Shown piece after piece: positions 1 to 64,000 of a DNA stretch of 64,000 bases. This DNA comes from Psammoneis japonica. Lineage: Eukaryota. A model generated the notes under the pieces. The model ran no database searches and was not told the DNA's origin. It saw only the letters and a list, made by a program, of their open reading frames with translations. The translations under genes were made by a program, and so were the position numbers. Every line of letters begins with the position of its first letter. Positions within the stretch are counted from its first letter, which is position 1. The DNA lies in NCBI GenBank assembly GCA_008632985.1, contig QPGO01000153.1, positions 1 through 64,000 of the forward strand. Direction: 5' to 3'.

Positions 1-426
1 CGGTCACGCCCAACCTTGGTGCATTTCTACTGAAAGTCTACGTGTCCCATCCGTCCAGAGTCACAATTGAAGATGCGTATGTTTGCGATTACTTCTTGGT
101 CGCAGCTTTGTCACGTATTCCCGTTTGGCATTGTAAAGTACCACTCGAGCATAGGATGTGCGGCAAATGCAGTCATCGGAATTACGTGGACAGGTCTGAC
201 ACGAGGCATGACTTTGTGGGTCATGAAATCTCAGGTCACAAATAGGTCCAACGGATGTCTCTGCCTAAATCTCTCATGCCAGGCATAACTAATGCATTCT
301 CTGAACTACCCAATTCTCGGAAGGTGTGACTTTATCAAGTCATTTGTCAATCTTCGGCCAAGACTGTCGCGTCTAATCTCTGTCCAACGCACGAAAATTG
401 ATTTGTAATTGATGACCTGTCAAATA

Positions 427-459
427 AATGACCTCTTTGTGATTCACAGAATGGTCATT
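427..459. promoter_or_regulatory. Palindromic motif AATGACC-N4-TGTGATTCACA-N4-GGTCATT upstream of the LTD gene (candidate cis-element)
   Basis: Imperfect palindrome read directly. The same spaced motif occurs twice at 7189-7258, upstream of the HSF gene. Function is inferred only. Confidence 0.35.
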
Positions 460-645
460 CAGCCCTACGACAGATACGTTACGTCGGTACAACCAGGCAG
501 ACATTTTGATGAAAAACCGCTGACACTATGCTCACGAAGTTGTCAGCACGATCAACAATTTGTAGCGGCCAATTTGCGAGTGGATAAAAAACGGGAAGCA
601 TAATATTCTGTCCAGAGCAACAGCAAGATCAAACCATTTTTGAAA

Positions 646-1284
646 ATGACTATCGCCAGAAGGTCTCTACCAGCCACGAGTTTGGCGCTGCTCGCCCTCA
701 ACATGGCAACGGGACAACTCGTGATAAACGAAATCATGTACCACCCATCGGCAGTAAGTGATAAGCGCGGTGAATGGATTGAATTGTTCAACGCGGGTGA
801 TACTGAAGTTGACATCAATGGTTGGGTCATCAAAGACGATGACTACGACCATCACAGGATAAACAACGACGAACCTCTCGTAATTTCTCCCGGCGGTTAC
901 CTTGTACTCGGTAACAATGAAGACATCTCTGCCAACGGAGGTGTGGAGTTGGACTACTGCTACCACGAGCATTTTGTTTTGAACAACCGCGAAGATGAAA
1001 TTGTTCTAATGGACATGGACGGCACGACTGAGGTTGATCGCGTTGTCTGGAAAACAGATGAAGACAATGAAGACATCTTCTCCTCGCGTGAGCGTTTCCC
1101 TTACACAGCCGGTGCAGCTTGGGCTTTGCGCGACCCATCTCTGGATAACAATGTCGTTGGTCACTGGTGTGTGGCATCGACTTCCTATGGAAAAGGTGAC
1201 AAAGGTACTCCTGGCGCTGCCAACGACTGCACCGACAAAAGACACTTGGCAGAGGTGGGACGTGGTCTTAGGGGGCACCGTTAA
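646..1284 (+). CDS. Secreted lamin-tail-domain (LTD) protein, intronless
   Basis: Hydrophobic N-terminus, then LVINEIMYHP...GEWIELFNAGDTEVDINGWVIKD...ISPGGYLVL and C-terminal GTPGAAN, typical of bacterial-type LTD modules. ATG is at 646; the ORF track starts at TTG 640. Confidence 0.8.
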   Translation: MTIARRSLPATSLALLALNMATGQLVINEIMYHPSAVSDKRGEWIELFNAGDTEVDINGWVIKDDDYDHHRINNDEPLVISPGGYLVLGNNEDISANGGVELDYCYHEHFVLNNREDEIVLMDMDGTTEVDRVVWKTDEDNEDIFSSRERFPYTAGAAWALRDPSLDNNVVGHWCVASTSYGKGDKGTPGAANDCTDKRHLAEVGRGLRGHR

Positions 1285-1559
1285 CATTTATACGTCGGTA
1301 TAAACTAAAGAAAGTGCTGCCACAGTCCACGAGGATGAATCCATCCTGCTTTGTTTGAATCAACTGACATTACTTCGTTGTTTGCACCCGACTTCGTCAC
1401 ACGGCATCTCGCACTTGTTGTTGCTAATTTCATTCTTATTATCCTGTCTATGCATTGCCACGTTATTCTCTTCAAAAGTGTGGGTGGAACAGCAAACGTC
1501 GAAAACGAACCAGATGACACACTTTAATTTGAAACAAGACATTGCAAAACACAACTTTG

Positions 1560-4500
1560 GCATAACAGGCTCATCCCAGAAAGAGGGTCCGCTCAACTTG
1601 TTGAAGCCAATCTTTTGATTCCACAAGAGCTGAGTGGCAGCACAAAGAAGTGAGTGCATCTGGCAAGAAAGTAAAGAAATAAAGCAATTGCAGGTAAGAC
1701 AAAGGATGCTTCCTGAGCCAACAAGCAAACTTACAAGCATGATGGAACCACCAAACCACTGTGGACACAGGTGATGCCAGTCTTGTTTGAGAGAAAAGAA
1801 TGGTTCGATGGCGCATTGAGGTGCACAATTGTGACAAATGCAGGAATGCACTGGATGCATAAAAAAAGCATGCCCTCTGCCCCTGATTGATGGAGAGAGA
1901 AGAAAAAGCAGCATCTCACTGAACACAAAATGGCAATTGAATGCTGTGCCAAGCTCATCAAATGGGGTGACTTTGAAAGCCCTTTCTTGACCAACAGGAG
2001 TGCACTAGACACACACAAAAAAGCATGCCCTCCACTCCTGATTGATGGAGAGAGGAGAAAAGGCAGCATCCCACTGAACACAAAATGGCAGTTGAGTGCT
2101 GAGCCAAACTCATCAAACAGGGTAACTTTGAAAACCCTCTCTTGACCAACCCACGACAACAAACAACAAACTTGGTGTTTCTTGTTTTTCATCTTGCTGC
2201 TTCTTTGATTGGCTCCTTTGAAACGACGCTGCCGACAGAACAAGCAACAAGTGGCAAAAGCAAAAACTGCACAACTGGTGCAACACACTTGCCAAATGAA
2301 GTGCCTCTCTCAAAAGTTGAGCTTGGCCCTTTCATCCTTTTCAGTGCCTTTTCAGCATGACAGCAAAAGGAGGGAGAGTCATCATGCCACTCTCAGTGGT
2401 CAGGCTGGCTGCAAGTTTTTGTGTGACATCTGACACATGGGTCAGCCATGCGATGATGGCCAGATGGCAATCTGGGGACTGCCATCATGCTGGACAGTGC
2501 TGCAGTCACACAAATCAGTGCTCTGGCCAGCATTTGTCTGACCCCACCAGCTGGTGTTGCACACCTTTTGCATGGTCTGAGATTGAGGTGCAAAATGATG
2601 CATTCATTGTTGAGTCATGTTCATGAGTCATGAGAGTGCTCTCATCTTTGCATTGTGTTGGTTCAATGGTCAATGCCAGCACTCCACATTTTGCTCTCCA
2701 ATCCAGAGCAACATCTGAGCTGTTGGTCTCCCAACTGGGCTTTGGATGTGGTCAAGGCTGCGCATGTGAAGTTGACTTCAATGATGGCAAAACAAAAAAT
2801 GACAATGCCCAATGTGAGCAGCACTTCTTACATCCAGCAATGCACTCTCATGTCCTTGGGATGAGACTGCTTTGGACACAGCTGCATGTCTCTTTTGCGC
2901 TGTCATCATTTCCAGATGATTGCAGAGTGCCCCACAGCATCAAGATGCTGCAGTGCCTGCTGCGTGCAATTTTGATTTTGACTCTCTCATGGCGCTGATG
3001 TCGATGGCTGCCCTGCTCTTCTTTGCAGCTCCACAAATCTGCTTGTGACAATGCAGGAGTGCACTGCTGGAGATGCATCCCAAAAAATGTCCTCCACCCC
3101 TGATTGACAGAGAGAGGAAAAAAAGAAGAGCATCATCCTGCTGAACACAAAATGGCAATTGAATGCTGAGCCAAGCTTGTCACATGAGATGACTTTGAAA
3201 ACCCTCTCTTGACTGACCTTGGCAACAAAAAACAAACTTGGTGTTTCTTGTTTCTCATCTTGCCACTTCTTTGATTGGCTCCTTTGGAACAACACCAGCA
3301 CAACAAGCTGCAAGAGGTGAAAGCACAAGCTGCACAAATGGCGCGAAACTTGCCAAATGAAGTGCCCCTTGAGAGTGGAGCTTGGCCCTCTCATCCTTTT
3401 TAGCATCTTTTCAGCATGACAGCAAAAAGAGCACAAAACATCATTGGCCACTCAGCAGTTGGGTTGGCTGCAAGTTTTGTGTGTGGCATCTGATGCATGG
3501 GTCAGCCTCATGATGATGGCCAGATGACAATCTGGAGACTGCCATCATGCCAGATGGTGCCACAGTCTCACACCAATCAACACTCTGGCCGGCACCTGTG
3601 TGACCTTGCAGGTGGATGTTCTTGCACCTTTGCATTGGCTGAGATTGAGGTGCAAACAATGGGAGTCATTCGAAAATGTCGCGTGGGTCACAATTGACAT
3701 TTTGCACAAGGAAAAACACAAATGGTGAAGGCCAATGCCGTCAATCAGACAGCATTTCAACTCAGTTCCCGAAAAGTTGACATTCGTACACGGACGGATG
3801 GACAGACTGACAACAATTGTTTTTGGTGCTCTCCTGCACAATTTCTACGTGATGACTCTCAGGACCCGAATGATTCCTGTTGTGATGCATTCATTGTTGA
3901 GTCATGTTTGTGGGTCATGAGAGTGTTCTCATCTTTGCATTGTGTTGGTGCAATGGTCAATGCCAACACTCCACATTTTGCCCATCAGCCCAGCACAACA
4001 TCCAGGCAGGTTCAGCACTGGTGGTTTTCCAACCAAGCTTTGCCTGCAGTCAATGCTGCACATGTGAAGTTCATTTTTGTGTGACCCCACAGGTGGTTGT
4101 CACACCTTTGCATTGGCTGAGATTGTGGTGCAAAATGATGCAGTCATCATCAACTCATGTTTGCAGGACATGAGAGTGCTCTCATCTTTGTGCTGGTGCT
4201 GTGACGGTCAATGCCAATGCTCCACATTTCAACTTCCTGTCCAGTGCAACAACACCTGGGTTCTTGGTGTCCCAACCATGCTTTGGGTGTGGTCAATGCT
4301 TGCTGCACATGTGAAGTTGATTTCAACAATGGCAAAAAACAACAACTTGTTGTGCACAATGTGAGCAGTGCTCACATCCAGCAATGGACTCTCGTTGTTG
4401 TCAACATTTCCAAATGATTGGCAGAGTGTCCCACTGCATCAAGATGCTCCAGCACCTGCTTTCTTGTGCAACTTTGATTTTGAGCTCACAATGGTGCTGC

Positions 4501-6110
4501 CATCAAGGGCGAACTGCCCTGCTCTTCTTTGCAATTCTGCAAATCTGCAGCCCCCACAAACAACGCACAAAAGAGCATGTCAGAAGAATGTTTGGTTCAG
4601 AGAGATGCAGGTGCTGGTGTCTCTGAGGCAGGAGAGCATGCCAAAAGAGCCAGATTGTCTGTCAGCACCCAGGAGACACCACATTGGAAAAGGATGAGGC
4701 AATCTGTGGAAAGGAATGCAGTCGCTGTGTAAAGCAGAGTGCAACCTGCAAGAAGCAGAAGGCAAAGGTGTTCAGCGCAATTGTGGGGCAATGTGCCAAG
4801 GCCATTTGTCCCAAAATTGAAGGAGAAGTGAAGGAGCTCACAAGAGAGTGGCAAAGGAGCAGGAGGACATGGCAGCTCTTCTGGACACTCTCAAGTTGAT
4901 CTTGTTCAATGCAAATGAGAAGATGAAAACCAAATGTCCAGGTGTCCAAGGCTTGAAAGCAGTTGGTGCTCATTTGTCAAGATGAGAGAGAGGCGCTTCA
5001 AGATGTGTTGCCACAATTTTTTTGTGAGCATGGTTCTTGAAGTGGTGGAAATGTCCTGCAGCAAGATCTCACACCTCAGAAGAAATTGCCAAGAAAGAAG
5101 ATGAGCCCAGCGAGGGCGCTGATGACACCTGGGGCAAAGAAAGGAACAAGTTGTTGGTGGCAATGCCAGTGGAGGGCACCAAGGAACATTGGCATCATGT
5201 CTTGCAAGACCTGTGTCAGCAGTTCATGCTGGGGTTGAAATTTGCCCCAACTCAGCTGAGAAGGCACTGCAGGCATTGGGCACCCACAGGACAAACAGGA
5301 AACCTGATGTGGCACAAGCTTCGCACAGAACAAGAAGAAGCAGATTGATTGATGGAAATGCAATGAGGTTTGGCATGTGAGGAAGGGTTGCCCTGACAAC
5401 AATCGTTCATTGGCATCGGCAGAGTCAGATGATGTGAGCTGTGGGAGCCAGAGCAGAACAGTCGATGTGGCACTGGGCAGCATGGATTCTTCCAAGTGTC
5501 ATGATCCCGTGTGCTTGATGCCCATGTGGCCAATCACGTGACAGCTCACACAAAGGAGTGTGTTGGGACACTGGCACCAGAGGCAGTTTTTGGACAACAA
5601 CATGGCAAATTTTCACTCACAGGTCTTGTGCTCACTTTTTAGCTTCTGCCTGGTTGACAAAGAAGCAGCAGTTGACAGCATGAGAAATGTGCTTGCAAGC
5701 CACTCCGTGAGCCAGGGGTCAGCAAGACTGAATGCACACCAGCTGGCAAGCTGTGAAGCTCCAACATCAGAAGCATCATGGCTGATGCCGCCATTTGGGA
5801 AAACAGCAGGGGCCAATGGTGTCGCACCCAGGGATGTTGTCACCAGCAAGCCCCATTCTTCAGAAACCCACGACATTTTTTTGGCAGCAGCAGCCAGCCA
5901 GCACTTGCTGTGTCACCAACAACTGTGTTGCGCAACCAGAAGCATGCCATCAAACACTGCTCTAATGGCTGCACAGCACACCACACATTTTGAATGGTCA
6001 TTCGGCATCCGACTGGGTGAAGCCAGCAGCAGAAATGTGCGTCCCAAGCAGTCTTTTTGATTTTGGACGTTGACAGGTGATGTCAGAAAAGTGCGCAGCT
6101 TTATGACCGA
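1560..6110. mobile_element. Decayed repeat domain 1 (TpA- and CpG-depleted, TG/CA-rich) with nested internal duplications
   Basis: Fewer than ~10 TA dinucleotides by eye between 1900 and 6110. Internal copies: ~1850-1995 = ~2015-2145 = ~3080-3215; ~2150-2600 = ~3220-3660; ~2590-3050 = ~3880-4550. Boundaries are approximate. Confidence 0.7.
4700..5350 (+). pseudogene. Degenerate gag-like remnant of an LTR (probably Ty1/copia) retrotransposon
   Basis: KAKVFSAIVGQC... and HVLQDLCQQFMLG...EKALQALGTHR. Homologous at DNA level to 47970-48470 (- strand), which is followed by a degenerate CCHC knuckle. Confidence 0.5.
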
Positions 6111-6159
6111 AGAATGTCGCAGCGGGTCACAATTTTTTTTGAAATTGCACGATCTTCCT

Positions 6160-6242
6160 ATGTACAGTCGTAGTACTCTCTCTACTAGTACGGTAGCTAC
6201 TAGCTAGCTAGCTAGTAGTAGAGAGTACCGGTAGAGCTAATG
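6160..6242. repeat. TA-rich low-complexity tract (tagc/tag repeats)
   Basis: tagtactctctctactagtacggtagctactagctagctagctagtagtagagagtac. A similar tract lies at ~59710-59757. Confidence 0.6.
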
Positions 6243-6294
6243 TAGCACAGCATTGAACGCGCTGCTCTGGTAGCCATTCATTTTCTCAGAGTTA

Positions 6295-7105
6295 GGCTCG
6301 GTCTACAGGTGAACCGCGCCGGATCGGATCGACGGATCGGATCGCGTCAGAATTCCGTTAGTCGACAGGTGGAACCGGATCGGATCGCGGATCGGATTCG
6401 ACATTTTGATGTGAGTCGCAAAACGACATAAGTTTCAAGATTCCAAACTCCCAAGAACAACAAAGCGCTGACAACAGCGAACAACAAGAAGTGTGGCCAT
6501 GATGCTTCACATCTTGTCATAACGTGACGATATGACGACAGAACCATACTGTTATTACTGCTATACATACATATGAGACCGCATCATTGAGAATCGTTGT
6601 CACTCAGTGTTCGCAGCAACGCTAAGGAAGAAAAAGCTATCACTTTTGTAATTAGGAAACTAATGCAAATGTTTTCGTATTGAAATTTCGAATTAAATAA
6701 TAAATACTTGTTATTTTGCTTATTCAATGTTTCTCCAACAAATCTATACGGCATTATCGGTTTGACAAGCTATTCTATTGCCATGCGACCTTTCTCATCG
6801 TCATTTCGAGCATGGGAAGACTTTGACTATAATGCTCAGAATGTTCCTTGCCCTTATGGCTGAATCTTATGCCGTTCTGTGTCATAATCGTGTGATGTTG
6901 TGCCATTGTCGTGATGACGGCACGGAATCTTCAAAATTGGATCCGACATCCGATCCGGATTTTCGGATCGGACGGTCTTCGGAGCAAAATATGTCCCACG
7001 AAGGCCACGGATCGACTTTTTGACTCGATGGACTAACATTTTAATGGGTTATGAAGGAGTCGATCCGGCGATCCGATCCGGCTCGGTTCACCTGTAGACC
7101 GAGCC
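6295..7105. mobile_element. Non-autonomous PIF/Harbinger-type (Tourist-like) MITE, 811 bp
   Basis: 45-bp terminal inverted repeats GGCTCGGTCTACAGGTGAACCG(C/A)GCCGGATCGGATCG(A/C)CGGATCG with 2 mismatches. Flanked by TTA target-site duplication (6292-6294 and 7106-7108). Subterminal GGATC repeats; no transposase ORF. Confidence 0.85.
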
Positions 7106-7188
7106 TTAGACGTTTTAGTCTTTGTACACAAGACCGATAACAGTAGAATTTATTGTTTTTAGTCAAAGGCATTGTCTCAAAGCAAAAT

Positions 7189-7258
7189 ATGACCAATTTG
7201 TGATTCACAAAGCAGTCATCGATATTAATGACCCATCTGTGATTCACAAAGAAGTCAT
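7189..7258. promoter_or_regulatory. Two tandem copies (39-bp period) of ATGACC-N4-TGTGATTCACA-N4-AGTCAT upstream of the HSF gene
   Basis: Copies at 7189-7219 and 7228-7258; same motif as 428-458. Confidence 0.4.
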
Positions 7259-7383
7259 CGGGTCTTTCCGACAGTCACGTCCGCATGACTCATTTTCCTG
7301 GGCGGTTTTGCCTTCCCTGTTCTCACAAATGCAGAAAAACATAATCAAATCACAGCTAGTATTTTTGCAGGACTTGCAAAGTA

Positions 7384-8372
7384 ATGATGTCTTCTACTCA
7401 AATTCATTCGAGCATCAACGGGGGAATGCCCGCAGCAACATCTCACATCCGTCCTCCTTTTTCGTCTTATTCCTCTGAACTGCGGACGGGGTGTGACGAT
7501 GATGACAGCGAAGTTGAGGGAAATACCATGACATTGGAAAAACAGAGACCAAGAAACGGACGTAAGCGTCAGACTCGAAAAACTTTTCCATTTTTGCTCC
7601 ACGAGCTTCTTGCAGACAATGATCTTCAACATGTAATAAGTTGGCTTCCCGATGTGGCGAGTCGTTTGTCATCAAGTCGCGAGAACTTCTTGTAAAGGAG
7701 GCCCTAATTAAGTACTTCAAGGAGTCCAAGTACTTATCCTTTACTCGGAAGCTAAATCGGTGGGGCTTCAAAAGAACTACGAGTAACATCTATCCCAACG
7801 ACATTGTGTTCTTTCACCGTTTGTTTGTGAAGGACGCTCCAGACCTATGCAAGGGCATGAGCGGCGCCAGGAAACAATCCAAGAAACTTGCTAGTTTGCG
7901 GCGCCTCAGCAATGTGTACAGCGCCACCACTGATCGAAATGGCCATGAAAACATTGTTCGATCAGCTCCTCAGCTCATTCTACCTCCTCCTCCTTTTCAC
8001 TCGAGCTCAGGAAATATTTCTGCTGACCCAGTAGACCAAACCATATTTTCTGAGTATGAGGCTCAAGCATCGGCACTACTTGGAAGAGCAGGAAGTCATC
8101 TCGAGCAAGTGCAAGCTCTAAGGATGGAGATGGATGCAATGCACAGTGCTGCAGCTTTCTTTCAGGCACCGGTTGGCGTAGCTACAATGTTGCAGCCTCC
8201 TGCTTTAGAAGGTATTCGAGACCTAAGGGTGCCTAGTTCGCGTTCGTTGTTCTCCCTTGAAACTAATCAAGATATTGCCACACGATTGGATTTAGAGGCT
8301 CTGTTGATACGGAGACGTCAAGCAGAAAGGAACGATCGTTTCTTCAGGCTCATTGGTCGTCCGTATCCGTGA
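7384..8372 (+). CDS. Heat-shock-factor (HSF) type DNA-binding domain transcription factor; one frameshift at ~7652
   Basis: TFPFLLHELL...VISWLPD in one frame joins GESFVIKS...YFKESKYLSFTRKLNRWGFKR...FFHRLF in another. This is the canonical HSF DNA-binding domain split by an indel. Confidence 0.8.
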
Positions 8373-8789
8373 AATAGAAGTAGGGGGGATAAGCATTGAA
8401 AACTCAGCCTGAGAAGCAATAATGCCAATGAAGTAAATAAATGCTCCTTGTATGTCTTGGAGAAACAGAGACAACTTCTGCTCTGCGAGGAAGAAAAAGA
8501 TGGGATAGTCTAAATGATAAATGCGACGAAGGAATGGGAGTCACCGATAATCGAATCATAGTCACGAAATACGCACCCTACGAAGCTCATCTCTCATCTC
8601 CAAATAAACAATGAACAGATTGATCAAATCCCCTGTCTGTGCTGCACAGGCTACGTAGGTTCTCTACGGCACACCACGTAGCAGTCAAACATCCTGGAAC
8701 TTCTTTCGGTGAATGAACACCGAAAAGACCAAAGGACAATCCTCAACGCAAACCTCTTGTCACACTGTTGGATTGTGATTGTTGACATC

Positions 8790-9518
8790 ATGGAAAACCA
8801 ACACTATCGCCCTTCCCCCCACATCAAACTGGATGAGTCAGATGATGATTTCGGTGTATACAAATTTGAAGGAGAAGACGAGTTTGAAGGAGAAGACGAA
8901 TTTGAAGGTCCCGACGAATTTGAAGGTCCAGATGAGTTTGAAGGACCCGACGAGTGCGAAGGAGAAGACGAGTTCGAAGGCCTGGATGAAGATATAGAAG
9001 GCTCACATTTCATTCGTTACAGAGACGCATATCCAATGGCGCAACTTATTCAGTTAACGATCAACGAAAAGCCAAATAGTCTGGATGTTGACAAGAAGTA
9101 CGATGATTTGAATGAACAGCAAAAAGCGGATTACTATTTCAAGAAATCGTTGTCAGAAGATGAAGAGCTGAAGAATATCTACCTCGATATCTCTCAAGGA
9201 AAAAAGGAAGCAACTGCATTTGAGAACGACGACTCCACGTCAAAGAAACTCAAAGTCATTGAGGATGGATTAGCTAATCGAATTGACTTTGCTGTGAGAC
9301 AGCGGCGATTCGTGACGAAGCTGCATGCTGCCAAAATACTGACACATAGTGAAGATGTTTGGAAAAAGGTAACGATGGAGTTAACAAGAGCATTGGAAAT
9401 TGCGTCGAAATGGAACACCGAGCGAATGGAGTCGTTAACTAGTGCACTCGAGGTGGAGTCTCGATGTGATATCGCTGACACAGATTTTGAGCGCACCTTG
9501 CGTAGCATTTGGAAGTAA
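8790..9518 (+). CDS. Hypothetical protein with an acidic hexapeptide repeat
   Basis: Open frame from ATG 8790 with coding-like composition. No recognised domain. Confidence 0.55.
   Translation: MENQHYRPSPHIKLDESDDDFGVYKFEGEDEFEGEDEFEGPDEFEGPDEFEGPDECEGEDEFEGLDEDIEGSHFIRYRDAYPMAQLIQLTINEKPNSLDVDKKYDDLNEQQKADYYFKKSLSEDEELKNIYLDISQGKKEATAFENDDSTSKKLKVIEDGLANRIDFAVRQRRFVTKLHAAKILTHSEDVWKKVTMELTRALEIASKWNTERMESLTSALEVESRCDIADTDFERTLRSIWK
8865..8990 (+). repeat. 18-bp tandem repeat x7 encoding FEG(E/P)DE
   Basis: tttgaaggagaagacgag / tttgaaggtcccgacgaa etc.; variation is mostly synonymous. Confidence 0.9.
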
Positions 9519-9839
9519 ACGGACACATTGCGGCACGGGGACCTTTTGTAATGAACACTTGGGAACAGATCCGTCAGGCCGGGGAAGATTTCCGCAATAG
9601 ATAAGTTTAGAACATCCTCTCTTGGCAACGCTGATTCAACAGCAGAGAGTGACTCCGAACAGGAAAATATTTGAAGATGGTGCTGATTACCTGTATAGAA
9701 GTAGCGCCAGCACATAACACGACGAAAGATACTCTACAACATTATTCGTCATTCCCAATGCTGAAGTGCATGCGGTAGAATCTAGGTCTCATTCAACGGT
9801 TAATAATGTTATCCCCAAATCGACGCAATACAAGCCAAA

Positions 9840-12800
9840 TCAGCTACTGCTTGCTACTCTCTTACGCTTTCTTCGTCCCGAAGTGGCTTGTTCGTCCTTC
9901 TCATCGGCCCCGCTGCTCTTGCCTCTCCTTTTCCTTGTCTTTTTAGTTTCTTTAGCTCCACCATCTTTAGGAGTGTTGCCTGACAAATTGATTCGAATTC
10001 GAGTTTTCTTCCTTCTCGTTGACGGCGCTTCTGTGGCGTTCTCTTCATCGACGGCGGTGCCGGTGTCGTCCGGCGAAGCTGCTACATCTCCGTCAACTGA
10101 AGCGGGCTTTTTACGCCACCTCCTCTTCCGAATAGGAACTTCTTTCATGTTGGTGCATTTTTTGAGCAAGCAAGCCTTCTTGCGGATGCGTTTCGCTCCG
10201 GTGACGGTCTGATCTAAACATGCGACGCATTCGCCGCAGGGATCTCGCGTACACGCTTGACACTCCTTGCAGGGTACCAGCTTCGTCCTCACATCTTCGG
10301 TTCCCATGCCGTCTTCATTCGCGTCTTCACCTTCACCCGGTTTCTCGTCACTCTTCTTCCTCCTGCGGCGCCTCTTCTTTCCTTTACCTTCGCCGTCCTC
10401 GTCGTCGCCTTCTGCATCCGAGTAAACCTCGAGCACCGAACCATCTTCAGCAAGGAATAGATTGTGTTTCATGGCTGCGTCTTTCAACACCGCTGGTCGC
10501 ATAAGTGCTTGTCGCCTCGCTTCCTTGACAATATCAGAATCAGCCGCATTGAATTGGAGACAGTTTGTCATAACCAATACAAAGTCTTTCTGCATAGCCT
10601 GGGCGGAACGGTACTCCCCATTGGACAACTTCGCTTTCATCGTACCATAGTCCATTGGTTGCTTGATTTGTTCATAATACTCAGGGAACTCGTCTCGCGG
10701 AACAGGAACAGAAAACACTCCGCCTTTAGCGGTGTCGACTTTGATCATTTCGTCAATAACCGTCTCCAACACCTTGGATACCACACTGCGGGGAAAAGAC
10801 GGCCAGGGCCGACCAGCAGCCGTCGCTGCATCCTTATCCGACGCCCACGCTCTACGGCGCCTCGCCTCCTTCTTGCTAATACCTTGGCGCTTTCCTCCAC
10901 GGGATGCATAGATGTCCTCCCCAATATCCGACCAGTCGGCTTCCGAGTCTGAGTGGTGGAGATAGCCATCCTCTCCGAGGTATCCTCCGCTTTCCTTTTC
11001 GTCGACTCGTGATTTCTTTGCAGGTCTCTCGGATTTGTCCTCCTCGAGTCTGTCCCTACGCTGTCGTTTCCTTCGCTGACGGTCACTCAGGATCAGCAGC
11101 TCTTCAGGCACGTCCGCACTATTTGCTTCTGGACTGGCTACACTTGCGCTCGAAGGCTGCTCAACCACACGACATCTCCTTCGACGATCACCTTCCAGAC
11201 GCTTAAGCATGACTTTAGCTGTGTGCCGTTGTTCCTCGTTGAATAGTCCCTCTTTGACTGATATTGTCAAAAGTAGCTTCTGGCACGCCGATTTCTCAGC
11301 AGACGGCAACGAATCGTCCTCGGCTTCTTCGAAGATGCCATCCATCATACTCTTCAGGTCTGACATGAACTTGTGTACCTTCCTTACGTTTGTACGAGAA
11401 AGCGCCTTGTGTTCGTTTCCGCGTGGCTTTTCGTTCTCGACCTCCTCTTGCTTGTCTTCATCCTTCGCTTCTCCTTCGACTTCCTTATTCGCGTCGACCG
11501 CGCGCCCTTCGTCCTCTGCCGCAGGAGCTTCGTCTGGCTGGTCACCTTTTTCATTTAAAGCAGCTTCTCTCTTCTCGCGTGCTTCCTTTTCGGCTCGCTG
11601 TTGCCTCCATCGTCCTCTTCCGGGCCCTTTCTTTTTCCCAGAGCCCCCTTCAACTTGCTCCGAAAGCTCATCCAATTTTGTAAGCATAATTGAAGGAGTG
11701 ACAAAGTCTGGCATAACCTTTTGCCAAAACAAAGGATCGTCCACGTCTACGTCGGCCGCAGCACCATCGCTGTCACCGGCGAAACGACTTTTGCTCACTA
11801 CCATTCCCTGCTTATTCAGCCAAGAAGCGGTTTTTGCACCTTCGACCACGCGAGTGCGGGTTCTCTTGGCAAGGATGCTATCAATGTCATCGGCACAGAA
11901 CTCTCGCCCAGTTTCGTCGTTTTCGTCTTCGAGGAGCGCGTAGGCGCCCTTCTTGAGAAGTTGCTCCATTTCTTTCGACGTAGGTTTGTCGTCATCATTG
12001 TCTTGACCGAACGTTCCGAGCACGGCCTGCTCTAACCCAAGCTTCTTGCTTGCACGGTCAAACATTTCCTGCTCGAAAGTTCGGCTAGTGATGAGTCTGT
12101 AAATCCTCACATCCTTTGTTTGACCAATACGATGACAGCGAGCTTGAGCCTGAACATCATTTTGGGGGTTCCAGTCACTATCGAAAATTATGCAGATGTC
12201 GGCAGCGGTCAAGTTAATACCAACGCCACCAGCACGGGTAGAGAGTAAGAAGATAAAGCTGTCGTCTTGTGTTTCGAAACGGTCGATCGCCTTCTGACGC
12301 TCAGTGCCACGAACTCGACCATCGAGACGCTCGTAATTGAAGTGCCGAAAGTCGCAATACTCAGACATCAAGTCCAGCATCCTCACCATCTGGCTGAAAA
12401 TTAGAACCTTGTGTCCTTCTTGGCGAAGTTTAGGAAGCAGTTTGTCCAACAAGACCATCTTACCACTGCTTTGAATGTAGCCATGCTCGTTCAACATGAG
12501 CTGTTGGCCCTCGGGAGTTACGCCCTCTAGCTTGCCACTCTCCATCAATTCTCGGAACTGCTTATCGGCTTCCCTTTGCTCCACACCCTCTAACAAGCTG
12601 TGTTACAAGCAGAGCAACGAGAAAGATAAATGAGCGTATTAAGAACAACAGAGAAACATCAGGAGATGCAAAGAAAGTGGGTATGAAGAACTCACAAAGG
12701 ATGGTTGCAACACTTTCTCAGTTCCATCTGGATGTTCATTAGCTTTGGAGCGTTCGATCGAGTAGCACCCATACTGAGAAAAGAATGGTTGTGCTCAAAA

Positions 12801-15800
12801 ATAGCTCGATAATACTGTTTCTGGATACTCGTCAATTCAACGTCAATCACAGTTTCCTCCTTCGCAGGAATGTCTTTGGCGACATCCTCCTTGACACGTC
12901 TCAGCATGTATGGTGATATCTTGCGTTGCAACGCCTCCACCTGATCACGATTTGCCATGTTTCCGAAGTTGGCCTGAAACTCTTCCAGACTTGGAAACTT
13001 GAACGGTTCAATGAAATTGAGAAGAGTCCACAATTCTTGAGTGTTGTTCTGCAGAGGAGTGCCGGTCATTAGAATCCTGCTCTGAAACCCGTACTGTAGT
13101 GTACCCCGAGCGCTGATTTCCTTCATGCATTCGAGAAGCTTTCCTTTCACGTTGCGCAGTCGATGGGCCTCGTCTACTACAGCGACTCTCCACGGAATCT
13201 GGCCAATAATGTCGAAATCGCCAATAAGAGTATCATAGGTGGTGATCAACGCATCAAACTTCAAAAAGTCCGGAGTGTGAGGACGATCGGCATAATACCA
13301 CTCATACTCGCGCATCACATCTCGCCAAATCCGTTGCCTATCATGATACACGCAGCACACCATATCCGTCCATCCCTGAAACTCACGACGCCAGTGCTCC
13401 ACAGTAGACAGCGGAACAACTACCAAATACGGCCGTTGAATCTTCTCAACACGAGACAGATGCTCGATATACGAAACGATTTGTACTGCGTATAGAAAGA
13501 AGCAAGGCAGATAAGACTAAAGAACAGAAAACGAGCACCAAAAGCACACACGGCAATTCTTGTCTTACCGGTCTTGCCTAGGCCCATTTCGTCCGCAAGG
13601 ATGCAACTGTGACGCTTGTACCAGGTGCTTGCCAACCAATTCACCCCATCGATTTGGTAGTCGCGCAGTTTGTTCCCGTTCTTGTAAATATGAGGATCAT
13701 CGTGATCATAGAGCTTGTCGCGGAATTCTAGGTAAGCATCCTTGCCCTTCTTACTGCTTCCGCTTTTATCGCCAGACTTGGCCGTAACCTCTGCTCCAGC
13801 GAGAGCGTAGCGCCATCGATAGCCACCCACCTCATCACCTAGTTCCTCGTCGTAGTCGCCCTTGAGCATTTGTTTGATTTCGTTCAACGATATCTGAAGA
13901 GTCGCGGCGGCATCTTCGGCGCTCGCCCAGATTCTGATGGTTTTGTTCGACGTGGTTTCAATCTGCTCAACCTTCACTGTAGATCGATTGGCCGTCTTCT
14001 CGGTTGTTTCTTCCTCTGACTTGCCGCCTGATCGTGTCGCCATTCTACCGTCCTCGTTGGAGCTCTCAGCAGCAACCTCTTCCTGAGATTCACTTCCGTC
14101 TAGCTTGTTCGACTGAGTTTCATTTGGGAACGGAAACTTTTCAAATTCAGCAGCATCCGGCTCAACAGACGTTAACGTGACAGCAGCGCACACCTTTCCA
14201 CTTTCGCCTAGAGTTGAAAAGTCATTCTTTTTCACTGGAGCCGTTCGTTCTTCTTCGTCGTCATCTTGTGCATTGCCTTTTGGCTTGGCCGTTTTCTTAT
14301 CGCCCACACATGCTTGCTGTGCTTCCTTTAGTGTCGAAAAGGTGCTGTCTACACCATCAAGGAAATACGCACAGTCTTCGTCGCCTCCTTCATCACTACT
14401 GTATCCAATATCCTCATTGAGAAGTCGGTAAGCCAGAGAATGTGCCGTCTCTGGTCTTATCAGCTCGGGAGCTTCTGCAGCAATGCCGTTGCTCATTCCC
14501 TCGGCCGTAACAGCAGCCTTTTCATTTTGGCTCCCTCGTCAGAAGGCGACACGGCCGGGGAAGGTCCCTTTCCGTTCATTGCCTGTGCCTCAGCATTGGA
14601 AGGAGGACTAGGCGCCGCTGGAGACGGCTGTTTCTTGGACCGAACGAGCTCTTCGTCGTCGCTGTCGGGTTCAAATTCACCCTCGCTGCCCTCGTCCTCG
14701 GAATCGTCGTCGTCCGAGGTGTTTCGTTCTCCGACACTGCCGTCGCTTTCTTCTGCTTCCTTCTCAAACTCTTCCTCCACTTGCTGGTGTCGCCGTTGCA
14801 ACACCAATCGTTGCCGATCGCAAGCAAACTTCTTTTGCAACACCTCGGTTGCGTAGCGACCCGTCATTCCAATGCTGGTGAGTTCATTGTTACAAACTTG
14901 GTACCTGCGTTCGAGAAGGCGCATAAAAGCATACTGGTTCTTGCCACTTTCCCGTAGCATATGGATAACGTCCTTGAACGACTTGTTGATGGTACTCACT
15001 CCATCGACAGCAACAATCTTGTCTCCGTTATTACGAATGAGATTGGCAATCTCGGCGGGACCCCGAGATCCGTCTGCGAATTGACGGTACCCAAGAAACG
15101 CCATCGAACCATGAATGTCTCCGACATTCATCATGAGGCCCTTGGAGGTGACTGGGATGACGGCATCATACTCTCCCGTCAAGAGCGGAGGCATACCAGC
15201 ACTCAGATCCATCAAGGCCTGCGAGGGACTGCGAGACAACCGATACGTCATGTCGGTAACGCACTCGACAACTTCAGGTGGGTGCTCGATAGAACTCTGC
15301 GTTGACGAGAAAGAGTCTTCTCGTGCCCTCATTTTGGGACCACACTCCACGCCGAGACGTTCCGGCACATCCAGCCCAAATTTGGTAAACTGAAAAGCTC
15401 GCGTCTGCGCGTAGAGCTGAGAACGAAGTTCGGGAATGCAAGAGATACCACCGGCGTTTTCCACATTGACGTGCTGCACCTTTTCCAAGACCTCATTGAC
15501 TTCTGCTTCCGTCACGTCGGGTTCGTCAGGACTCGTGTTGTTGAGCTGATAGTATTCTTCAATCAAGGCATCGTCATCGATATCCTCCTTGGTTTCCCAG
15601 GTGCAAAACTCATATCCCAGTCCCGCCCACTTGACGAGAAACATGTTTTGCTTGATCGTCCTTTTGGGTACATCCCCCAACTCTGCCCTCTTGCGCGCGG
15701 CTTGCTCCGAGACAGCGGAAAGCATACGGACACCCTTGACGGTCGACAGCTTTGGCTTGCAATCGGGACAATGCCAAATACCCTTGGGAAGCTTGGTGAG

Positions 15801-17651
15801 CCCGACACACTGCATTCCATAATTGGCATCACAGTGATCACACAGGACCATCTTGTCATCGGACGCCCCACACTCGCCATCACAATGACGACACGTGTGC
15901 TCCCACGGTCGGGCCTTGGGGTTGATCCAACGGAGGTAGCGCTCGCGATATTCCAACACCCATGCGTGGTAGAGGCGTTCAAACTGCTTGGACATGTAGT
16001 CAGCCACATACCAAATGGCAGAGCCGTGCTGGTTGTAAATCTTGCAATTGTTCCAGACCTATCGTATGAGAAATGATTGAAAGTTAGAGAGTGCTACACA
16101 TCGTGCAAGAGACAACAGCAACTTTCAGACTAACAAATACTTACCTTTCGGACATCCCGTGCAAAGTTCTCGGGAGCCTGATATTTCCGCTCCTTCAGTT
16201 TGGTAGCAATCGTTCCCAAATCCATGGGCTGCTCAACAATCTCTTCATAATCGGAAAATTCATCCACGTCCACAGGCTCCAAAAAGATATTGGCAAACCC
16301 ATCCTTGGAAATACGGTCCAACACCATTTTACATCGCCGCAGCGGCTGCCACATTTCACTCGGCCTTTGGGCCCGTTCCATCATTTGCCGTTCCCGTTCA
16401 AACTGTTCCGTCTCTTCCCGTTGCAATTGAATGTAGGGTGCCTGTTCTTCCTCCGACATGGTGCGCCACGCGTCACCAATCATGGTCATGATTTCCGACG
16501 GAGCCGCGTCCGGATGCTTGCGTTGAATCTTGGGACGAGACACGGCTTGAAACAAGAGATAGGACGAACGTGGCTTTTTCGGTGGGGTCGTAATGTATCC
16601 GTCTCGATAGGGATTGTCGCACCCTTCAAAGGACGGATAGAACGGACCATCCTTGTTGATGATTTTGCGAAGCTTGTCAATCGTCAATTGACTGATATCT
16701 TGATCTTCTTCCTCATCATCTTGCTTTTCTTCTGCAAAGAAAGCAAAAGAGTGACAGAGCATAAGGTGAGAAACAACAATAAGCATAAGGCGGATAACAG
16801 GAGAAGAGGGCCCCAGAAACGGGAAAAGACGGCTTACCTGACTTTTCCTCGGACTTGTCGCTCGGTTCTTCCGTCGCTGCGGCAGCAGTGACACCAGATG
16901 CGTCCTTGGGAGACTCGCTGTCCTTGTCCTTCTTTTCTTCTTCTTCGTCTTCTGAAGAATCCGAGTCCTGTTCCAATTTCTGTTTCTTTTCCCACTCCAC
17001 CAATTCCTTATCGGTCAATTCGACCGTAATTTCTTGTTCAGCATCGTCGACAATCTTTTGAGGCTCGGCGAAGGATGGATCAAAATTGGGATCTTCAATA
17101 TCCTCTTCTTGTCCCGAAGCAATCTTTTTGAGAAAGCGTCTGTACAGCGTTTTAGCCGACTTGTTCATGGATTCCAGATCCGCACCAGTCTTCCATTCCA
17201 AATGAAGATAGGAACGGCCCTTGTACTTGACGAGATACTCGTACTCCAGTACCGGACCGCCGCCGTCGTCGTTGGCTTCGTCTTCCCCATCGAGATTGGA
17301 TTTCTGATCTTCCATAGGCCGCCGTCCTACAATCAAATCGATTTTGGGAGAACCGTCTAATTCGTATTCTGGCATGAACGTAAAGCGTTCTCGAAGTGGC
17401 GGTAAGGATGGATCATAGCCTTTTTCTGTATGGACCGGTGCGTAATTATTGTCTTCACTTGTGTCCATGGAATCCTGTCGTCGCACGGTGGAACGCTGCT
17501 GTTTACGAGAGGATGAACGTGGTGGCTGTGGCTGCTGTAGCACTTCATCCTTTTCAGCCTCGTCTTCAAATAAGTCATCGTCACTAAATTCTTGTTCCTT
17601 GGCATAATCTACAACCTTGGCCGTCTTGCGACGTGCACGGCCGCTTGACAT
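9840..17651 (-). CDS. CHD-type SNF2 chromatin remodeller with chromo-like, HMG-box, bromo, PHD, chromo, PDZ-like, SNF2 ATPase, HELICc, second bromo and CXXC-type Zn-finger domains
   Basis: Exons 17651-16838, 16731-16145, 16058-13569, 13485-12696, 12597-9840 with GT-AG introns. Motifs [56 protein letters not shown]. One missing A in an A-run at ~14525 breaks exon 3. Confidence 0.9.
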
Positions 17652-18327
17652 GATGCGTGAAATAATGCCCCCCTTGTTGCGCAGTTCTTGGATATTAGCG
17701 GCGCAACAACACAATGCCATGCACAGCGTTACTTGTGTCGTTGCTGTGCGTTTATTTTTTTTCGTCGGTGATCGAAAGTCTGTTGCTGCTACGTGACGAT
17801 TGGTATGTTTCTACGGTCGTAGAAACAATACGACAGACTCTGTTTTGAAAATGTGTTTATTTCGTATTCTTCTCTGTACATGTACATTGAACATTTATTT
17901 ACTTTTAGGGATGAACATTGGATAAAACAAGTGGTGCAACGTGCTCACAAAATGCATCCAAAAAAGTGCGACCATAAAACGGCTTGAATAAGACCGCCAC
18001 AAACGTGTTGCATGAGGCGCATGCAACTTGAAGTACTCATGAATTTCTCAAACTCTACATCCGACGCCATTGCGTCACTCGAAACGCAGTTTCAGTACCT
18101 GTTCCCCGCGTATAAGATCCGTCGCTTTCCCATTGGCACTCTCGGAGTTACTAAGCTAAGGAACAGACTGACATACGAATCATACTGCAGGCCTACAAAT
18201 CGCTTTCCGAAAACAATTCTAGGAGTTTCTGCAGCTATCATTCAACTTTTCCTTCAGAAATCAATACAGTCCTACTAATATACCTTTCTCCGGTACTCTA
18301 CAAACTATTTTCAACATGCACTTCCTT

Positions 18328-20989
18328 TTATCCCGAACACTCTTGGCAACAACTGCACGCCTCCATACCACCATTTTTGCTACAATCTTCCTTTAAAAAG
18401 TCGGGTGATTCCTTGGTTTTGAGTTTACACACGGCTTCGGGGACGACACCAGTAAAATTGTTTTCGGAAAAACGAAACACTTGTAGTTTTGAAAGATTGG
18501 AGATGGATTCGGGAAGGGTACCCGAAAAGTTGTTGGAGTTAATGTGGAGGAATTCTGAGAAAAGAAACGAATGGATGAATTAAGAGGATTGAAAAAATAA
18601 CAAACGGTGTCATGAGTTGAGTTGTAAATGACAATGCATGGCAGTGGCGAAAATACATCCCACCCATGCCTATCTACGTACCGAGATTCATCAAATGCGT
18701 AATCTCATCCGGGAGTTCGCCACCAAGTCTGTTGTAACTGAGTCGCAAATCCACTGAAAGAACAAAAGACAAGCCATGCATTATTTGAGTTCAAGTACAA
18801 AAATACCTTGTTTGACGTATTATCGCAATCACACGTACCTATTGACTTCAAACCCTTGATGGTGGCTGGAATGGTGCCTTCAATCTCATTGTGAGCAAGG
18901 TTTAGAGTTACCAACTTGGCAAGGTGTCCCAATTCATCAGGAATGCTTCCACTCAGCTGGAAATAAAGAACGACAATTAGAAAATTATGGTGAGATTGAC
19001 AGGTTGTATGTAAAAGTTGAAAAGCAACATGTCACCTCCTTCTGACCTTGATGTCCTCCATTGACAATTCCTCCAAGACTTTCAACGTTCCGGCTTCGGA
19101 CGGAATGACTCCCTTGAACGAGTTCCCGTCTAGTTTTAACTTTTCTGTAGACGAAAGAGAAAGAAATGGGCATGAGTCGCCGCTATTGAATTCGACGAAA
19201 ATGTGCTACACAGCGAGCAACTTACTGAGATGAATGAATTTGGGAAAGTCTGGAAGATCCCCATTAAAGTCATTCTCACTCAAGTCAAGAGATCCTGTGA
19301 ACGCACAAAGTGGCAGTACAAGGTAAGAAGAGCAGCACCATGCACCTTACTCAGACGACAGAATACTATCACTTACGAAGTTCAACAAGACTGTACAACT
19401 CGGACGGAAACGATCCCTTGAGGTGGTTATAGTTCAAGTGAAGATTGCGAAGACTGAAGCATTCGCCGAGCTCGGTTGGTATTTCACCCGTGAGACTGTT
19501 CTCTTGTACCTCGAGCGCAACTAGAGGAGAAGTCACATCAAATCGAAAACGTAAGGCCGATGAGTCACAACTAGCCGAATTTATCCAAATTCATTCAAAT
19601 ACCGGTATCTGTGCGCACTTACCGAGATGTTTAATGTTGCCGAGAGATGGAGGAATCTTTCCTGTCATGTCGTTTTCGCTCAACCTTAGAATCTCAAGAT
19701 TTTCCAACGCAGCAAGCTCGGACGGGATGACGCCTTTCATGTTGTTCATTGCCAGTTCAAAATGTACAACCTGAGCTCCCTTCCCGCCCTGGGTAGCAGC
19801 ATTTCTGCTTTCGGACTGAGTTCCGTCGCACTGAATGCCATGCCACTTGCATATCGAACGCTTGGTCATCCAATTCACGCTTTTGTCCCAATCACAAGAA
19901 GGTGTGGTCGTGCTACCCGATGCACCGGCGTTGGTGGAGAAAAAGAAGGTAGCCAATGCATACCGCTGAAGCAGTTCTGGGTGTCCGACCTCCAGCTGCG
20001 CCTCGTCCGAATCAACAAGCCATTTGAGAGCTTTGTTTTGCGCAGTTTTGGAGTTGTCCAGGTCACCTTTCGACGTAAATCCCGACTCGTAAATAAAGTT
20101 TCGAACAAGAGTATCTCGGTCCATATCCGTGACTCCACTCTCTTCCTCTGGTGGAGCCTTGGGAGATTCCATTTCAGGTGTCCCATCTTGCCCATCCGAA
20201 GAACTGAAATCAACAGTGACCACCACCACAGCACCGATAGCTACCAGAAGCAGAAAAAGAAGAGTAAACATGGACACCTTTTTCTGCTTTGTGGTACAAG
20301 AGCAAGGATGAAGGATTGGATCGATAACCCCCATGCAACACGTTCCAACTGGCGCAAAAATACTTCCCTGGTTATTTTTGTTTATGCGCCGGGGAACACC
20401 GAAACTCAAGTGACGGAAAGAAGTATTGAGATTGACGTCGTGCATTGGATCCGAAACACCCGGGCTTTCGAATCCACGGATATCCTTGAGCCGAGCCGAA
20501 TCTTGTTCAATCCCCGTTTTGGCAAAAAACATATTTGCTCGTGAGGATGCAGAATCATTCATGGTACCATTGGTTTTCTGCTGGGTCGTAGCCGGAGCCA
20601 ACTGATCTTCATCGTCTTCGTCTTCATCCCATAGGAAACGACGAGCACTCTAATTGTTTGCGAAATAGAAGAGTTTGTAACAAGGTAAACTAGGTAAGAC
20701 ATCGGTTCAGAAAATGATACAGCGATTCTTTCGACGCATTGCAACATACCTCAATCGCTCCAGTCGGCGCTTCGTGAGAAGAATTGTTGTCCATTGGAGA
20801 ATTCTTCTTTGCGCCGTCCGCACTCGGAAAAAAGGAAACAATGGAGGCCTCCTCTTCACCACCTTCGTGCTCCCCCACATCAGCTGCAACTATTTGTTTG
20901 AAGTTTTCCAACTGTCTCTGGCGTTCCAACTTGCGCTCATAGTCGGTGCGTGTCTTGTCCAGAGCGTTTCTGCTGTGCGTAGAGGACAT
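18328..20989 (-). CDS. Type-II single-pass membrane leucine-rich-repeat protein (paralog 1), multi-exon
   Basis: Intron 1 at 20650-20749 followed by SARRFLWDE. TM helix MFTLLFLLLVAIGAVVVV. Cap QRYALATFFFST...NWMT...CKWHGIQC. LxLxxNxLxGxIP exons. C-terminal DC...CSCCQEC. Confidence 0.85.
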
Positions 20990-21514
20990 GATGGTGTGTG
21001 CAATCTATCGTCGAATGTCAGCACCAAAGAACGATCACAACACAAGCCAAAAGGATAATCCCAGACACACAACACTCCAGTTTAAGAGACCGAGTTGCCA
21101 ATGTTGACTACTGTTGTGTCGATTTGGTGAGAAAGAAAAGCCCCCGCTCGAAGTGTTGTCGGATGCAACTTTGTGATGAAGTAATAGCCCCGATGTGAGT
21201 TTTCCGGGTGCCTTACTAATTCATTTATGGGGGGTCATTACTTCTTTGTACAAAATATAAGCCCAATGTCCATGACCTTCGAAATGTCCTTTGCTTCTTT
21301 GTCCCAAAGCCTGGTGCGTAGCGCGCTGCGCACGAAAGGGAATGAGGAGTCATTGTGTTCACAGTGTTATGACCTTTTTCAGGAGGCAATTGTGTTTCAT
21401 TAATATTATTCATGCCCGAGGACCAATTATGCTTCTCACTTTTCTCCTTCATTTTTTTGTGCGCAATGCAGAACGAAGACGCCTTTTGATTCACTAGCAC
21501 TTTCAACTAGTTGA

Positions 21515-22363
21515 TTATGCGTGTTTGTCCTCGCCATCCGATTGGAGACATAATTCAAGCCAGGCCTTTAAGTCGGCATCCAATCGGCGATTGATATCAA
21601 CCCAGGCTTCGACGATGTCTTGCGCCTTGCGGCCAGTAAAAAAAATGCTGCCCACTGTCAAAGCACTGATCGCTGCCAAAACATAGGGGCTCGCTGCAAC
21701 TGTAACGACGACTTGCTAGCCGAGAAGACCCCACAAACCTGGAGCGGCTACAGATTGTGTTGTAGTAAGAAGCACCTGCGCGCCAAAGTAAGAAACGGAG
21801 CCAACACCTGCAATGCCACCGGCACTCTTTACCAAAGCCGCAAGCACTTGCAGAGTAGCCCAGGTTCCTGTTGTGCACCAGCATGCGACCGTTTCGCAAT
21901 TGCATTTAAGAAGGTGATACTTGGGAATCACGTGTTGGTTTTCGACAAGATACTGCGCCCGTTTCATCACTGTGCTGTGCGGGGCTTTTGTGGCCGTCGT
22001 CGCAGTGCCGGCCTTGGCAGTACAAAACTCCCAATAGGAGCAGTTGTATTTAACCTTCTGCCACATCTGCGATTCTTCTTGGGTGAGAGTTCGCGTGTCA
22101 ACGACACCGCTTTGTTCAATCGAACTCGATGTTGCGTCGTTAAAACCAACCGGTGTCCGTTTCGAATTCAAATTCCAAGACGCGAAGGACTGAAAGGAAT
22201 CCTTTGCTTTCTTCTTATCGGTGGAATCGCTTACACCAAAATACTCCATCAGTGTGATGCTTCCGTCACCATGCGTGTTGATGACGATGGCGTGGTGGTT
22301 ACAGTGGATCCCTTTGAAAATTTTGGAAACCACGTGGTCACCGATTTCGAACTTGAGTGTCAT
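21515..22363 (-). CDS. LRAT (NlpC/P60-permuted) domain protein interrupted by an in-frame TAG at 21716-21718
   Basis: GDHV...HHAIV...RA...YHLLKCNCETVACWCTTG. The same frame continues 66 codons after the TAG (QVVVTVAASPYVLAAISALTVGSIFF...) to TAA at 21515-21517. Confidence 0.7.
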
Positions 22364-22859
22364 TTTCGGTAAGTTGCTCAAACTGGTGAACAAGAAATAA
22401 ACAGATTTGTTCTAACTGTCAGAGTGAGTAAATATGGAATGAAAAGACATTCATCGGTATAAAGGTAGAATCATAGCTTGAGTTGATGCACGAATGGGCA
22501 CAAGCAGTCAACGTAAGACGAGGTCTCGGGACTCGATGCAAAACTGGCCATTAAGAATGTGCTCAGAACCGGGATATGAAGCGAGCCTATCTCGAATCGT
22601 CACGCACCAACACAGTGCCAGACAAAGAAGCGTACACTTACAATTTTGAAAACAACACTACAACGGAATGAAGGATACTACCAAATTCCAATCCATGCAC
22701 CACTGTTATTTTTGCTCGTGATAAGATCCAGTGCGGCCGCTACTTCGGATTTTCAGGCAACCCGTCTCTGCCTCTGGAAGCAATTCTGAGGTGGGGAACG
22801 CCCCCGAGTGTATCTCTCATTTTCATAAGGAAGTCTCCACGAAAAACAGCAACTCACCT

Positions 22860-24425
22860 CGTTGCCGCTTAGGCGTTCATTGTCTCTTGAAAATCTGCGG
22901 TTGAGTGTTTGGGCTCTTGATTTTGCGGATACAACAGATGTATTTTCTCGCTAAACGTGTTCGATCACACCACTTCGAGGAACAATAACCTAGCAGACAA
23001 TACCTGTTGTATTATACTGTATGTTACACTACAATACCAGCGACCATTGACCATGTTGGTCCTCTAAGACGTTTGGGGGGTGGGGAATACGCCGGCATTC
23101 TCAACCGGAGCGCACTTGGGTGCCACATACGGCTGCGTTGTAATCTTTTTGGAAATCTCGTTAGCGTCCGAGACGGTCAATTCGTTCTTCATAAACCCAG
23201 CACCCGATTCCGACAAACGTCCTTTCCAGCCACAAGCCTGATACAGAGCTTCCATGTCCTCGATTGCTGCCATTACATCTTTTGTGGATGGGACACCACC
23301 CATGACGGTGTTGTAGAGTACAATCGTTACCGTGCAATGTTGACTGGGGTCGCGTTTGGGTTTCGAGTTAATGACACCCTTGACTTCTCCCAGAGCTTCC
23401 GAACCACGGCTGACTCTGGCTGCATTTGCAGTACCTTGGAAGTCTTCATCAGCGTCATCAACTTCTTCTTCATCTTCCTCATCAATATAAGCGCATCCAA
23501 GCTCTTCATCAAGCCCCCCGCAGCGCATAGGTTGCAGCAGTAGTCCGTCAATGGCAAAAGCGCCAGGGTCTAAGCCGAATATTTCATGAATTGGCTTCGG
23601 TTTGGCTGTCTGCTGTAGTGGAATTTGAATCGTCATTAAAGCATTGAAACGTGTACCCATGGTCTCGATTCCAATCACTGACGCGGTGGCTTTTCCCCGC
23701 GAAGCTGCCTCTGCGGCTTCTTGTTTGGTTTCGACCTGTGCCCCACCAACCTTGTGCTCGCTCCGCTCCGCCTCAAGCCAGTGCAGATGCATCTCACTGC
23801 TGGCATCGACCGCGTGGTGGAAAAGCCTTTTGGAACCAGCACCGTCCTGCTGATAGGCGATTCCCTGAGTCGTGCATAGCACGACTGCGTTGCGAGGATC
23901 GTCATCTGATCTCGTATTGTAGTTGTATGCTTCGGTGCAAAACTCCACCGCCTCCGATTCGTCTACCGGAAGAAACGTAGTTTGAAAACGAATGGATACC
24001 TCCTTGTCAAGCTTTTCATCCCACAAGGTTGTGTCGCTATTGACACCATTGTAAGAAGCGTACATTCCCACGTTTTTGAGAAAATCTTGGAGCGTGATTG
24101 GCTTCAATGCCACAGGTTCCTTTCCCGGTGGGGGTTCATGGTTGCCAACAACTACGGCAATGTCTTGAGCTCTCACTTTACCAAGTTTCTCGTTCCAATT
24201 ATCCGAACGAACTGTGTAGAGCAAGGTGCCGGACTTTTCATAGAGACGAGTGTCGGTAATGTTTCCTCCCCAACAGCTGAGACTTCCACCGACTGTTCCA
24301 CGTTGAACGTCGTCCCAAGAGACGCTCTTGCAAGAATATCCCGTGCCCCAGCAGGCTTGGTCAATGGCTTGGCGAGTCTCTTGTATGGAGGCAGCGGCGG
24401 CATTAATACGATTGCGCATGATGAT
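22860..24425. repeat. Local segmental duplication, copy A (copy B at ~28553-30038)
   Basis: Near-identical coding sequence plus shared 3' flank (gcttaggcgttcattgtctcttg...aaacgtgttcgatcac). Confidence 0.85.
23064..24419 (-). CDS. Uncharacterised conserved-looking protein, 451 aa, intronless (copy A)
   Basis: Long clean ORF. Motifs VSWDDVQRG...SCWGGNITD, VRSDNWNEKLG, AYNYNT, KRDPSQHCTVT are conserved in the paralog. Confidence 0.8.
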   Translation of the reverse strand: MRNRINAAAASIQETRQAIDQACWGTGYSCKSVSWDDVQRGTVGGSLSCWGGNITDTRLYEKSGTLLYTVRSDNWNEKLGKVRAQDIAVVVGNHEPPPGKEPVALKPITLQDFLKNVGMYASYNGVNSDTTLWDEKLDKEVSIRFQTTFLPVDESEAVEFCTEAYNYNTRSDDDPRNAVVLCTTQGIAYQQDGAGSKRLFHHAVDASSEMHLHWLEAERSEHKVGGAQVETKQEAAEAASRGKATASVIGIETMGTRFNALMTIQIPLQQTAKPKPIHEIFGLDPGAFAIDGLLLQPMRCGGLDEELGCAYIDEEDEEEVDDADEDFQGTANAARVSRGSEALGEVKGVINSKPKRDPSQHCTVTIVLYNTVMGGVPSTKDVMAAIEDMEALYQACGWKGRLSESGAGFMKNELTVSDANEISKKITTQPYVAPKCAPVENAGVFPTPQTS

Positions 24426-24719
24426 TCTAGATTTTCAATTTAGATTTTTCGTTGTCGTTTTTTTTTTTTTTTGTGAGTGAGAGGAAGAATCGAGTCGCGG
24501 GTCGGGTCGCGGAACACCAACATCAAAAATTGAGGAGTCGTGGCTCGACTCGAGTTCGCGCGAAGAGTCACGAGTCTGATTCACGCATTGCGATGACTGG
24601 TGACTCCTCGACTGCTCCTCTGTGCGATGCATCATCGATTTGTCACATCTTCGCCCGGAAGAAACGTACGTTGATGGTCGTCTTCTGCTGGTGGCGGCAA
24701 TCGGAGTGACGTTGTGATG

Positions 24720-27480
24720 ACCGATGATCTAATCTGTCACATGTGATCCAGTGAGAAAGCAATCCAGCTGCTCATCAGAACAACTTCCACACCTTTTCTT
24801 CAGAGCATCTTGTTGTGTCCCTTGCCTGCAAAGTGCAACCTGAGGAGAGGCCCCTGCAGCTGCACTTGGCATCAATCATTGCATGTGATCCCAACAAACA
24901 TGTTTGCATCAACTCACAGCACAGCTGTCACGACACCCCACTCACCAGCCACATCTTCTGCAGACGACACGCTGCTGTGCTGTGACACATGAGAGTTTTT
25001 TGCAGTCATGCTCCGCATGCAATGCAGGAGTGTTTCTACGCACAATTTTTGTTGACATGTTTCCCACTTTGTGAAGTCAAAGGCTTTTTATTTCATGCAT
25101 TTGTGAGAACAAAAACAGGCCAGGTGCGCTCTCTCAAATGCTGTCTGAAGATGAGAGTGTGCACACAGGCAAACCAGAAACAATGCACTTCTGGAGGAGT
25201 TTTTGAGCACTCACAAAATTGCCTGCTTTTCTGTTGGGGATCACTCACATGATGCTTGCTGCCTGACAATTTTGCTTTGAGGCTCTCGCGTGCAGAATTC
25301 TGTTGGCCCAGCATCACATGCAGCCCCGCCCTGGGTGGGAGTGCACTCTCCACTTCCAATGTGCCTGTTTGCAGTGGGAAGCAGCTCTCCCACCACATTT
25401 GCATTGGTGGCTCTTCTTCAAGGGTGGCCAGTTGCTGCTTTTTCAGCTCAAATTTGGCCAAATGGCGTGTTGTGTTTTGTGTGAATTTTCCTGAATTTCA
25501 CTGTGCTTCGCCACGGTGAAAACAGCAAGCCACACCAGCAAGTCTGTGATGGAGGTGGCCCATCTTTCAACTCTCATTTGTTTCATGTTCCTCATGTGTC
25601 AAAGATCTTGTGTGTGGTGCATGAAAAGTTTGAAGATGACAAGCTGTTCTTTTTTTAGAAATGTTGATGATTGCGGTCACTGCAGTGCTTTGATCATGGA
25701 GCATGGCTGATGTGTTCTCATTTTTGTGTGTGATCACAAATGCTGGGATGACCCCCCCTCAAACAACCAGTGAAAACAGACCAACACCTCCTGCACCTGC
25801 CGCTGCTGTGCATCTCATCATTGCCATGTGAGCAAGGCCATCAACTTCATTTGAGCAATCCCCCTCGTGTCAACCAACTTGCACGTTGTTGGCAACTTCA
25901 AAGCGCAGCAGCAATGGTGCATTCTCTCCTGTCGTCCACTCCCCTGCTCCTCCACCACCACCCAGCTTCTCCATCTCCACCCACTGCTGCTCTGCTTGAG
26001 TCTGTGCTGATGAAAATGACATCCACTCAGCCTGTTCCACTCTCCTCCACATTGCCGCCATCATGCCCAAGTGGCTCTTTGCTGTCCTCAAAGAACTCTT
26101 CTCACCTCACCTCACCCCCACCTCCTCTTCCAACAATGAACATGTCTCCCTCCCCACTGATGCTCTCCTCTCCACCCTTTCCAAGTGCAAGCCTGCTGCC
26201 ACTGCTGGTGTCTTCGTGGACTCCACCAACCTTTGCACAATCCTGCATCCTCTGCTCCACCAAAGCTCCCACCAGCAACTCCCTGAGTGCCTCTGCCAGC
26301 CCTTCTTTTCAGGCCCTTGTGCTTCTTCTTCTTTTTCTTCTTCTTCTCAATGGCTTTGTTCCCCTGCCCTTTGACTCACCCCCTCTCCTTGCCTCCAATT
26401 GCTTTGCTTTGCCCTGCACAAGGACCCCTCCGATCTCAACAAGCTCCACCCCCACCCTGTTGACATCAGTGCAGCACTTTTCCACATCACTGGCTCTGTC
26501 ATTGCAGCTCTTTTTGTCTCTGAGTTCACCAAATGCCTTCTCCCTGATTGTCAGCTCGGCATTGGCATCAACAACAGTCTTGGCCCCTCACCCACTGGGC
26601 TCTCATGCCAACGTTGTGCTTGCTGCCTTTCTTCTGCAACTCCTGCCAAAGCTCTTCATCAACATGTTCAACAAAGTCTTCTCCTGCAATGCTTGCCACC
26701 AACTCCTTGCCCATGCCAAGGCCTTCTGTCTGCTCCTCGCGTTCTTTGACCTGGTGCATCAGAGCTGCAGTGCATGCTGGCATCACCACCTCGAGTCAAC
26801 TTGGGGTTCTTTCCTGCGGCATTGACCTTTGCCCAAGGCTGTCCCTTTTTGGCCCTGTCTTTGCCTGCCTCATTCTTTCAAGTCAGGATGTTTCCCAAAT
26901 GGCACTTTCTTTTGCTGCTCTTGTTTGGCGCCCTCCTGCTGCCACACGGTCGGAAAAAGCGAGTCTTTCCACTTGGCAGTGGCTGTGACACAAGACAGAC
27001 TTTTTTAGATCTGCTGGAGCTCTTGTGAGCAGCCAAGCCAAGCAGTTGTTGCATTGCTCAGGTGAAGCTGAGAGCAGCCAAGCAAGAGCAGCTCTGCAGC
27101 ATGAGCCTGTCATGCGAGAGCCACAAAACAGGGTGGAGTCGAGGGAGCAGGCAGCAGGGGGGGGGGGGGGGGCAAACTCAAGACAACACCACACACCCTT
27201 TGGAAAACTTCCAAGAAGAGGAAATGGCAAGGAAGGCACAAGGCTACACTGGAATGCCCCAATGCAACTTTGCACTCATCAGATGGCATCTCACCACATG
27301 TCCTTGCAGGATTCATTCAAAAATGATTCAACAACAACTGACAACGTGCCATTCTGCGCCCCCGCGCTTCAGTCATTACCGCACGGAAATTCCAAATTCC
27401 AGAGTTGTCAACATCCCAACATCTGATTTGGAGATTGTCATTTGATTCGGCCACATTCTTGTATAATGCACACAGCATGC
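24720..27480. mobile_element. Decayed repeat domain 2 (TpA- and CpG-depleted)
   Basis: Same compositional signature as domain 1; six-frame ORFs here almost lack Tyr; poly-G run near 27160. The element family cannot be identified by eye. Confidence 0.6.
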
Positions 27481-27529
27481 ATCATGCTGTTGATGTTGTT
27501 GCAGGTTCTCGAGGCACATTGAAGGCAAG

Positions 27530-27955
27530 ATGGTATTCTCGGTGCGATTCATGTTTCAAGTAAACGCCACAGCGGTGCTGGCCAACGGCTTGGTGTATCT
27601 TCTGGCTCCCCAGCTGCTTGCGCATGTCTTTCCCTCCTTTGTGGAAGCCCCCCAGCTGCTCGGTGACACGTTTTGCGGTGCCATTCAAGTTGCCTTTGGA
27701 ATATGTGGATGGCTGGGTCTAATGAGTGGAGAGTATGCCAAGTACAAATCGGTCCTATTGATGCAGTGCATTTACAAGGTGATCTTTCTTTTTTCCGTGG
27801 CCTTTCATTATACCTTCGTCCCAGATAAGTTTGCTGACGAGCCTACGCCCTTTGAGTGGTTCGTTTTAGGCATCTTTATCTTTGTGGCCATTGGAAATGG
27901 TGTGGCTCTCTGGAATGATAAAGCAGTGGCTGGAAAAATGAAAAAGCTAGTCTAG
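27530..27955 (+). CDS. Small multi-pass membrane protein (141 aa, about 4 TM helices)
   Basis: ATG to TAG open frame with four hydrophobic segments and normal Tyr content. Confidence 0.55.
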   Translation: MVFSVRFMFQVNATAVLANGLVYLLAPQLLAHVFPSFVEAPQLLGDTFCGAIQVAFGICGWLGLMSGEYAKYKSVLLMQCIYKVIFLFSVAFHYTFVPDKFADEPTPFEWFVLGIFIFVAIGNGVALWNDKAVAGKMKKLV

Positions 27956-28723
27956 CTACAGTATGTATCTTGGGGAGGTCGAAGAAGAATCGAATCGTTG
28001 GTGACCATATCATATCATCGTGCTCGAACCAGACGGTAAGGAATTGTATAGCCAGCCCACAATTCTGAATTCTTCTTTTTCTTCTTCTTCTTGAACCATA
28101 TCTGCGTTGCTTGCATGAATATCAAAGACGACGTACGATAATATAATAGATGAAACAATAGTCGACCCCATTTTTTCCGTTTTAGGCGCTCCCTGAATTT
28201 AACAAATTCCAAAGTTTGTCCTGCCCAAGAGACGACAACAAGACCCCGCCGTTTCGCCAATGAAATGGACCCGTGGCGAAAACAACCCTCCTTTCCTCCT
28301 CTTGCTGAACTAAACGCCATTGTAGTGCTCCATTGGTTGGCATGAAAAAGTGGGACGTCGTCCAAGTGCTTGTGACTGGGCTCAGTCCCAAGTCTGAATC
28401 CGACAATAGACGACTAGCTTGTCTGACGTCGCATAGTAATCTTTTGATTCCATTTGAAAACAAGGCCATTCTCGTGCTGAGTCCGGATACCGAAGCTTTG
28501 TTGCACAACTCTGTTGGGGCTATTCTAAAAAGGTCTCCATCAAAACCTGGTTGCTGCTTAGGCGTTCATTGTCTCTTGGAAATCTGTTTGTTTATAATTC
28601 TTTTCTTGCCAAACGTGTTCGATCACCCCACTTCGAGTAACAATAAACAGCAGACAATATACCTGTTGCATTACACTGTATGGGTACACCACGATACCGG
28701 TGACCATTGGCCGTTTTGGTCCT

Positions 28724-30032
28724 CTAAGACGTTTGGGAGGTGGGGAATACGCCGGCATTCTCAACCGGAGAGCACTTGGGTGCCACGTATGGCTGCGTCG
28801 TAATCTTTTTGGAAATCTCGTTAGTGCCCGAGACGGTCAATTCGTTCTTCATAAACCCAGCTCCCGATTCCGACAAACGTCCTTTCCAGCCACAAGCCTG
28901 ATAGAGAGCTTCCATGTCCTCGATTGCCGCCATTACATCTTTTGTGGATGGGACACCACCCATGACGGTGTTGTAGAGTACAATCGTTACAGTGCAATGT
29001 TGACTGGGGTCGCGTTTGGGATTCGAGTTAATGACACCCTTGACTCTTCTCCCAGAGCTTCCGAACCACGGCTGACTCTGGCTGCATTTGCAGTACCATA
29101 CCTTGGAAACATTCAGCACAATCGTCTTCTTCTTCGTCTTCTTCATCAAAGTAAGCTTCTTCTTCTCCAGAAGAATGGCATATGAAGCCTCCGGCGTAGT
29201 ACGCTTGACGATACATTATTGGCGTCGGTTTGGGTTTCTGCTGCAACGGAATTTGAATTGTCATTAAAGCATTGAAACGTGTACCCATGGCCTCGATTCC
29301 AATCACTGACGCGGTGGCTTTTCCCCGCGAGGCAGCCTCTGCGGCTTCTTGTTTGGTTTCGACCTGTGCCCCACCAACCTTGTGCTCGCTCCGCTCCGCC
29401 TCGAGCCAGTACAGATGCACCTCGCCGTTGGCATCGACCGCGTGGTGGAAAAGCCTTTTGGAACCAGCTCCGTCCTGCTGATAGGCGATTCCCTGAGTCA
29501 CGACTGCGTTGCGAGGATCGTCATCTGATCTCGTATTGTAGTTGTATGCTTCGGTGCAAAACTCCACCGCCTCCGATTCGTCTACCGGAAGAAACGTAGT
29601 TTGAAAACGAATGGAGACCTCCTTGTCGAGCTCTTCATCCCACAAGGTTGTCTCGCTATTGACACCATTGTAAGACGCGTACATTCCCACGTTTTTGAGA
29701 AAATCTTGGAGCGTGATTGGCTTCAATGCCACAGGTTCCTTTCCCTGTGCAGGTTCATGGTTGCCAACAACTACGGCAATGTCTTGAGCTCTCACTTTGC
29801 CAAGTTTCTCGTTCCAATTATCCGAACGAACTGTGTAGAGCAAGGCGCCGGACTTTTCATAGAGACGAGTATCGGTTATGTTTCCTCCCCAACAGCTTAG
29901 ACTTCCACCGACTGTTCCACGTTGAACGTCGTCCCAAGAGACGCTTTTGCAAGAATAGCCAGTGCCCCGACAGGCCTGGTCAATGGCTTGGCGAGTCTCT
30001 TGTATGGAGGCAGCAGCGGGTTGATTGCGCAT
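28724..30032 (-). pseudogene. Paralog (copy B) of 23064-24419, frameshifted
   Basis: Relative to copy A: 9-nt deletion (LCT), a 5-nt insertion at ~29098 and a 2-nt insertion at ~29045 that break the frame. Could be partly assembly error. Confidence 0.7.
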
Positions 30033-30674
30033 GATGATTGTTTATTGTGAGATAAGACAGCCGCCATAGTTGTGTTCTTTGTTCAGACGGTATACACGGA
30101 ACATACATCAAAACTCGAAAATCGTGGAATTGAGTCGTGGCTTGCATCTCTCTCGGGCACCCGAAGCCTGCGGGGAGTATGAAAGATGTGGTCGCGTCCC
30201 ACGACCAACATTAATACTCTCTCGTGATGATGCGGTCGCTAAAACTGAAAAATATAAAAATAATCAGTGTGTGTATAGAATTCAATGATCATGTGTCACG
30301 ACTCAGATTTTTCACCCCACTCAACTCCATGCAAGGAAAAAGGAAACAAAAGACCACCAGTCTCCAGTCTTTATGGTGCAATCCGTCACACCTGTAATCC
30401 TCCTTTGTTCCCGCAAAAGCGGATACAAGGGATGTATCACTTGCCCAGATATACTGACGACCATACAAAAATACCTTGCCTTTCACTTGCAAATTCTTCG
30501 CGACTCGCTCAACGCCATCGCGGTGCGCGCTTCAGGGCGGTTTTAGCGATTGGCACGAGTCAAGATTGATATCTTGCCGAAATCGCGGATGCGTTTTGAT
30601 CACGCATGGATGTTGCTTTCCCCGGATGGCAGTCATCACATCACAACCTATGAACGACGACGTTTGTAATAATC

Positions 30675-31241
30675 ATGTCTAGTCCTCGATCAGTCGCCGA
30701 CCTACACAACGCAATCCGAAATAAGCCAATGCTGAATGAAAGTCGTGTCCTACAATATGCCGAGGAGCTTCGCCGACTCAAACAAGAAAACATGCAACTT
30801 CGCCGAGACTTGGAAGATGCCAACAATCGAATTCGACAGCTCGAGAGGACACAAAAAAGCGTCGCCCTTGCTGATTCAGAAGACGATTTCAGTGTCGAAG
30901 TATCCGTGACGTCGTCCGTTACAACCGTTCCAACTGGAACCAAGACCGTTCGAGAGAAAGAAACTCGTTACCAGCCACAAGTCAAACAGGAGCAATCCTT
31001 GTACGACAAAATCAGGCAGCGAAGCGCCAAATACAATCGACTTACGCGCAACAGCCTTCTCAAGCCGAAACGGGTGCCTCCTCCTCCACCTCAAAGTATC
31101 AGCGAAAGCGAAAGCGACTCTTCCATTTACTCCATTGCAGAAGAGGAGTCCACGTCCTCCATTAGCACCCATGCCAGTGATGTCATGCTAACAAGCATAA
31201 AATTCATCAACGAAAGCCTCAAGTATCGTCCTACACCATGA
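30675..31241 (+). CDS. Hypothetical protein with an N-terminal coiled coil
   Basis: 188-aa ORF; EELRRLKQENMQLRRDLEDANNRIRQLE heptad pattern; Ser-rich tail. Confidence 0.5.
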   Translation: MSSPRSVADLHNAIRNKPMLNESRVLQYAEELRRLKQENMQLRRDLEDANNRIRQLERTQKSVALADSEDDFSVEVSVTSSVTTVPTGTKTVREKETRYQPQVKQEQSLYDKIRQRSAKYNRLTRNSLLKPKRVPPPPPQSISESESDSSIYSIAEEESTSSISTHASDVMLTSIKFINESLKYRPTP

Positions 31242-31648
31242 GTTATTTTCAAAGGCTGATTCTGAAGATTCAGAGGAGAGGAGGTGCGAGATTTGAAGTA
31301 GCATTGTATCGCAATGATTTCCATAGGAGAATGCTTGCAATGCTTTTGTTTCATAGTTCATTACATTAGATCTAACGGTTTCGGATTAGTCAAACTTACA
31401 TTTTCATTGCCATCCTAAGCACTCCACGCTTATCGCTTCCGAAGTAGTCCACTCTCCTGTGAAACAAAGCGACTATCACTAACATTCCTAGTTCAGCCCC
31501 CAAAGCGAGCATCGAAGTCTGTTTTAGCTTACAAAGACGAGATATTGATAACTATAAAAGAGTATTTCCTAGTCATTTAAACTAGGACCAAAACTGTTCG
31601 AGGTAGATTTTTTCTGACTCCATTCCATTCTTTGCGCAGCGTAAAACT

Positions 31649-33351
31649 CTAGACGTTTCTCATCACTACATCCACGTCATCATCTGTCTCTTCCATTGCA
31701 TCTTCGCTCATAGCAGTCATGCGCTCACCTGTATTACCGCTGATCGAACTGCCGTTTTGGTGCCGACGTCTACTGTCAGCTCTCCGTCTAGCAAAGGATT
31801 CCACATACTCTGACTTGACCGAATCGTCACCGCTAATGTTGGTGCCGCCGTGATAACTAATATCCAATCCAATCAACTCTTCAAGTGAATCCGAGCGGAA
31901 CCAACCCTTGTAGTTTAACCATATAAAGAATGGAAACATAATTGTCACCACCCACCCCAAAATGAAGAGTGCTCCACAACACTGACATGCCAAGAGCGTA
32001 GCGTCCGAGCTTCCTCGACCCAACGAATAAAACCATCCCACATGCTTATCGGTTAGAAAGGCTGCTTGCATGCGAGAGGGTGAGGCAAACAGCCCAACCG
32101 CAATCACACCCCACAACCCATTGAAAAGATGGACCGGAATGGCGTCGACCGCGTCGTCGAGACGTTTCTTGATGAGCAAATGGCTCGACAAGAGATACAA
32201 GAGCCCGGCCAAGGCTCCAATCACCACGGCGGCCCAGGGTTCCACGACACCACAACCACCCGTGACGGCCACCAAACCACTCAGTGCACCATTCATGGCC
32301 TTTAACAAATCAAAGTGGAATTCACCGTACATGCGTTCCTTGATGATGAGATTGACAAAGAGTGCCGTGACACAGCCCGAAGCAGCGGATAACGTTGTGG
32401 CGACTGCAGCCACGGCTGCAACCTCTCCTTGATTGACCGTGGGACTCAATGTGAGTGCCGAACCAGGATTGAAACCGTACCAACCAAACCACAGGATGAA
32501 GGTACCAAGCATCTAAAGACAAGAGGAAGGAGCAAAACCTCGTGAGTTCACTAAATCGACTCAGCAAACAGGAGGATGCTTGCAAAGAGGAATCATATAC
32601 TAACCTGTAGTGCAGCAGAATGCCCAGGCATGGGCTTGGGTTTTGCAAGCGGGTTTCCACGAGCGTCGTAGAATCGCCCTTTACGTGGTCCCAACACGAT
32701 TGTTGCAAAGATCGCGGTAAAACCACCCGTCACGTGAACTACACCCGAGCCGGCAAAGTCAATCATGCCACTGTTCAAAAAGGGATCAACATTGGATGCA
32801 CTCAGAAATCCGTTGCGGCTCCAAATCGAGTGAGCTACAACCGGATAGACAAATCCAGTCATGAGCATGGAGTAGCACAGATATGCGACCATTTGACATC
32901 GTTCCGCCAGCGTACCGGCAACGATTGTCGCAGACGTGGCTGCAAAGGCAAACTGAAACAGCCAGAATGCCAAGTCATCGATTCCGTACATGAAAAAATT
33001 CTCGTGACCGATAAACGTCGTCTTTGTGGAATTCTCTTGTCCCCCAAACGCAAAGGCATACCCCACCGTGAAGAATCCCAACGCCGCGCCACAGGCATCG
33101 AGCAAGTTTTTCATCATGGAATTTTGAACATTTTTCAATCGGACGCTACCCGCACAAAGCATAGCAAAGCCAGCCTGCATGAAGAATACCAGTGCTGCGG
33201 CAAGAATAAAGAACCATTGAGTGTTGTTGTACGTTTCGGTTTCTGCTGCGTCTTGCAGGGATATCGAAACACATTCCAACACGGCTTCACTACTCCCCTG
33301 AGAACCAACGTCGGATTTGCAACTTTCATAGAAACTACTGCCGCCACTCAT
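31649..33351 (-). CDS. AMT1: Ammonium transporter, AMT1 family; two exons
   Basis: FFMQAGFAML, FQFAFAAT...GTLAER, DFAGSGVVH, LWFGWYGFNPGS, DDAVDAIPVH. GT-AG intron at 32513-32604. Confidence 0.95.
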
Positions 33352-33860
33352 TGTTCTTGGCTATTGTGTGTATGGTATCTTTTGATGCATACCGCTCAAC
33401 GTAAGCTTTGCTGCTGGTTGCTGCTACTATTGTTGTTGTTCTTTTCTTCCGTGAAATGAGTGAGAGGTTTTGTCGCACTGGGTTCGGGTGAGTGACATGG
33501 TGCAATGTCATGCAGGGGGGCAATCTTTTCGATGGGTTCCGGTTTCGCGCAAAGTTGCGACGTACCTTTTTCATTGAGTTCAATTTGCAATGAGAGGGGG
33601 GATAGAGGGGGGATTCTCTTTTTGTGGTCATCCAACAAAGCCCGGACAAAACCGACCAGCAAGGACAAACCTGACGCTTCTTGATCGCATCGATCATTGA
33701 CCTCGTATTTATACCGGTACCCATGCTGGTCCGGCAAAGTCTGGTAGATTGTGATTATTACTTTAAAAAACAGCTACCAGCGTGTAATTTTAAAACAACT
33801 AAAACTTAAAATGAAATGTATTTGTGAGCACCACGCATTATTTCTTGTCCCTACTCTCTA

Positions 33861-36800
33861 CTAGAAGCAATCCGTGCAACACGTGCACATGACAGCTTCG
33901 CAGTCTCCGTGCAAGGTTTCCAAATTGTGCTCGGTTCTTAGCTTGCACACGCCATTGGGGATCGCACCGGAGAAATCGTTATGTTGAAACTGGAATTCAC
34001 GCAAGTGAACCAGGTTGGAAATTGACTGGGGAATTGTACCCGACATGTCGTTGCCAGCGATGTCCAAAATTTCTATATAGCACAAACAGAAGACGGCGTA
34101 AGAGAGACTACCAACCAAAGAGAGCATACCATGATGAAATGCTTGTTTCAATGCTTACCAAGTTTGAAGAGATTTGCAATGGCATTAGGAAGCGTTCCGG
34201 AAAACGCATTGTGCTGAACTTGCAAATCGACTGCAAATCGGGGAGAAAGCAAAAACAAAATAGAATGAGCAACATGGATTTCCATCAAGAACGGATCGCA
34301 ACAGACTTACCCATACTACGCCAATTTAACAAGGGCAATTCACCACTCAAACCGTTGCTGAATAGATGGAGCGATGCTGTTGAACACGCAAAGATGTTAG
34401 GTCGCTGAGCTATATAGCGAGCGCATTGCCTGATTGGTCGCCTTTTTGAACTTACTGAGTGCCTGAAGTGACTGATACTCGTTTGGCACAAAGCCTGTCA
34501 GCTCGTTGGTATCCAAAATGAGGTTTTCTGAAACAAGCATTCGAACAACAGTAACGGTGAGCAGACGGAACCAAGAATAAATAATCAATAGAGACGATGC
34601 CGGAAATACAGATCTGATTTCGTGTCGCAACGTACCAAGCGCAGTGGCGTCTGAAAGGGTTTGTGGGAGCTCGCCTTGGAACCTGTTCTTGTTCAACTGC
34701 AAATAAGCTGTAGAATCGTGTAACCGTAAACCCCAACAAATATGTAAGCCACGTGAGGTGGACCGGGACACACCAACGTTATCACAAGAAGCACTTACTT
34801 AGACGCGTCAAATCCGCAAAGATTTCTGGAATCTCTCCTGTGAGCACATTGTGGTCCAAGCGAAGGGACTCTGAAACACACATTTCATCGAGTACAAGTA
34901 AAAGGAAGTAAGCAACAGACAAAGGGGAAATGGCGATTGGTAGTCGCATTGGTACATTACACACTACATACCCAGGGCAGTGAGTTCCATCAAAGACAGG
35001 GGAATTTCGCCAGTGAGCTGGGGGGGAAAGAAAAGATTACAGCGATGTTAGCACCAGCGTCTCTCTCAGAACAAAAGGGGGGAATGACAACCATGAAAAC
35101 TCACCCCATTCCTCCCAAGATTTAGCTCCACTGCAGAAAAGAAGACAGATCGAGTGAGCTCCGCTGCATGACATCATGACAATGGCTGCACGTCCCGAAA
35201 CTTACTCAGGTTCGTCAAATATCCATAGGTGGCTGGGATTTCTCCGGTAAACTCGTTCTCGGAAAGGTCAAGGCCCTCTGTTTGATTCAAAACAAAATAA
35301 AGAATAAGCGATCAACAACAAAACAGACAATGACATAGACAACGGCAACAGTTCCTCTCGGTGACTTACGCAAAGTAGAGAGCGCTTGGAAGTCTGGGAG
35401 AGGTCCGGAAAGATAATTATCGGCAATTCCAAATGCCTCTGGGTCACACGCAAACCAGAGCAACCACAGAAAGTCTTGTGAGTAAAAATAATTGGACGCT
35501 TTCCTCTAAAGCACAGCGCTGGAATGAATATACTTACGAAGCTTCGTCAGTTGGCTAAATTCCGCCGGGATTGTACCTTTAAGTTCGTTGGTGCCGAAAC
35601 GCATGTGAATGACGTCGGTCAGTTCTCCGAGCCAGGGCGAAAGTGTTCCCGACAACCAGTTTCCTTCAAGATTTAGACGTTCTGAAGCAAAAAATAGTGT
35701 AGGACATTAGCAGACAATACAAACATGTCCCCCAATCTCCAAATCGAAAATGTAACTTACGCAAGTACTCTATCAACCCCAAAGAATCAGGAATTGGGCC
35801 ATACAAGTTATTCCTGTCAAGGTCCAACGTTCGGAGATTCTCGAGTGCTGCAATTTCGGACGGAATAGTACCACCGACATTGTTATTGGTCAGCTTTAGA
35901 TGGAACACAACGTCGTCTTCTTCCGTAAAGGGAGTTTCGTCGTAATCGTCATCGTCCGGATATTCTTCATCGTCATACTCATCACTGTCGAATTCATGAA
36001 AGAACATAAACGATAAAGGTGTAAGTGACCTGGTGCGGTAAAGACGGAGACGTTCATTTCGTTCACTCACTCATCATCACCCTCCTCGTATTCGTCACTT
36101 TTATATTCAAATCGATTGCCAGTAGCGAAAGAACAGATAGCACAAAGCGTTAGAAACCTGGCCTTGCAAAAGCTGGGACACGCGCACATTTCGCTTGCTC
36201 GCTCGCTCGCTCACTCACTCATCGTCCCCGTATTCCTCCTCCATCTCCTCCTCGTATTCCTCCTCCATCTCCTCCTCGTATGCTTCTTCTAGTGCATCAT
36301 CGTCATCGTCACTGTGTTAAATTGATCGATTGGTATTCACAAAAGAACAGACACGACAAACGCGTTAGTCATGTTGTATCAGTCGGGACACGCAATTTTG
36401 TTCGGTCGGTCCAGTCACTCACTCATCGTCGATCCCCTCCTCGTATTCCTCCTCCAACTCCTCCTCATATGCTTCTTCTAGTGCCTCATCATCATCATCA
36501 TCATCATCACTGTGTTAAATTGATCGATTGGTATTCACAAAAGAGCAGATACGACAAACGCGTTAGTAAGTTGTGTAACAGTCGGGACACGCAATTTTGC
36601 TCAGTTCGGTCCAGTCACTCACTCATCGTCGAGGCCCTCCTCATATTCCTCCTCCAACTCCTCCTCATATGCTTCTTCCAGCGCCTCATCATCATCATCA
36701 CTGTGTTAAATTTTTATCGATTGGTATTCACAACAGAGCAATTACGACAAACGCGTTAGTAATGTTGTGTGAAAACCGGGACATGCAATTTCCTCAGTTC

Positions 36801-38408
36801 GGTCCAGTCACTCACTCATCGTCGATCCCCTCCTCATATTCCTCCTCCAACTCCTCCTCATATGCTTCTTCTAGCGCATCATCATCACTGTCAAATTCAT
36901 CATTGATTGCAAGTAACATCACATGCAGATACGACAATAGCGTTAGAAACCTGTTTTTTTTTTGCTCAAACACAGACCGGGACACGCATTTGGCTCACTT
37001 ACTCCTCATCATCATCCTCCCCATATTCCTCATAATCAGTTTCGTCGTCATCTTCGCCGAGGTAATCGTCGTCTGGATACTCCTCGTCACCGAGGTATTC
37101 GTCTTTCTTTTGCAGTTCCTCTTTTAGCTCATCCACCTCGTCTGTCAAGTCTTCAAAATCTTTTTCAAGGTCTTCATAGGCTTTTTCCAACTCGCCATAC
37201 GCCTCATCAGCATCATCTTCGTCATATTCAGGTGCAGCCGCCGCCAAGTTACGACGATCATGCCACAAATTATTGGACTCCCACGTGGTTGCATAATTCT
37301 GATCGGTACAATCGACACCATACCAAGTACAGACACTCTTGCCCGTCATCCAATTGGTCGTGACATTCCACTTGCGATCGTCTTCATCGTCAAAGACAAG
37401 ACCCGAGGGACTGGTCGTCTTGCCCGTGGCACCCATGGTGCTGTAATACAACGTGGCGAGTGCATACCGTTGAATCATTTTCACAGAGGTTTCACCGGCC
37501 TCCATGGGATCGTCTTCGGCCACCCACCAGAGGGCACGTGCTTGGGGAGTCTTGGAGTCTTGAATGACGTCGGGTTCCGTAAAGCCAGACTGGATGATAA
37601 ATTCTTGAATGGCATTGAACCGTGCCGGATTGGAGGGTTTCTTGCCGGAAGACTTGTTGCTCGATACGGCAATGGCCGTAATGATGAGAACCGTAATGAC
37701 AATGAGCAACAACCAAAAGAGACAACAGCGTTTCTGACGACGGGAATATCCACCGCATCGTGCCACGCACGACGTGCACAGTTCGCACATGCAATAAAAT
37801 GGATTCCGTGATCCACCGGAGGATAAGACACGTCCCGTGGAGTGTCCCTTGCGGCTTTGCACAAAGGAACGACGGTAGGCGGCATGAAAATCATCGCCCA
37901 AGGCTTGTTGCGATCCTGAGGCGTGGTGTTGGAGATTGATATTTTCAAATCCCAAACTACCCACGCCGACTCCACCCGATTCAGGATCCAAGGGATTGTC
38001 ATGATAGGAATTGTTGTTGCTATTCTTTTCTTTTCCTCCAGCAATCGAGAGAGGAAAGAGACTCGAGAACCTTCCAGACGATTGACTGTTTTGGGCGATA
38101 GAGTAACCTTCGTCCTCTTCCTCGTCGTCCGATTCTTCGCTCTCCCAGAGAAACTGACGAGCGCTCTGTGTATGAAAGTAGACAAGAGCAGCAAAGTTTT
38201 AGTTGAGAGGTAAGTAAGTATCCATAAGAAAATCTAACACAATATTCAAAAACAGCAGAGCAGAAATCAGCAGTCACCATCACCCTACCTCATAGGCACC
38301 AGGAGAGACATTGTTCAATTCACCATCCGGATCAGGACGGAGGTTGTTCTCCTCTGCCACGACCATGTCGCTGACTTCTTCTTGATTGTCTAGCAAATCC
38401 TTCACCAT
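33861..38408 (-). CDS. Type-II membrane LRR protein (paralog 2) with an inserted acidic micro-exon array
   Basis: Intron 1 at 38166-38288 followed by SARQFLWE. TM CCLFWLLLIVITVLIITAIAV. Cap QRYALATLYYST...NWMT...CTWYGVDC. LRR exons. C-terminal DC...CTCCTDCF. Confidence 0.85.
36071..36887 (-). repeat. Tandem exon-plus-intron repeat (~200-bp period) giving five acidic micro-exons
   Basis: Exons 36887-36816 (72 nt), 36700-36623 (78), 36509-36423 (87), 36311-36219 (93), 36097-36071 (27). Each is bounded by AG|T...GA|GTGAGT. Confidence 0.8.
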
Positions 38409-39078
38409 GATTTTGTTCTTCGAATGTTATTCGAATGTATGTTCTTGTTGCAAGTCGAAAATGACTTGTGTCTATCGTTGCTTTTTGTGTGTCTTTTGAC
38501 ACGAGCGTTGAAATTTGTTGCTTTGTATTTCAACGAGAACGCTATCTACACACGCTTTTGTATGTTGCGTTGGCGAATGAGAAGTGATGTCAAAAACAGC
38601 CGGGTGGTTCCTTGAAGCATCGCGGTTTTTGCAAATTTTTCGGGGGGTGCCGAATGACGGCATTGGATGTCCGATTGATGCCACGTTAGATGATCTACTT
38701 ATTGTCTGCGACAAATAAAGTCATTTCCGTTTTGTTTGATTTACAGAAAATTGATAGTCACGTAAACACTTATTTGGCGGGAGCCTTTAATTGTCTGAAA
38801 TATTTATGAGTCTGGAGTCACGCACGGTGTGGTGAGAATGACTTATACCTTGTCGTACCATACTTTTCGTACAAATCTACGTAATAAATGTTGACAGAAA
38901 AACCGAGCCAAACCAGCCGGACATGACCGGAGTCATAAGTACACAGCCACTATCAACTAATAAGTACAAAGATCAAATAACATACGATTGACAAATTTAT
39001 TCTGTGCCATGCATCCTTCTCGATGCCTCACATTTTGAGAGACTCTACAGAAACCCATCTGTATCTTGTTTCTTTCTA

Positions 39079-41938
39079 CTACTTGAACCCATCACATTGA
39101 CTGCAACAACTGCACTCAATCTTTGGATCCTTGTCCGAACAATCACCCGCCAGTTCCTTGAAGGGTGTCTTGCGATTATCTTCACAAAACGCCTTGGGTA
39201 CAGTTCCGCTAAAGTCGTTGCGGAAAAAACGAAACGAATCTAAACAAAAAATAATAATAGTGTTAGGCTGCGATTTTCATTTTGTGGCTTACAAGACGGC
39301 CACATTCTTTACTTACGAAGTAGCTTGAGATGCTTCATTTGCCATGGCAATGTACCGGTGAATTCATTGTCTTCCAGGTTGAGATTTTCTGCAATTGAAA
39401 AATGTACACGCAACAGGTTAGGATCAAAAGGCCAATACACAATCGGCAAAACCTGAATCACAAGAAAAAAAGCTACTTGCCTAGACTTGTCATCAAGCCA
39501 ATTTCGGTGGGTAATGGACCACTCAACTCGTTGTGTTGAAACCGGAAGTCAGCTATAACGTTGAAAGGAAAAAACGTAACGGAATAGTCAGGAATGTGAA
39601 TCTCTCATTAGGACTAACACAAGGACCGATTGTTGGCTAAGAATAACTCACACAACTTTGTCAAACCTCCAATGGAAGTAGGAAGTGTGCCAGTCAACTC
39701 ATTGTGGCTATAGTGAAGAACCTCTGTGAGGGAAAAAAAAGACAAGGAATGAGGACAAATGCGAGTTTTTCTCTTTGACATGCATTGTGAAGGAGTTCAA
39801 ACCAGCACAAACACACAAATCGACACGACTTACCGAGATTACCAAGGCCACCAATTTCGGAAGGAATGGTTCCCTCAAGCTGTACAAAAGGAGGCAAAAA
39901 CGAGCAACAACAAAACAACAGCAACATCAACAACATGAGACACATAAAGCTTGAATGTGCAGCGTTCAATACCGACTTTTGTTCAACACACTCACCTGGT
40001 TCTCTCGCAAACGCAATTCCACAAGGTGCGACAATGTCCCGTACTCGGTGGGAATTGTTCCTGTAAACTGGTTTTCACCTTGTTCCAAGATGCCTATGAA
40101 AATTAGGAGACGAAACACATATATGAGATGTCAAAGAGTAGGTACGACTGCTGTAACTCGTATCAATCCCATTTTTACTTACGCAAATTTGTCAGTTTCG
40201 TGGCGTCCAAGAGTGGCCCGGTCAGCTTGTTCCAATGCACACCAAAGTAATCTGCGGATACAAAACACGAGAATAAACCGGGTGAGATTCTGAAAGGCGT
40301 TTTCGATGCTACAAATATGCCAGCAGACTTACGCAAATACTCGAGCTCCTCAAATTCTGTAGGAATAGTACCCTCGAGCTCAATATTGCGGTCAAATTGC
40401 AATACATGAAGCTTCTTGCAGGCTCCAATTTCAGTTGGGATTGTTCCAGTGAGGTTATTATCGCCCAGTCCCAAATGATCTGAAGAACACGGTAAAATAG
40501 AACGGAATTCGTTAGGGCATGCCTTTGAAAGGCAGCGGGGTAGACAATAACTGGTATAAAGGGAACTTACGCAAGTCCTGGAGCTCTCCAAGCGCCGGTG
40601 GGATAGTTCCCTTGAAAGCGTTTCCTCTCAAATCCAAAAACTTCAAACCCTGAAGCCCAGCAAGTTCCGAAGGAATGGTACCCTCAACACCATTCAATGT
40701 GAGGTTAAAGTCCGTGACAAAAGGCCCTCTAGGACTATCACATACGATTCCATGCCATTTGCACACGTCTTTATCCGTCATCCAAAATCTCGTTTCGTTC
40801 CAGTGAGGAGTGAGGATCTCCTCCTCTTTTCGAGTGTTGCTCGAGTCGATTTCGTAGGTGCTGTAAAAGAATGTGGCAACCACATATCGTTCCAGCAACA
40901 CGTCATCGTTATCGCCCACATCCAGTGCTGCAAGATCGTGCTCGGCAAGCCACTTAATTGCATTGTTTTGCGCCGAGCCGGCCTGATCGAGATGGTCCAC
41001 AGTTGTCAGGCCTGAAGACAAAATCATGGTACGAATGGCTTCATAACGTTCCGTATCAATGATAACTTGTGGTGCCTTGGTTTGTGGCGGCTGGGTCTCT
41101 GGCGGCTGAGTCTGTGGTGGCTGAGTTTGTGGCGGGGATGTTTCTTCTCCAGACGATGACGAGGAGGAGGACGACGAAGCAGCCGTCACCGCCATGATAA
41201 TGCCAAAGATTGACAGGGAAACAAACACAACAGCAGCAAGCATCAGCAGCTTGTGCTTCTTTGAAGCACCCTTCCAGACTTGGGAAATACAAACACAAGG
41301 GCGACAGAGATAATAAATGCAGCTCGAAAAGATTCCGCCCATAAATGACACCCTGTCAACGCGTCCGCTACTGCTTCGGTGTTGAACAAAGGACTTGCGA
41401 TAGGCCCGATGAAAGTCGGTTCCAAGACTGCTTCGAATATCCACGGTTGGAAATTCGGCATCCGCATCGCCATACATGGCTGTAGATGCATCGCCACGGT
41501 CCGACTGAAAGCGTGGAGCCAGACTGAGTGGAAATAAGGCTCCTTTTGACTTTTTCGGTTGCATGCCATTGTTGAACGTGTTTAGGGTTCTCACCGTACC
41601 GTTGGAGCCTTTGGTGTAGTACGGGTCTTCTTCAAACTCGTCATCTTCGTCCCAAAGAAACCGACGAGCGCTCTATAGAAACAGAAGTCGTGGCAAGTTG
41701 TGAGACCACCTGTGGTGAGTTTTGTTCTGTAAAAAAGACCTGTCATAATTTGGCACCGTACCTCAAAGGTTTTTGTAGGGCTATGACTGCCGTCCAAAGG
41801 AATGTCATCAGCATTTTCCAAATCCATGTCCTCGGCTAGCACCCCAGTTGTAATGTCCGACATTTTCTGAATCTGCTTTTCTCTTTCCTGCCTTCGTTCG
41901 TAACGAGCCTGTGTTTGATCAATGGTTCCTGGAGACAT
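39079..41938 (-). CDS. Type-II membrane LRR protein (paralog 3), multi-exon
   Basis: Intron 1 at 41673-41761 followed by SARRFLWDE. TM helix, PPQTQ repeats, cap ERYVVATFFYST...CKWHGIVC. 72-nt LRR exons (e.g. 39317-39388, 39481-39552). C-terminal CSCCSQC. Confidence 0.85.
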
Positions 41939-42529
41939 GATGGATTAGCTTGGATTAGCTTACGGAATGAATCAATCACTCGAGTCTAGAAGTCAACACG
42001 ACTCGTGCTTTTTGATTCTTACCTGCGCTTTCGTTCAAGCCGCGAGATCAGCAACACTACGTACTCTAGCTAGTTGCTCTACTACAACAACAACAACAAT
42101 GTGGTCAGCAAAAAGAGCTTGGTGACTCGGTCATTTTTGAGTTTCCCCTCACTTTTTGATGCCGACTCGAGACTGACCCTTCGTAGAATCTACGAGGAAA
42201 CGGTGCTAAAATGTCTTAGTAACAAAGTGGTATCTATGCACATACGTAAACTTCTACGGAAAAACAGAGTACAATTTCTTTATTAATCAGACTGGTATAA
42301 AATAATTCAATGTTTTGTGATTAGATTTGTCATTTCCACTACCTTCTTACGAACCTTTATTACGACTAAAAAAGCCATGACTGAAATGTCTAGCTACGAC
42401 GGAAGCACGGAAGCACACTTCAAATAACTCGCGCGCGGTTTTCACTGCACGACTGAAACGGGTTATTTCATCTTCAAAAATGGGTCGCAACCCCATCCTT
42501 TCAGATTTCCGTCCGCAGTTCCAACAATG

Positions 42530-43840
42530 AATCTTCTTTTCACACACACACACACACAGTGGATTCACAGAAGTTTTAAGACATCCACCAGCACACTTGT
42601 AAGCTTTTTTAAATTTCAAATGAGCCCTGCCCCCACTGCAGTGCCAGGTGACGAGTGACACCAGCCACAGCAGCCCCTGGAGGCAATGTGTTGGGCAACA
42701 CTTTTGCCAAGTGTTGCACGACAAGGAGAAGCAAGAACAGTGCAATGCCTCATTGGAAAGGAGTGCTCAGAGGCCTGCTTTGTGTGTGCAATGGAATCCA
42801 TGAATGTCCACAATCATGCTCAGAAAAAAGCTGGGGCAGAGAGGTGCTGGGCTGTGCTGTTTTTCAAGCTGTTGAAACAAGCCACAAGCACCGGAAGCTC
42901 ATCTTTGCCATCACACACACTGGTGCCCCCTGCACCCCCCATCATCAGGTTTTGCCTGCACCACCCAAGCCTGACTCAGGGGTCAGTTGTTGGGTCTCAC
43001 TTGACACTGCAGGTCAAGCTCAAAGATCTGCTTGTGCTCTTGTGCAAGCAAGAGCAGCCATGCAGCTCTCATGAGAAAATCCTTGGTCTGGTTGAAAGCC
43101 CAACAAACATTGTGGCAAAGGGCACAAGCCATTTCTGTTCACAAAGTCTCTCCCAGCTGCAAGGGAAGCAAGAAAATCTTTGATGGATTGCGCCACAGAA
43201 CAGAGGTGCATCACAGTGGAAACAGTGGACAACTTTCTGCTGGAAATCACCATCCTGTGAAGAGTGCTCAGAGCCTGTGATGCACTTGGTCAGTGCTGGG
43301 TTTGATTGGGGCATGGTGACTCCCACTGGAAAGGCAGCCTGTGCTGGGATGTGGGCCACATGCCCATGCCCCAGAAAGACCGCATCTCTTGGGATTTTTT
43401 TCAGAAGCAGGGCAAACCCAAGTTTGATTGCCAGCAGACAATGTTTCAAACAAGGCCAAGATGATGGTGGAGGAACCTGTTTTTGTGTGGTTGCACCTGG
43501 TGGCCAAGCTGCCATCATGCTGGGTCTGCCCACAGATGCCAATTCTGGCAAGATGGTCCATTTTCTCCATGATGCAGATTGGCACTTAATGAGCATTTGT
43601 AGTGGACCCACTTTGTTTTTGGCGGCTGGATCTCCTCCCCCACACAGTTGGTGCAAGATTGCTTGCTTTCCAGATTGTTGCATTGAAAAAATGAGTCAAT
43701 CGTTGGGCTGCATGCCGGGCAAGCAAACTTGGCACTTTGGCGAGAAACTCATTGAGCACGGATTGACCATTGTCAACAAAGGAGCGGACACCACCTTCGT
43801 CACGGACCGTAAGCTCTTGACGGGGGGGTCCCAATAAGGC
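42530..43840 (-). mobile_element. Decayed repeat domain 3, possibly an IS630/Tc1/mariner-type DDE transposase remnant
   Basis: TpA/CpG-depleted. The minus strand gives LMMGGAGG near 42930-42950, loosely like the MDxAGGH second-Asp region, and a QP motif downstream. The family call is weak. Confidence 0.45.
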
Positions 43841-44026
43841 TTGTCAAGAGCTCGGGAAGTAGCGGCTCAGAAGCTCTTGGAAGAGCATGCCTTGCTCGTA
43901 TGATCGAACAGAATGAAACGACAGTGTCTTTGGATTATAATGCTTAACAGTCGGTGACACCAGTCATTACAAAAGATAAATAACCTACCCTCACAAGACA
44001 AGAAGCAGCCAGCAAATATCGATGAA

Positions 44027-45555
44027 TCACGCAAGACCCAAGTCTTTTAAGCGGCCTTGATTCCGCTTGATCTTTCCAGCCTTAACTTTTCATATTCACT
44101 GAGGTCGTAATTCGGTGGGGGGTCGTAGTTTGGTGAGGGCGGTCGGTGATTGTCCTTTCTCTTTCTTCTTTTCGGTTTCGTTTCTTTTGGCTTGGACGAT
44201 GCCAGTATTCCCGATTGGCGCCTCTTGAGCCTTTCCTTTCGCTCCAGATGCTGTTTTTGTCGCTTTTCCTCTTCCTCAGCTGCATCGTTATACGCCATGT
44301 ATTCTTGACCGTCCTCCTCATCCGACCCCTCGTCGTTGTCCGAAACGTCATCCTCACTACTGCCTTCTTCATGATTGTCATCCGAATCCAGCATTGCGCT
44401 GTCCCAACTAACTTCATCGTCATCCATGATATCGTCCTCGTCACCATCCCCCTTGCCACTAGAGGACCTCTTCCTCCTCCAACTGTTTCCTTCCCGTTTC
44501 CTATGCTTTATACCCGTCAAACCCTTGTTCCAGGGTGTGAAACCAACATTCCAGGGTACCGGTTTTCGCGTTTTCTTTTGCTTTACCAGCAAATCTTTTT
44601 GGTGAGTGTCAATGACGCCAAGAATGGATGTACAACCTGATCGGTTCAGGGTTCGTTCGCCATTCTTAACAATCTTTCCAGACTCCCATTCCCTCTTAAT
44701 ATCCTTGAACCTCGCATGGGTCTTTTCAATCACTTTGGCATGGGCAATTACCCTCAAATTCTTGTCTCGGAATTTGCCACCCCTTTCGTGAATTTTGGCA
44801 ATGGTTTCTTCCACAACAATGAGCTGGCGTTCCTTGGTCGGTACAGCTGCTTTGTCCCCAAAATATTGATCTGCGTAGGTATCCAACAAGGCCCGCCACT
44901 TGGCATTTCCAGGATAGAGATGGTTCCGTCCTCCATGAGCAAAGACGACATCGTTTTCGTCATGACCAGCCCCGACTGCCACCCTCACTTTGGGTCTCTC
45001 GATTTGTCGCATCCGACTCTTGGTTTTATCAATGGCGGCGTCCAAGGACAGTTTGCCCTTGTTGTTTTTGGAGCAAAACACTCCCCCCTTGTCCAACACT
45101 ACCTGTACAACTTCGGCAGCCAGAGTGCGTCGACGATAATCTCCCTGTGGGAGTTTTTGCCATTCGGGAAAGCGGTCTTCGCAGACTTTATAAAAGAATA
45201 AATTGCCAGGATGCGAGATGGTTTGAGCCGCACCACCTCGGACGTTGTGGACGTCGTACAAGGAGTTTCTCTCAGGTTTCTTCTCGTGATGGTTGGCTTT
45301 TTCCTCAATGGAGTTAACCACCTCTGGGATTGCTGTTTTTTCACCTGCGGCTGTCGTCTTGCTGAGACTTTGTAGGGGCATAGCAGCAGCATCTGTAGAA
45401 GATGCAACCACCTTACATTCAAGCATGGCGCTGTCTTCTGGATTATTCTTCACTTTAGTACTAGTAGAGGTATCAGCGTTGCAGCGTGGGACGACTTCTT
45501 CCTTATTAACTTGCTTAACCATCTCATTGCTGGAAGATTTAGTGGCATCTGCCAT
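44027..45555 (-). CDS. Protein with two DUF6824-like domains and an acidic/basic tail
   Basis: YDVHNVRGG...HPGNLFF...VVQVVLDKGGVF and ENDVVFAHGGRNHLYPGNAKWR...IHERGGKF. Restoring one A at ~44070 gives the C-terminus EYEKLRLEKIKRNQGRLKDLGLA* (stop at 44027-44029). Confidence 0.75.
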
Positions 45556-45755
45556 TGTCGTTTCTCTCTGACCGTTCTTCGGTTATGTATAAGCTGAAGT
45601 AGTGCTGCAGATGCACTACTACAAAGTAACATGCCAGTGGTACTGTACTGTACCAGTGAAAAGGGAAAAGGAATGTAGGGCTATGGGCTTTTGGTTTTGG
45701 CGACGGGTTAATGATGGTTATATGATGATTCTTCGCTGAAATTGAAATAAGCTGA

Positions 45756-46330
45756 GGGAAGACTCCAGCCAGATGCTGGCTGAAAAAAGTCTGCTCGTCA
45801 GTGCGTTTGGGGGTTTTGCCAGTAGAATTTTTACGTACGCAGAATACGACGAGTCTGTCCAGCGTTCACCAAAACCCCCTAACGCACAGATTGACAGACT
45901 CGTCAGAGCAAATTCGACACAAGATTCTTCAGCCAGCAGCTGGCTGGAGACTCCCCCCAAAGCGGTGCTGCAACCTTATAATGCAGTGCTGCAATCTGGG
46001 TGTCGCCACGTGCAAGGAAAATCGCAGTTGTTTGTCGCGGACGGAAGGTGGCATGGACAGACGAAAGTGCAAAACATGCGCAGAAACTGTCACACAGACA
46101 GACCGCCACTGCGATTTTCCTTGCATGTGGTGACACCCAAATCATTGCACTGCACACAGGCAGCGCAGGATTTGTGCTTGTGCCATCTGTCAATCAGTGC
46201 GAATGGGTGAAATTCAGTGAACGGTGGACAGATGCCATGTCTTTTTCACACTCGTTGAAATTGTGTGCTGACAAAACTCCAAGCGCACAGACAGACAAAA
46301 TTTCTTTGGGCAGCATCTGTCCATTCACCT
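45756..46330. mobile_element. Foldback (long imperfect inverted-repeat) element centred near 46065
   Basis: 45996-46036 pairs with 46097-46140; 45854-45898 pairs with ~46186-46232; 45775-45822 pairs with ~46268-46317. There is also an internal hairpin 45756-45784 with 45928-45958. Confidence 0.65.
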
Positions 46331-47149
46331 GCCACTGGTGCACTTGTCTGCTCTCTTGCTTGTCACTTGTCGTTCAACCACAATGGCGACCATCGCGTCA
46401 ACTCAGGTGAAGTTGGGGAGGGGGATTTCGTTGTCGAAATGGAAAGTCCGAGAGGGGAAGTCAGAAGAGGAAGGAGCACAGGGGGAAAAAGAAAGTGACA
46501 GCACACGAGAAATGCTGGCAGCTGCAGGACACAACAGCGAGTCACACACAGCGATGCGTTCCCATTTGTCCAACTCAACCTCTTCTTCTTGCTCTTTGTG
46601 TCAGGCAAAGAAAATGGTGGATTCTTGAGGAAGAGACAAGTGCGCTTCATCTCTCATGTTCTCAAAGACATGCACCCCCCAGGGGAGGAGCGTTGTCGGA
46701 AAGTTTGCAGAAGGGGTCTCATCTTTTTCTTCAAGCAGCACATTTTGGATTTGAGCACCTCCGGGCCTTGAAGAAAGACAATGAACAACTCAATGAACTC
46801 ATGGAATTTTGGAAAGTGAGCAGCTGGAGGGGGGCAAAGAGGCCCTGAAATCGTTTTGCAAAAACCAAACAAACAAGCCTGCAAAGTTGTGGACAAAGGA
46901 GGGAGTGTGCAGCAACATGGAGGAATTCTTTCAGGAACTTTGTCATGACAACATTTGCAGCACTCTTCACAGCCTGTTTTGAAGCATCAATCCACAGCAA
47001 AGGGAAGAGCTCAAGCACCTGGCTGCAGCTTTGTGATGGGGGGAGTGCTTGAAAGTCTTGAGGCAGATGATCAAGGGCTTTGGGTGCACATCTTAAATGA
47101 AAATGCCAGGAGCTGATTCAGAATGTCAAGGAGAAATTGGCAGCTGCAA

Positions 47150-47400
47150 ACACTGACAATGCAAGCTCTTCATTGAATGAGAAGTGCAAAGATGGCGGTG
47201 CACTTGCTTGGTGGCAGCCAGAGACTCCTTTCAACTTGGCCAAAGAATGGCCATGTTGTTGCAAGCTGCCACTCACATCTGCCACAATCATGATTGCAAA
47301 ACCAAAAAAAACTTGCATCACCACAGAGTTCCTGCATGTCTGTCATTGATTTGGACAATCATCAGTGTGAACCACATCTTTTCAATGATTTGGTGGTGTG
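47150..47400 (+). pseudogene. Possible hAT transposase C-terminal dimerisation-domain remnant
   Basis: ALAWWQ...FNLAK...IMIAKP followed by a HIFS-like segment loosely resembles the hAT 'LxWW...LA...ERxFS' pattern. Heavily degenerate. Confidence 0.3.
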
Positions 47401-47969
47401 AACCAGGCAGCAGCATGTGCATTTTTGACTGGTGCTGCAAGTGAATGGCGCACATGCCGAGCTGCCAAGAATTCAAGAAAAAGACAGAAAACAACTGGCA
47501 CAACAATCAACAGGTTTTCTAGAATTTGAAATGGTGAGCGGCAAGCCAGTCCTCAACAAAACCAGCACTGGCACTTGATGCCATCACGGTGTTTGCTGGA
47601 CATGAGAGGTGCGACCACCAGAGCAGCTGGCTCCTTCTCAATCCAAAACATCTGTTTCTCATTTGTGCTGATGATGGTGAGCAAATTGCAGCAACACTTG
47701 GGTTGACAGATTGGTTTCACATTTTGCATTTGCAGCAGCACCTGTCTTTTTGCTGCATTTGCTGTCATGTGTTTCCTCATTGGCATCTCCAACGCTGAAG
47801 TTTTTGTGCTGCTTGCACCTTCTGTGCACTCAGCATGAGCACCCCAATGTTCCAACACACTTGTTTGCCCAAGTCATCAGTTGACTGACCTCACACACAT
47901 CAAGCACAGGAGGATGACACTTGGAAACCATGCCACCAAACACACTGTTGCATTGACTCCCATGGCCCA

Positions 47970-48470
47970 CATCATCTGACTCCGCTGATGAAATGACCGC
48001 TGTCAGGACAGCCCCTCCTTGTGTGTCCAACCTTGTTGTGCTTCCAGCATGCAACCTTCTTCTTGCCATTGTTTGGTGAACTTGTGCCCTCAGGTTTCTT
48101 GTCAGTCCTGCAGGTGCCCAACACCTGCAGGGCCTCCTTGGCCAAATTGGAGCATGTGTCAACCCCCAACATGAGCTGCCAATGCAGGTGGTCTTTCAAG
48201 ACATGCCAACAGCCCTCCTTGATGCCTTCCATTGGCATTGCAGCTGACAACTTGCTTGTCTCTTTCTCTGCTCTGGTTGTGTCATCAGCGCCCCTGCTGA
48301 GCCCATCTTCTTTCTTGGCAATTTCTTCAAATGATGATCCTGCCACAGGACATTTCAGCCATTTCCTTGGCCATGGTCACAAGCCAATCACAACAGTCTT
48401 GAAGTGTTTCTCCTTTGCATTGACAAATGAGCACCAACTGCTTCCAAGCTTCAACCACCTGTCAAAAAAA
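47970..48470 (-). pseudogene. Degenerate gag-like remnant (same family as 4700-5350) with a decayed CCHC zinc knuckle
   Basis: EEIAKKEDGLSRGADD...EALQVLGTCR...VACWKHNKVGHTRRGCP. DNA-level match to 4960-5310. Confidence 0.55.
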
Positions 48471-49150
48471 GGGATTTTTTCATGACTCTCCAGCAACACA
48501 GGCTGGAAAGCACCAAACCAGCACCAAAAGCCAACGGAAGACGCCCAATGTTGCCCAGCAACAAATGCATTGAGGAGGCTCTCTTTTTGGCAGCTTTGGC
48601 TGTTGCTTTTTGCAGGAGAACAAGAGGAGCTGCAGGGGGCAGCAATGTGTGCATGACAAATGGCCACACAGGTGCTTTGCTGTGTTTGTTGTTGGACAAC
48701 TGACCTTTGGCTGCATGGCTTTGCAGAGCTGCTGCAAAGAGGAGAAAACAGTTGTTGGCCCAGCTGCAGTCAAACAAGTGCATCTCTCACAACTGCAGCT
48801 GGCTCCAAGGCTCTTGTGCATGATTGATGCTTGTTGTGCAGTGCAGCTGCACTGAGTTTTGTGCAAGTGAGCAGCCAGCACACATCAAGGTCTGGGGTCA
48901 ACAAACTTGTTTGCCATGTCTTGACCTGCCCAGGCATGTGTGGCCACTCACAGATCACTGCAAGGTGTGCTGCCCATGCTTTCTTTTGTGAAGCAATGCA
49001 CCAATCTTTTTGGTTTCACAAGTTGTCTCCCCTCCATTGCACCAGGAGAGAGATGGCCAAAAATGGAAAATGGGGATGACCGCTGGTTTGTTCATCATGT
49101 CACAGAAGTGTGGCTTTGATGTTCATGCAGTCAACACAGCTGTCATGGCT

Positions 49151-49151
49151 C

Positions 49152-49186
<35 letters not shown>
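49151..49186. repeat. (CAA)12 microsatellite
   Basis: Read directly. Confidence 0.9.
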
Positions 49187-49679
49187 GAGCTCAGACTTGC
49201 AGGCTGGCACTTTGTTCAATTTTTTGCTGTCTAACTTGGGTTCCAGCACATGGCTGCCAATGACTCAATTGTTGTCCTCTGTGTGACCCACCTCCCCAAG
49301 ACACCGGTGGAGTGGTCATCAATGTGCAGATGGCAGATCATTCTCAGGTTGTGAGCTGTGCTTTGCTGCAGGCAAGTGGGCCCCCTCCACCACACAATGA
49401 AATGACCAAACAGTCATTGCATGACCTTGTTGATTCCAGCAGACAATGTTTTGAACAAGAGTGCTGTCACTCTGTCAAGGATGAGTGGGGTCAATGATGC
49501 AGCTGCATTCACTGCTCTTCTTGATGTCATTGATCAATGTGTTGTGTGTGGGAGTGGCACACCCTCCACTTGCGCATGACCTGCATGAGTTGCACCATCT
49601 GAAAAGTCAAACTGCATTTTTCAGAGCACAATGAACACATCCACAATGACCCCCATGAATGGCACCCACTCTAAAGCAA

Positions 49680-51189
49680 CATTGTTGTGGGAGAGGTGTT
49701 TAACTTCACCATCCTCCCAATCCACGTCGCAGCATTGCCGGATGGGAACATTTTTGCGCACGGCGCATCTGCGGAGGGAGAAAAATTTTGGAGAGATGCT
49801 CATTGTGAAGTCTGGCACACCGACTCTGGTGATCATGGCTTTGGAGAGAACCATGTCAGGTGCACATGTGAGGGAAATGTCAATGTCTTTTGCGCGACGC
49901 TGTCAATGGATGTGGCAACTGGAAACATTTTGATCCTGGGTGGCTTGGCAAGTGATGCACAGATGGCTGGCGAAGCAACAAAACCAATCGAGCCGCCTGG
50001 TCACAATGACGTTTTAGAGTTTGATGTTGGAACTCACAAGATTCGCAGGGACAGAAGGAAACATGACGCATGGATGACACTGCGCGACGAGCATCAACCT
50101 TCCAGATGAGGCACATTCATTGCAGGGGGCACGTCACACCAGAATTTGAAAATCACTGAAGTTGCAACAATTCATGAAATCTGGAATCCTGAACATGGCT
50201 TTCAAGCTTTGCCAGGAGCAGAAATGCTTGCCATGAGCAAAACGGAGGCCGAAACAGAGAACTCAGAGGATGCTTGGTGGCATCCTCACGTGCATGTCAA
50301 TTCGAAAGCAGACATTCTTGTCATGATTGCGGATGAATGTGACAACGAGATTTGTCGTGTGGGAGTGCATGGCAATGGATCGATTGAAATGGTGGGAACC
50401 AGACCTTTCAAGGGCCACAAGCTGGCTCCTTCCATCATGTACGATGTGGATCAAGTCGCAGTGATGGATGCTGAAGATGGAATGATGTGGTCGTGGAATG
50501 TTGCCAATGCCTCCAACTCGACCTTTGTAGCAAAAGCTCCTCTGTCAAAGCCACGTTTTAACGCTGCCATGACAATGCTGCCGGATGGTCAAGTCATGAT
50601 CAATGGTGGTTCGGGACTTTGGAGTGGCAAAGACATGGGTGCCAACAATCATGCCTTAAATCGCAGTGTGAAACATGCTGAAATGTGGGATCCTGTTACA
50701 AACACCATGATTGAGGGGGCAGAGCAAGATGTGCCACGCCTTTGTCACTCTTCTGGACTCATTGTGCCTGATGGATCGGTTTTTTCAGCAGGTGGAGGAG
50801 CACCGGGAGTTCTTGCCTCACCAAATGGCCAGGTCTGCTGTCCCGGCTGCTTGTTTGATGCACAGTCAGGAAATCCGGTGACCCATCCAACGATTGAGGC
50901 CTGTCCCAGCAATCTCACTTCTGGCATGACTTTTTCAATTGCTGCCAGTGGTGATCCATTGGATGTTCAAAAGGCAACAGCCACCAAGCCTGGCTCCATG
51001 ACGCATGCTCGTAACGGCGACGCTCGGTGGCTCGATCTTGCCCATGCAACAATTGGAACGGAGATGACTGTTTCCTTGCCAGATCAGAATGTGGCAGCAC
51101 CTGGTGTGTGGCATCTCAATGTCATTGACAACCAAGGAGTGCCATCCCATGCCCGTCTCATCATTTTGCGCAAGCCAGAACAAAATTAA
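49680..51189 (+). pseudogene. Galactose/glyoxal-oxidase-like (AA5 copper radical oxidase, kelch + C-terminal DUF1929/E-set) pseudogene
   Basis: PIHVAALPDG, NVFCA, MTHG*HCATSINLPD, LPDGQVMINGG, AEMWDP, VPRLCHSSGLIVPDGSVFSAGGG, GSMTH, PGVWHLNVIDNQGVPS. Internal stop at 50075, frameshifts, and both copper-ligand Tyr positions changed to Cys. Confidence 0.8.
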
Positions 51190-54100
51190 AAGCACTCGTG
51201 TGATGAACTTCAATCAGCGACAAAAATGGGCAGAAATGAGACCAAACAGTCAATCCCATTCAAATGTTTGATGATCGTAACACACAGCCATGACTTGCAA
51301 TTCACACTGAAGAGCCAGTGTTCAAGTGGAGAGAAGCAGCTATCCATCTCGCTCCAGAGGTGCAAAAACCGTCTGTTGTGTCCACATGCATGCTGCTCCA
51401 CGCGCTTTGATTGCGCACATCATCATGACAATCAGACGATCAGTCTTTTGTCACCTCTGCGCCAGCTGCTGGGCTCTCTCTCTGTGTGTGTGTGGTGTGT
51501 GCTGGCAGAGTGGTGATGGAGTGCTCTCACTGAGGCATTGCATCACATTTGCTGATGATGCATCTCTCCCACACTTCTCAAGTGCTCTCTCTCCATTTCC
51601 CACAGCCCCCCCCCGGTGTGACAAGCACACGTGTTCCAGGGGAGCAGCAGGCATGCCCGCTGCCCTGCTGCACAACACCTCACCCCAAACCCACTTGTTG
51701 GGACCACACACAGGTGCAGCCTGTCTTGCACATGGCTCAAGTGGGTGTGTCACCACCAAAGCATGCACTGCCCAGCAGCTGCAGGCTGCAGGGCTTTCAC
51801 GAAAGAGAGGGGCAGGAAAAGATGTGCACAAACAGCCAGGGAGCCAAAAGACACACCACACCATTGGCCAGCACTGCTGCAGCTTTTGCTTGTTGATGCA
51901 TGAGTGTTGCCAAGAAAACACTGTCTTTTGCCCCACACAAGCAGAGCTGCGATGACAAATGTCAGCAACAGGAGCTCAACACTGCAAAAAAAGAGTTGTG
52001 CTTGTGCTGTTCAACAGAGCTGAAAGCTCATTTTCAGTTTCAAGCCAACTTTGAAATTTGGAATTTGCAAAACAAATGCCCAAAATGTGCTGTTGTGTCC
52101 AAAAAACAGCATTGCCAAAAACAACATGTTGTGACAAACATCGTGCTGTTCTTGAGAGGAGTCATCCTGTGCAAGGGCACCACCAGATTGTGAGATGCCG
52201 CCCAATGAGTGCAGAGTTGTGTTCAACAACTCCAGCTCAGCTTTGTGTCTTCTTTGCATTTCTCCTCTTTTTGGAACCCACCTTCCCAAAAGTGTGTTTT
52301 TGGCCCTGTCTCCATTTGTTCTGTGTGCGCCAGGTGCTGTGTGCATGTGGACTTTTTCAGCTGCTCTGCTCTCCACACTCCACCTTGGCCAAGAAGCAAC
52401 AGCTGTTCACAAGAATTCCAGCAGGTCTTAAATGTTTGTCATGTCACACCCACCTGCTGATGGGTGGGCAGAATTCATGAGGCTGCACTTGTTGTTGCTG
52501 GCACAACACAAAAGATGAAAAAAGAGCAAGAAGAGAAGGAGGGCGGGGGAAGCTCGTGTGCTCTTTGTCTCCCAGTCACAGCCTGTGGCGCATGTTTTTG
52601 AAGCTGAGCTGGGAGGAGTGCACATTGCCCCTCATCTCTGGAGCCTGTGCCGGTAATGCACAACTTGCTCTAATCATCAGACACACGTCGGCAGGCTGGT
52701 GTCTTCAGTGTCCTCTTGCGCAGCTTCTGCCGTCTTCCCAGCAGCTGTGGGTCCCAACGTCATGCTTCCACGTGTGATCACAACCCCCCCATTTTTTACC
52801 AAAATGCATTTCCAGCCGACTAACATCATACTAATACAAAGTTCCCGATAACTTTTGGGGTCGCAAGTAGAGGGTTGCGTTAGTTGCAGAGCTATGACCA
52901 AAAATCGTCCCTCGCACTTTCACGTGCAACAAAGGTGTTCCGCGAAACGTTAGTTCCATTTTCAAATACCCGACACCATGAACAATACATACCCAATATA
53001 TTCTCGCAAGATCATTGTTTTAAAGGGTGGGAGACTGACAATGCTCATATCTTGTGTATTTTGTGGCTCTAGCCGGGATCAAAGTCTAGCTAATTCTACC
53101 AAAAATGTTGAGTCGAGTGGGTCATACGGGATTCAAGACACGTGACTCGCTGTACGATGAAGTGTTCTCGACACCGAGATTAGATGATAACATCAACACA
53201 AGACCTATTTCATGGCTATATTCTATTCTCTAATCCATGGCTGGCCTCGTGACAACTATATTTGACCTCTTTCATGCTATAGATAGGCCAAGTAATCCAT
53301 AAAAACTCATTACAAGCAACACACTCCTGTTTTCAGATTTAACATTTTTGTGTTTTTGCGATCAATCTAGAGAGTGTGTACAAGCAAGGGGGCACTTCCA
53401 TTACATAAATTTATTCTTCTATAGCAGAGTATCATCAATGTGTAACTTTGTCAACGTTGTTTGACTGCTTCTTTTCAACAGTACGCCAACTTCACTCTGC
53501 ATTTTTACTCCAAAATCCGACCCACGCCCCACCCTCTCCCACTCAAAAACACTGGCTGATCGCATTGCAGTTGCTTTATTAAAGTCTTGAAAAATATTCC
53601 TCTTGTCATTGGCGTTGCTAAAACGGGTTTGACGACGGGACTACGACATTGGATTCGTCGATGAGCTCACACGACGATTGACACTGTGAAAATTGGCTGC
53701 GTCTGCATGACAGTTGAGTGAGACAACAAGTAGTGAGACTTTGGCACAATGATAACACCATTTCGATTCTATATTACTTGCCTTTATATATCCGCCGGCT
53801 TTTACTCTCAGCGGGTGTCGAAAATCTGGCGAATGAGTGGTTGATGAAGACTCGGCACGTGACATGGCGTCACGAACGACTGAATTGGTATGTTTATCAA
53901 TAGCTCGCCACAAAATCAAAATCGTGGAGAACGTATTTAGATACCTATCCAAAAGATGCTAATTGATTATATGCCAAATACGTTCTCGCAGAATCGAAGG
54001 TTTAGATAACTTTCTTAGCGTCGCAATCATCACCATCGTCGGTGCGAGATTTGATCAAATTCCCCGCGATAGCACCGCGGTGATAGTCTGTACGCTCATC

Positions 54101-54412
54101 AGGAGCGCGCCTGCCACGCCAGTTTGGATTTACTTAAGGGTTGGGACCCATAGCAGCACACTCGAATTGGAAAAAATGATCGAGTGAGTCAATTTTTTTG
54201 AAATTTTGCATCGTGCACGCTCGCGTTGCACTTTCAATTTTTTGGACATGAAACGCCATCACTATTTGCATCGCGTCGGCCTCTTATTTTAGTAGTAGAC
54301 AGATCTAAGCCTACCTGCTGGATCTACTGGGTCGATCATCTCAGAGCGAGAGACTTGGGTTGCTGCTCACTGCACTCTGGTTGTCCTTGCTCTCTCCATA
54401 TATTATATTACC

Positions 54413-56190
54413 ATGTTTGATGAACTCCCCTGCAACGTGCAACACTCGGAGCAGCTCGAGCAATTGCCGTCCGAGTGCAAGAGCGGGAATCCTGAACGAC
54501 CGCTTCGCCATGTCGACGACCGAGGGAATGTTTATCACTATGCACTTCGTCCTTTGCAATACTCGGTGCTATTGATTTTGGTAGTGGAGCTCCTGGAGAG
54601 ATTTGCATTTTATGGTATCTATTACACACAAACACTCTATTTGACGGGAGTTTACAATAATGATTGGAATGCCGGTTTCACGTCGGTCGATGCCGCATCC
54701 TTTGTTTCCATTTCAACAGCTGTAGCCTACACAACGCCCTTTATGGAGCCATCTTGGCCGATACCGTACTTGGAGACTACAAGGCCATTGTTGTGGGTGC
54801 CTCACTCTTGTACTTGCCGGGACTCGCCTTGGTGGCACTCACAACCGTGCCTGGGTTGTTGGGTGAAACGTTCAACACGACGGCACTGGCCATTTCCATT
54901 TTGTTTCTGTGGCCCATGGGGACGGGTATTGTCAAGTCAGTGGTCAATGTTTTGGAGCCAAGCAGTTTCATCCACTCTTGCAGTCGGCGTCCATCGAGTC
55001 GTATTATGTGAATTTCTACACCAGCATCAACATTGGTGCCTTGGCAGGAATCACCATTCTCCCCACTCTTGCTCAAGAGCATGTCACAGTGGCATACACC
55101 ATTCCAGTGATACTGTTGGGTCTTGGTGTAGCGCTCTTTGTGATTGGTACACCGCGATATGTGATTGGACAGCCGCGAGGAGATTTGTTTTCCAAACACG
55201 CAAGACCCGCCATTCCGCTCACCACCATTTTTCGCATTTCGCTCTTGATTGTTCCCTTTTGCATTGCGTACTCGCAAATGCCAACCACCTTTATTGTTCA
55301 GGGCACCGTCATGAACAAGGCATTTGGGTTCATTGATGCGCAACCATGAATAGTCTCGATGCCATTTCGGTGTTGGTGTTTGGATATGTCACTGGATCGC
55401 ACCTGTATCCGCTCTCAACAAGCGCGGCATGAAATCCCAACCACGTACAAATTCGCATTGGATCCTTTTTGGGAGCGCTCTCCATTTTGTGGGCCTTGCA
55501 TGTCGAGTCTATGATTCATAGAGCCTACAGCAACACGGCACTCAAATCAGTGTTTTGTGGCAATCGCCGCAGTACATTCTCATTGGCTGTGGAGAAATCT
55601 TTGCCGTTTCGGCCGCCTACGAGGCTGCCTTTACGGCATCGTCACCGGAAACCGAAGGTGCTTGCCAGTGCCATTAATATTTTTTGTGTGGTGGCATTCC
55701 CAATGTGCTTTGTATCTTTTTGTATCAAGCCTGCAAGGGATGGTTTCGGAATAGCCGCGGTGACACCAACATTCAACACATTGACGACTACAGCACGGCT
55801 CATGTCTACAAGTACTTTTGGGTGCTTGTGGCCATTCTCGTGTTTGGAATTCTACTCAATACGCTATCCTTTGTCCGGGATTTTGTTAATTCGGTAGAGA
55901 AAAAAGCAGCCGACCTTGTCAAGACTCCGGTCCTTCGCAAGCCGGACGAGGAGACGCCCTTGTTGCAAAAGCGATTTGGCAGTGGACCCGTCTTGCTCAA
56001 AATGGGTTCCATGCGTGCGGGACCGTCGCTCAGTCACAAGCAATCCAAGGAGTTGCACATTAGTCGCAAGGATTTACCCAAGCTCTACCGAGCGGGAGAA
56101 AAGCGTGGAAAGCCCTGTTATAAACTCAACCGTGAAGAAGAACATGTCGGGCCAGAAGTGTTTAGTTTGAATCGTCGCGACACACAATAG
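54413..56190 (+). CDS. POT/PTR (NPF) family proton-coupled peptide/nitrate transporter, with several single-base frameshifts
   Basis: ELLERFAFYG motif, GAILADTVLGDYKAI, GTGIVKSVVNVFGAKQF, FYTSINIGAL, YSQMPTTFIVQG, distributed over consecutive frames. Probably intact with assembly indels, or a recent pseudogene. Confidence 0.8.
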
Positions 56191-56369
56191 ACACGATAAA
56201 CAATATAGACTTTTTTAGAGAAATCTGTGGAATTAACTTTGACAACTAAAACATATAATATGGCAATATGGCTTTTACTCGGCCACTCAGATTCATAGAA
56301 CGGCCCTAATCTACTACTTCTTTCTCTTGATACATCTCATTTCCCCGTGTGCGCAAAGCCAGATTCGTC

Positions 56370-59223
56370 CTACCTGTAGCACCGATTGCAACAATTGCAG
56401 GTAATACCACCACCTGGTAAGCAGTCGCCAACAAGATGCTTTGGTTTCCCGGTACCACCCTTGTCACAGAGGTTGTCGGGAACATGACCGGTAAAGTTGT
56501 TTTTAAAGAAATGGAATGAATCTATACGTCGTACAAGAGCAAAATGCAAGTGGTTAGGGACGGAAATGACAGAACACAGCAGTCGGACTAAAAGTAACTC
56601 ACGGAGGTGTTCCAGTGTCCCAATTGCTCCAGGAATGGTTCCTGTCATTCGATTTCCTTCGACGCGGATGATTTCTATAAAACACGTTTGAAACGAGGCA
56701 AGCAATACGTTGAGCATGCTATTTGAGGAAACAGAGGCCAATCTCACATTGACAAGGCCCAACACGTACCGAGGTCTTCAAGAAAGAAGAATTCTTCGGG
56801 GAGAGGCCCAGAGATCTTGTTGTGTGGGATTTCAAAATCGGCTAGAAGAAGAAAGGGACGATTCGAAAGTCAGCAAGAAGTTCCAAGGCAGCTAATACAG
56901 CATGTTTTTTGTTGAAGTACTTACTCAAGGAGGACATTGTCTCAATTGTAGGTGGGATTGTACTAGTCAACTGGTTGAATCCAATCGTGAAGATTTCTGC
57001 AATAGTTTAAAAAGGAAATAAGATGCCGAGTGAGAAGACGAGTAATAGTAGATATATCAAGAGGTTCCACGCATGCTCCTTACTTAGATTCGAGAGTAGT
57101 CCCACTTCCGAAGGAATACTTCCATGAAGCTGTTGCGGAGGAGAGAACATACTAAGGATTAGTCCACTCGTATTATTGCGATGCCTATGACAAGCACACC
57201 CCATTTTACCTTGTTATTGCGAAGATTCAATTGAGCTAGTTTTTGATAGCGGGAGAAAAAAATCAAAGGAGTTGAGAAATCGGGCGATGAGGTGCAGCTG
57301 ATAGCGAAACCTTCGCGACTTACTTAGTGTACTCATGTCTCCATACTCCGATGGGATGGTACCTTTAAAATCATTGTCGTCCAGTTGAAGTATTTCTTTG
57401 CCACGGTGTAGAGAAAGAAGAAGAGATAAGAGAGCATGATCGCAATAAAACAAGAGAGAGGTAGAAAACTGGGCAGATTCACTCACCAATGTGGCTCTTG
57501 CCTTCCATCGTTGGCATTTGTCCCGAAAGCATGTTGACGCCAAGGTTTAAGATACCTACCAGGTAACGAAAAAGAAGCAGAAAGAGCAAAAATCTGAATG
57601 AGCGACCACAGCAGGTAGCAACTTGAAAACAATAAGACTTCGGCAGCATCTTACGCAAAAGCTTCAAAGCTTCGAAGCTAGACGGGACAGACCCATTCAA
57701 CTCGTTATTGCCTAGATCCAATTCATGGAGCTCCAAACATCTACCAAGGCTCTCCGGTAGGCCGCCAGAGAATCTATTATCATGAAGATTCAGGGTTACT
57801 GTACAGGCAACAGGGAAGACCAAAACCAAGCATTGAGAGCCATTGTGTCGGGCTCAAGGTTTAAGCACAAGCATTGTCACTTACTGAGATCTTCGAGGTC
57901 TCCCAAACTCTCCGGAATGGTTCCAAAGAGCGAGTTTCCTCCGAGTTTCAATGTTCTCAAACGATTGAGGGCCTTCAATTCGGATGGGATGTACCCTTCG
58001 ACATTGTTGCTCCTTAAATCCAAATGAACAATGTTCATGTTGTTGTCCGATGACTCTTCGAGGTCATAGATATTGTCCACACAACCAACTCCGTACCATT
58101 CGCAGACGCCCTTGTCAGTCATCCAGTTATCACTTGATTTCCACTGAATCATTTCTTCCTCCTCAGTCGCAGCGGCGACCGCAGCTTGGGGAGGGTGTCG
58201 TGATTCATAATCCGCAGCGGCAACATAGGTTCCAAAAAACAATGTTGCCAGAGCGTATCTTTGCAGCATTCCAAGTGATTCTGGGCGGACATGAGCTATA
58301 TCATTTTCCACCACCCAACGAAGTGCCTTATTCTGATAAGAGGAGTGATCATCCAAGTCATTCACGCTGGTCAAGTTTGCATCAAGAATGTATCGACGAA
58401 TATCTTCATAGCGCTCTGGATCGGACGGAACCAACGGATGATGCGGAACTCCTGTTCCGGGAGGCAAGGTTGGATGTGGACGAGCTTGATCCGAACTCTG
58501 GCTACTTCCTCCACCAGTGGTTGACACAGCAATCGCGACAATGGCGATAACAATTGCGGCCAACAAACCCAAAACAATGAGTTTCTGCCTCCTGGTGTAG
58601 CCCACCCATATGTCAATAATATGATCACCAACATTGGAACATGCGAAAGCTAGTCCCTGCCAGCACGACAGAAAATACCCACCAATCGATGAGACAATCG
58701 GGTTGGGATTATTTTGTGCTTGAAGACTGGCATTTCCGACGCTGTGTGGACCACTAGAATGTCTCCTTTTCCCATAAGCGCTGTTTAAGTCAACGTTGGC
58801 ATAGGCATCGTCCTCACCACGAATAATTGACCCGGTATCCCAATCATCCTTCATGCTCCCCAAACCGGACCCGGACCCTGCAGTGCTAGGACGGTTGAAC
58901 ATTATCTTTTGATCTGCAAACGTATCCTGCTCCTCGTCTGGATCATCGTCTTCGTAACCATCTTCATCATGCAAGAAACGACGAGCACTCTTCAGGTTAA
59001 AAACAAAGAAAGCAGCGATTTGTGTTAGTCTTTCAAATACCACGACTAGAAATGAACAGATATCGCTCGAGTTCCGAACAAGGACACTTACCTCAAAAGC
59101 TTCACGGTTGTGTTCCGAGGTCAATCGCCCAGAGGAATGTGACGAGTTCAATCGTTCCTCCTCTCCCAAACCGTTCGCTTTACTTGCATAGTTGGCTTTC
59201 GCTTGTTCAAACGAGTCGGACAT
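56370..59223 (-). CDS. Type-II membrane LRR protein (paralog 4), multi-exon
   Basis: Intron 1 at 58990-59091 followed by SARRFLHDE. TM LIVLGLLAAIVIAIVAIAV. Cap QRYALATLFFGT...NWMT...CEWYGVGC. LRR exons. C-terminal DC...CNCCNRCYR. Confidence 0.85.
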
Positions 59224-59924
59224 GTCGGGCAGTAAAGAAAAGGTTCGGAAAATGGGAAAGTCGGTATCTCGATTCCTTCCCCACTTGATAGGCTTAGTAA
59301 GTGCAACAACAGGAACACGATGCTTCTCCGATATGCCAGGAATAACAAACAGTGATGATATCCGTCAAAACGCCTCTATGTTTGAAGCAACAACGTCAAG
59401 GTAGGTTCGAAAGCGGAAGAGTTTGAGTGAACATGAAACATGATGCGGGATGGTAAAGAGGCGCCAAAAAGAAAATTTATTATTATTTATGCCCAGGTCA
59501 TGCTGGGTATCTTGAAGGTCATTCAGATAAAAATTATAATATTAATTCACATATAGTAATAATGAAAATATTTAAGGTTAATTATATCTACAGTTTCTTA
59601 TAAAGTAATTTTTTTGTTAATGACTCCAATATTTTTTCGAAAATGCTCCAAGGACGACGGACGAAAAGAGGACCAGTTCGGGTCGCGTCGATAGATACGA
59701 TCGATAGGCTACTACAGTTTAGCTAGCTAGCTAGTAGTAGGTCTCTAGCTAGTAGCAGTCGGTGTTAACAATGTAGATAAAACTTCGAGTGTTTTCAGAG
59801 AAAAAGAGAGCTTCATTCGTATACAACATCTGGTATGTAATGTAGTAGCTTCCCTTCTGTCTCAGAACTGCTACTATAAGCGAATAGACTATGCACGTTG
59901 TTTCTGTAACACCGCGATGCTCTC

Positions 59925-62116
59925 TTACCGGTAACATACAGTACAACAATCACATTCAATTTCCCCATCGGTACTCTCGTCGATGCCACAATCACCAGCT
60001 ATGTAATGAAGAGTATTGATTTCGCAAATGTCCTCGGGCACCTCTCCCTTGAAATGGTTATTGAAGAAATGAAACTCAACTGTGGAAAATTGCAAATTGC
60101 GTGAAAATCTTAAGAGGCGAAGATTGTTCTAAATCGCGGCATCGAAATGTAGAGCTTACCTAATTTCTTAAGTTTGCCGAGGGATTTAGGAATGGTTCCA
60201 ACCAGCTCATTTTGATTCAAACGCAGAATTTCTATTAAAACACGATGGGCAGGCACAAACAGTTTTAGGTGAAAGCTCGTCATCACAGCTGAACTGCAAA
60301 TCACAAACACGAATCGTTCGTTCATAACATTCATTTGAAGACCAAGAACTCACTAAGCGTTGTCACACGAGATAACTCCGGGTCGATCTCCCCGGTAAAC
60401 TTGTTGTCATCAATCCAAAAATCAGCTGTTGTGCGTCAAACATCGGAGGAGGTCAGACATGAACACGGTTCAACACGTACAACTTCATGGGAGGGCAAGA
60501 CTTACTCAAATGCTTAAAGGATGATACGTCTGGCATTGGTCCAGTGAAGCGATTTGCAGTGATCTTGAAAGAATCTGAAAAAGAACAGGTACAATTTCAA
60601 AACACATCGAACGTGAGACCAAGCAGGAGGGACAGGACGACAAAGTATTCCTTTCGGCTTGTCACAACTTACGCAATGAATTCAAAAGGCTTAACTCTGT
60701 AGGGATCTTTCCTGAGAGAAGATTGTTATCGATATGGAGGTCACGCAAATCCGTACATCCACCAATTTCAGATGGGATATTGCCTGTTAGCTTGTTCTCC
60801 TGCAGGTGTAAAAGGGCTGGTTGCGCAACAAAGAAAGGTGCAGTATTCATGATGAGATACCGAAACGCGAAAGGGAGCCTGCTTCTCTCTAAGAAAGCAC
60901 AAATGAAACTCACCTAATACATGGAGCTTTCCGAGAGTGGTTGGAATCGTTCCCTTCAGGTTCTTGTTGCCTCCAATGGCTAATGTCTTGAGTTTTGCCA
61001 TAATCGAGAGTTCCGGAGGTAGCTCGCCATTCAGGTTGTTCGCGGTTAAGTTAAGATGAATAACATGAGGAGTGATTCCTACAGCAGCAGACATCTTTCC
61101 GAGTGCACCCGTCGAAGGCACATGGTTTCCACATTTCACTCCGTACCATGAACAAATATGACTCGATGTCAGCCAGCCATCGTTTTTCTTCCATTCCTGT
61201 TGAACCTTCGTAGTGGAAAAGAAGAGTGTGACCATTGCATAGCGTTGAAGCATGTCAAAATGGCCAACCGAAAGCTGTGCTTCATCCTCATCCGATAGCC
61301 ACCTTGCCGCTCGGCTTTGCGGTGAGTTCTGGGTTTTTAAGTCCTTCTCCACTGATACCTCCGAGTCGACCAGATAATCAAGGATGCTATGAAAACGTTC
61401 CTCATCCACGGGGAACTCAACCTCAACTTTCCCGCCTTCCTCTTTAGGGGGCGCTTTGGGAACGACTTCGCCAGAATCTTCGCCTTCAGGTACGGTATAT
61501 CCGTGATTGTCTTCGCCACTAACAACTACTACAGTACCAACAATCGCAATTGCCAGCACAACCATGACAAGACAAGTAAGCATCCTTTTAGGAGAGCAAC
61601 TTCCAGAAAAGGAGGAGACATGCTCTGCTAGAAAGAAGGATGTACTTGGACTGCGATCTTTTCTTTTGCTGATCTGTTTCTTGAGATGGTTGTCTCCTTT
61701 TCAATACCAAATTCGCCGTGCATGAAAGATCGAGATGAGTCGCCTGCATCAGCTCGAAACCTCGACGTACGATTGATCTCGTGCTTTGCTGTTTCGTCTA
61801 GTAGCGAGGACTTGTGAATCCCGTTCACCTGCATTGGTGCTCTACTTGTTTTCATCCACAAATCACCTTCGTCTTCGTCCGATAAGAAGCGACGCACATT
61901 CTATAGAGGAAAATCATACCATTAGATGCACATTCCGTGACCAGTATGAAAATTGTGTGACAGTGGTCTACTTACCTCCAACGTTCCTTGCTCGAGATGG
62001 CCGTTTTTTCCTGGCGGATCAGACCCCCCGTACTTGCTACCAGAAGACGGATTCAAGCTACCGCTACGACCAAAACGTGGTTCTGGGCTGTCAAAATTAA
62101 TTACACCACTGGCCAT
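59925..62116 (-). CDS. Type-II membrane LRR protein (paralog 5), multi-exon; at least one frameshift in exon 2
   Basis: Intron 1 at 61901-61975 followed by NVRRFLSDE. TM helix. Cap QRYAMVTLFFST...CSWYGVKC. LRR exons. C-terminal DC...CDCCTVCYR. Confidence 0.8.
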
Positions 62117-62788
62117 GGTCTTTTTCTTTGACGTCAAGAGAAGAACAATTCATCAAGCGGCAAACAAACAAGCTACAGTACAACTGAATCAGCATGCATG
62201 TTGTCGTTTTCTTCTTTCCGGCGACTTGATTTCGTGACGGTGCGCAAGGGCATAATTAATCTACAGAATGACCTTTGTACAAAATGACCCATGAATGACT
62301 TTTGACTTGTGACATACCGTCCGTACGAGGTACAGACACTCGCTTCGATCCGCAATCGAATCTTCCAATCTCTCACATCTTCAATCTCACAAAAAATCTT
62401 CTTGATTGATGGATGCAATGGCAGATGGCGGATGCGGCAGAACAACTTCGAACTTAGTCTTCGTTATGAACGTCGCACAACGTTCCAAACTGTTGTTTTC
62501 TGTCCACCATAGACGCAGAGAAGTCCATGCAAGTTTCTCACGTTGCCAAGGCAACAATCCATGCCTTTTCTGCCGACGAGTTCCTTCGAAATCTAACGAA
62601 TTCCAAATGGCTGCATACCCGTTTATTTTTACCGATGAGAGTTCTGTCGTAATCTTATGAACTCCATGGTATTATAACGATAGAAATCCTTAGAAGTCCA
62701 AGTTGTGTCGAGTTTCGGATCCTTGGGGCACTCAAAATAGCTCACAAAATAAAAAAAACGAGCAAAGCAAAACAAAATCAACCCCACC

Positions 62789-63968
62789 ATGCCTCTTACT
62801 CTCACCATTAGTGAAGATGCGCCTCTTCCTCACGACAGTATCGAAGAAGCCGTCAAGCTCCTCTCGGAATCTTTTTTGAAGCATCACGGCCTAACCAGCA
62901 ACACCGTCATGACTCCCAATGTGACTGCCAATGTGGTGATTTCAGATTGTACCAAGGGGCCTATCCTTTTCAGGTGGCAACAAGTTTGCCGGAGTCTGGA
63001 TCGAATGGAAAGTCCCTTCTTTTGCGTTTGCGACACGTGAGATTCAAAAAGGATACGGACAAGATGCTGTCGAGATTATTCAAAAGCTTACCAAGGGGAA
63101 ACAGCCGAAGGATAACATCTACTTCAATGTTGTCCATACCGTCAATGGCGCTTGGAACTTGGACGGTAAGGCCATGACCAATGAAGAGCTTGCTGCATCC
63201 ATTGCTACTGGCGCTCCTGACAAGAATGAAGAAACCGGCAAGCATTTTCTTCTCATTCATGGAGCCTGGGGTGGGGCTCGGGAATTCGATGAAACCATTC
63301 AAGGACTAGAGCGCCGTGGGCATCAAGCCACCGCCATTGACCTTCCTGGACACGGGGACTTTAAGGCACTTATTTCTCAAGTAACTATGGAAGCTTACGT
63401 CAAACGGGTTGTTGAGGCAGCCAATGCTGTTGAGGGAGGATCATTTTAGTTGGTCATTCGCTGGGGGTTCCATCATTTCGCAAGTCGCAGAGAAGATGCC
63501 TGAAAAGATTGAGCGCCTTGTCTATGCTGCAGCGATTCTCCCAAAGAACGGTGAGACTGCCTTGGGACTGATGCAATCTGATCCCGATGGCCAGTTGCTT
63601 CCCCGCCTTGTCTTTTCAGAGGATGATCCTTCGTCACCGTTTCTCCCAAGGTGGTACAAGAAGTTCTTCTTCACGACGTAAAGGAGCCTGAAAGGCTCGC
63701 GCAGTTCTTGCCCCACTTTGGTGTGAAACAGGCTACAGAGCCGTTTACGTTTGTCGCCGACTTGAGCAATGAAGTGTTTGGCTCTGTACCCAAAACATAC
63801 CTTCGTGCATCAATCGACAAGGTTCTTTCTCCCGCACTCCAGAAGCAAATGATTTCGTCGTGGGACGTGGATCAAGTCTTGACGTTGGAGTCTGGTCACT
63901 TTCCATTAATGTCCATCCCGGAGAACTTGGTGGATGCTCTTGACCAAGCCTCCAAGTTTGACGAATAA
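62789..63968 (+). CDS. Fusion of a tautomerase-superfamily (Pro1) domain and a methylesterase-like alpha/beta hydrolase; intronless, several frameshifts
   Basis: N-terminal MPLTLT...HGLTSNTVMTPNVTA...FSGG...WKVPSFAFA...NIYFNVVHTVNGAWNLDGKAMTNEEL continues in one frame (62943-63440) into FLLIHGAWGG...AIDLPGHG. GHSLG, D-KVL and SGHFP follow in later frames. Confidence 0.7.
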
Positions 63969-64000
63969 CCACATCCCTGTCACCCGTTTCTCGTTGTATA

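Follow-up and report, generated by a model that had tools for sequence, protein, structure and literature searches.

Four TA-purged islands in a 64-kb stretch of a diatom genome, the probable end state of TpA-targeted local hypermutation

A contig of the diatom Psammoneis japonica (QPGO01000153.1, positions 1 to 64,000; this whole stretch is called the window) contains kilobases of DNA from which the dinucleotide TA is nearly missing, and the locus raises the question of what removed it and whether the loss of CG in the same DNA has the same cause. The first-pass annotation had reported, from an eye count, a near-absence of TA, few CG and an excess of TG and CA at 1900-6110, amid surroundings of ordinary composition, and computation bore out all of these points. 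The core of domain 1 (1900-6110, 4211 nt) contained 10 TA (observed/expected ratio, o/e, 0.036), 49 CG (o/e 0.20), 483 TG (o/e 1.89) and 497 CA (o/e 1.85), the o/e of TG/CA being about 1.87. In the 46,551 nt that lie beyond the four domains described below, o/e was 0.56 for TA, 0.98 for CG, 1.14 for TG and 1.17 for CA; a lack of difference from flanking DNA, named in the first-pass annotation as a refutation, was not seen (TA 0.036 vs 0.56). At the outside frequencies, 167 TA and 225 CG would be expected in domain 1 (Poisson P = 1e-57 for TA and 5e-46 for CG). Domain 1 was tiled by TA-free runs of 706, 572, 386, 884, 910 and 323 nt, while the median TA gap in the window was 17 nt.

Domain 1 as a whole (1600-6100) was TA-purged, CpG-poor and TG/CA-rich, without recognisable coding capacity. 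Three further domains with the same signature, absent from the first-pass annotation, were found in the window: domain 2 (24441-27245, 7 TA), domain 3 (42450-43810, a short island with 6 TA) and domain 4 (45979-52654, the largest island, 17 TA); none of the four is assigned a strand. Across all four, o/e was 0.04-0.07 for TA and 1.7-1.9 for TG/CA, against 0.56 and about 1.15 outside, CG o/e was 0.20-0.35, and TG and CA counts were about equal in each. No depletion of AA, CA or GA was seen (AA o/e 1.21 inside vs 1.18 outside), and no further 3-mer or 4-mer was strongly missing from the domains. Intergenic DNA elsewhere in the window reached a TA o/e of 0.88.

The islands measured 1.4-6.7 kb, were sited between host genes and had borders 100-200 nt wide (four islands in the 64-kb window). 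The right border of domain 1 was sharp, with TA+CG per 100 nt rising from 1-5 to 16 at about 6100, and its left border was graded (about 1600-1870). The flanking CHD/SNF2 protein showed 59-63% identity to named raphid pennate diatom proteins, in keeping with a diatom source. Domain 3 was placed 240 nt from a DUF6824 gene (44047-45582, minus strand), and the first 290 nt of domain 2 (24441-24730), TA-free but CG-rich, lay just upstream of a minus-strand ORF (23064-24434). Unrelated types of sequence were enclosed, namely repeats, a pseudogene and the upstream region of a gene. A total of 24 ORFs of at least 100 aa overlapped positions 1-9000, and the island itself accounted for about 17 of these. 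Long spurious ORFs occur in all six frames because TA-free DNA is without TAA and TAG stops.

Domain 1 contains diverged internal direct repeats on the plus strand (1829-4548; units of about 1.06-1.29 kb, pair identities 74-87%), with the plus-strand pairs 1841-1995/1995-2150, 1995-2594/3054-3656, 2533-3042/4076-4548, 2596-2773/3883-4071 and 3883-4076/4136-4323. Three duplicate sites given in the first-pass annotation as examples of copies differing at TA were all present in the sequence (gggTAacttt at 2120 vs gggTGacttt at 1966; cacTAgac at 2003 vs cacTGgat at 1850; tttTAgc at 3398 vs tttCAgt at 2339). Six diverged paralogue pairs (2161 aligned nt) were compared with two pairs of normal composition (1951 nt). 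In the six pairs TG stood opposite CA 75 times, while the control double transitions were few (AC/GT 6, AG/GA 7, TC/CT 3, AT/GC 11, AA/GG 4, TT/CC 4), and in the normal pairs TG stood opposite CA 0 times; the Fisher odds ratio was 6.0 (P = 1e-12). CG stood opposite TG or CA 22 times between copies. The reconstructed ancestral sites come to about 150 (6.9%), in addition to 1.4% still visible, against 9.3% TA+CG outside, which indicates ancestors of ordinary composition.

Along the sequence, TG and CA states alternated in what looked like random order in six of the six pairs, and the strand-coherent tracts expected of a processive single-strand deaminase were not seen in any of them. Both strands were struck, site by site, and the signature is the product of mutation in place. 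For 1341-1633, a diverged copy was also present in contigs of two further sets, X1 (a public run with a word depth of about 60 and a contig mean of about 214 nt, which may be the assembly's own data) and X2; among 25 listed differences (350 further), the window had TG/CA and the copy TA/CG at 7 and the reverse held at 3, numbers too small for use. No RNA run was among the three runs listed with the sequence, which carries no information on expression.

A glyoxal/galactose-oxidase-like pseudogene in domain 4 (49675-51189, plus strand; 504 in-frame codons with one internal TGA) had a TA o/e of 0.10 and a CG o/e of 0.58, and matched the Pfam family GO-like_E_set (E = 3.6e-13). Its best relatives showed 23-33% identity, its named relatives were mostly bacterial, and no closer relative for codon-level polarity was found (best 30-33% identity in both length classes). 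The 504-codon gene was aligned with 19 of these distant homologues (23-33% identity). In the six columns with at least 80% Tyr, the pseudogene carried His (CAT) twice, Cys (TGT/TGC) twice, Trp (TGG) once and Tyr (TAC) once, and an Arg invariant in 19 of 19 homologues was His (CAT). Tyr was replaced in the catalytic motifs as well (R-W-Y to R-K-H; R-x-Y-H-S to R-L-C-H-S). Its 359 aa C-terminal ORF contained 0.3% Tyr vs 3.3% in the homologues (minimum 1.8%), with Cys at 1.9% vs 0.3% and His at 4.5% vs 2.1%. TG and CA products were equal and intermixed on one strand within this single gene also. Since catalytic Tyr codons were destroyed, the pattern is one of decay and not adaptation. The possibility that the elements had been TA-free from the start, named in the first-pass annotation as a refuting condition, is contradicted by the Tyr conversions and by the independent resolution of the same ancestral sites by different copies.

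The loss of TA could be separated from the loss of CG. Positions 24442-24730 contained 1 TA vs 9.6 expected (P = 7e-4) with a CG o/e of 1.6, and 46000-47000 in domain 4 contained 0 TA with a CG o/e of 0.52. An island within domain 1 (3657-3880, no strand assigned), a fragment of a very high-copy repeat, kept 10 CG but only 2 TA, and for this reason it probably represents a more recent insertion at an intermediate stage, with TA lost first; in the X1 contigs the bin 3336-4002 had a summed depth of 2824, compared with about 60, and loose ends lay at 3657, 3722, 3766 and 3779. TA loss precedes CG loss and can occur without it. The surviving TA (n = 40, read on both strands as 80 observations) were followed by A 39, G 19, C 17 and T 5 times, vs 19, 16, 23 and 22 expected (chi-square P = 7e-8), so that TAT/ATA were preferentially mutated and TAA/TTA spared. 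The regional mutation of TA and CG to TG and CA proposed in the first-pass annotation is supported (75 TG-vs-CA pairs; Tyr codons turned into CAT, TGT and TGC), but the single mutator for both dinucleotides is not supported, since the two losses are separable at 24442-24730, at 46000-47000 and in the pseudogene.

Copy number is not the trigger. A duplicate with 87% identity (22856-24426/28545-30039) had normal TA and CG, and the normal-composition duplicates at this identity retained 59 of 70 aligned TA sites; a multi-copy element adjoining domain 1 (about 6100-7340, roughly 18 copies) was normal in both dinucleotides too, while 1335-3335 of domain 1, single-copy at a likeness of at least 80%, was purged. 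A repeat family common to domains 1 and 4 (4951-5574 on the plus strand, with an inverted copy at 47844-48449; 70.5% identity in BLAST, 72.7% in the MAFFT alignment) was multi-copy in the genome (summed depth 530-1072 in two bins, 4670-6003). Transposable elements (TEs), whose coding capacity the process had erased according to the first-pass annotation, are only possible targets: searches of the four domains returned no TE or viral protein domain, and the oxidase-like gene was the sole recognisable coding remnant. Among 125 ORFs (at least 70 aa) taken from all four domains, Pfam matched only the oxidase, apart from two chance-level matches below the cut-off. Domain 1 gave no family in 40 such ORFs or in six read-through frames, and the same was true of the six read-through frames of domain 2 and of domain 3; the 18 read-through frames of domains 1-3 held no TE or viral family. 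The read-through peptide of 4698-5348 had no relative among 1.84 billion representatives.

The islands are probably old DNA of a raphid pennate diatom, derived from repeats and a pseudogene, that was hit in place by two context-specific transition processes. What is observed is the polarity, the involvement of both strands, the timing after duplication, the confinement within sharp borders, the loss of TA before CG and the flanking preference, and we infer regional hypermutability from the end state only. The substrate would be islands of old, probably silenced DNA, with both processes confined to them and acting on DNA. The one process would be a TpA-targeted A:T to G:C hypermutation that yields TG from a hit on the top-strand A and CA from a hit on the bottom-strand A, with equal probability site by site, preferring TAT/ATA and sparing TAA/TTA. 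The other would be the usual conversion of methylated CpG to TpG/CpA, which proceeds more slowly and has left one or more CG-rich stretches untouched. Deamination of DNA adenine is the leading guess for the enzyme chemistry, and it would yield hypoxanthine, read as G, through a deaminase, of TadA/ADAT2-like or other type. The targeting may be supplied by silent chromatin or by small RNAs, CpG methylation is likewise presumed, and the role may be a heritable inactivation of repeats or foreign DNA, with an effect analogous to fungal RIP.

It is unlikely that one enzyme, with an ADAT2-like candidate, deaminates both A in TpA and C in CpG, even though the same islands, up to the same borders, are poor in both dinucleotides and T stood before surviving CG less often in the islands than outside (28% vs 35%). 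The amphioxus ADAT2 is described as deaminating A and C in DNA, with TCG preferred for C (PMC10354150). Against a shared enzyme, the losses are uncoupled at 24442-24730, 46000-47000 and 3657-3880, methylation-driven CpG decay is a known and sufficient cause, and the regional process of the alga Bigelowiella natans gives G/C to A/T changes at a rate reported as near zero (bioRxiv 10.64898/2026.01.13.699255). Somewhat less probable still is an origin without a deaminase, either through polymerase-eta-like errors of repair synthesis at WA motifs or through a modified T at TpA, such as 5-hydroxymethyluracil, mispairing with G, in chromatin without mismatch repair. Polymerase-eta errors opposite T in WA motifs occur in phase 2 of antibody hypermutation, and 5-hydroxymethyluracil in dinoflagellates shows a TpA preference. 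The strand-symmetric, tract-free and domain-confined pattern fits such a chromatin-linked regime of repair or replication; however, WA-motif errors should strike AA too, and AA was not depleted inside. The literature matches listed for 5-hydroxymethyluracil all concerned dinoflagellates, and no title or abstract among them describes the base from a diatom.

That no regional process acted at all, the islands being foreign DNA that avoids TA and CG, retro-copies of ADAR-like-edited RNA or old neutral DNA at a genome-wide equilibrium, is very improbable. Literature abstracts do report the avoidance of both CpG and UpA by RNA viruses and some DNA viruses, and ADAR is stated to favour U before the edited A (bioRxiv 10.64898/2026.01.13.699255). 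However, the same sites were resolved in different ways by copies that share an island, the loss of catalytic Tyr codons is decay, normal duplicates of 87% identity kept 59 of 70 TA sites with 0 TG/CA pairs, and intergenic TA o/e reached 0.88 elsewhere in the window. Equal and intermixed TG and CA on one strand are impossible for one-strand RNA editing; ADAR-type editing through retro-copies, which would give A to G on one strand in many contexts with 5' U preferred, is contradicted on this ground and by the undepleted AA, CA and GA. Least probable of all is an artefact, in which modified TA and CG sites of real DNA were miscalled as TG/CA in sequencing or assembly. On some long-read platforms, systematic miscalls are possible on heavily modified repeat DNA, and random miscalls would likewise leave copies discordant between TG and CA. 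Against this, X1 contigs matched 1604-3684, 3955-4644 and 5276-6321 with 1, 0 and 0 differing letters (one mismatch over 3.8 kb of domain 1), and this reproduction at about 60x makes an artefact unlikely; the X1 depth and contig sizes are those usually obtained with accurate short reads, in which modified bases are called normally, and a two-strand column-wise consensus would make TA and CG, not delete them.

With hypermutation of TpA alongside slower CpG decay as the preferred reading, the islands would be the end state, here in a diatom, of a TpA-specific local hypermutation for which a 2026 preprint on one rhizarian alga is the sole report to date. A diatom footprint would mean that the process is not confined to one species and may be old within the SAR supergroup. 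Within the literature searched, neither TA-purged islands nor TpA hypermutation had been described from diatoms. The signature (TA o/e below 0.15 with TG/CA above 1.4) occurred in 0 of 1669 one-kb windows from 80 metagenomic loci (895,549 nt) of unassigned taxa carrying relatives of the flanking CHD gene (44-85% identity). This is a weak negative, since the loci centre on genes and probably include many transcripts, and it does not argue that other diatoms lack the signature. A more speculative and rather doubtful extension is an ancient SAR-wide defence common to diatoms and chlorarachniophytes, in which a natural DNA adenine deaminase guided by chromatin or RNA erases TpA from silenced or foreign DNA (an "inverse RIP"), leaving stop-codon-poor, Tyr-less, TA-free DNA, and may also add to the CpG loss here. 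Position, and neither copy number nor the element, decides where the process acts, and the loss of TA can be told apart from the decay of methylated CpG. Its flanking preference (TAT mutated, TAA spared) is a constraint that any candidate enzyme must reproduce, and a natural enzyme editing adenine in duplex genomic DNA would interest base-editing work. A TA o/e below 0.1 with TG+CA above 1.6 offers a genomic marker for targeted DNA in any assembly, and annotation calls for caution where TA-free DNA yields long spurious ORFs.

Among known systems, fungal RIP, with its enzymes RID and Dim-2 and its premeiotic timing, resembles the present case in its heritable, dinucleotide-specific transitions in DNA, wrecked coding capacity and sharp compositional footprint. 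The direction is opposite, as RIP turns CpA into TpA (PMC2621366), whereas here TpA fell to an o/e of 0.04 and CpA/TpG rose to 1.8; unlike in RIP, duplication is not the trigger, with the 87%-identical duplicate and the element of about 18 copies untouched and the single-copy 1335-3335 purged. The decay of methylated CpG in silenced repeats would account for the CG to TG/CA half and for the restriction to repeat-like, presumably silenced DNA, and diatom TEs are reported to be CpG-methylated (PMC2806351; PMC9998398). Observations here that such decay may explain are the CG o/e of 0.20-0.35, the 22 CG opposite TG/CA and the Arg codon CGN turned into His CAT. Such decay cannot remove TA, the loss of which was stronger and present where CG was intact. 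The DNA-active deaminases of the ADAT2/ADAT3 (TadA) family offer a candidate chemistry, A to I and C to U, within one enzyme family. Their natural tRNA target A34 is always preceded by U33, which matches the T-A context. Examples are amphioxus BjADAT2 (PMC10354150) and Trypanosoma ADAT2 (cited in bioRxiv 10.64898/2026.01.13.699255); the DNA contexts given for BjADAT2 differ from the TA seen here, adenine being deaminated preferentially in GAA and cytosine in TCG (PMC10354150).

The closest known case, with the same signature, is the TpA-only A:T to G:C regional hypermutation of B. natans (Mettrop et al., 2026 preprint, in which foreign DNA is stressed; bioRxiv 10.64898/2026.01.13.699255). According to that source, two regions acquired 231 new mutations, of which 230 were A to G or T to C, all at TpA, the regional rate in mutation-accumulation lines was about 1000 times the background, and the genome holds 124 clusters of TpA-poor, CpA+TpG-rich windows. 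Differences lie in the host, a diatom (stramenopile) here and a chlorarachniophyte (rhizarian) there, and in the purge, which is far more complete here, with a TA o/e of 0.04 against a Rho of 0.45 given for the hypermutable NCLDV region and of 0.43 or below required for clusters. The B. natans viral inserts are given as 25-186 kb, while the islands here, 1.4-6.7 kb between host genes, held no viral or TE Pfam family (125 ORFs, 18 read-through frames). CpG is co-depleted here and is not mentioned in the preprint. Both cases share regional confinement, seen here as four islands with normal composition outside them in one 64-kb window, and affected genes that mostly cannot be annotated. They also share the products TpA to TpG and TpA to CpA on both strands, taken here from end states and not from observed new mutations, and the same long-term footprint, clusters of windows poor in TpA and rich in CpA+TpG.

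Sliding dinucleotide counts, a tabulation of all dinucleotides and a search for TA-free runs, made for the 64-kb window, showed four islands (domains 1 to 4) purged of TA, poor in CG and rich in TG and CA. Domain 1 (about 1600-6100) contained, over 1900-6110, 10 TA (observed/expected ratio, o/e, 0.036), 49 CG (o/e 0.20), 483 TG (o/e 1.89) and 497 CA (o/e 1.85), with a flat base composition (~25% each). The same signature was found in domain 2 (24441-27245), domain 3 (42450-43810) and domain 4 (45979-52654). The four islands sum to 15,053 nt (23% of the window) and contain 40 TA altogether, and the 46,551 nt outside the anomalous stretches gave o/e values of 0.56 for TA, 0.98 for CG, 1.14 for TG and 1.17 for CA. 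With the frequencies of the outside DNA, domain 1 should hold 167 TA and 225 CG (Poisson P = 1e-57 and 5e-46, respectively). The first-pass annotation had estimated fewer than about 10 TA by eye in 1900-6110, which the exact count of 10 bears out, and the difference in TA o/e from the DNA outside persisted once computed; its three examples of duplicates with TA in one copy and TG or CA in the other are present in the sequence as given. A word-count check found no strongly depleted 3-mers or 4-mers besides the TA/CG effect. The island borders are 100-200 nt wide, the sole exception being the left edge of domain 1, which is graded across 1600-1870.

Pfam searches covered 125 ORFs of 70 aa or more, drawn from all four islands, and yielded a single real hit, a glyoxal/galactose-oxidase-like gene; read-through frames (6 of domain 1 and 12 of domains 2-3) matched no family. 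ORFs of this length are abundant in the islands because TA-free DNA has neither TAA nor TAG. The third stop, TGA, comes up roughly every 40 codons, and 1-9000 is overlapped by 24 ORFs of 100 aa or longer. A 357-codon open frame in island 2 (25752-26825, plus strand), Ser/Pro/Leu-rich, of low complexity and with no Pfam family, is most likely a by-product of this stop-codon-poor DNA and not a gene. The protein-like stretch 4698-5348 had no relatives among 1.84 billion representatives. Diverged direct repeats make up part of domain 1, and one family is common to domains 1 and 4 (4951-5574 and 48449-47844; 70.5% identity by BLAST, 72.7% by MAFFT). Copy-number mapping, with 828 contigs placed at a likeness of at least 80%, showed domain 1 to be multi-copy in the genome from about 3336 on (summed contig depth 400-2800 against 60). 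Two adjoining inverted-repeat structures able to form hairpins were also observed, one immediately outside island 4 (45753-45959; a nested pair with 35-nt and 31-nt arms, normal composition) and one immediately inside it (45982-46154; 47-nt arms, 85% complementary, differing at CG versus CA sites).

The oxidase-like gene (49675-51189, plus strand) spans 504 in-frame codons, interrupted by one internal TGA, and aligned over 96-98% of its length with proteins of 500-870 aa. Because every Tyr codon (TAY) includes a TA, the gene can be used to test polarity. Six columns had Tyr in at least 80% of 19 distant homologues (23-33% identity); in the window gene two are now His (CAT), two Cys (TGT, TGC) and one Trp (TGG), and one is still Tyr (TAC). 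Two of the replaced Tyr belong to the catalytic motifs R-W-Y and R-x-Y-H-S, one in each, and presumably correspond to the copper-site cross-linked Tyr and axial Tyr ligand. An Arg invariant in 19/19 homologues has become His (CAT; CGN to CAN). In the 359-aa C-terminal ORF, Tyr makes up 0.3% (homologues 3.3%, lowest 1.8%), Cys 1.9% (homologues 0.3%) and His 4.5% (homologues 2.1%). The codon replacements imply that, on one gene strand, TA became both CA and TG, and CG became CA. The gene is a pseudogene with its frame otherwise kept, so TA-directed changes were fast relative to indels.

Six diverged pairs of repeat copies within the islands (73-87% identity over 2161 aligned nt) contained 75 positions with TG in one copy opposite CA in its paralogue, and the control pairs numbered 6 for AC/GT, 7 for AG/GA, 3 for TC/CT, 11 for AT/GC, 4 for AA/GG and 4 for TT/CC. 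The excess of TG/CA over AC/GT, AG/GA and TC/CT combined was significant (Fisher odds ratio 6.0, P = 1e-12), and two duplicates of normal composition (1951 nt) had no TG/CA pair. Such a pair would require two changes, unless an ancestral TA or CG was resolved separately by each copy. If resolution is taken as a coin toss, the 75 discordant pairs would represent ~150 ancestral sites (6.9% of positions), which, with the 1.4% where TA or CG is still visible in one copy, comes near the combined share of TA and CG in ordinary DNA of the window (9.3%). This near-match indicates repeat ancestors of ordinary composition, with nearly all purging after duplication. Along each of the six alignments TG and CA look randomly arranged, and no strand-coherent tracts were found. 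A second copy of 1341-1633, 1735-1856 and 3152-3340, ~11% diverged, occurs at similar depth in two coded public sequencing runs (X1 and X2), and the sequence separating the pieces includes TA and CG; this copy could be a paralogue that has mutated less and might be used as an outgroup.

The purge follows position rather than copy number. Inside the islands it covers repeats, the oxidase pseudogene and the 290 nt directly upstream of the ORF 23064-24434, and 1335-3335 is purged though single-copy at a likeness of at least 80%. A 1.5-kb direct duplicate (22856-24426 and 28545-30039, 87% identity) brackets domain 2 and is unpurged, with 59 of 70 aligned TA sites kept and no TG/CA pairs. Its paralogous ORFs (23064-24434 and 29028-30041, minus strand) have no Pfam family, and the region upstream of the first falls in the TA-free zone. 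Multi-copy DNA at ~6100-7340 (summed depth ~1100 against 60) abuts domain 1 with normal TA and CG; within it lies a GGATCG-motif-rich element (6294-7106; ~810 nt, multi-copy, normal TA and CG) bounded by 46-nt terminal inverted repeats that are 96% complementary, probably a non-autonomous DNA transposon of recent origin. Ordinary genes flank the islands and encode a CHD-type remodeller (9840-16058, minus strand; SNF2, bromodomain, CXXC and chromodomain), a DUF6824 protein (44047-45582, minus strand) and LRR proteins. The best relatives of the CHD fragment are 67-68% identical, and proteins of Seminavis robusta, Nitzschia inconspicua and Mayamaea share 59-63% identity with it. These matches place the organism among the raphid pennate diatoms, in line with the guess of the first-pass annotation. 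Normal composition was also seen in an ORF that carries successive acidic DEFEG-like repeats (8682-9518, plus strand) and in four to five tandemly repeated units of ~190-200 nt (36070-36950; inter-copy identity 61-100%, varying by segment).

TA loss and CG loss are separable. The stretch 24442-24730 has 1 TA (expected 9.6, P = 7e-4) but 29 CG (o/e 1.6), 46000-47000 has no TA (expected 36) at a CG o/e of 0.52, the oxidase pseudogene has o/e values of 0.10 for TA and 0.58 for CG, and the high-copy fragment 3657-3880 kept 10 CG and only 2 TA. No stretch with CG lost and TA kept was found in the window, so TA loss outpaces CG loss and can proceed independently of it. The first-pass annotation had proposed a regional mutator, against which a young repeat consensus already free of TA would have spoken; the ordinary composition of the repeat ancestors goes against that counter-case. 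Its single mutator with dual specificity for TpA and CpG is unlikely, the two losses being uncoupled in these stretches. Among the 40 surviving TA, the preceding base is T in 20 and A in 1, and the next base is A in 19 and T in 4. Over both strands (n = 80), the base after A is A in 39, G in 19, C in 17 and T in 5 (expected 19, 16, 23 and 22; P = 7e-8); TAT/ATA is thus the best target, and TAA/TTA is spared.

As a check for a sequencing or assembly artefact, contigs of X1 were compared with domain 1 and matched 1604-3684 with one differing letter and one gap, and 3955-4644 and 5276-6321 with none (exact-word depth ~60). The stretch is represented in a single sample from one study, sequenced in three coded runs, and X1 is possibly the assembly's own data. 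Its depth of ~60 and small contigs are the pattern expected of accurate short reads, which modified bases do not mislead, and an artefact is hardly credible. Foreign, RNA-edited or equilibrium DNA is very improbable as an origin of the islands, and repair-polymerase errors or modified thymine are a doubtful source of the changes. The products match those of deamination, in which A gives hypoxanthine, read as G, and 5-methyl-C gives T, with each reaction acting on one or the other strand of the self-complementary TA or CG. Diatom repeats carry CpG methylation, according to the available text of two reports (PMC2806351; PMC9998398), and this could suffice as the cause of the CG half.

For TA loss, the only precedent found in the literature searched was a preprint on Bigelowiella natans (bioRxiv 10.64898/2026.01.13.699255). 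In its available text, two integrated viral regions mutate ~1000x faster than the remaining genome, 230 of 231 new mutations are A>G or T>C, all at TpA, hypermutation is seen in 11 of 15 lines, and 124 clusters of windows are TpA-poor and CpA+TpG-rich. The same text proposes an ADAT2-like protein as DNA adenine deaminase and mentions neither CpG nor diatoms. For the DNA-active amphioxus BjADAT2, GAA and TCG are the preferred contexts in the accessible part of that report (PMC10354150). The literature searched held no report of TA-purged islands or TpA hypermutation in diatoms, and the signature was seen in 0 of 1669 windows from 80 taxonomically unassigned metagenomic loci with relatives of the flanking CHD gene (44-85% identity), which, being gene-centred, are a specificity control only. 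The diatom islands are probably the long-term end state of a process of the B. natans type with superimposed methyl-CpG decay, and the finding would then be a further case of a very recently described process. Compared with B. natans, the islands represent a new lineage, the purge is near-complete, and the islands are small and set between host genes. Whereas the B. natans regions are integrated viral DNA, a viral origin is not demonstrable here, and the diatom islands add a CpG component that is uncoupled from TA loss.

Follow-up and report, generated by a model that had tools for sequence, protein, structure and literature searches.

A putative lineage-specific tandem expansion of acidic exons and their introns in the gene of a membrane LRR protein from Psammoneis japonica

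Tandem exon duplication creates arrays of homologous neighbouring exons (see PMC9013439 for a review) and is a generic mechanism by which proteins are extended or diversified. The array described here was found in the gene of an LRR protein, in a window of 64,000 nt (positions 1 to 64,000 of contig QPGO01000153.1, assembly GCA_008632985.1) of Psammoneis japonica. It resembles such duplications in its adjacent homologous exons and introns, its single exon phase, and exon lengths that are multiples of three. The well-studied duplications are however mostly mutually exclusive exons that are swapped within a folded domain, whereas the copies of the array are of unequal length and low complexity and most likely additive, with no selector RNA structure found. 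Another likeness is provided by the PEVK region of titin, for which many small, charged and low-complexity exons have been described, encoding an extensible segment whose length is set by exon number and whose charge aids its mechanics (PMC11040099). By contrast, titin is an intracellular animal spring with more than 100 exons, which are subject to exclusion by RBM20 (PMC11040099), while the array consists of five exons that encode a loop in the ectodomain of a membrane protein from a protist.

Acidic segments in the vicinity of LRR domains are likewise known from several proteins. According to a preprint on avian ANP32A (bioRxiv 10.1101/274613), this protein combines, as the array gene does, an LRR domain with a long, disordered acidic region of low complexity, and duplication of an exon by the LRR cap, which is alternatively spliced, changes its length. 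ANP32A differs, however, in being nuclear and soluble, in that its duplication amounts to one insert of 33 residues in which cap sequence recurs, and in the C-terminal position of its acidic region (bioRxiv 10.1101/274613); it bears no sequence relationship to the array gene. In plant LRR receptor-like proteins (LRR-RLPs) the region that follows the LRR C-cap towards the C-terminus is described as acidic, and the repeats are broken up by non-LRR islands (PMC4030839); platelet GPIb-alpha is described with a stretch of acidic peptide behind the LRR domain (PMC3919161) and with VNTR polymorphism (PMC1660532). Judged by these accounts, both share with the array gene a strongly acidic stretch on that side of the LRR solenoid which is nearer to the membrane. 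GPIb-alpha also shares tyrosines in an acidic context, and its stalk shows a length polymorphism caused by tandem DNA repeats. Their segments, however, span 20-40 residues after the C-terminal cap, whereas the linker of the array gene extends over 245 residues from the N-terminal cap to LRR1 and is encoded by an exon-intron array. The acidic segments of plant LRR-RLPs and GPIb-alpha are not known to be interrupted by introns at that place, and GPIb-alpha is subject to tyrosine sulfation.

Among diatoms and oomycetes, a protein of Seminavis robusta and other membrane LRR proteins resemble the array gene in domain order and in a helical cap ending with the motif C-x-W-x-G-[VI]-x-C, but none of the 154 examined has a comparably dense stretch of D+E, and their cap and LRR1 lie a median of 21 aa apart instead of 245 aa. 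LRR receptor-like genes of the same cap and domain type have been described in Pseudo-nitzschia as regulated in sexual reproduction (PMC5485032).

The array gene occupies 33861..38408 on the minus strand and comprises 19 exons between an ATG at 38408 and a TAG at 33861, whose conceptual splicing yields one open frame of 928 aa with its sole stop at the end. The predicted product starts with an N-terminal region without signal peptide, continues with one TM helix, a helical cap domain, the acidic linker and some 14 LRRs, and has a C-terminus rich in Cys. Exon 2 (1163 nt, 37003..38165) encodes the cytosolic part, the TM helix, the cap domain and the opening ~100 aa of the linker, and its AlphaFold model shows TM helix and cap helices at pLDDT >90. 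The cap motif C-T-W-Y-G-V-D-C, located at 37308..37331 by a motif scan, is the final conserved element upstream of the insertion. On the other side of the array, exon 8 (35761..35984) encodes the ~25 last acidic residues of the linker, followed by LRR1 and LRR2 (LRR_1, E=2.5e-7). Pfam matches to LRR_1 were found on exons 8, 9 and 19, with PF00560 above its cut-off in all three LRR exons tested (29.9, 21.4 and 26.0 bits vs 20.6). Repeats of the profile L-x-x-L-x-L-x-x-N-x-L-x-G-x-I-P together with a paired-Cys N-terminal cap would place the protein among the plant-specific type of LRR proteins, in which the cap stands directly before LRR1, whereas in the array gene 245 aa intervene. The product may be described as a single-pass membrane protein, probably of type II, with a plant-type LRR ectodomain. 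Pfam revealed no kinase domain in exon 2, where merely sub-threshold rows of coiled-coil type were returned, over the acidic helix described below, and after the final LRR the protein closes with a Cys-rich tail; "receptor" is therefore only a loose label for this gene.

The window contains four paralogs, whose cap motifs lie at 61154, 58104, 40763 and 19851 and which are all encoded by the minus strand. The preliminary description of the locus had ascribed only a short loop to them, and indeed their cap and first LRR lie in one open frame, separated by loops of ~6-22 residues. Similarly, 136 database relatives possess a short loop at the exact site of the 245-aa linker, and in relatives the cap is separated from the first LRR by a median of 21 aa. 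The domain order of the 928-aa product is that of the four paralogs and the database relatives, and the C, W, G and C of the cap motif are invariant in an alignment of 53 sequences. With 1144 representatives at E<=0.001 this is a large family, and none of the 154 relatives examined contains 60 consecutive residues of which 55% or more are D+E. An exhaustive representative search found no ortholog or close relative (best match 33% identity), word-index protein searches with exon 2 returned distant matches only (24-55% identity with partial query coverage), and none of the 595 pattern matches of a metagenome scan was confirmed. In the model of a paralog (pLDDT 84.7) the part that lies between cap strand and first LRR strand contains a single stretch of low confidence (63), and this is the insertion site. 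A fold search with the paralog's cap and LRR1-2 gave as top matches SERK1, PXY, FLS2 and other plant receptor ectodomains at E 1.5e-3 to 2e-2 (probability 0.97-1.0), with none at E<=0.001; the exon-2 model of the array gene likewise gave none at E<=0.001, and its best rows were unrelated long helices. The cap-to-first-repeat loop of an LRR ectodomain appears to accept a polyanionic insert of 245 residues, a placement absent from all 154 relatives examined.

The array itself begins at the donor end of exon 2 at 37003, where the exon ends in GA and the intron starts with gtaagt, and extends to the start of exon 8 at 35984. In the order of transcription it is composed of intron I2 (115 nt, GTAAGT..CAG, 36888..37002), exon m1 (72 nt, 36816..36887), intron I3 (115 nt, GTGAGT..CAG, 36701..36815), exon m2 (78 nt, 36623..36700), intron I4 (113 nt, 36510..36622), exon m3 (87 nt, 36423..36509), intron I5 (111 nt, 36312..36422), exon m4 (93 nt, 36219..36311), intron I6 (121 nt, 36098..36218), exon m5 (27 nt, 36071..36097) and intron I7 (86 nt, 35985..36070), all on the minus strand. 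Exon m4 contains an internal 24-nt duplication (TRF period 24 x 2.4 at 36225-36281), I6 starts with a GTGA/GCGA microsatellite, and I7 is the most diverged of the homologous array introns. Reading of the minus strand recovers the five acidic exons of 72, 78, 87, 93 and 27 nt that had been proposed between WYGVDC and the first LRR, and bears out their symmetric phase: every exon enters in phase 2 with the letter T, ends in GA, again in phase 2, and is bounded by GT..AG on both sides, such that an Asp codon is rebuilt at each junction. The term micro-exon, which denotes exons of about 30 nt or less, suits the 27-nt m5 and is inappropriate for the other four (72-93 nt). All six array introns are of GT..AG type, and with 86-121 nt they fall inside the range of the other 12 introns (75-123 nt). 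Their acceptors are CAG in five of six; the weak AAG that precedes m5, at the end of I6, recurs at none of the other 17 introns of the gene, and the inclusion of m5, a shortened copy of the unit, is the least certain.

The encoded linker lies in the flexible loop that leads from the final cysteine of the cap to the first LRR strand, and it is longer than the possibly ~200 aa surmised earlier: m1-m5 contribute 119 of its 245 aa, and the remainder is encoded in the two flanking exons. It contains 146 D+E, 7 K+R, 22 Tyr and 1 Ser.

Several observations point to tandem duplication as the origin of the array. TRF reports a repeat of period 193 with 3.3 copies (86% matches, score 933) at 36243..36887, which comprises m1+I3, m2+I4, m3+I5 and most of m4, and a repeat search yielded four copies at spacings of 189, 200 and 193. 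The duplication of exon plus intron with a ~200-bp period, proposed from the sequence at the outset, is thus recovered, and the homology reaches beyond the four units then named, for all six array introns are mutually alignable. Neighbouring exons and introns are homologous, the phase is common and the frame is kept, as in a tandemly duplicated array. The units are unequally diverged, with m4 82-88% identical to m1-m3 and the intron downstream of it, I6, only 62-68% identical to I3-I5. We suggest that nested tandem duplications of a unit of one acidic exon and one intron gave rise to the five exons, and that I2, I6 and I7, the diverged introns on the outside, go back to older rounds, and the 193-bp core of 3.3 copies to a younger one. 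The number of introns at this site would presumably have risen from one to six, and 119 residues would have been added to the acidic, Tyr-rich linker. When the tail of exon 2 is aligned with the head of exon 8, column identity averages ~76% along ~70 nt, all of low complexity, a likeness that is suggestive only of a still older duplication. An introner-like origin was also considered, and no match of more than 12 nt to an array intron was found outside the array within the 64-kb window. The copy number of the 193-bp repeat could be mis-assembled. We regard the array as a real, lineage-specific tandem expansion, by exon plus intron, of an acidic spacer. It would represent a clean and datable case of a protist gene in which introns and protein length are gained at one stroke: as an exon was copied along with its intron, the intron count went from one to six and a disordered linker became twice as long, with selection on the new coding copies already visible.

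The architecture of the gene suggests how these exons may be spliced. All 18 introns are short (75-123 nt), and an obligatory exon of 26 nt (35105..35130), situated within one LRR, serves as an internal control for the splicing of very small exons; since 26 is not divisible by 3, its skipping would shift the frame. This combination fits intron-by-intron recognition with default inclusion: short introns would each probably be removed singly, by intron definition, so that all five acidic exons would appear in the default product. The linker would change in length mainly as repeat units are gained or lost at the DNA level, and not through regulated skipping.

Alternatively, m1-m5 could be cassette exons that are included in varying subsets, resulting in up to 30 protein lengths between 809 and 928 aa and a length-tunable polyanionic segment. 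The in-frame skipping of any subset, on which the preliminary description had relied, holds as arithmetic, and only as such: all 32 exon subsets are open without premature stop, with the Asp codon restored at every junction. Moreover, the donors and acceptors of I3-I5 are near-identical and could pair in any combination, titin PEVK exons offer a precedent for length tuning (PMC11040099), and a time course in Phaeodactylum is reported with skipping in 1099 genes vs retention in 1341 (PMC5859163). Nevertheless, the short introns and the obligatory 26-nt exon constitute an intron-definition signature under which skipping is exceptional, and a search of the introns for a conserved RNA structure capable of exon selection found none (4 pairs, no covariation, -2.6 kcal/mol). 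Nor is phase symmetry evidence of design for skipping, because the duplication of one unit yields it automatically. Skipping might actually serve to tune length in this gene, but we consider a system of cassette exons unlikely.

Third codon positions hold five of the six variable sites among m1-m3 (P=0.018) and seven of eight once the unambiguous part of m4 is joined to them (P=0.0026). Variable sites occupy 1/48 of codon positions 1+2 compared with 18/101 intron-core columns (Fisher p=0.007), codon position 3 (5/24) does not differ from the introns (p=0.56), and with all columns taken together the difference between exons and introns is not significant (6/72 vs 18/110, p=0.18). In all six copy pairs pN/pS lies between 0.05 and 0.34, and indels measure 6, 9 and 15 nt in exons and 1-2 nt in introns. 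These patterns support the small exons as genuine coding exons of one intact gene, although the selection tests draw on 6-8 variable sites in low-complexity sequence and on non-independent copies; purifying selection of this kind would demonstrate that the exons are translated, not that they are constantly included.

The same data bear on the notion that 35985-37002 is one intron of 1018 nt, in which the acidic "exons" are unused relics of duplicated exon sequence. Exon 2 can indeed be joined to exon 8 in frame, giving a protein of 809 aa with an acidic linker of 126 aa. However, third-position bias, low pN/pS and exon indels in multiples of three are unexpected within an intron, GT and AG sites as well as a CTAAC-type block are preserved in every internal segment, and 1018 nt would be eight times the maximum length among the other 12 introns (123 nt), which makes a single intron decidedly improbable. 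Retention of introns as the relevant variation, leading to membrane-anchored cap proteins with six lengths of acidic tail and no LRR domain, or to decay-bound transcripts, appears more doubtful still. A stop is met one codon into each of the six array introns (in I2 the in-frame TAA at 37001-36999, which is read only upon retention of this intron), as compared with 2-27 codons or no stop in the other 12, and retention is reported as prominent in Phaeodactylum (PMC5859163); but the immediate stops are a by-product of duplication, which passed on a common junction of exonic GA followed by GT(G/A)AGTGA, and a truncated product is without support from relatives. Finally, a broken gene or two genes, ending at TAA 36999 with a separate or dead LRR part, is scarcely credible, for although the frame of exon 2, when read through, meets the TAA at 37001-36999, exon 8 is without an in-frame start codon, 12 more exons downstream are open with LRR motifs and the Cys-rich end of the family intact, and cap and LRRs stand on one chain in the four paralogs of the window and in six relatives examined full length. 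We return to coding exons that arose by nested duplications, are included by default and encode a polyanionic spacer, a combination that, taken as a whole, explains the locus best and that we hold to be fairly probable.

With respect to the spacer, AlphaFold predicts an acidic helix of 44 residues (residues 316-359 of the exon-2 product, pLDDT 73-86), and the protein contains repeated helix-prone units of 17 residues. Of the 22 linker tyrosines, 18 have at least three D/E within 5 residues and no K/R/H, a context like that of sulfotyrosine-type acidic receptor segments. A literature search for a diatom tyrosylprotein sulfotransferase returned nothing relevant. Tentatively, the linker could be seen as a polyanionic spacer or loop, strongly self-repelling and helical in part, on the side of the LRR solenoid that faces the membrane; its composition would allow it, with equally low confidence, to hold or shield the binding domain and to bind cations or partners of positive charge. 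The roles initially put forward for this segment, namely cation binding, biomineral interaction or receptor diversification, are guesses. Acidic silica proteins are known that are Ser-rich, and a silica-protein reading was set aside for a linker with a single Ser.

A more far-reaching scenario would make the array a length-and-charge dial on a cell-surface LRR protein: strains would differ by unequal exchange of 193-bp units, in-frame skipping among interchangeable splice sites would create variation inside a cell, with 30 possible lengths, and units with sulfated tyrosines in acidic surroundings would form a variable polyanionic arm that gates cationic partners at the LRR surface. We regard this scenario as speculative and improbable. 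Candidates for such partners are a peptide cue, long-chain polyamines or a surface protein of the mate. If copy number or exon inclusion proved variable, the locus could serve as a simple model of repeat-driven tuning of surface proteins in diatoms.

Further candidates were considered and rejected. Mutually exclusive exons do not agree with a design in which any subset is in frame (32/32), lengths differ and the introns are without conserved structure. Three long plus-strand ORFs over the array match no Pfam family, read through the repeats and are taken as low-complexity artefacts. A search of the ESM Atlas for look-alikes of the acidic tail gave a single match at 0.77, which is uninformative. 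Intron-hosted small RNAs or snoRNAs were dismissed, as the best Rfam rows attain 15-16 bits vs gathering thresholds of 45-86 and no covarying structure is present. The sub-threshold Rfam rows themselves are due to the UGAUGA of Asp codons.

The array gene is read on the minus strand from an ATG at 38408 to a TAG at 33861, where joining of the GT..AG-bounded segments yields 19 exons with a single open frame of 928 codons. The product of exon 2 (38165-37003, minus strand) begins with an N-terminal region that lacks a signal peptide; one hydrophobic helix comes next, then a helical domain with the cap motif C-T-W-Y-G-V-D-C (37331-37308) at its end, and finally the start of a very acidic stretch. 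This stretch continues through five small minus-strand exons, m1 (36887-36816, 72 nt), m2 (36700-36623, 78 nt), m3 (36509-36423, 87 nt), m4 (36311-36219, 93 nt) and m5 (36097-36071, 27 nt), and is completed by exon 8, which starts at 35984 and opens the LRR array. All five small exons start in phase 2 with T and end in GA, so that every junction rebuilds an Asp codon. The minus-strand splice reproduced all sizes, coordinates and phases of the preliminary description, while its term "micro-exon" suits m5 only, exons of 72-93 nt lying outside the usual definition.

Several features support one intact gene at this locus. The six array introns (I2, preceding m1, to I7, preceding exon 8) fall inside the 75-123 nt size range of the gene's other 12 introns; one intron spanning the whole array would measure 1018 nt. 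The part downstream of the array lacks its own start codon and keeps 12 exons open, and LRR_1 scored above threshold on 3/3 LRR exons tested by profile search. Moreover, cap and repeats lie on one chain in all four cap-plus-LRR paralogs of the window (minus strand, 18300-20300, 39100-41700, 56400-58500 and 60700-61700). Between 33861 and 35760 (minus strand) nearly each LRR is an exon of its own, 66-72 nt long, always in phase 1 and with the intron at a constant place in the repeat; the paralogs at 19.4-19.8, 40.2-40.5 and 57.5-57.8 kb hold several repeats per open stretch (94-136 aa). This LRR part may itself be a product of exon-plus-intron duplication, or introns may have been gained in this copy.

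The five acidic exons belong to a tandem exon-intron array that is far beyond chance. Tandem Repeats Finder reports a period of 193 bp at 36243-36887 (3.3 copies, 86% matches, score 933), and a separate repeat search found four copies, spaced by 189, 200 and 193. The duplication of exon plus intron with a ~200-bp period, proposed from a first inspection, is thereby borne out, and the intron homology noted there extends to all six array introns, which are mutually alignable (I2-I7: 115, 115, 113, 111, 121 and 86 nt). Since I3-I5 are 85-93% identical pairwise, and I2, I6 and I7 have diverged (60-69% identity to I3-I5 and among themselves), the array is nested: older duplications left the diverged units on the outside, and the 3.3-copy core was made by a younger one. 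Exon m5 is a truncated copy of the 3' end of the repeat unit, and its intron ends in the acceptor AAG, while the other 17 introns end in CAG (16) or TAG (1). I6 opens with a four-base GTGA/GCGA microsatellite (7.5 copies, 36191-36220) right at the donor site, which hints that the donor GTGAGTGA may derive from simple-repeat sequence beside Asp codons. Across 35985-37002 (minus strand) three short blocks are conserved in I2-I6, which elsewhere are 62-69% identical, and I7 has diverged there too: GCGTGTCCC some 30-40 nt past the donor, a branch-point-like CTAACGC about 50 nt ahead of the acceptor, and CAATCGAT. These may be splicing signals, a pattern indistinguishable from slow decay in copies of one origin.

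Whether the small exons code was judged by an evolutionary test that compares differences among exon copies with those among intron copies, the counts being small and the copies not independent. Third codon positions make up 5 of the 6 variable columns in m1-m3 (P=0.018), and 7 of 8 when the unambiguously aligned part of m4 is added (P=0.0026). Codon positions 1 and 2 vary in 1/48 columns against 18/101 in the intron core of I3-I5, i.e. the columns left after removal of splice-site columns (Fisher p=0.007), while position 3 (5/24) varies like all ungapped intron columns (18/110; p=0.56). pN/pS ranges from 0.05 to 0.34 in all six exon-copy pairs, and length differences are of 6, 9 and 15 nt among exon copies but single runs of 1-2 nt among intron copies. 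A crude comparison over all columns (exons 6/72, introns 18/110) is not significant (p=0.18). Taken together, silent sites of the copies have diverged about like neutral sequence while the encoded peptide was held, which requires translation of the small exons. Judged from sequence, both the anatomy and the coding status of the array are well supported.

The resulting linker, bounded by the last cap cysteine and the first LRR strand, comprises 245 residues (146 D+E, 7 K+R and 22 Tyr; net charge about -139), of which m1-m5 contribute 119; the polyanionic segment proposed beforehand was of possibly ~200 aa. Each unit carries, flanked by poly-Asp runs, a 17-residue stretch in which Leu or Tyr recurs every three to four residues. 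These stretches are probably helix-prone, like the 44-residue helix predicted in the non-repeated linker start (37125-37256, minus strand; pLDDT 73-86, followed by disorder), which itself resembles coiled-coil families weakly, below the threshold. Eighteen of the 22 tyrosines lie in a strongly acidic context without basic neighbours, the setting in which secretory proteins undergo tyrosine sulfation. In an AlphaFold model of exon 2 (53 sequences, mean pLDDT 61) a membrane helix is visible and the helical cap domain is predicted with confidence; a fold search with this model returned no structural match. As the single membrane helix lies on the N-terminal side, the linker would be at the membrane-proximal end of the solenoid; the membrane orientation is suggested by the Cys-capped ectodomain.

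At the site of the array all four paralogs have, as had been described, a short loop; it measures ~6-22 residues and holds no intron. In the AlphaFold model of the 58-kb paralog (cap plus LRR1-2; 44-sequence alignment, mean pLDDT 84.7) the cap motif forms a short strand, with the first LRR strand 16 residues further on, and the loop between them is the sole low-confidence block (pLDDT 63 vs 93 either side), so that the array sits in a naturally flexible loop where the N-cap meets the first repeat. In a structural search with this paralog model, plant LRR receptor ectodomains ranked best (E 1.5e-3 to 2e-2, probability 0.97-1.0; none at E<=0.001). The wider family is large: an exhaustive search gave 1144 representatives at E<=0.001, with a best identity of 33%. 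A Seminavis robusta protein is the sole named relative. In the best 150 of these 1144 matches the top-scoring stretch extends no further than query residue 326, and in 149 of them no further than 308, which places its end at the cap rather than in the acidic tail. The cap motif was present in 136 of 154 relatives examined (170 motifs in total), with a median of 21 residues from cap to first strict LRR match in these 136. The few long distances contain 8-17% D+E and degenerate repeats that the strict pattern missed, and no 60-residue window with at least 55% D+E occurs in the 154 relatives.

The array is a real, lineage-specific expansion, and of a known type of event, here in an unstudied protein family. 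That proteins gain new or alternative segments by tandem exon duplication is well described (PMC9013439), and the PEVK exons of titin are the classic charged low-complexity segment with a length set by exon inclusion (PMC11040099). In avian ANP32A an LRR domain and an acidic low-complexity region occur together with a duplicated, alternatively spliced exon at the LRR cap (bioRxiv 10.1101/274613). In plant LRR receptor-like proteins, acidic stretches occur past the C-terminal cap and non-LRR islands among the repeats (PMC4030839), and GPIb-alpha has an acidic stretch after the LRR domain (PMC3919161) and a VNTR polymorphism (PMC1660532). None of these systems has a multi-exon acidic array between N-terminal cap and first repeat, nor was such an array in diatom LRR proteins found in the titles and abstracts screened. 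The array as it stands overturns nothing established, but the locus is a natural example of intron multiplication simultaneous with linker growth.

A 26-nt exon (35130-35105, minus strand) splits one LRR between introns of 75 and 87 nt and, 26 not being a multiple of 3, cannot be skipped without loss of the frame. Together with the shortness of all introns, it suggests that the array introns would be removed one by one, so that the default mRNA would contain all five small exons, with m5 the likeliest to be missed owing to its weak acceptor. It had been proposed that any subset could be skipped in frame, and indeed 32/32 subsets are (protein lengths 809-928 aa), but this follows from duplication of one phase-symmetric unit and hence is not evidence for regulated skipping. 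If any one of the six array introns were retained, translation would stop after one codon, yielding cap-plus-acidic-tail stubs or decay targets. For Phaeodactylum, a transcriptome study reports prominent intron retention, with exon skipping present too (PMC5859163). Regulated tuning of linker length, or any particular function, is not well supported. Tentatively, the linker might be a polyanionic spacer or loop that repels itself, holding the LRR surface in position or shielding it, and might bind cations or cationic partners.

An introner-type origin of the array finds no support within the 64-kb window, where no copies of the array introns exist outside the array. The only Rfam rows score 15-16 bits, where the gathering scores are 45-86; they stem from UGAUGA strings, which here are plain Asp codons, and no covarying structure common to the array introns was found. 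The three long plus-strand ORFs that cross the array run through the repeat and are without a Pfam match.

The array gene and its four paralogs form a same-strand cluster of five genes within 43 kb, with just 23-47% identity between one another. The next gene downstream (32596-33360, minus strand) encodes an ammonium transporter (PF00909, E=1.2e-49) and has at least one intron near 32515-32605.

Follow-up and report, generated by a model that had tools for sequence, protein, structure and literature searches.

The window, i.e., the whole analysed stretch of 64 kb from the pennate diatom Psammoneis japonica, holds four TpA-stripped blocks with a total length of 14.5 kb. These blocks are very probably the product of a local, DNA-level and strand-symmetric transition hypermutation at two self-complementary YpR steps of the diatom chromosome, and we regard them as a further case of the recently described TpA-targeted regional hypermutation. 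Inside the four blocks TpA accounted for 0.23% of all steps versus 3.96% outside (0.06x), and CpG for 1.66% versus 5.29% (0.31x). CA was found at 11.27% inside versus 7.69% outside and TG at 11.12% versus 6.81%, which places CA/TG at 1.47-1.63x background. The overall YpR share was unchanged (24.29% in the blocks, 23.75% outside), which agrees with pure transitions. CA and TG were nearly equal on both strands in every block, with counts of 452/448, 286/288, 134/134 and 764/745 for B1 to B4. Expressed as observed/expected ratios (o/e), the blocks ranged from 0.03 to 0.04 for TA, from 1.66 to 1.88 for CA/TG and from 0.18 to 0.35 for CG, compared to a TA ratio of 0.43-0.73 in the rest of the window. 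The original prediction had been made for the galactose-oxidase-like locus at 49680-51189, which contains 9 TA (o/e 0.10) and 54 CG (o/e 0.58) at a CA o/e of 1.65 and a TG o/e of 1.70. With TA making up 3.96% of steps outside the blocks, the TA deficit of this locus is far beyond chance. Its central claims, that TpA is nearly gone and was lost to CpA and TpG on both strands, that CpG decay co-occurs, and that TpA is lost no more slowly than CpG, were all borne out by the values given above. The hypermutation had been described as a feature of the pseudogene; the pseudogene is affected, but the unit is a block of 6.7 kb, and three more such blocks are present in the window.

A simple mass balance was calculated for the two processes. 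Conversion of 94% of the TA and 69% of the CG of the window background predicted 11.39% CA and 10.48% TG, versus the observed 11.27% and 11.12%. The two-process model leaves the GpC excess in the blocks unaccounted for (1.43x versus 1.06x predicted), and the mismatch in GC content (0.496 in the blocks, 0.469 under the model) is also not covered. TA dropped from 39.6 per kb outside to 2.6 per kb inside the blocks, a fall of about 93%, while AA/TT fell by 6-8% only, from 81.7/83.9 to 76.4/76.8 per kb (0.92-0.94x). The expected enrichment of A>G changes in TpA context was thus seen, in an indirect reading without outgroup polarisation. APOBEC3 (G>A), ADAR (A>G) and Pol-eta (WA>WG) all cause clustered transitions, and ADAR and Pol-eta favour an A after T. 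The diatom blocks resemble animal deaminase editing and Pol-eta activity in their clustered transitions, and these activities are likewise used or proposed as defence. However, ADAR and Pol-eta also hit ApA, and the small effect on ApA in the blocks argues against Pol-eta WA targeting as well as against ADAR-type neighbour preferences. Error-prone repair by a Pol-eta-like polymerase, put forward as a candidate mechanism in the original prediction, is therefore not favoured. In the process which we propose, conversion of TpA to TpG or CpA would be close to saturation, and that of CpG to TpG or CpA would have proceeded until about two thirds are gone, with CpA/TpG as absorbing state. Tyr codons (TAY) would turn into His (CAY) or Cys (TGY) codons, and the stops TAA and TAG would vanish, so that reading frames would stay open passively and only TGA could arise. 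The CpG part probably goes back to silenced DNA in which methylated cytosine decays. By analogy, the TpA part would be the same process as measured directly in Bigelowiella natans. For its chemistry, an A>I deaminase that strictly requires a 5'-T is tentatively suggested; thymine oxidation at TpA with subsequent mispairing is a rather improbable alternative.

The blocks differ in their internal organisation and in their edges. B1 (2123-5963; 7 TA, o/e 0.027; 43 CG, o/e 0.19) is made of internal repeats of 1.06-1.29 kb, and its left-hand depletion fades in from around 1600. B2 (24441-27245; 7 TA, o/e 0.043; 62 CG, o/e 0.35) is flanked by direct duplicates of 1.5 kb and has a gradual right edge extending to about 27700. 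B3 (42610-43810) contains 3 TA (o/e 0.042) and 14 CG (o/e 0.18), and is separated from B4 by a DUF6824 open reading frame on the minus strand (44050-45582) with normal TA content. B4 (45979-52654), which carries the galactose-oxidase-like pseudogene, contains 17 TA (o/e 0.04) and 122 CG (o/e 0.30) next to 764 CA and 745 TG, shows TA-free gaps of up to 1,712 nt, and has edges that are sharp within about 100-200 nt. At most block edges TA per 100 nt changed from 0 to 4-12 over 100-200 nt; gradual edges were observed at 1500-2100 and 27200-27700. The surviving TpA steps in the blocks were almost never located within ATA or TAT, indicating a flank bias. A member of a repeat family on the minus strand of B4 (47844-48461) is homologous to 4939-5574 of B1. 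In sequencing run X1 this member reached a depth of 0.5-1.2k compared to about 55 for single-copy sequence, and most of B4 was found at single-copy depth. The high-copy repeats directly adjoining B4 have normal TA content and are unmutated, so copy number alone does not set the target. Pfam analysis of 101 open frames from the blocks and their flanks yielded no transposon or viral domain; only the galactose-oxidase-like domain (B4) and DUF6824 (flank) were detected, next to a DUF3693 match below threshold (E 0.0052). For a 357-aa open frame of B2, no relative was found among 1.84 billion representatives, and a search of the Atlas gave only leads scoring below 0.9. One X1 contig joining 45950 to 51534 was considered as an allele without the block and was rejected, as its shorter side comprises 21 letters and it starts in a high-copy repeat.

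The gene remnant within B4 (49690-51189, plus strand) was recognised by HMM, tblastn and Pfam searches as galactose-oxidase-like with a kelch propeller and an E-set/DUF1929 domain. An HMM built from 31 homologs gave one domain with 237 bits, covering model positions 12-474 of 481 and nt 49690-51183. Using P0001 in tblastn, a single-frame match with 30% identity and an E-value of 2e-59 was obtained; the Pfam GO-like_E_set match reached 3.5e-13, and solved galactose oxidases matched with E-values down to 8e-24. The closest relatives in protein searches (longer and near length classes) were at most 33% identical, and those with a named source were bacterial. In search of a closer relative, a metagenome scan returned nothing but L001 and L002, two matches of 19 residues each that were not used, and a viral contig scan returned none. 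The main frame is broken by an in-frame TGA at 50107-50109. An alternative path via frame 2 (50045-50109) would require two frameshifts and meets a TGA of its own at 50075, so the gene is broken whichever path is taken. Furthermore, an ATG start is missing for the gene, and a stop is located just upstream of 49675. Both frames align about equally well in the region of the R-x-Y motif, where the HMM reports frame 1 only. With active-site Tyr columns reading His or Cys and a TGA in frame, the locus reads as a pseudogene of an AA5-type oxidase and not as an enzyme. Judged by the alignments, what is preserved of this dead galactose-oxidase-like gene is its catalytic and its C-terminal domain. Compared with the AA5 copper-radical oxidases of known structure (galactose oxidase 1GOF, GlxA 4UNM), the kelch propeller, the E-set, and the Cys and two His are kept, whereas the active-site Tyr columns and the intact frame are lost.

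Tyrosine loss was quantified against the same 31 homologs. As predicted, the 347-aa open reading frame at 50146-51186 contains exactly one Tyr, encoded by TAC at 50440. Over the span 49687-51186, Tyr made up 1 of 500 residues (0.2%) versus a mean of 3.1% in the homologs, while His (5.2% versus 2.05%), Cys (2.2% versus 0.57%) and Met (4.0% versus 2.5%) were enriched. Only 1 of 10 columns with Tyr as consensus was kept, compared to 87 of 200 further conserved columns. In none of the three near-invariant Tyr columns is Tyr left; the codons found there encode His or Cys and each lie a single transition from TAY. The first is TGT (Cys) at 50743-50745, which is Tyr in 31/31 homologs within the R-x-Y-H-S motif. 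The alignment to solved galactose oxidase places "vprlchs" opposite "VPRTYHS" with the following His codon kept, and we take this Tyr position to be the axial copper ligand of galactose oxidase. The second is TGC (Cys) at 50848-50850 in P-x-Y-L (Tyr in 30/31 homologs). The third is CAT (His) at 50062-50064 in the R-x-Y motif region (Tyr in 30/31 homologs), where the frame is ambiguous; the second active-site Tyr column falls at 50062 or 50081 depending on the frame and reads His or Cys. The conserved Cys at 49891 (30/30 homologs) and the conserved His at 50746 (30/31) and 51004 (30/30) are all kept; the conserved Cys, two Tyr and two His are presumably the AA5 active-site residues. The replacement of conserved Tyr by His or Cys proposed in the original prediction thus stands for these three columns, but not for several of its examples. 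CAT at 50281 lies in a column where His is natural (13 H and 11 Y of 30), and the columns of CAT 50293 (F/I/W), TGT 50839 (T/S/A) and CAT 51112 (M in 26/31) are not Tyr columns. TGC at 50836 is a weak case (13 Y, 13 F), and the "MTHG*HCAT" reading belongs to a frame different from the main path and is ambiguous.

An independent look at the bases was possible with contigs of run X1. Their k-mer depth of about 50-70 resembles that of the unique flank; the platform is not on record, and the sample may be the same as that of the assembly. Seven X1 contigs match 3,730 nt of B4 at about 99.5%, with 16 differences, none of which restores a TA; only 7 TA are present in this sequence. Over 50111-51167 there were 8 differences, again with no TA restored. 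The contigs listed omit 49145-50110 and 51168-52667, including the codons at 50062-50081. Runs X2 and X3 added nothing inside B4. An artefact, with the long-read assembly miscalled or misassembled at modified bases, is hence extremely improbable, as the X1 contigs carry the same TA-poor sequence and did not bring back TAT or TAC. The paralogs described below are, moreover, truly diverged, including transversions and indels. What such an artefact could explain is a different pattern: 12 of the 17 differences listed between window and X1 in B4 are CpG<->TpG/CpA, and 10 of these 12 have T/A in the window, which could be consensus errors at methylated CpG, the unrecorded X1 platform also leaving room for this view. 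Among the 7 TA sites covered by X1 one differs, with the last Tyr codon TAC (50440-50442) turned into TGC at 50441. This one site hints that TpA mutation is still ongoing.

Evidence for an origin by mutation came from paralogous copies. In three depleted paralog pairs, 62 of 354 aligned YpR steps paired CA with TG, versus 1 of 334 in an undepleted duplicate. Such discordance points to mutation within the host genome and not to native composition. Six aligned steps read TA in a copy with weaker depletion (27169-27730); of these, B4 has CA at 3 and TG at 3. The B1 and B4 copies (4939-5574 and 47844-48461) are 88% identical as purine/pyrimidine and 70.5% identical as bases, with 124 transitions versus 39 transversions. 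Unpolarised transitions outside YpR steps were counted at 124 of 818 positions in depleted paralogs compared to 25 of 736 in the control, and the depleted paralogs are about 2.5x more diverged by transversions. These extra changes indicate that age or a looser AT>GC drift contributes. The direction of mutation was read here without an outgroup or intact paralog, the closest galactose-oxidase relative being 33% identical. One could argue that horizontally acquired or viral DNA lacked TA and CG on arrival, or had been hypermutated earlier in a different host. The distant, bacterial affiliation of the galactose-oxidase relatives, the failure of our searches to find a diatom-like homolog and the sharp edges would fit such an origin. 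It is nevertheless very unlikely, because the copies in the host genome resolved the same steps independently, some edges are gradual, CpG and TpA polymorphism exists between window and X1, and the destroyed invariant catalytic Tyr does not represent the composition of a working gene.

Even less credible is A-to-I hyperediting at the RNA level, by an ADAR- or ADAT-like enzyme on dsRNA, followed by reverse transcription and insertion. RNA-editing deaminases do favour a U before the edited A (bioRxiv 10.64898/2026.01.13.699255). However, RNA or single-strand intermediates give strand asymmetry, since one RNA strand alone is copied back, and none was seen: CA and TG are balanced throughout the blocks, and the gene shows Y>C as well as Y>H. 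In addition, AA is spared, CpG is lost within the same limits, and neither a reverse transcriptase nor a poly-A tail was seen in the blocks, which contain a gene fragment as well as tandem repeats.

At the level of DNA, two known systems invite comparison with the hypermutation proposed here. Fungal RIP in Neurospora and others turns CpA into TpA and thereby generates TpA. Like RIP, the diatom process would act on DNA with strand-symmetric, dinucleotide-specific transitions in blocks, leaving dead genes and paralogs which diverge by transitions. Unlike RIP, the diatom blocks lose TpA and have CpA/TpG as end state, and the highly repeated elements adjoining B4 remained untouched. Some duplication exists among the blocks, with the internal repeats of B1 and the family shared by B1 and B4. 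The original prediction was therefore right in calling RIP a process of the opposite direction. Its assignment of the CpG changes, but not of the TpA loss, to deamination of 5mC also appears right. As in the decay of methylated transposable elements, CpG is converted to TpG/CpA in the blocks; this accounts for the CpG third of the lost steps only, and 5mC chemistry cannot remove TpA. Diatom transposable elements are CpG-methylated in a DNMT5-dependent manner, and the DNMT4 enzymes of diatoms, whose function is unknown, have a relative in fungal RID (PMC9998398).

The closest match is the chlorarachniophyte B. natans. Mutation-accumulation lines of this organism showed strict TpA>TpG/CpA hypermutation: of 231 mutations that fell into two integrated viral regions, 230 were A>G/T>C, all on TpA (Mettrop et al., bioRxiv 10.64898/2026.01.13.699255). 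Its genome contains 124 TpA-poor, CpA+TpG-rich clusters, and the process hits silenced foreign DNA; it was switched on in 11 of 15 lines and is regarded as regulated by the authors (bioRxiv 10.64898/2026.01.13.699255). The diatom blocks share the strict TpA>TpG and TpA>CpA changes on both strands, the discrete regions with the same compositional footprint, and many affected frames without annotation. They would also pass the B. natans cut-offs (Rho TpA <= 0.43, Rho CpA+TpG >= 1.52). In contrast to B. natans (Rhizaria), the host belongs to the Stramenopiles, TA is near saturation of loss (the active NCLDV region of B. natans still has 3.3% TpA), and CpG is lost in the same blocks. Moreover, no viral or transposon domain is recognisable in the diatom blocks. 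Diatoms and CpG are both absent from the text of the B. natans preprint (bioRxiv 10.64898/2026.01.13.699255), and our literature searches found no diatom report of TpA hypermutation. As far as these searches reach, the signature is new for diatoms, in line with the original prediction, but the signature itself was published for B. natans in the 2026 preprint.

That the diatom process is a directed genome defence rather than a by-product of chromatin state we judge to be evenly poised. A specific version of the latter, possible though somewhat unlikely, assumes a symmetric base modification of TpA (on A or T) in heterochromatin which is unstable or misrepaired, the blocks being old silent DNA. 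The loss of TpA and CpG together, in the same blocks and within the same limits, speaks for it; since both steps are self-complementary, such a mark could be copied after replication. That young high-copy neighbours are still unaffected is expected if silent time matters. We know, however, of no TpA-directed mark in diatoms, and the activity in only some of the B. natans lines was taken as regulation. More far-reaching, and to be viewed as speculative and unlikely, is the idea that diatoms, together with Bigelowiella and perhaps SAR at large, mark silent or invading DNA at both YpR steps, with 5mC at CpG and a second heritable mark or targeted deamination at TpA, as a RIP-like defence. If true, marked DNA would be driven irreversibly to CpA/TpG, and both the enzyme and the chemistry involved (A>I or oxidised T at TpA) would be new.

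For annotation, the loss of Tyr codons and of TAA/TAG stops means that long open frames and "His/Cys-rich" proteins in such blocks would be mutation artefacts and not genes. The first experimental demonstration of TpA-specific hypermutation of selected DNA dates from 2026 and concerns a single chlorarachniophyte. If the hypermutation proposed here for the diatom is true, it would provide a comparative handle on the responsible enzyme, with ADAT2-like deaminases, TET/JBP oxidases and DNMT4 as candidates to be tracked with the footprint, and would tie the TpA process to CpG-methylated silent DNA. It would further extend the process to a second lineage, one of ecological dominance, which suggests that the system is either old and shared or was invented more than once.

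The loss of TpA was a property of four blocks of the window and not of the galactose-oxidase-like gene. Across the whole window the observed/expected ratio of TA was 0.45. Using 2-kb windows, values of 0.01-0.08 were found at 2001-6000 and 46001-52000, where CG was 0.16-0.43 and CA/TG 1.8-1.9, and TA-free gaps extended up to 1,712 nt. The blocks, together 14.5 kb, were located at 2123-5963 (block 1), 24441-27245 (block 2), 42610-43810 (block 3) and 45979-52654 (block 4, containing the galactose-oxidase-like pseudogene). Their edges were mostly sharp (100-200 nt), two faded across about 500 nt, and a DUF6824 gene with normal TA separated blocks 3 and 4. Comparing blocks with the rest of the window, TA steps were depleted (0.23% versus 3.96%), as were CG steps (1.66% versus 5.29%), while CA (11.27% versus 7.69%) and TG (11.12% versus 6.81%) were enriched. 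The sum of all pyrimidine-purine steps was unchanged (24.29% versus 23.75%), as expected if transitions alone act. CA and TG counts were even in each block (452/448, 286/288, 134/134 and 764/745 for blocks 1 to 4). Per kb, TAA fell to 2.3 from 19.1 outside and TAG to 1.2 from 16.0, with TGA at 49.4 versus 39.1; the long open frames of the blocks result from this loss of TAA and TAG. Block 2 holds a 357-aa stop-free frame at 25752-26822 (+), for which no relatives were found among 1.84 billion representatives.

Comparison of repeat copies argues that the block composition stems from mutation and is not native. The segments 4939-5574 (block 1) and 47844-48461 (block 4, opposite strand) were 88% alike as purine/pyrimidine strings and 70.5% as bases, with 124 transitions and 39 transversions. 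When three depleted paralog pairs were pooled, 62 of their 354 aligned pyrimidine-purine steps paired CA with TG, compared to 1 of 334 in an undepleted 1.5-kb duplicate. Such discordance would follow from separate resolution of an ancestral TA or CG in the two copies. At six steps where a less depleted relative (27169-27730) carries TA, block 4 reads CA three times and TG three times. The direct 1.5-kb duplicates (22856-24426 and 28545-30039, 87% identity) bracket block 2, and their minus-strand frames (456 and 337 aa) gave no Pfam match. Composition, strand symmetry and paralogs together support the core of the original prediction, a TpA>CpA/TpG hypermutation on both strands.

The public read run X1, possibly the sample that was assembled and of a sequencing platform not on record, contained 77% of the sampled words from 45000-53500. 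Seven of its contigs, at a k-mer depth of 48-72 (unique flank 51), showed 16 differences from the window over the 3,730 nt that they cover in block 4; the listed contigs leave out 49145-50110 and 51168-52667. The window has only 7 TA in the covered part, and none of the differences restored a TA. As X1 reproduces the TA-poor sequence, a base-calling artefact as the source of the TA loss is very unlikely. Variable sites in block 4 were CpG steps plus one TpA step: of 17 differences listed for single-copy sequence, 10 showed CG in X1 where the window has TG/CA, 2 showed the opposite, 1 changed the last Tyr codon from TAC to TGC in X1 (50441), and 4 were other changes. At the 12 CpG-site differences (46216-50952) the window thus carried T/A and X1 C/G in 10 cases; strains or haplotypes may differ at these sites, or the assembly may retain consensus errors where CpG is methylated. 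One X1 contig linked 45950 to 51534, omitting 5,583 nt, with only 21 letters on its shorter side; it is either a repeat artefact or an allele from which the greater part of block 4 is missing.

Region 49680-51189 was assigned to a galactose-oxidase-like protein by Pfam (C-terminal E-set domain, E 3.5e-13), tblastn, profile and solved structures (best E 8e-24). P0001 (871 aa), the top match in a set of 31 longer homologs, aligned through its residues 421-856 to nt 49711-51162 in a single frame (tblastn, E 2e-59, 30% identity), and a profile of all 31 matched nt 49690-51183 as one 237-bit domain (positions 12-474 of 481). The main frame is interrupted by TGA at 50107-50109. The R-x-Y motif is matched about equally well when the next frame is used for 50045-50109, at the cost of two frameshifts and a TGA of that frame at 50075; the gene is a pseudogene whichever frame is chosen. 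A stop lies immediately upstream of 49675, and an ATG start is absent. The 347-aa frame with a single Tyr was confirmed by residue count. Over 500 codons, Tyr was 0.2% versus 3.1% in homologs, with His (5.2% versus 2.05%), Cys (2.2% versus 0.57%) and Met (4.0% versus 2.5%) raised. Tyr-consensus columns were kept in 1 of 10 cases, other conserved columns in 87 of 200; two conserved His columns (30/31 and 30/30) and one of Cys (30/30) were intact. The claim that conserved Tyr read His or Cys held for all three near-invariant columns, CAT at 50062 (Y in 30/31), TGT at 50743 (31/31) and TGC at 50848 (30/31), but not for four of its examples: the column of CAT 50281 is naturally His (H 13, Y 11 of 30), and codons 50293, 50839 and 51112 lie outside Tyr columns. 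Ordinary divergence is also present, as 87 of 122 conserved columns unlike the consensus were not single transitions; the other 35 were one transition away (7 fitting lost TpA, 7 lost CpG, 21 other transitions). Within block 4 this segment was the least decayed (TA 0.10, CG 0.58 observed/expected, versus 0.02-0.03 and 0.21-0.24 in its neighbours).

In a simple model, 94% of the TA and 69% of the CG in the window background become CA/TG; this model yielded 11.39% CA and 10.48% TG, close to the observed values. It predicted GpC at 1.06x background and a GC content of 0.469, versus 1.43x and 0.496 observed. Beside this GpC excess, AGC, GCC, GCA and CCC were raised and GAA and AAT lowered in blocks 1-4. 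Transitions outside pyrimidine-purine steps affected 124 of 818 sites in depleted paralogs versus 25 of 736 in the control duplicate, and transversion divergence was about 2.5x higher. Besides the simple model, some contribution must come from age, from a starting composition that differed or from weaker additional AT>GC drift. Surviving TA was followed by T in 3 cases versus 21 expected, and TAA/TTA were in excess (p 3e-7); survivors were almost never within ATA/TAT (3' neighbour counts pooled). This bias may reflect a flank preference of the process.

AA and TT were reduced by only 6-8% in the blocks, TA by 93%, which argues against the Pol-eta-type WA>WG repair proposed originally and against ADAR-type editing with its neighbour preferences; strand symmetry (CA = TG) disfavours an RNA intermediate. 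Among 101 open frames no transposon or viral domain was found. One block segment belongs to a repeat family, and the high-copy repeats immediately adjoining block 4 were unmutated. Exactly where block 4 begins on the left, a MITE-like palindrome with inverted ends (45750-45960) has normal TA and CG and an X1 depth of 3.4-5.6k versus about 55 for single-copy sequence. Elsewhere, the window carries a large CHD-type chromatin remodeller gene at 9840-17810 (-) with SNF2, helicase C, bromodomain, CXXC zinc finger, chromo and PHD domains (one exon 59-68% identical to diatom proteins, with Seminavis, Mayamaea and Nitzschia among the named matches), and a tandem array at 36070-36950 (units about 200 nt, 61-95% identity). 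The matches of the remodeller exon place the host among pennate diatoms.

According to the accessible text of one article, diatom transposons are CpG-methylated, and diatoms possess RID-related DNMT4 enzymes of unknown function (PMC9998398). No published diatom report of TpA hypermutation was found in the literature searched. For mutation-accumulation lines of Bigelowiella natans, the accessible part of a 2026 preprint reports that two integrated viral regions acquired 231 mutations, of which 230 were A>G/T>C, all on TpA, at about 6e-7 per site per generation; it describes 124 TpA-poor, CpA+TpG-rich clusters in the genome, proposes an ADAT2-like deaminase as candidate enzyme, and in that part mentions neither CpG nor diatoms (10.64898/2026.01.13.699255). 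The blocks are best filed as a diatom case of TpA-targeted regional hypermutation, as recently reported for this chlorarachniophyte; in P. japonica it is saturated and lies on top of CpG decay.

Follow-up and report, generated by a model that had tools for sequence, protein, structure and literature searches.

Does the final 1.2 kb of the window, by which we mean the whole 64,000-nt stretch of DNA analysed here, encode one two-domain protein or two separate ones, and does this coding sequence belong to the eukaryotic genome around it? An earlier note had proposed that a tautomerase-like domain and a methylesterase-like hydrolase are joined in frame at this locus, that both halves look proteobacterial, and that two neighbouring bacterial genes may have been transferred and fused. 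Our analysis indicates that the locus is probably a genuine gene of a eukaryote that came from bacteria and specifies a two-domain enzyme, formed by transfer of a gene pair and fusion of its members.

RESULTS

Reading frame of the gene after read-based correction

The fusion gene lies on the forward strand at 62789..63968 and opens with ATG-CCT (Met-Pro) at 62789, as had been proposed. An in-frame TAA stands 13 codons upstream of this start (62750..62752, + strand), so that no N-terminal extension is possible in this exon and Met-Pro is the N-terminus. As printed, the gene is not a single ORF and falls into five frame pieces, the frame switching four times, near 62939, 63437, 63462 and 63625. 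The earlier claim of a stop-free run from the tautomerase-like domain through the linker into the hydrolase was correct: in frame 0, stop codons occur at 62937 and 63447 but nowhere within 62940-63446, and this frame is open across the domain junction and encodes the quoted peptides WKVPSFAFA, VVHTVNGAWNLDGKAMTNEEL, APDKNEETGK and FLLIHGAWGG. The frame pieces adjoin or overlap one another and so leave no space for introns, of which the earlier note likewise saw no evidence.

The breaks, taken for indels in the earlier note, could be corrected with contigs from two runs (X1 and X2) that sequenced the same sample, aligned on 62300-64000. At the last three breaks the read contigs carry one extra base each, in both allelic branches, and the branches sum to full depth (in X1, 32.9 + 24.3 of 57.2 at 63437, 32.9 + 24.3 of 57.2 at 63462 and 29.5 + 25.6 of 55.1 at 63625, with the same pattern in X2). 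The bases missing from the window are a C carried by both read alleles at 63436..63437, a T or G by allele at 63461..63462 in the region of the GHSLGG motif, and a G, T or C by allele at 63624..63626 (all on the + strand). Errors in the consensus account for three of the four breaks. The fourth is a frame-shifting insert of 7 bases (62939..62945, + strand), which is carried by the window and the X1 contig and is missing from the X2 contig: the 7 bases after 62938 are absent at a depth of 20.6/20.6 in X2 and 0/56.2 in X1. The insert-free sequence reads NVVIVPRGLSFSGG, as do both fused homologues described below. Most likely the insert is one haplotype of a heterozygous site whose other haplotype is intact; we infer this heterozygosity rather than count it, because Logan contigs pop bubbles. 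With the four corrections the gene becomes an ORF of 391 codons followed by a TAA stop (63966-63968, + strand), open in every allelic branch.

Fused homologues and residue conservation

Two longer proteins, and only these, match both halves of the gene: P0151, of 389 aa, which is 78% identical over a query piece of 161 aa, and P0152, of 414 aa, which is 70% identical. A metagenome scan for the contig of P0151 yielded two distant loci only, at 26% identity. Both are unbroken across the same junction, where the linker G-(A/S)-P-D is conserved. P0152 also has an in-frame upstream extension ending in KKQNIQT, which resembles the translated A-rich 5′ leader of the window gene (KQNKINPT). In the window, the linker APDKNEET (residues 140-147; 63213..63236, + strand) joins the last residue of a bacterial-type 138-aa protein to the first residues of a bacterial-type hydrolase. 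The equivalent residues 139-144 of P0151 have pLDDT <50 in its fold model. Because the full-length AF2 model has a pTM of 0.66 and a disordered linker (pLDDT <50), a fixed interface between the two domains is not predicted.

Residues conserved in at least 95% of bacterial sequences (80 rows for the tautomerase-like half; at least 25 of 26 for the hydrolase half) are kept in the window protein, the tally covering all but the hydrolase C-terminal tail, where the bacterial rows are gapped. The exceptions are four and lie in the N-terminal half: G10D, T92V and one inserted Pro, which are common to all three fusions, and S99T. Such conservation argues against the possibility that the locus is a decaying relic, i.e. 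a transferred fusion that was inactivated by the 7-base insert and has been gathering damaging substitutions. A relic would agree with the presence of the insert in the window and as the sole version in the X1 contig at full depth (56), with Arg162 of the insert haplotype where both fused homologues have Trp, with Asn117 where most bacterial rows have Asp, and with the allelic differences in the 3′ half, 10/18 of which, among those listed, change an amino acid, about as many as are silent. But the X2 contig is free of the insert and carries Trp162, and the frame stays open in every other allelic branch. Residue 117 is Asn in both read contigs. Its Asp had been counted as invariant in a smaller alignment (26/26 in A1), a reading that was dropped when the wider 80-row set gave Asp in 74 rows, Asn in 5 and Glu in 1; as Asn also occurs in these five bacterial rows, Asn117 of the window is not a clear sign of damage. 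Thus, we consider decay an unlikely account of this gene.

An alpha/beta hydrolase in the C-terminal half

The evidence supports the C-terminal half (residues 148-391, 244 residues; 63237..63965, + strand) as a Ser-Asp-His alpha/beta hydrolase, with an activity predicted from Pfam matches and motifs. The triad of the corrected protein consists of Ser222 in the nucleophile elbow GHSLGG (63452-63468), Asp342 (63816-63818) and His369 (63897-63899, all + strand), and the His-Ser pair, the Asp and the His are invariant across 23 aligned sequences. PF12697 and related models match the domain (74.6 bits for P0027), and PF12697 is a precomputed assignment for both P0151 and P0152; the best NCBIfam scores for the hydrolase are far under every cut-off. 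When a close bacterial homologue was used as query, the closest solved relative by sequence was pyrethroid hydrolase 5y57 (E 5.7e-23, full-length), and the next PDB matches were SABP2 (E 1.6e-17, confined to query residues 2-105), HNL, PNAE and MKS1. The hydrolase identity read earlier from the printed sequence is borne out, with pyrethroid hydrolase as the nearest solved structure and the SABP2 type behind it. Like pyrethroid hydrolase (5Y57), SABP2, hydroxynitrile lyase, polyneuridine-aldehyde esterase and methylketone synthase, the domain has a G-H-S-x-G elbow followed by Asp and His, and it shares with the pyrethroid hydrolase/SABP2 group a length of ∼250 residues and bacterial forms without N-terminal extension; unlike the members of that group, it sits behind a tautomerase-fold domain. 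The name that database sources give to the homologues from bacteria, ‘pimeloyl-ACP methyl ester carboxylesterase’, derives solely from automatic annotation.

The N-terminal half is predicted to have the tautomerase superfamily fold

The N-terminal 139 residues (62789..63212, + strand), delimited by sequence and fold, are a member of a large bacterial family of 138-aa proteins, for which 1,682 cluster representatives were counted at E<=0.001 and 190 stretches were confirmed in genomes from many bacterial phyla. Searches of 8 family members and the window pieces against the tautomerase Pfam families (PF01361, PF14552, PF14832) returned none at E<=1, the NCBIfam search had no match for the family, and a sequence-profile search of the PDB yielded chance-level matches alone (E of at least 0.59). 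Modelled with AF2, the family member P0001 (pLDDT 92.4) shows two beta-alpha-beta units, and Foldseek found 244 matches in the PDB at E<=0.001, the top ones being Cg10062/cis-CaaD, Pt0534, Ps01740 and fused 4-OT (E 3e-8, TM 0.70-0.75). Moreover, hhalign connects the 138-aa family to a neighbouring PF01361-positive paralogue (probability 95%, E 3.9e-8), and 14% of a look-alike cluster in the Atlas carries PF01361. All three fusions begin with Met-Pro, as do 78-79 of the 80 bacterial rows. In characterised enzymes of the tautomerase superfamily (TSF), catalysis needs Pro1 at a free N-terminus. The tautomerase-like identity claimed earlier therefore stands on the fold, the conserved Pro1 and the profile link to the Pfam-positive paralogue; membership of the TSF at fold level is supported by these predictions, and catalysis by Pro1 is predicted.

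The family-invariant residues His33, Asn38, Glu70, Lys72, Pro74, His114, Gly118 and Trp120 (window numbering) are kept in the window protein, positions 70-74 reading E-W-K-V-P. No conserved Arg was found among the columns that are at least 95% conserved in the 80 bacterial rows. The accessible portion of one source (PMC5818174) gives Arg11/Arg39 as used by 4-OT and Arg70/Arg73 as used by cis-CaaD, the latter within the catalytic set Pro1, His28, Arg70, Arg73, Tyr103 and Glu114. Of that set, the Arg pair is not conserved in this family; in place of the arginines of cis-CaaD and 4-OT there are the invariant His33, Glu70, Lys72 and His114. Compared with the two-unit (‘fused’) TSF members on the path from 4-OT to cis-CaaD, namely Ps01740/Linker 1 (5UIF), Pt0534/Linker 2 (5UNQ), fused 4-OT (6BLM, 6VVR), Cg10062 (3N4G) and cis-CaaD (2FLZ), the domain has an identity of 8-18% and no Pfam, NCBIfam or PDB-sequence match, and it is fused here to an unrelated catalytic domain. 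A survey of the superfamily describes nearly all members as one or two beta-alpha-beta units alone, and the cis-CaaD subgroup's eukaryotic representatives as confined to fungi. By its entry title, 4OT-SnoaL of P. atlanticus (PDB 9MUA) is a tautomerase unit and a different domain in one chain; fusion of a TSF unit to a non-TSF domain thus has a solved precedent.

Bacterial gene pairs and the origin of the fusion

In bacteria, the two halves are encoded by separate genes that are often neighbours. Among 80 bacterial loci, collected with the closer alignment A2 and hence biased towards P0001-like sequences, a hydrolase homologue was found in 27, and in 22 it lies no more than 400 bp away and on the same strand. 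Cultured strains with the pair include Geothrix fermentans DSM 14018 and isolates of Flagellimonas or Flavivirga. The tautomerase-like gene comes first in 13 of these adjacent pairs and second in 9, and TetR- and Crp-type regulators and DJ-1/PfpI genes are recurrent neighbours. In one Planctomycetota genome (G069) the spacer from the stop codon to the next ATG is only ∼13 nt.

In the tree of the hydrolase half, the fusions form a clade (support 96/93) within a set of Planctomycetota and Verrucomicrobiota sequences, and in the tree of the tautomerase-like half they form a clade (100/98) within a set of 11 rows (100/92) that includes 4 Planctomycetota, 3 Verrucomicrobiota and 1 Myxococcota. The earlier impression that both halves are proteobacterial has to be given up, the nearest bacterial sequences being Planctomycetota and Verrucomicrobiota MAGs. 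The Planctomycetota locus L080, a candidate sister of the hydrolase half (96/94), dissolved into a polytomy once 38 closer database proteins were added; in this denser tree the nearest relatives are the unfused 275-aa proteins P0275 and P0276. Among the best 120 hits per half, all close matches whose source names carry an organism are bacterial, and absence from other eukaryotes was judged through these source names.

The proposal that neighbouring bacterial genes were transferred and fused is supported by the adjacency in 22/80 loci, the agreement of the two half trees, and the separateness of the bacterial genes. No fused form was present in the 80 loci or in 401 Planctomycetota genomes (11 with a match, 4 with both halves, always as two separate matches), and the best 150 of 586 hits in 1.84 billion representatives each match one half only. 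These searches weigh against the alternative that the fusion arose in a bacterium and moved ready-made, or that P0151 and P0152 are themselves bacterial. Spacers as short as that in G069 would make fusion easy in a bacterium too, but P0151 and P0152 remain the only longer proteins matching both halves, and the upstream extension of P0152 resembles the leader of the window gene. A bacterial fusion is thus improbable, and we infer that P0151 and P0152 are eukaryotic and that fusion followed transfer.

The gene lies in a eukaryotic context

The window is clearly eukaryotic. ORFs neighbouring the gene encode SNF2/bromodomain/CXXC, chromo/PHD, DUF6824 and LRR domains. The GC3 of the fusion gene (0.51) falls within the range of nine other ORFs (0.45-0.61), read contigs cover the gene as deeply as its flanks (56.2 and 58.8), with two alleles at about half depth each, and no bacterial ORF was found in the 650 bp upstream of the gene. 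These observations make it very improbable that the gene is bacterial contamination or part of a chimeric contig end, foreign to the eukaryotic genome, even though it occupies the final 1.2 kb of the window, is free of introns and has named relatives in bacteria only. In addition, a read contig of 7,970 bases extends into the gene from the upstream side and another of 12,066 bases runs past 64000, although the assembly may itself have been made from these runs, which are thus no independent check on mis-joining. Horizontal acquisition from bacteria is supported by nested positions in both trees, the surrounding eukaryotic genes, and a depth and composition that match those of the host.

Least probable of all is that an undetected error at the junction hides a stop or start between two separate genes: where 1.2 kb already holds four errors or variants of indel type, a fifth is conceivable, but the contigs of both runs match the window over 62946-63428 except for one SNP at 63279, and the in-frame fusion claimed earlier is upheld by this agreement, the open frame and two intact fused homologues continuous over the same conserved linker.

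DISCUSSION

For this probable eukaryotic gene of bacterial origin, the donor may have been a Planctomycetota- or Verrucomicrobiota-like bacterium supplying a pair in the order tautomerase-like gene, then hydrolase gene, and the fusion may have come about by loss of the stop codon and adjustment of the frame within a spacer that was very short. In no other order would Pro1 stand at the free N-terminus that TSF catalysis needs. TSF enzymes are trimers or hexamers that form their active sites between subunits, and for the fusion a trimeric TSF core bearing three hydrolase domains would be expected. The same order excludes an N-terminal targeting peptide, and the protein should therefore be cytosolic. 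Since the parts are neighbouring separate genes in bacteria, the fusion suggests that they work jointly. We tentatively suggest, as one possible mechanism, that the hydrolase would cleave an ester or lactone to an enol or beta-keto acid, which the Pro1 domain would then tautomerise or decarboxylate, and that the two steps would form part of the handling of reactive carbonyls or electrophiles. A broader reading, which is doubtful at this point, would make the 138-aa family an unrecognised TSF subgroup, in which an active site of Pro1/His33/Glu70/Lys72/His114 replaces the usual arginines and an obligate esterase partner completes a two-step ester-to-keto (or decarboxylating) detoxification module, with the eukaryotic fusion as its ‘Rosetta stone’.

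Among the titles listed in the literature on tautomerases with diatom horizontal gene transfer and with hydrolase or SnoaL fusions, none dealt with this tautomerase-esterase pair. The accessible portion of a study of oomycetes (PMC2705460) describes horizontal transfer followed by domain fusion in a stramenopile; like those cases, the present gene joins bacterial-type genes into a multifunctional protein in a stramenopile-like genome.

The finding ties the 138-aa family to a specific esterase family through side-by-side genes in both orders, shared neighbours and a natural eukaryotic fusion, and offers a concrete pair that can be tested in the search for functions within a superfamily prized for the unusual chemistry of Pro1. 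To algal genomics it contributes a clean and well-bounded case of an operon-like pair that survived transfer as a single gene. Moreover, the assembly drops bases in heterozygous stretches, and gene callers will therefore miss such genes. If the detoxification module is real, it would have equipped the alga with a defence of bacterial origin, directed at reactive enol esters, lactones or oxylipin-type electrophiles.

Results

The fusion gene (62789-63968, +) begins with ATG-CCT, the Met-Pro start reported in the earlier note, preceded by an in-frame TAA 13 codons upstream, and ends with TAA at 63966-63968. As printed it comprises more than one ORF, with the frame moving from 2 to 0 at ~62939, to 2 at ~63437, to 1 at ~63462 and to 0 at ~63625. 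The claimed continuity across the domain junction holds, as no stop interrupts frame 0 between those at 62937 and 63447, a stretch that takes in the latter half of the N-terminal domain, APDKNEETGK and FLLIHGAWGG. A search of public runs gave two DNA runs of one sample (X1 and X2, with 88% and 65% of sampled words present) and listed no RNA run; contigs of the DNA runs were compared with 62300-64000. These runs are possibly the assembly's own source. They provide an independent consensus and not independent proof of linkage.

Over this interval the run contigs form two allelic branches, each at about half depth. Both branches, in X1 and X2, have an extra base after 63436/63437, 63461/63462 and 63624-63626. 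X1 branch depths were 32.9 and 24.3 of 57.2 at the first and second sites and 29.5 and 25.6 of 55.1 at the third, and the X2 pattern was alike. Because both branches have the extra base, the three later frame breaks are due to bases that the window consensus lost where the sequence is heterozygous. Each site of an absent base lies inside a heterozygous bubble. At the first break, 7 bases after 62938 are missing from the X2 contig (20.6 of 20.6) and present in the X1 contig, which is identical to the window over 62300-63428. Deleting them restores the frame, reading ..NVVIVPRGLSFSGG.., as in the fused homologues P0151 and P0152; residue 162 is Trp in the X2 contig and both homologues, and Arg in the window. 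From contigs, which cannot count reads, we infer two haplotypes, one with a 7-base frameshifting insert. The read-based correction that had been advised thus amounts to four changes, three of them restored bases, and yields an ORF of 391 codons, open in every allelic branch of the 3' half. Allelic divergence over the interval is very uneven, with 17 variant positions and three indel sites in the gene's last 570 bases (63399-63968); the 1,100 bases before them (62300-63398) show a single SNP besides the 7-base indel.

The window is eukaryotic, since its other ORFs encode LRR domains and, in large ORFs, Helicase_C with bromodomain and CXXC (9840-12602, -), chromo with PHD (14493-16058, -) and DUF6824 (44047-45582, -). 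Contamination is unlikely, as is the chimeric contig end against which the earlier note had cautioned, because GC3 of the fusion gene (0.51) falls inside the range of nine other window ORFs (0.45-0.61) and the depth of its read contig equals that of the flanking contigs. Two further genes are likewise spread over more than one frame or ORF. A POT/PTR2-type transporter (54299-56190, +; PF00854 at E 1.4e-16 for the piece 54867-55346) is scattered over several overlapping frames, which may have the cause seen in the fusion gene, missing bases, or may be due to short introns. A galactose-oxidase-like gene (49675-51189, +; GO-like_E_set, E 3.6e-13) has an in-frame stop, because its two stop-to-stop ORFs (49675-50109 and 50110-51189) abut; a base error or a short intron may explain the split, or the two ORFs may be separate.

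A HMMER search of 1.84 billion representatives with a 161-aa in-frame piece gave 586 matches, and each of the 150 listed covers one half only. Those to the N-terminal half are stand-alone ~138-aa proteins that terminate at the domain end (by query residue 86), and the hydrolase matches begin no earlier than residue 74, in most cases from residue 2-4 of their own sequence. Word-indexed searching with an N-half relative matched 1,682 proteins, almost all of 138 aa, a few bearing the NCBI name '4-oxalocrotonate tautomerase'. Neither Pfam, including its tautomerase models, nor NCBIfam matched the window N-domain pieces or eight full-length relatives, and PDB sequences gave zero matches above chance to the family profile. 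The AF2 model of the family member P0001 (pLDDT 92.4, pTM 0.86) has two beta-alpha-beta units, a hairpin and a helix, and matched 244 PDB entries by Foldseek (E<=0.001), headed by Cg10062/cis-CaaD, Pt0534, Ps01740, fused 4-OT and MIF (E 3e-8, TM 0.70-0.75, identity 11-18%). In a Verrucomicrobiales MAG (locus L064) the gene immediately downstream of the 138-aa one (4515-4949, +) encodes another protein with a Met-Pro start, 145 aa long, which narrowly passes Pfam PF01361 (22.7 bits, threshold 22) and aligns with the family profile over 134 columns (hhalign, probability 95%, E 3.9e-8). It is a paralogue linking the 138-aa family to recognised tautomerases. The structural matches, this alignment and a Met-Pro start in 78-79 of 80 bacterial rows place the N-domain in the tautomerase superfamily (TSF) at the fold level, in keeping with its first description as tautomerase-like, and outside the cis-CaaD subgroup. 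Its invariant residues (window numbering) are His33, Asn38, Glu70, Lys72, Pro74, Phe76, Asn111, Val112, His114, Gly118, Trp120 and Ala126, and none of the arginines is conserved across the 80 rows.

Pfam assigns the C-terminal domain to the alpha/beta hydrolases (PF12697 and related models), with GHSLGG (Ser222), Asp342 and His369 of the corrected protein invariant across 23 aligned sequences. Among PDB sequences, a close bacterial homologue matched pyrethroid hydrolase best (full-length, 5.7e-23), followed by SABP2 (1.6e-17, over query residues 2-105), hydroxynitrile lyases, polyneuridine-aldehyde esterase and methylketone synthase. 'SABP2/methylesterase type' is a fair description of the class, within which the protein is at most a candidate member of the plant methylesterase family proper.

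In a search limited to longer proteins, exactly two extended over both domains: P0151, of 389 aa and 78% identical, and P0152, of 414 aa and 70% identical, both originating in JGI, ENA and Logan records. Their alignment to the corrected window protein is gapless except at one linker and one loop residue, and all three have G-(A/S)-P-D in the linker. P0152 has 23 additional residues ahead of MPLTL, ending ..KKQNIQT, which resembles the A-rich leader of the window gene when translated (..KQNKINPT) and is probably an over-extended gene call. In the full-length AF2 model of P0151 both domains are well folded (mean pLDDT 92.0); pLDDT below 50 at residues 139-144 and pTM of 0.66 point to a flexible tether with no predicted domain interface. 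Nearest to the hydrolase half are the unfused 275-aa proteins P0275 and P0276, which share 77% and 72% of residues with P0151, are encoded on Logan contigs of 948 and 1,765 bases, and have 25-28 unrelated N-terminal residues ahead of ..(T/S)(G/S)KNILLIHG. They may descend, unfused, from the same transfer or be close relatives in bacteria, and may represent the pre-fusion state or the state after domain loss.

Scanning one genome per prokaryotic species for the N-domain family confirmed 190 of 199 candidate stretches; eighty loci were kept, from Pseudomonadota, Bacteroidota, Nitrospirota, Planctomycetota, Verrucomicrobiota, Acidobacteriota and other phyla. A search with the window's hydrolase half found a homologue in 27 of the 80. 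The expected adjacency was found in at least 22 (<=400 bp, same strand; 13 TSF-then-hydrolase, 9 reverse), a lower bound because contig ends cut many loci; in four others the homologue lies 650-3,400 bp off, and one more locus has a distant homologue on the opposite strand. Pfam on 127 of 141 neighbouring ORFs, covering 25 of the 27 loci, found TetR_N in 10, Crp-type cNMP_binding in 9, DJ-1_PfpI in 9, EamA in 4 and sigma-54 activators in 3, with old-yellow-enzyme reductase, zinc-type dehydrogenase, glyoxalase and YjgF scattered among them. From these names the pair looks like part of a small regulated cassette for reactive small molecules, of which DJ-1/PfpI, at times two in tandem (L025, L034, L047, L053, L057, L060, L061, L062, L070), may be a third member.

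For either half, the same bacterial loci come closest to the window protein (TSF and hydrolase identity, respectively): L080 (Planctomycetota, 68% and 69%), L064 (Verrucomicrobiota, 68% and 63%), L065 (Planctomycetota, 69% and 59%) and L066 (Planctomycetota, 65% and 64%). The N-domain tree of 83 rows unites the three fusions as a clade (100/98) within an 11-row set (100/92) to which Planctomycetota contribute 4 rows, Verrucomicrobiota 3 and Myxococcota 1. The hydrolase tree of 30 rows again unites them (96/93), with L080 as sister (96/94), within a Planctomycetota/Verrucomicrobiota group. A denser hydrolase tree, with 37 closer database hydrolases and the hydrolase P0027 added and 13 loci retained, groups the fusions with P0275 and P0276 (100/99) and has a polytomy instead of L080 as specific sister. 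All organism-bearing source names among the best 120 matches per half are bacterial. Thus the adjacent loci and the trees of both halves support transfer and fusion of two neighbouring bacterial genes, as the earlier note had proposed; in place of its 'proteobacterial' source, a Planctomycetota/Verrucomicrobiota-like donor is probable.

The fused form was found in none of the 80 bacterial loci and none of 401 sampled Planctomycetota genomes. Eleven of the latter had a match; in four of them both halves were present, each time as separate matches split by a stop or frame change. In one (L087, genome G069, ~1113-2260) the 138-aa gene stops ~13 nt before the hydrolase ATG in the +1 frame, an arrangement one small indel short of fusion. 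The first gene of L080 ends ..IATGAPVAEIN, and IATGAP also occurs in the window's linker region; with the ~13-nt spacer, this shared motif makes the 8-residue linker fit read-through of a short spacer.

Discussion

The fusion protein joins two catalytic-type domains, each with the conserved residues of its own family, by a flexible tether, with the Pro-first domain at the N-terminus. In characterised TSF enzymes Pro1 must be a free N-terminus, according to a TSF survey (PMC5818174), which also describes nearly all members as one or two beta-alpha-beta units with zero other domains, and eukaryotic cis-CaaD-type members from fungi only. Both gene orders occur in bacteria and all three fusions are TSF-then-hydrolase, which would be the only order fusable without burying Pro1. 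A Pro-first order would also rule out an N-terminal transit peptide, and hence a cytosolic enzyme is expected.

We tentatively suggest, as a rather doubtful scheme, that the Ser hydrolase would open an ester or lactone and that the Pro1 domain would then ketonise or decarboxylate the resulting enol or beta-keto acid. The hydrolase relatives PNAE and methylketone synthase take part in ester or thioester hydrolysis followed by decarboxylation. Unlike 4-OT and cis-CaaD, the window's family is without conserved arginines, which suggests that its Pro1 site does not bind carboxylate as they do.

Tautomerase units fused to other domains exist, as the entry for PDB 9MUA ('4OT-SnoaL') indicates, and transfer followed by fusion in stramenopiles is already reported (PMC2705460). 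Our literature search found nothing in print on a tautomerase-fold and esterase pair. What is new here is a tautomerase-fold domain fused to an esterase, probably via transfer of a bacterial gene pair.
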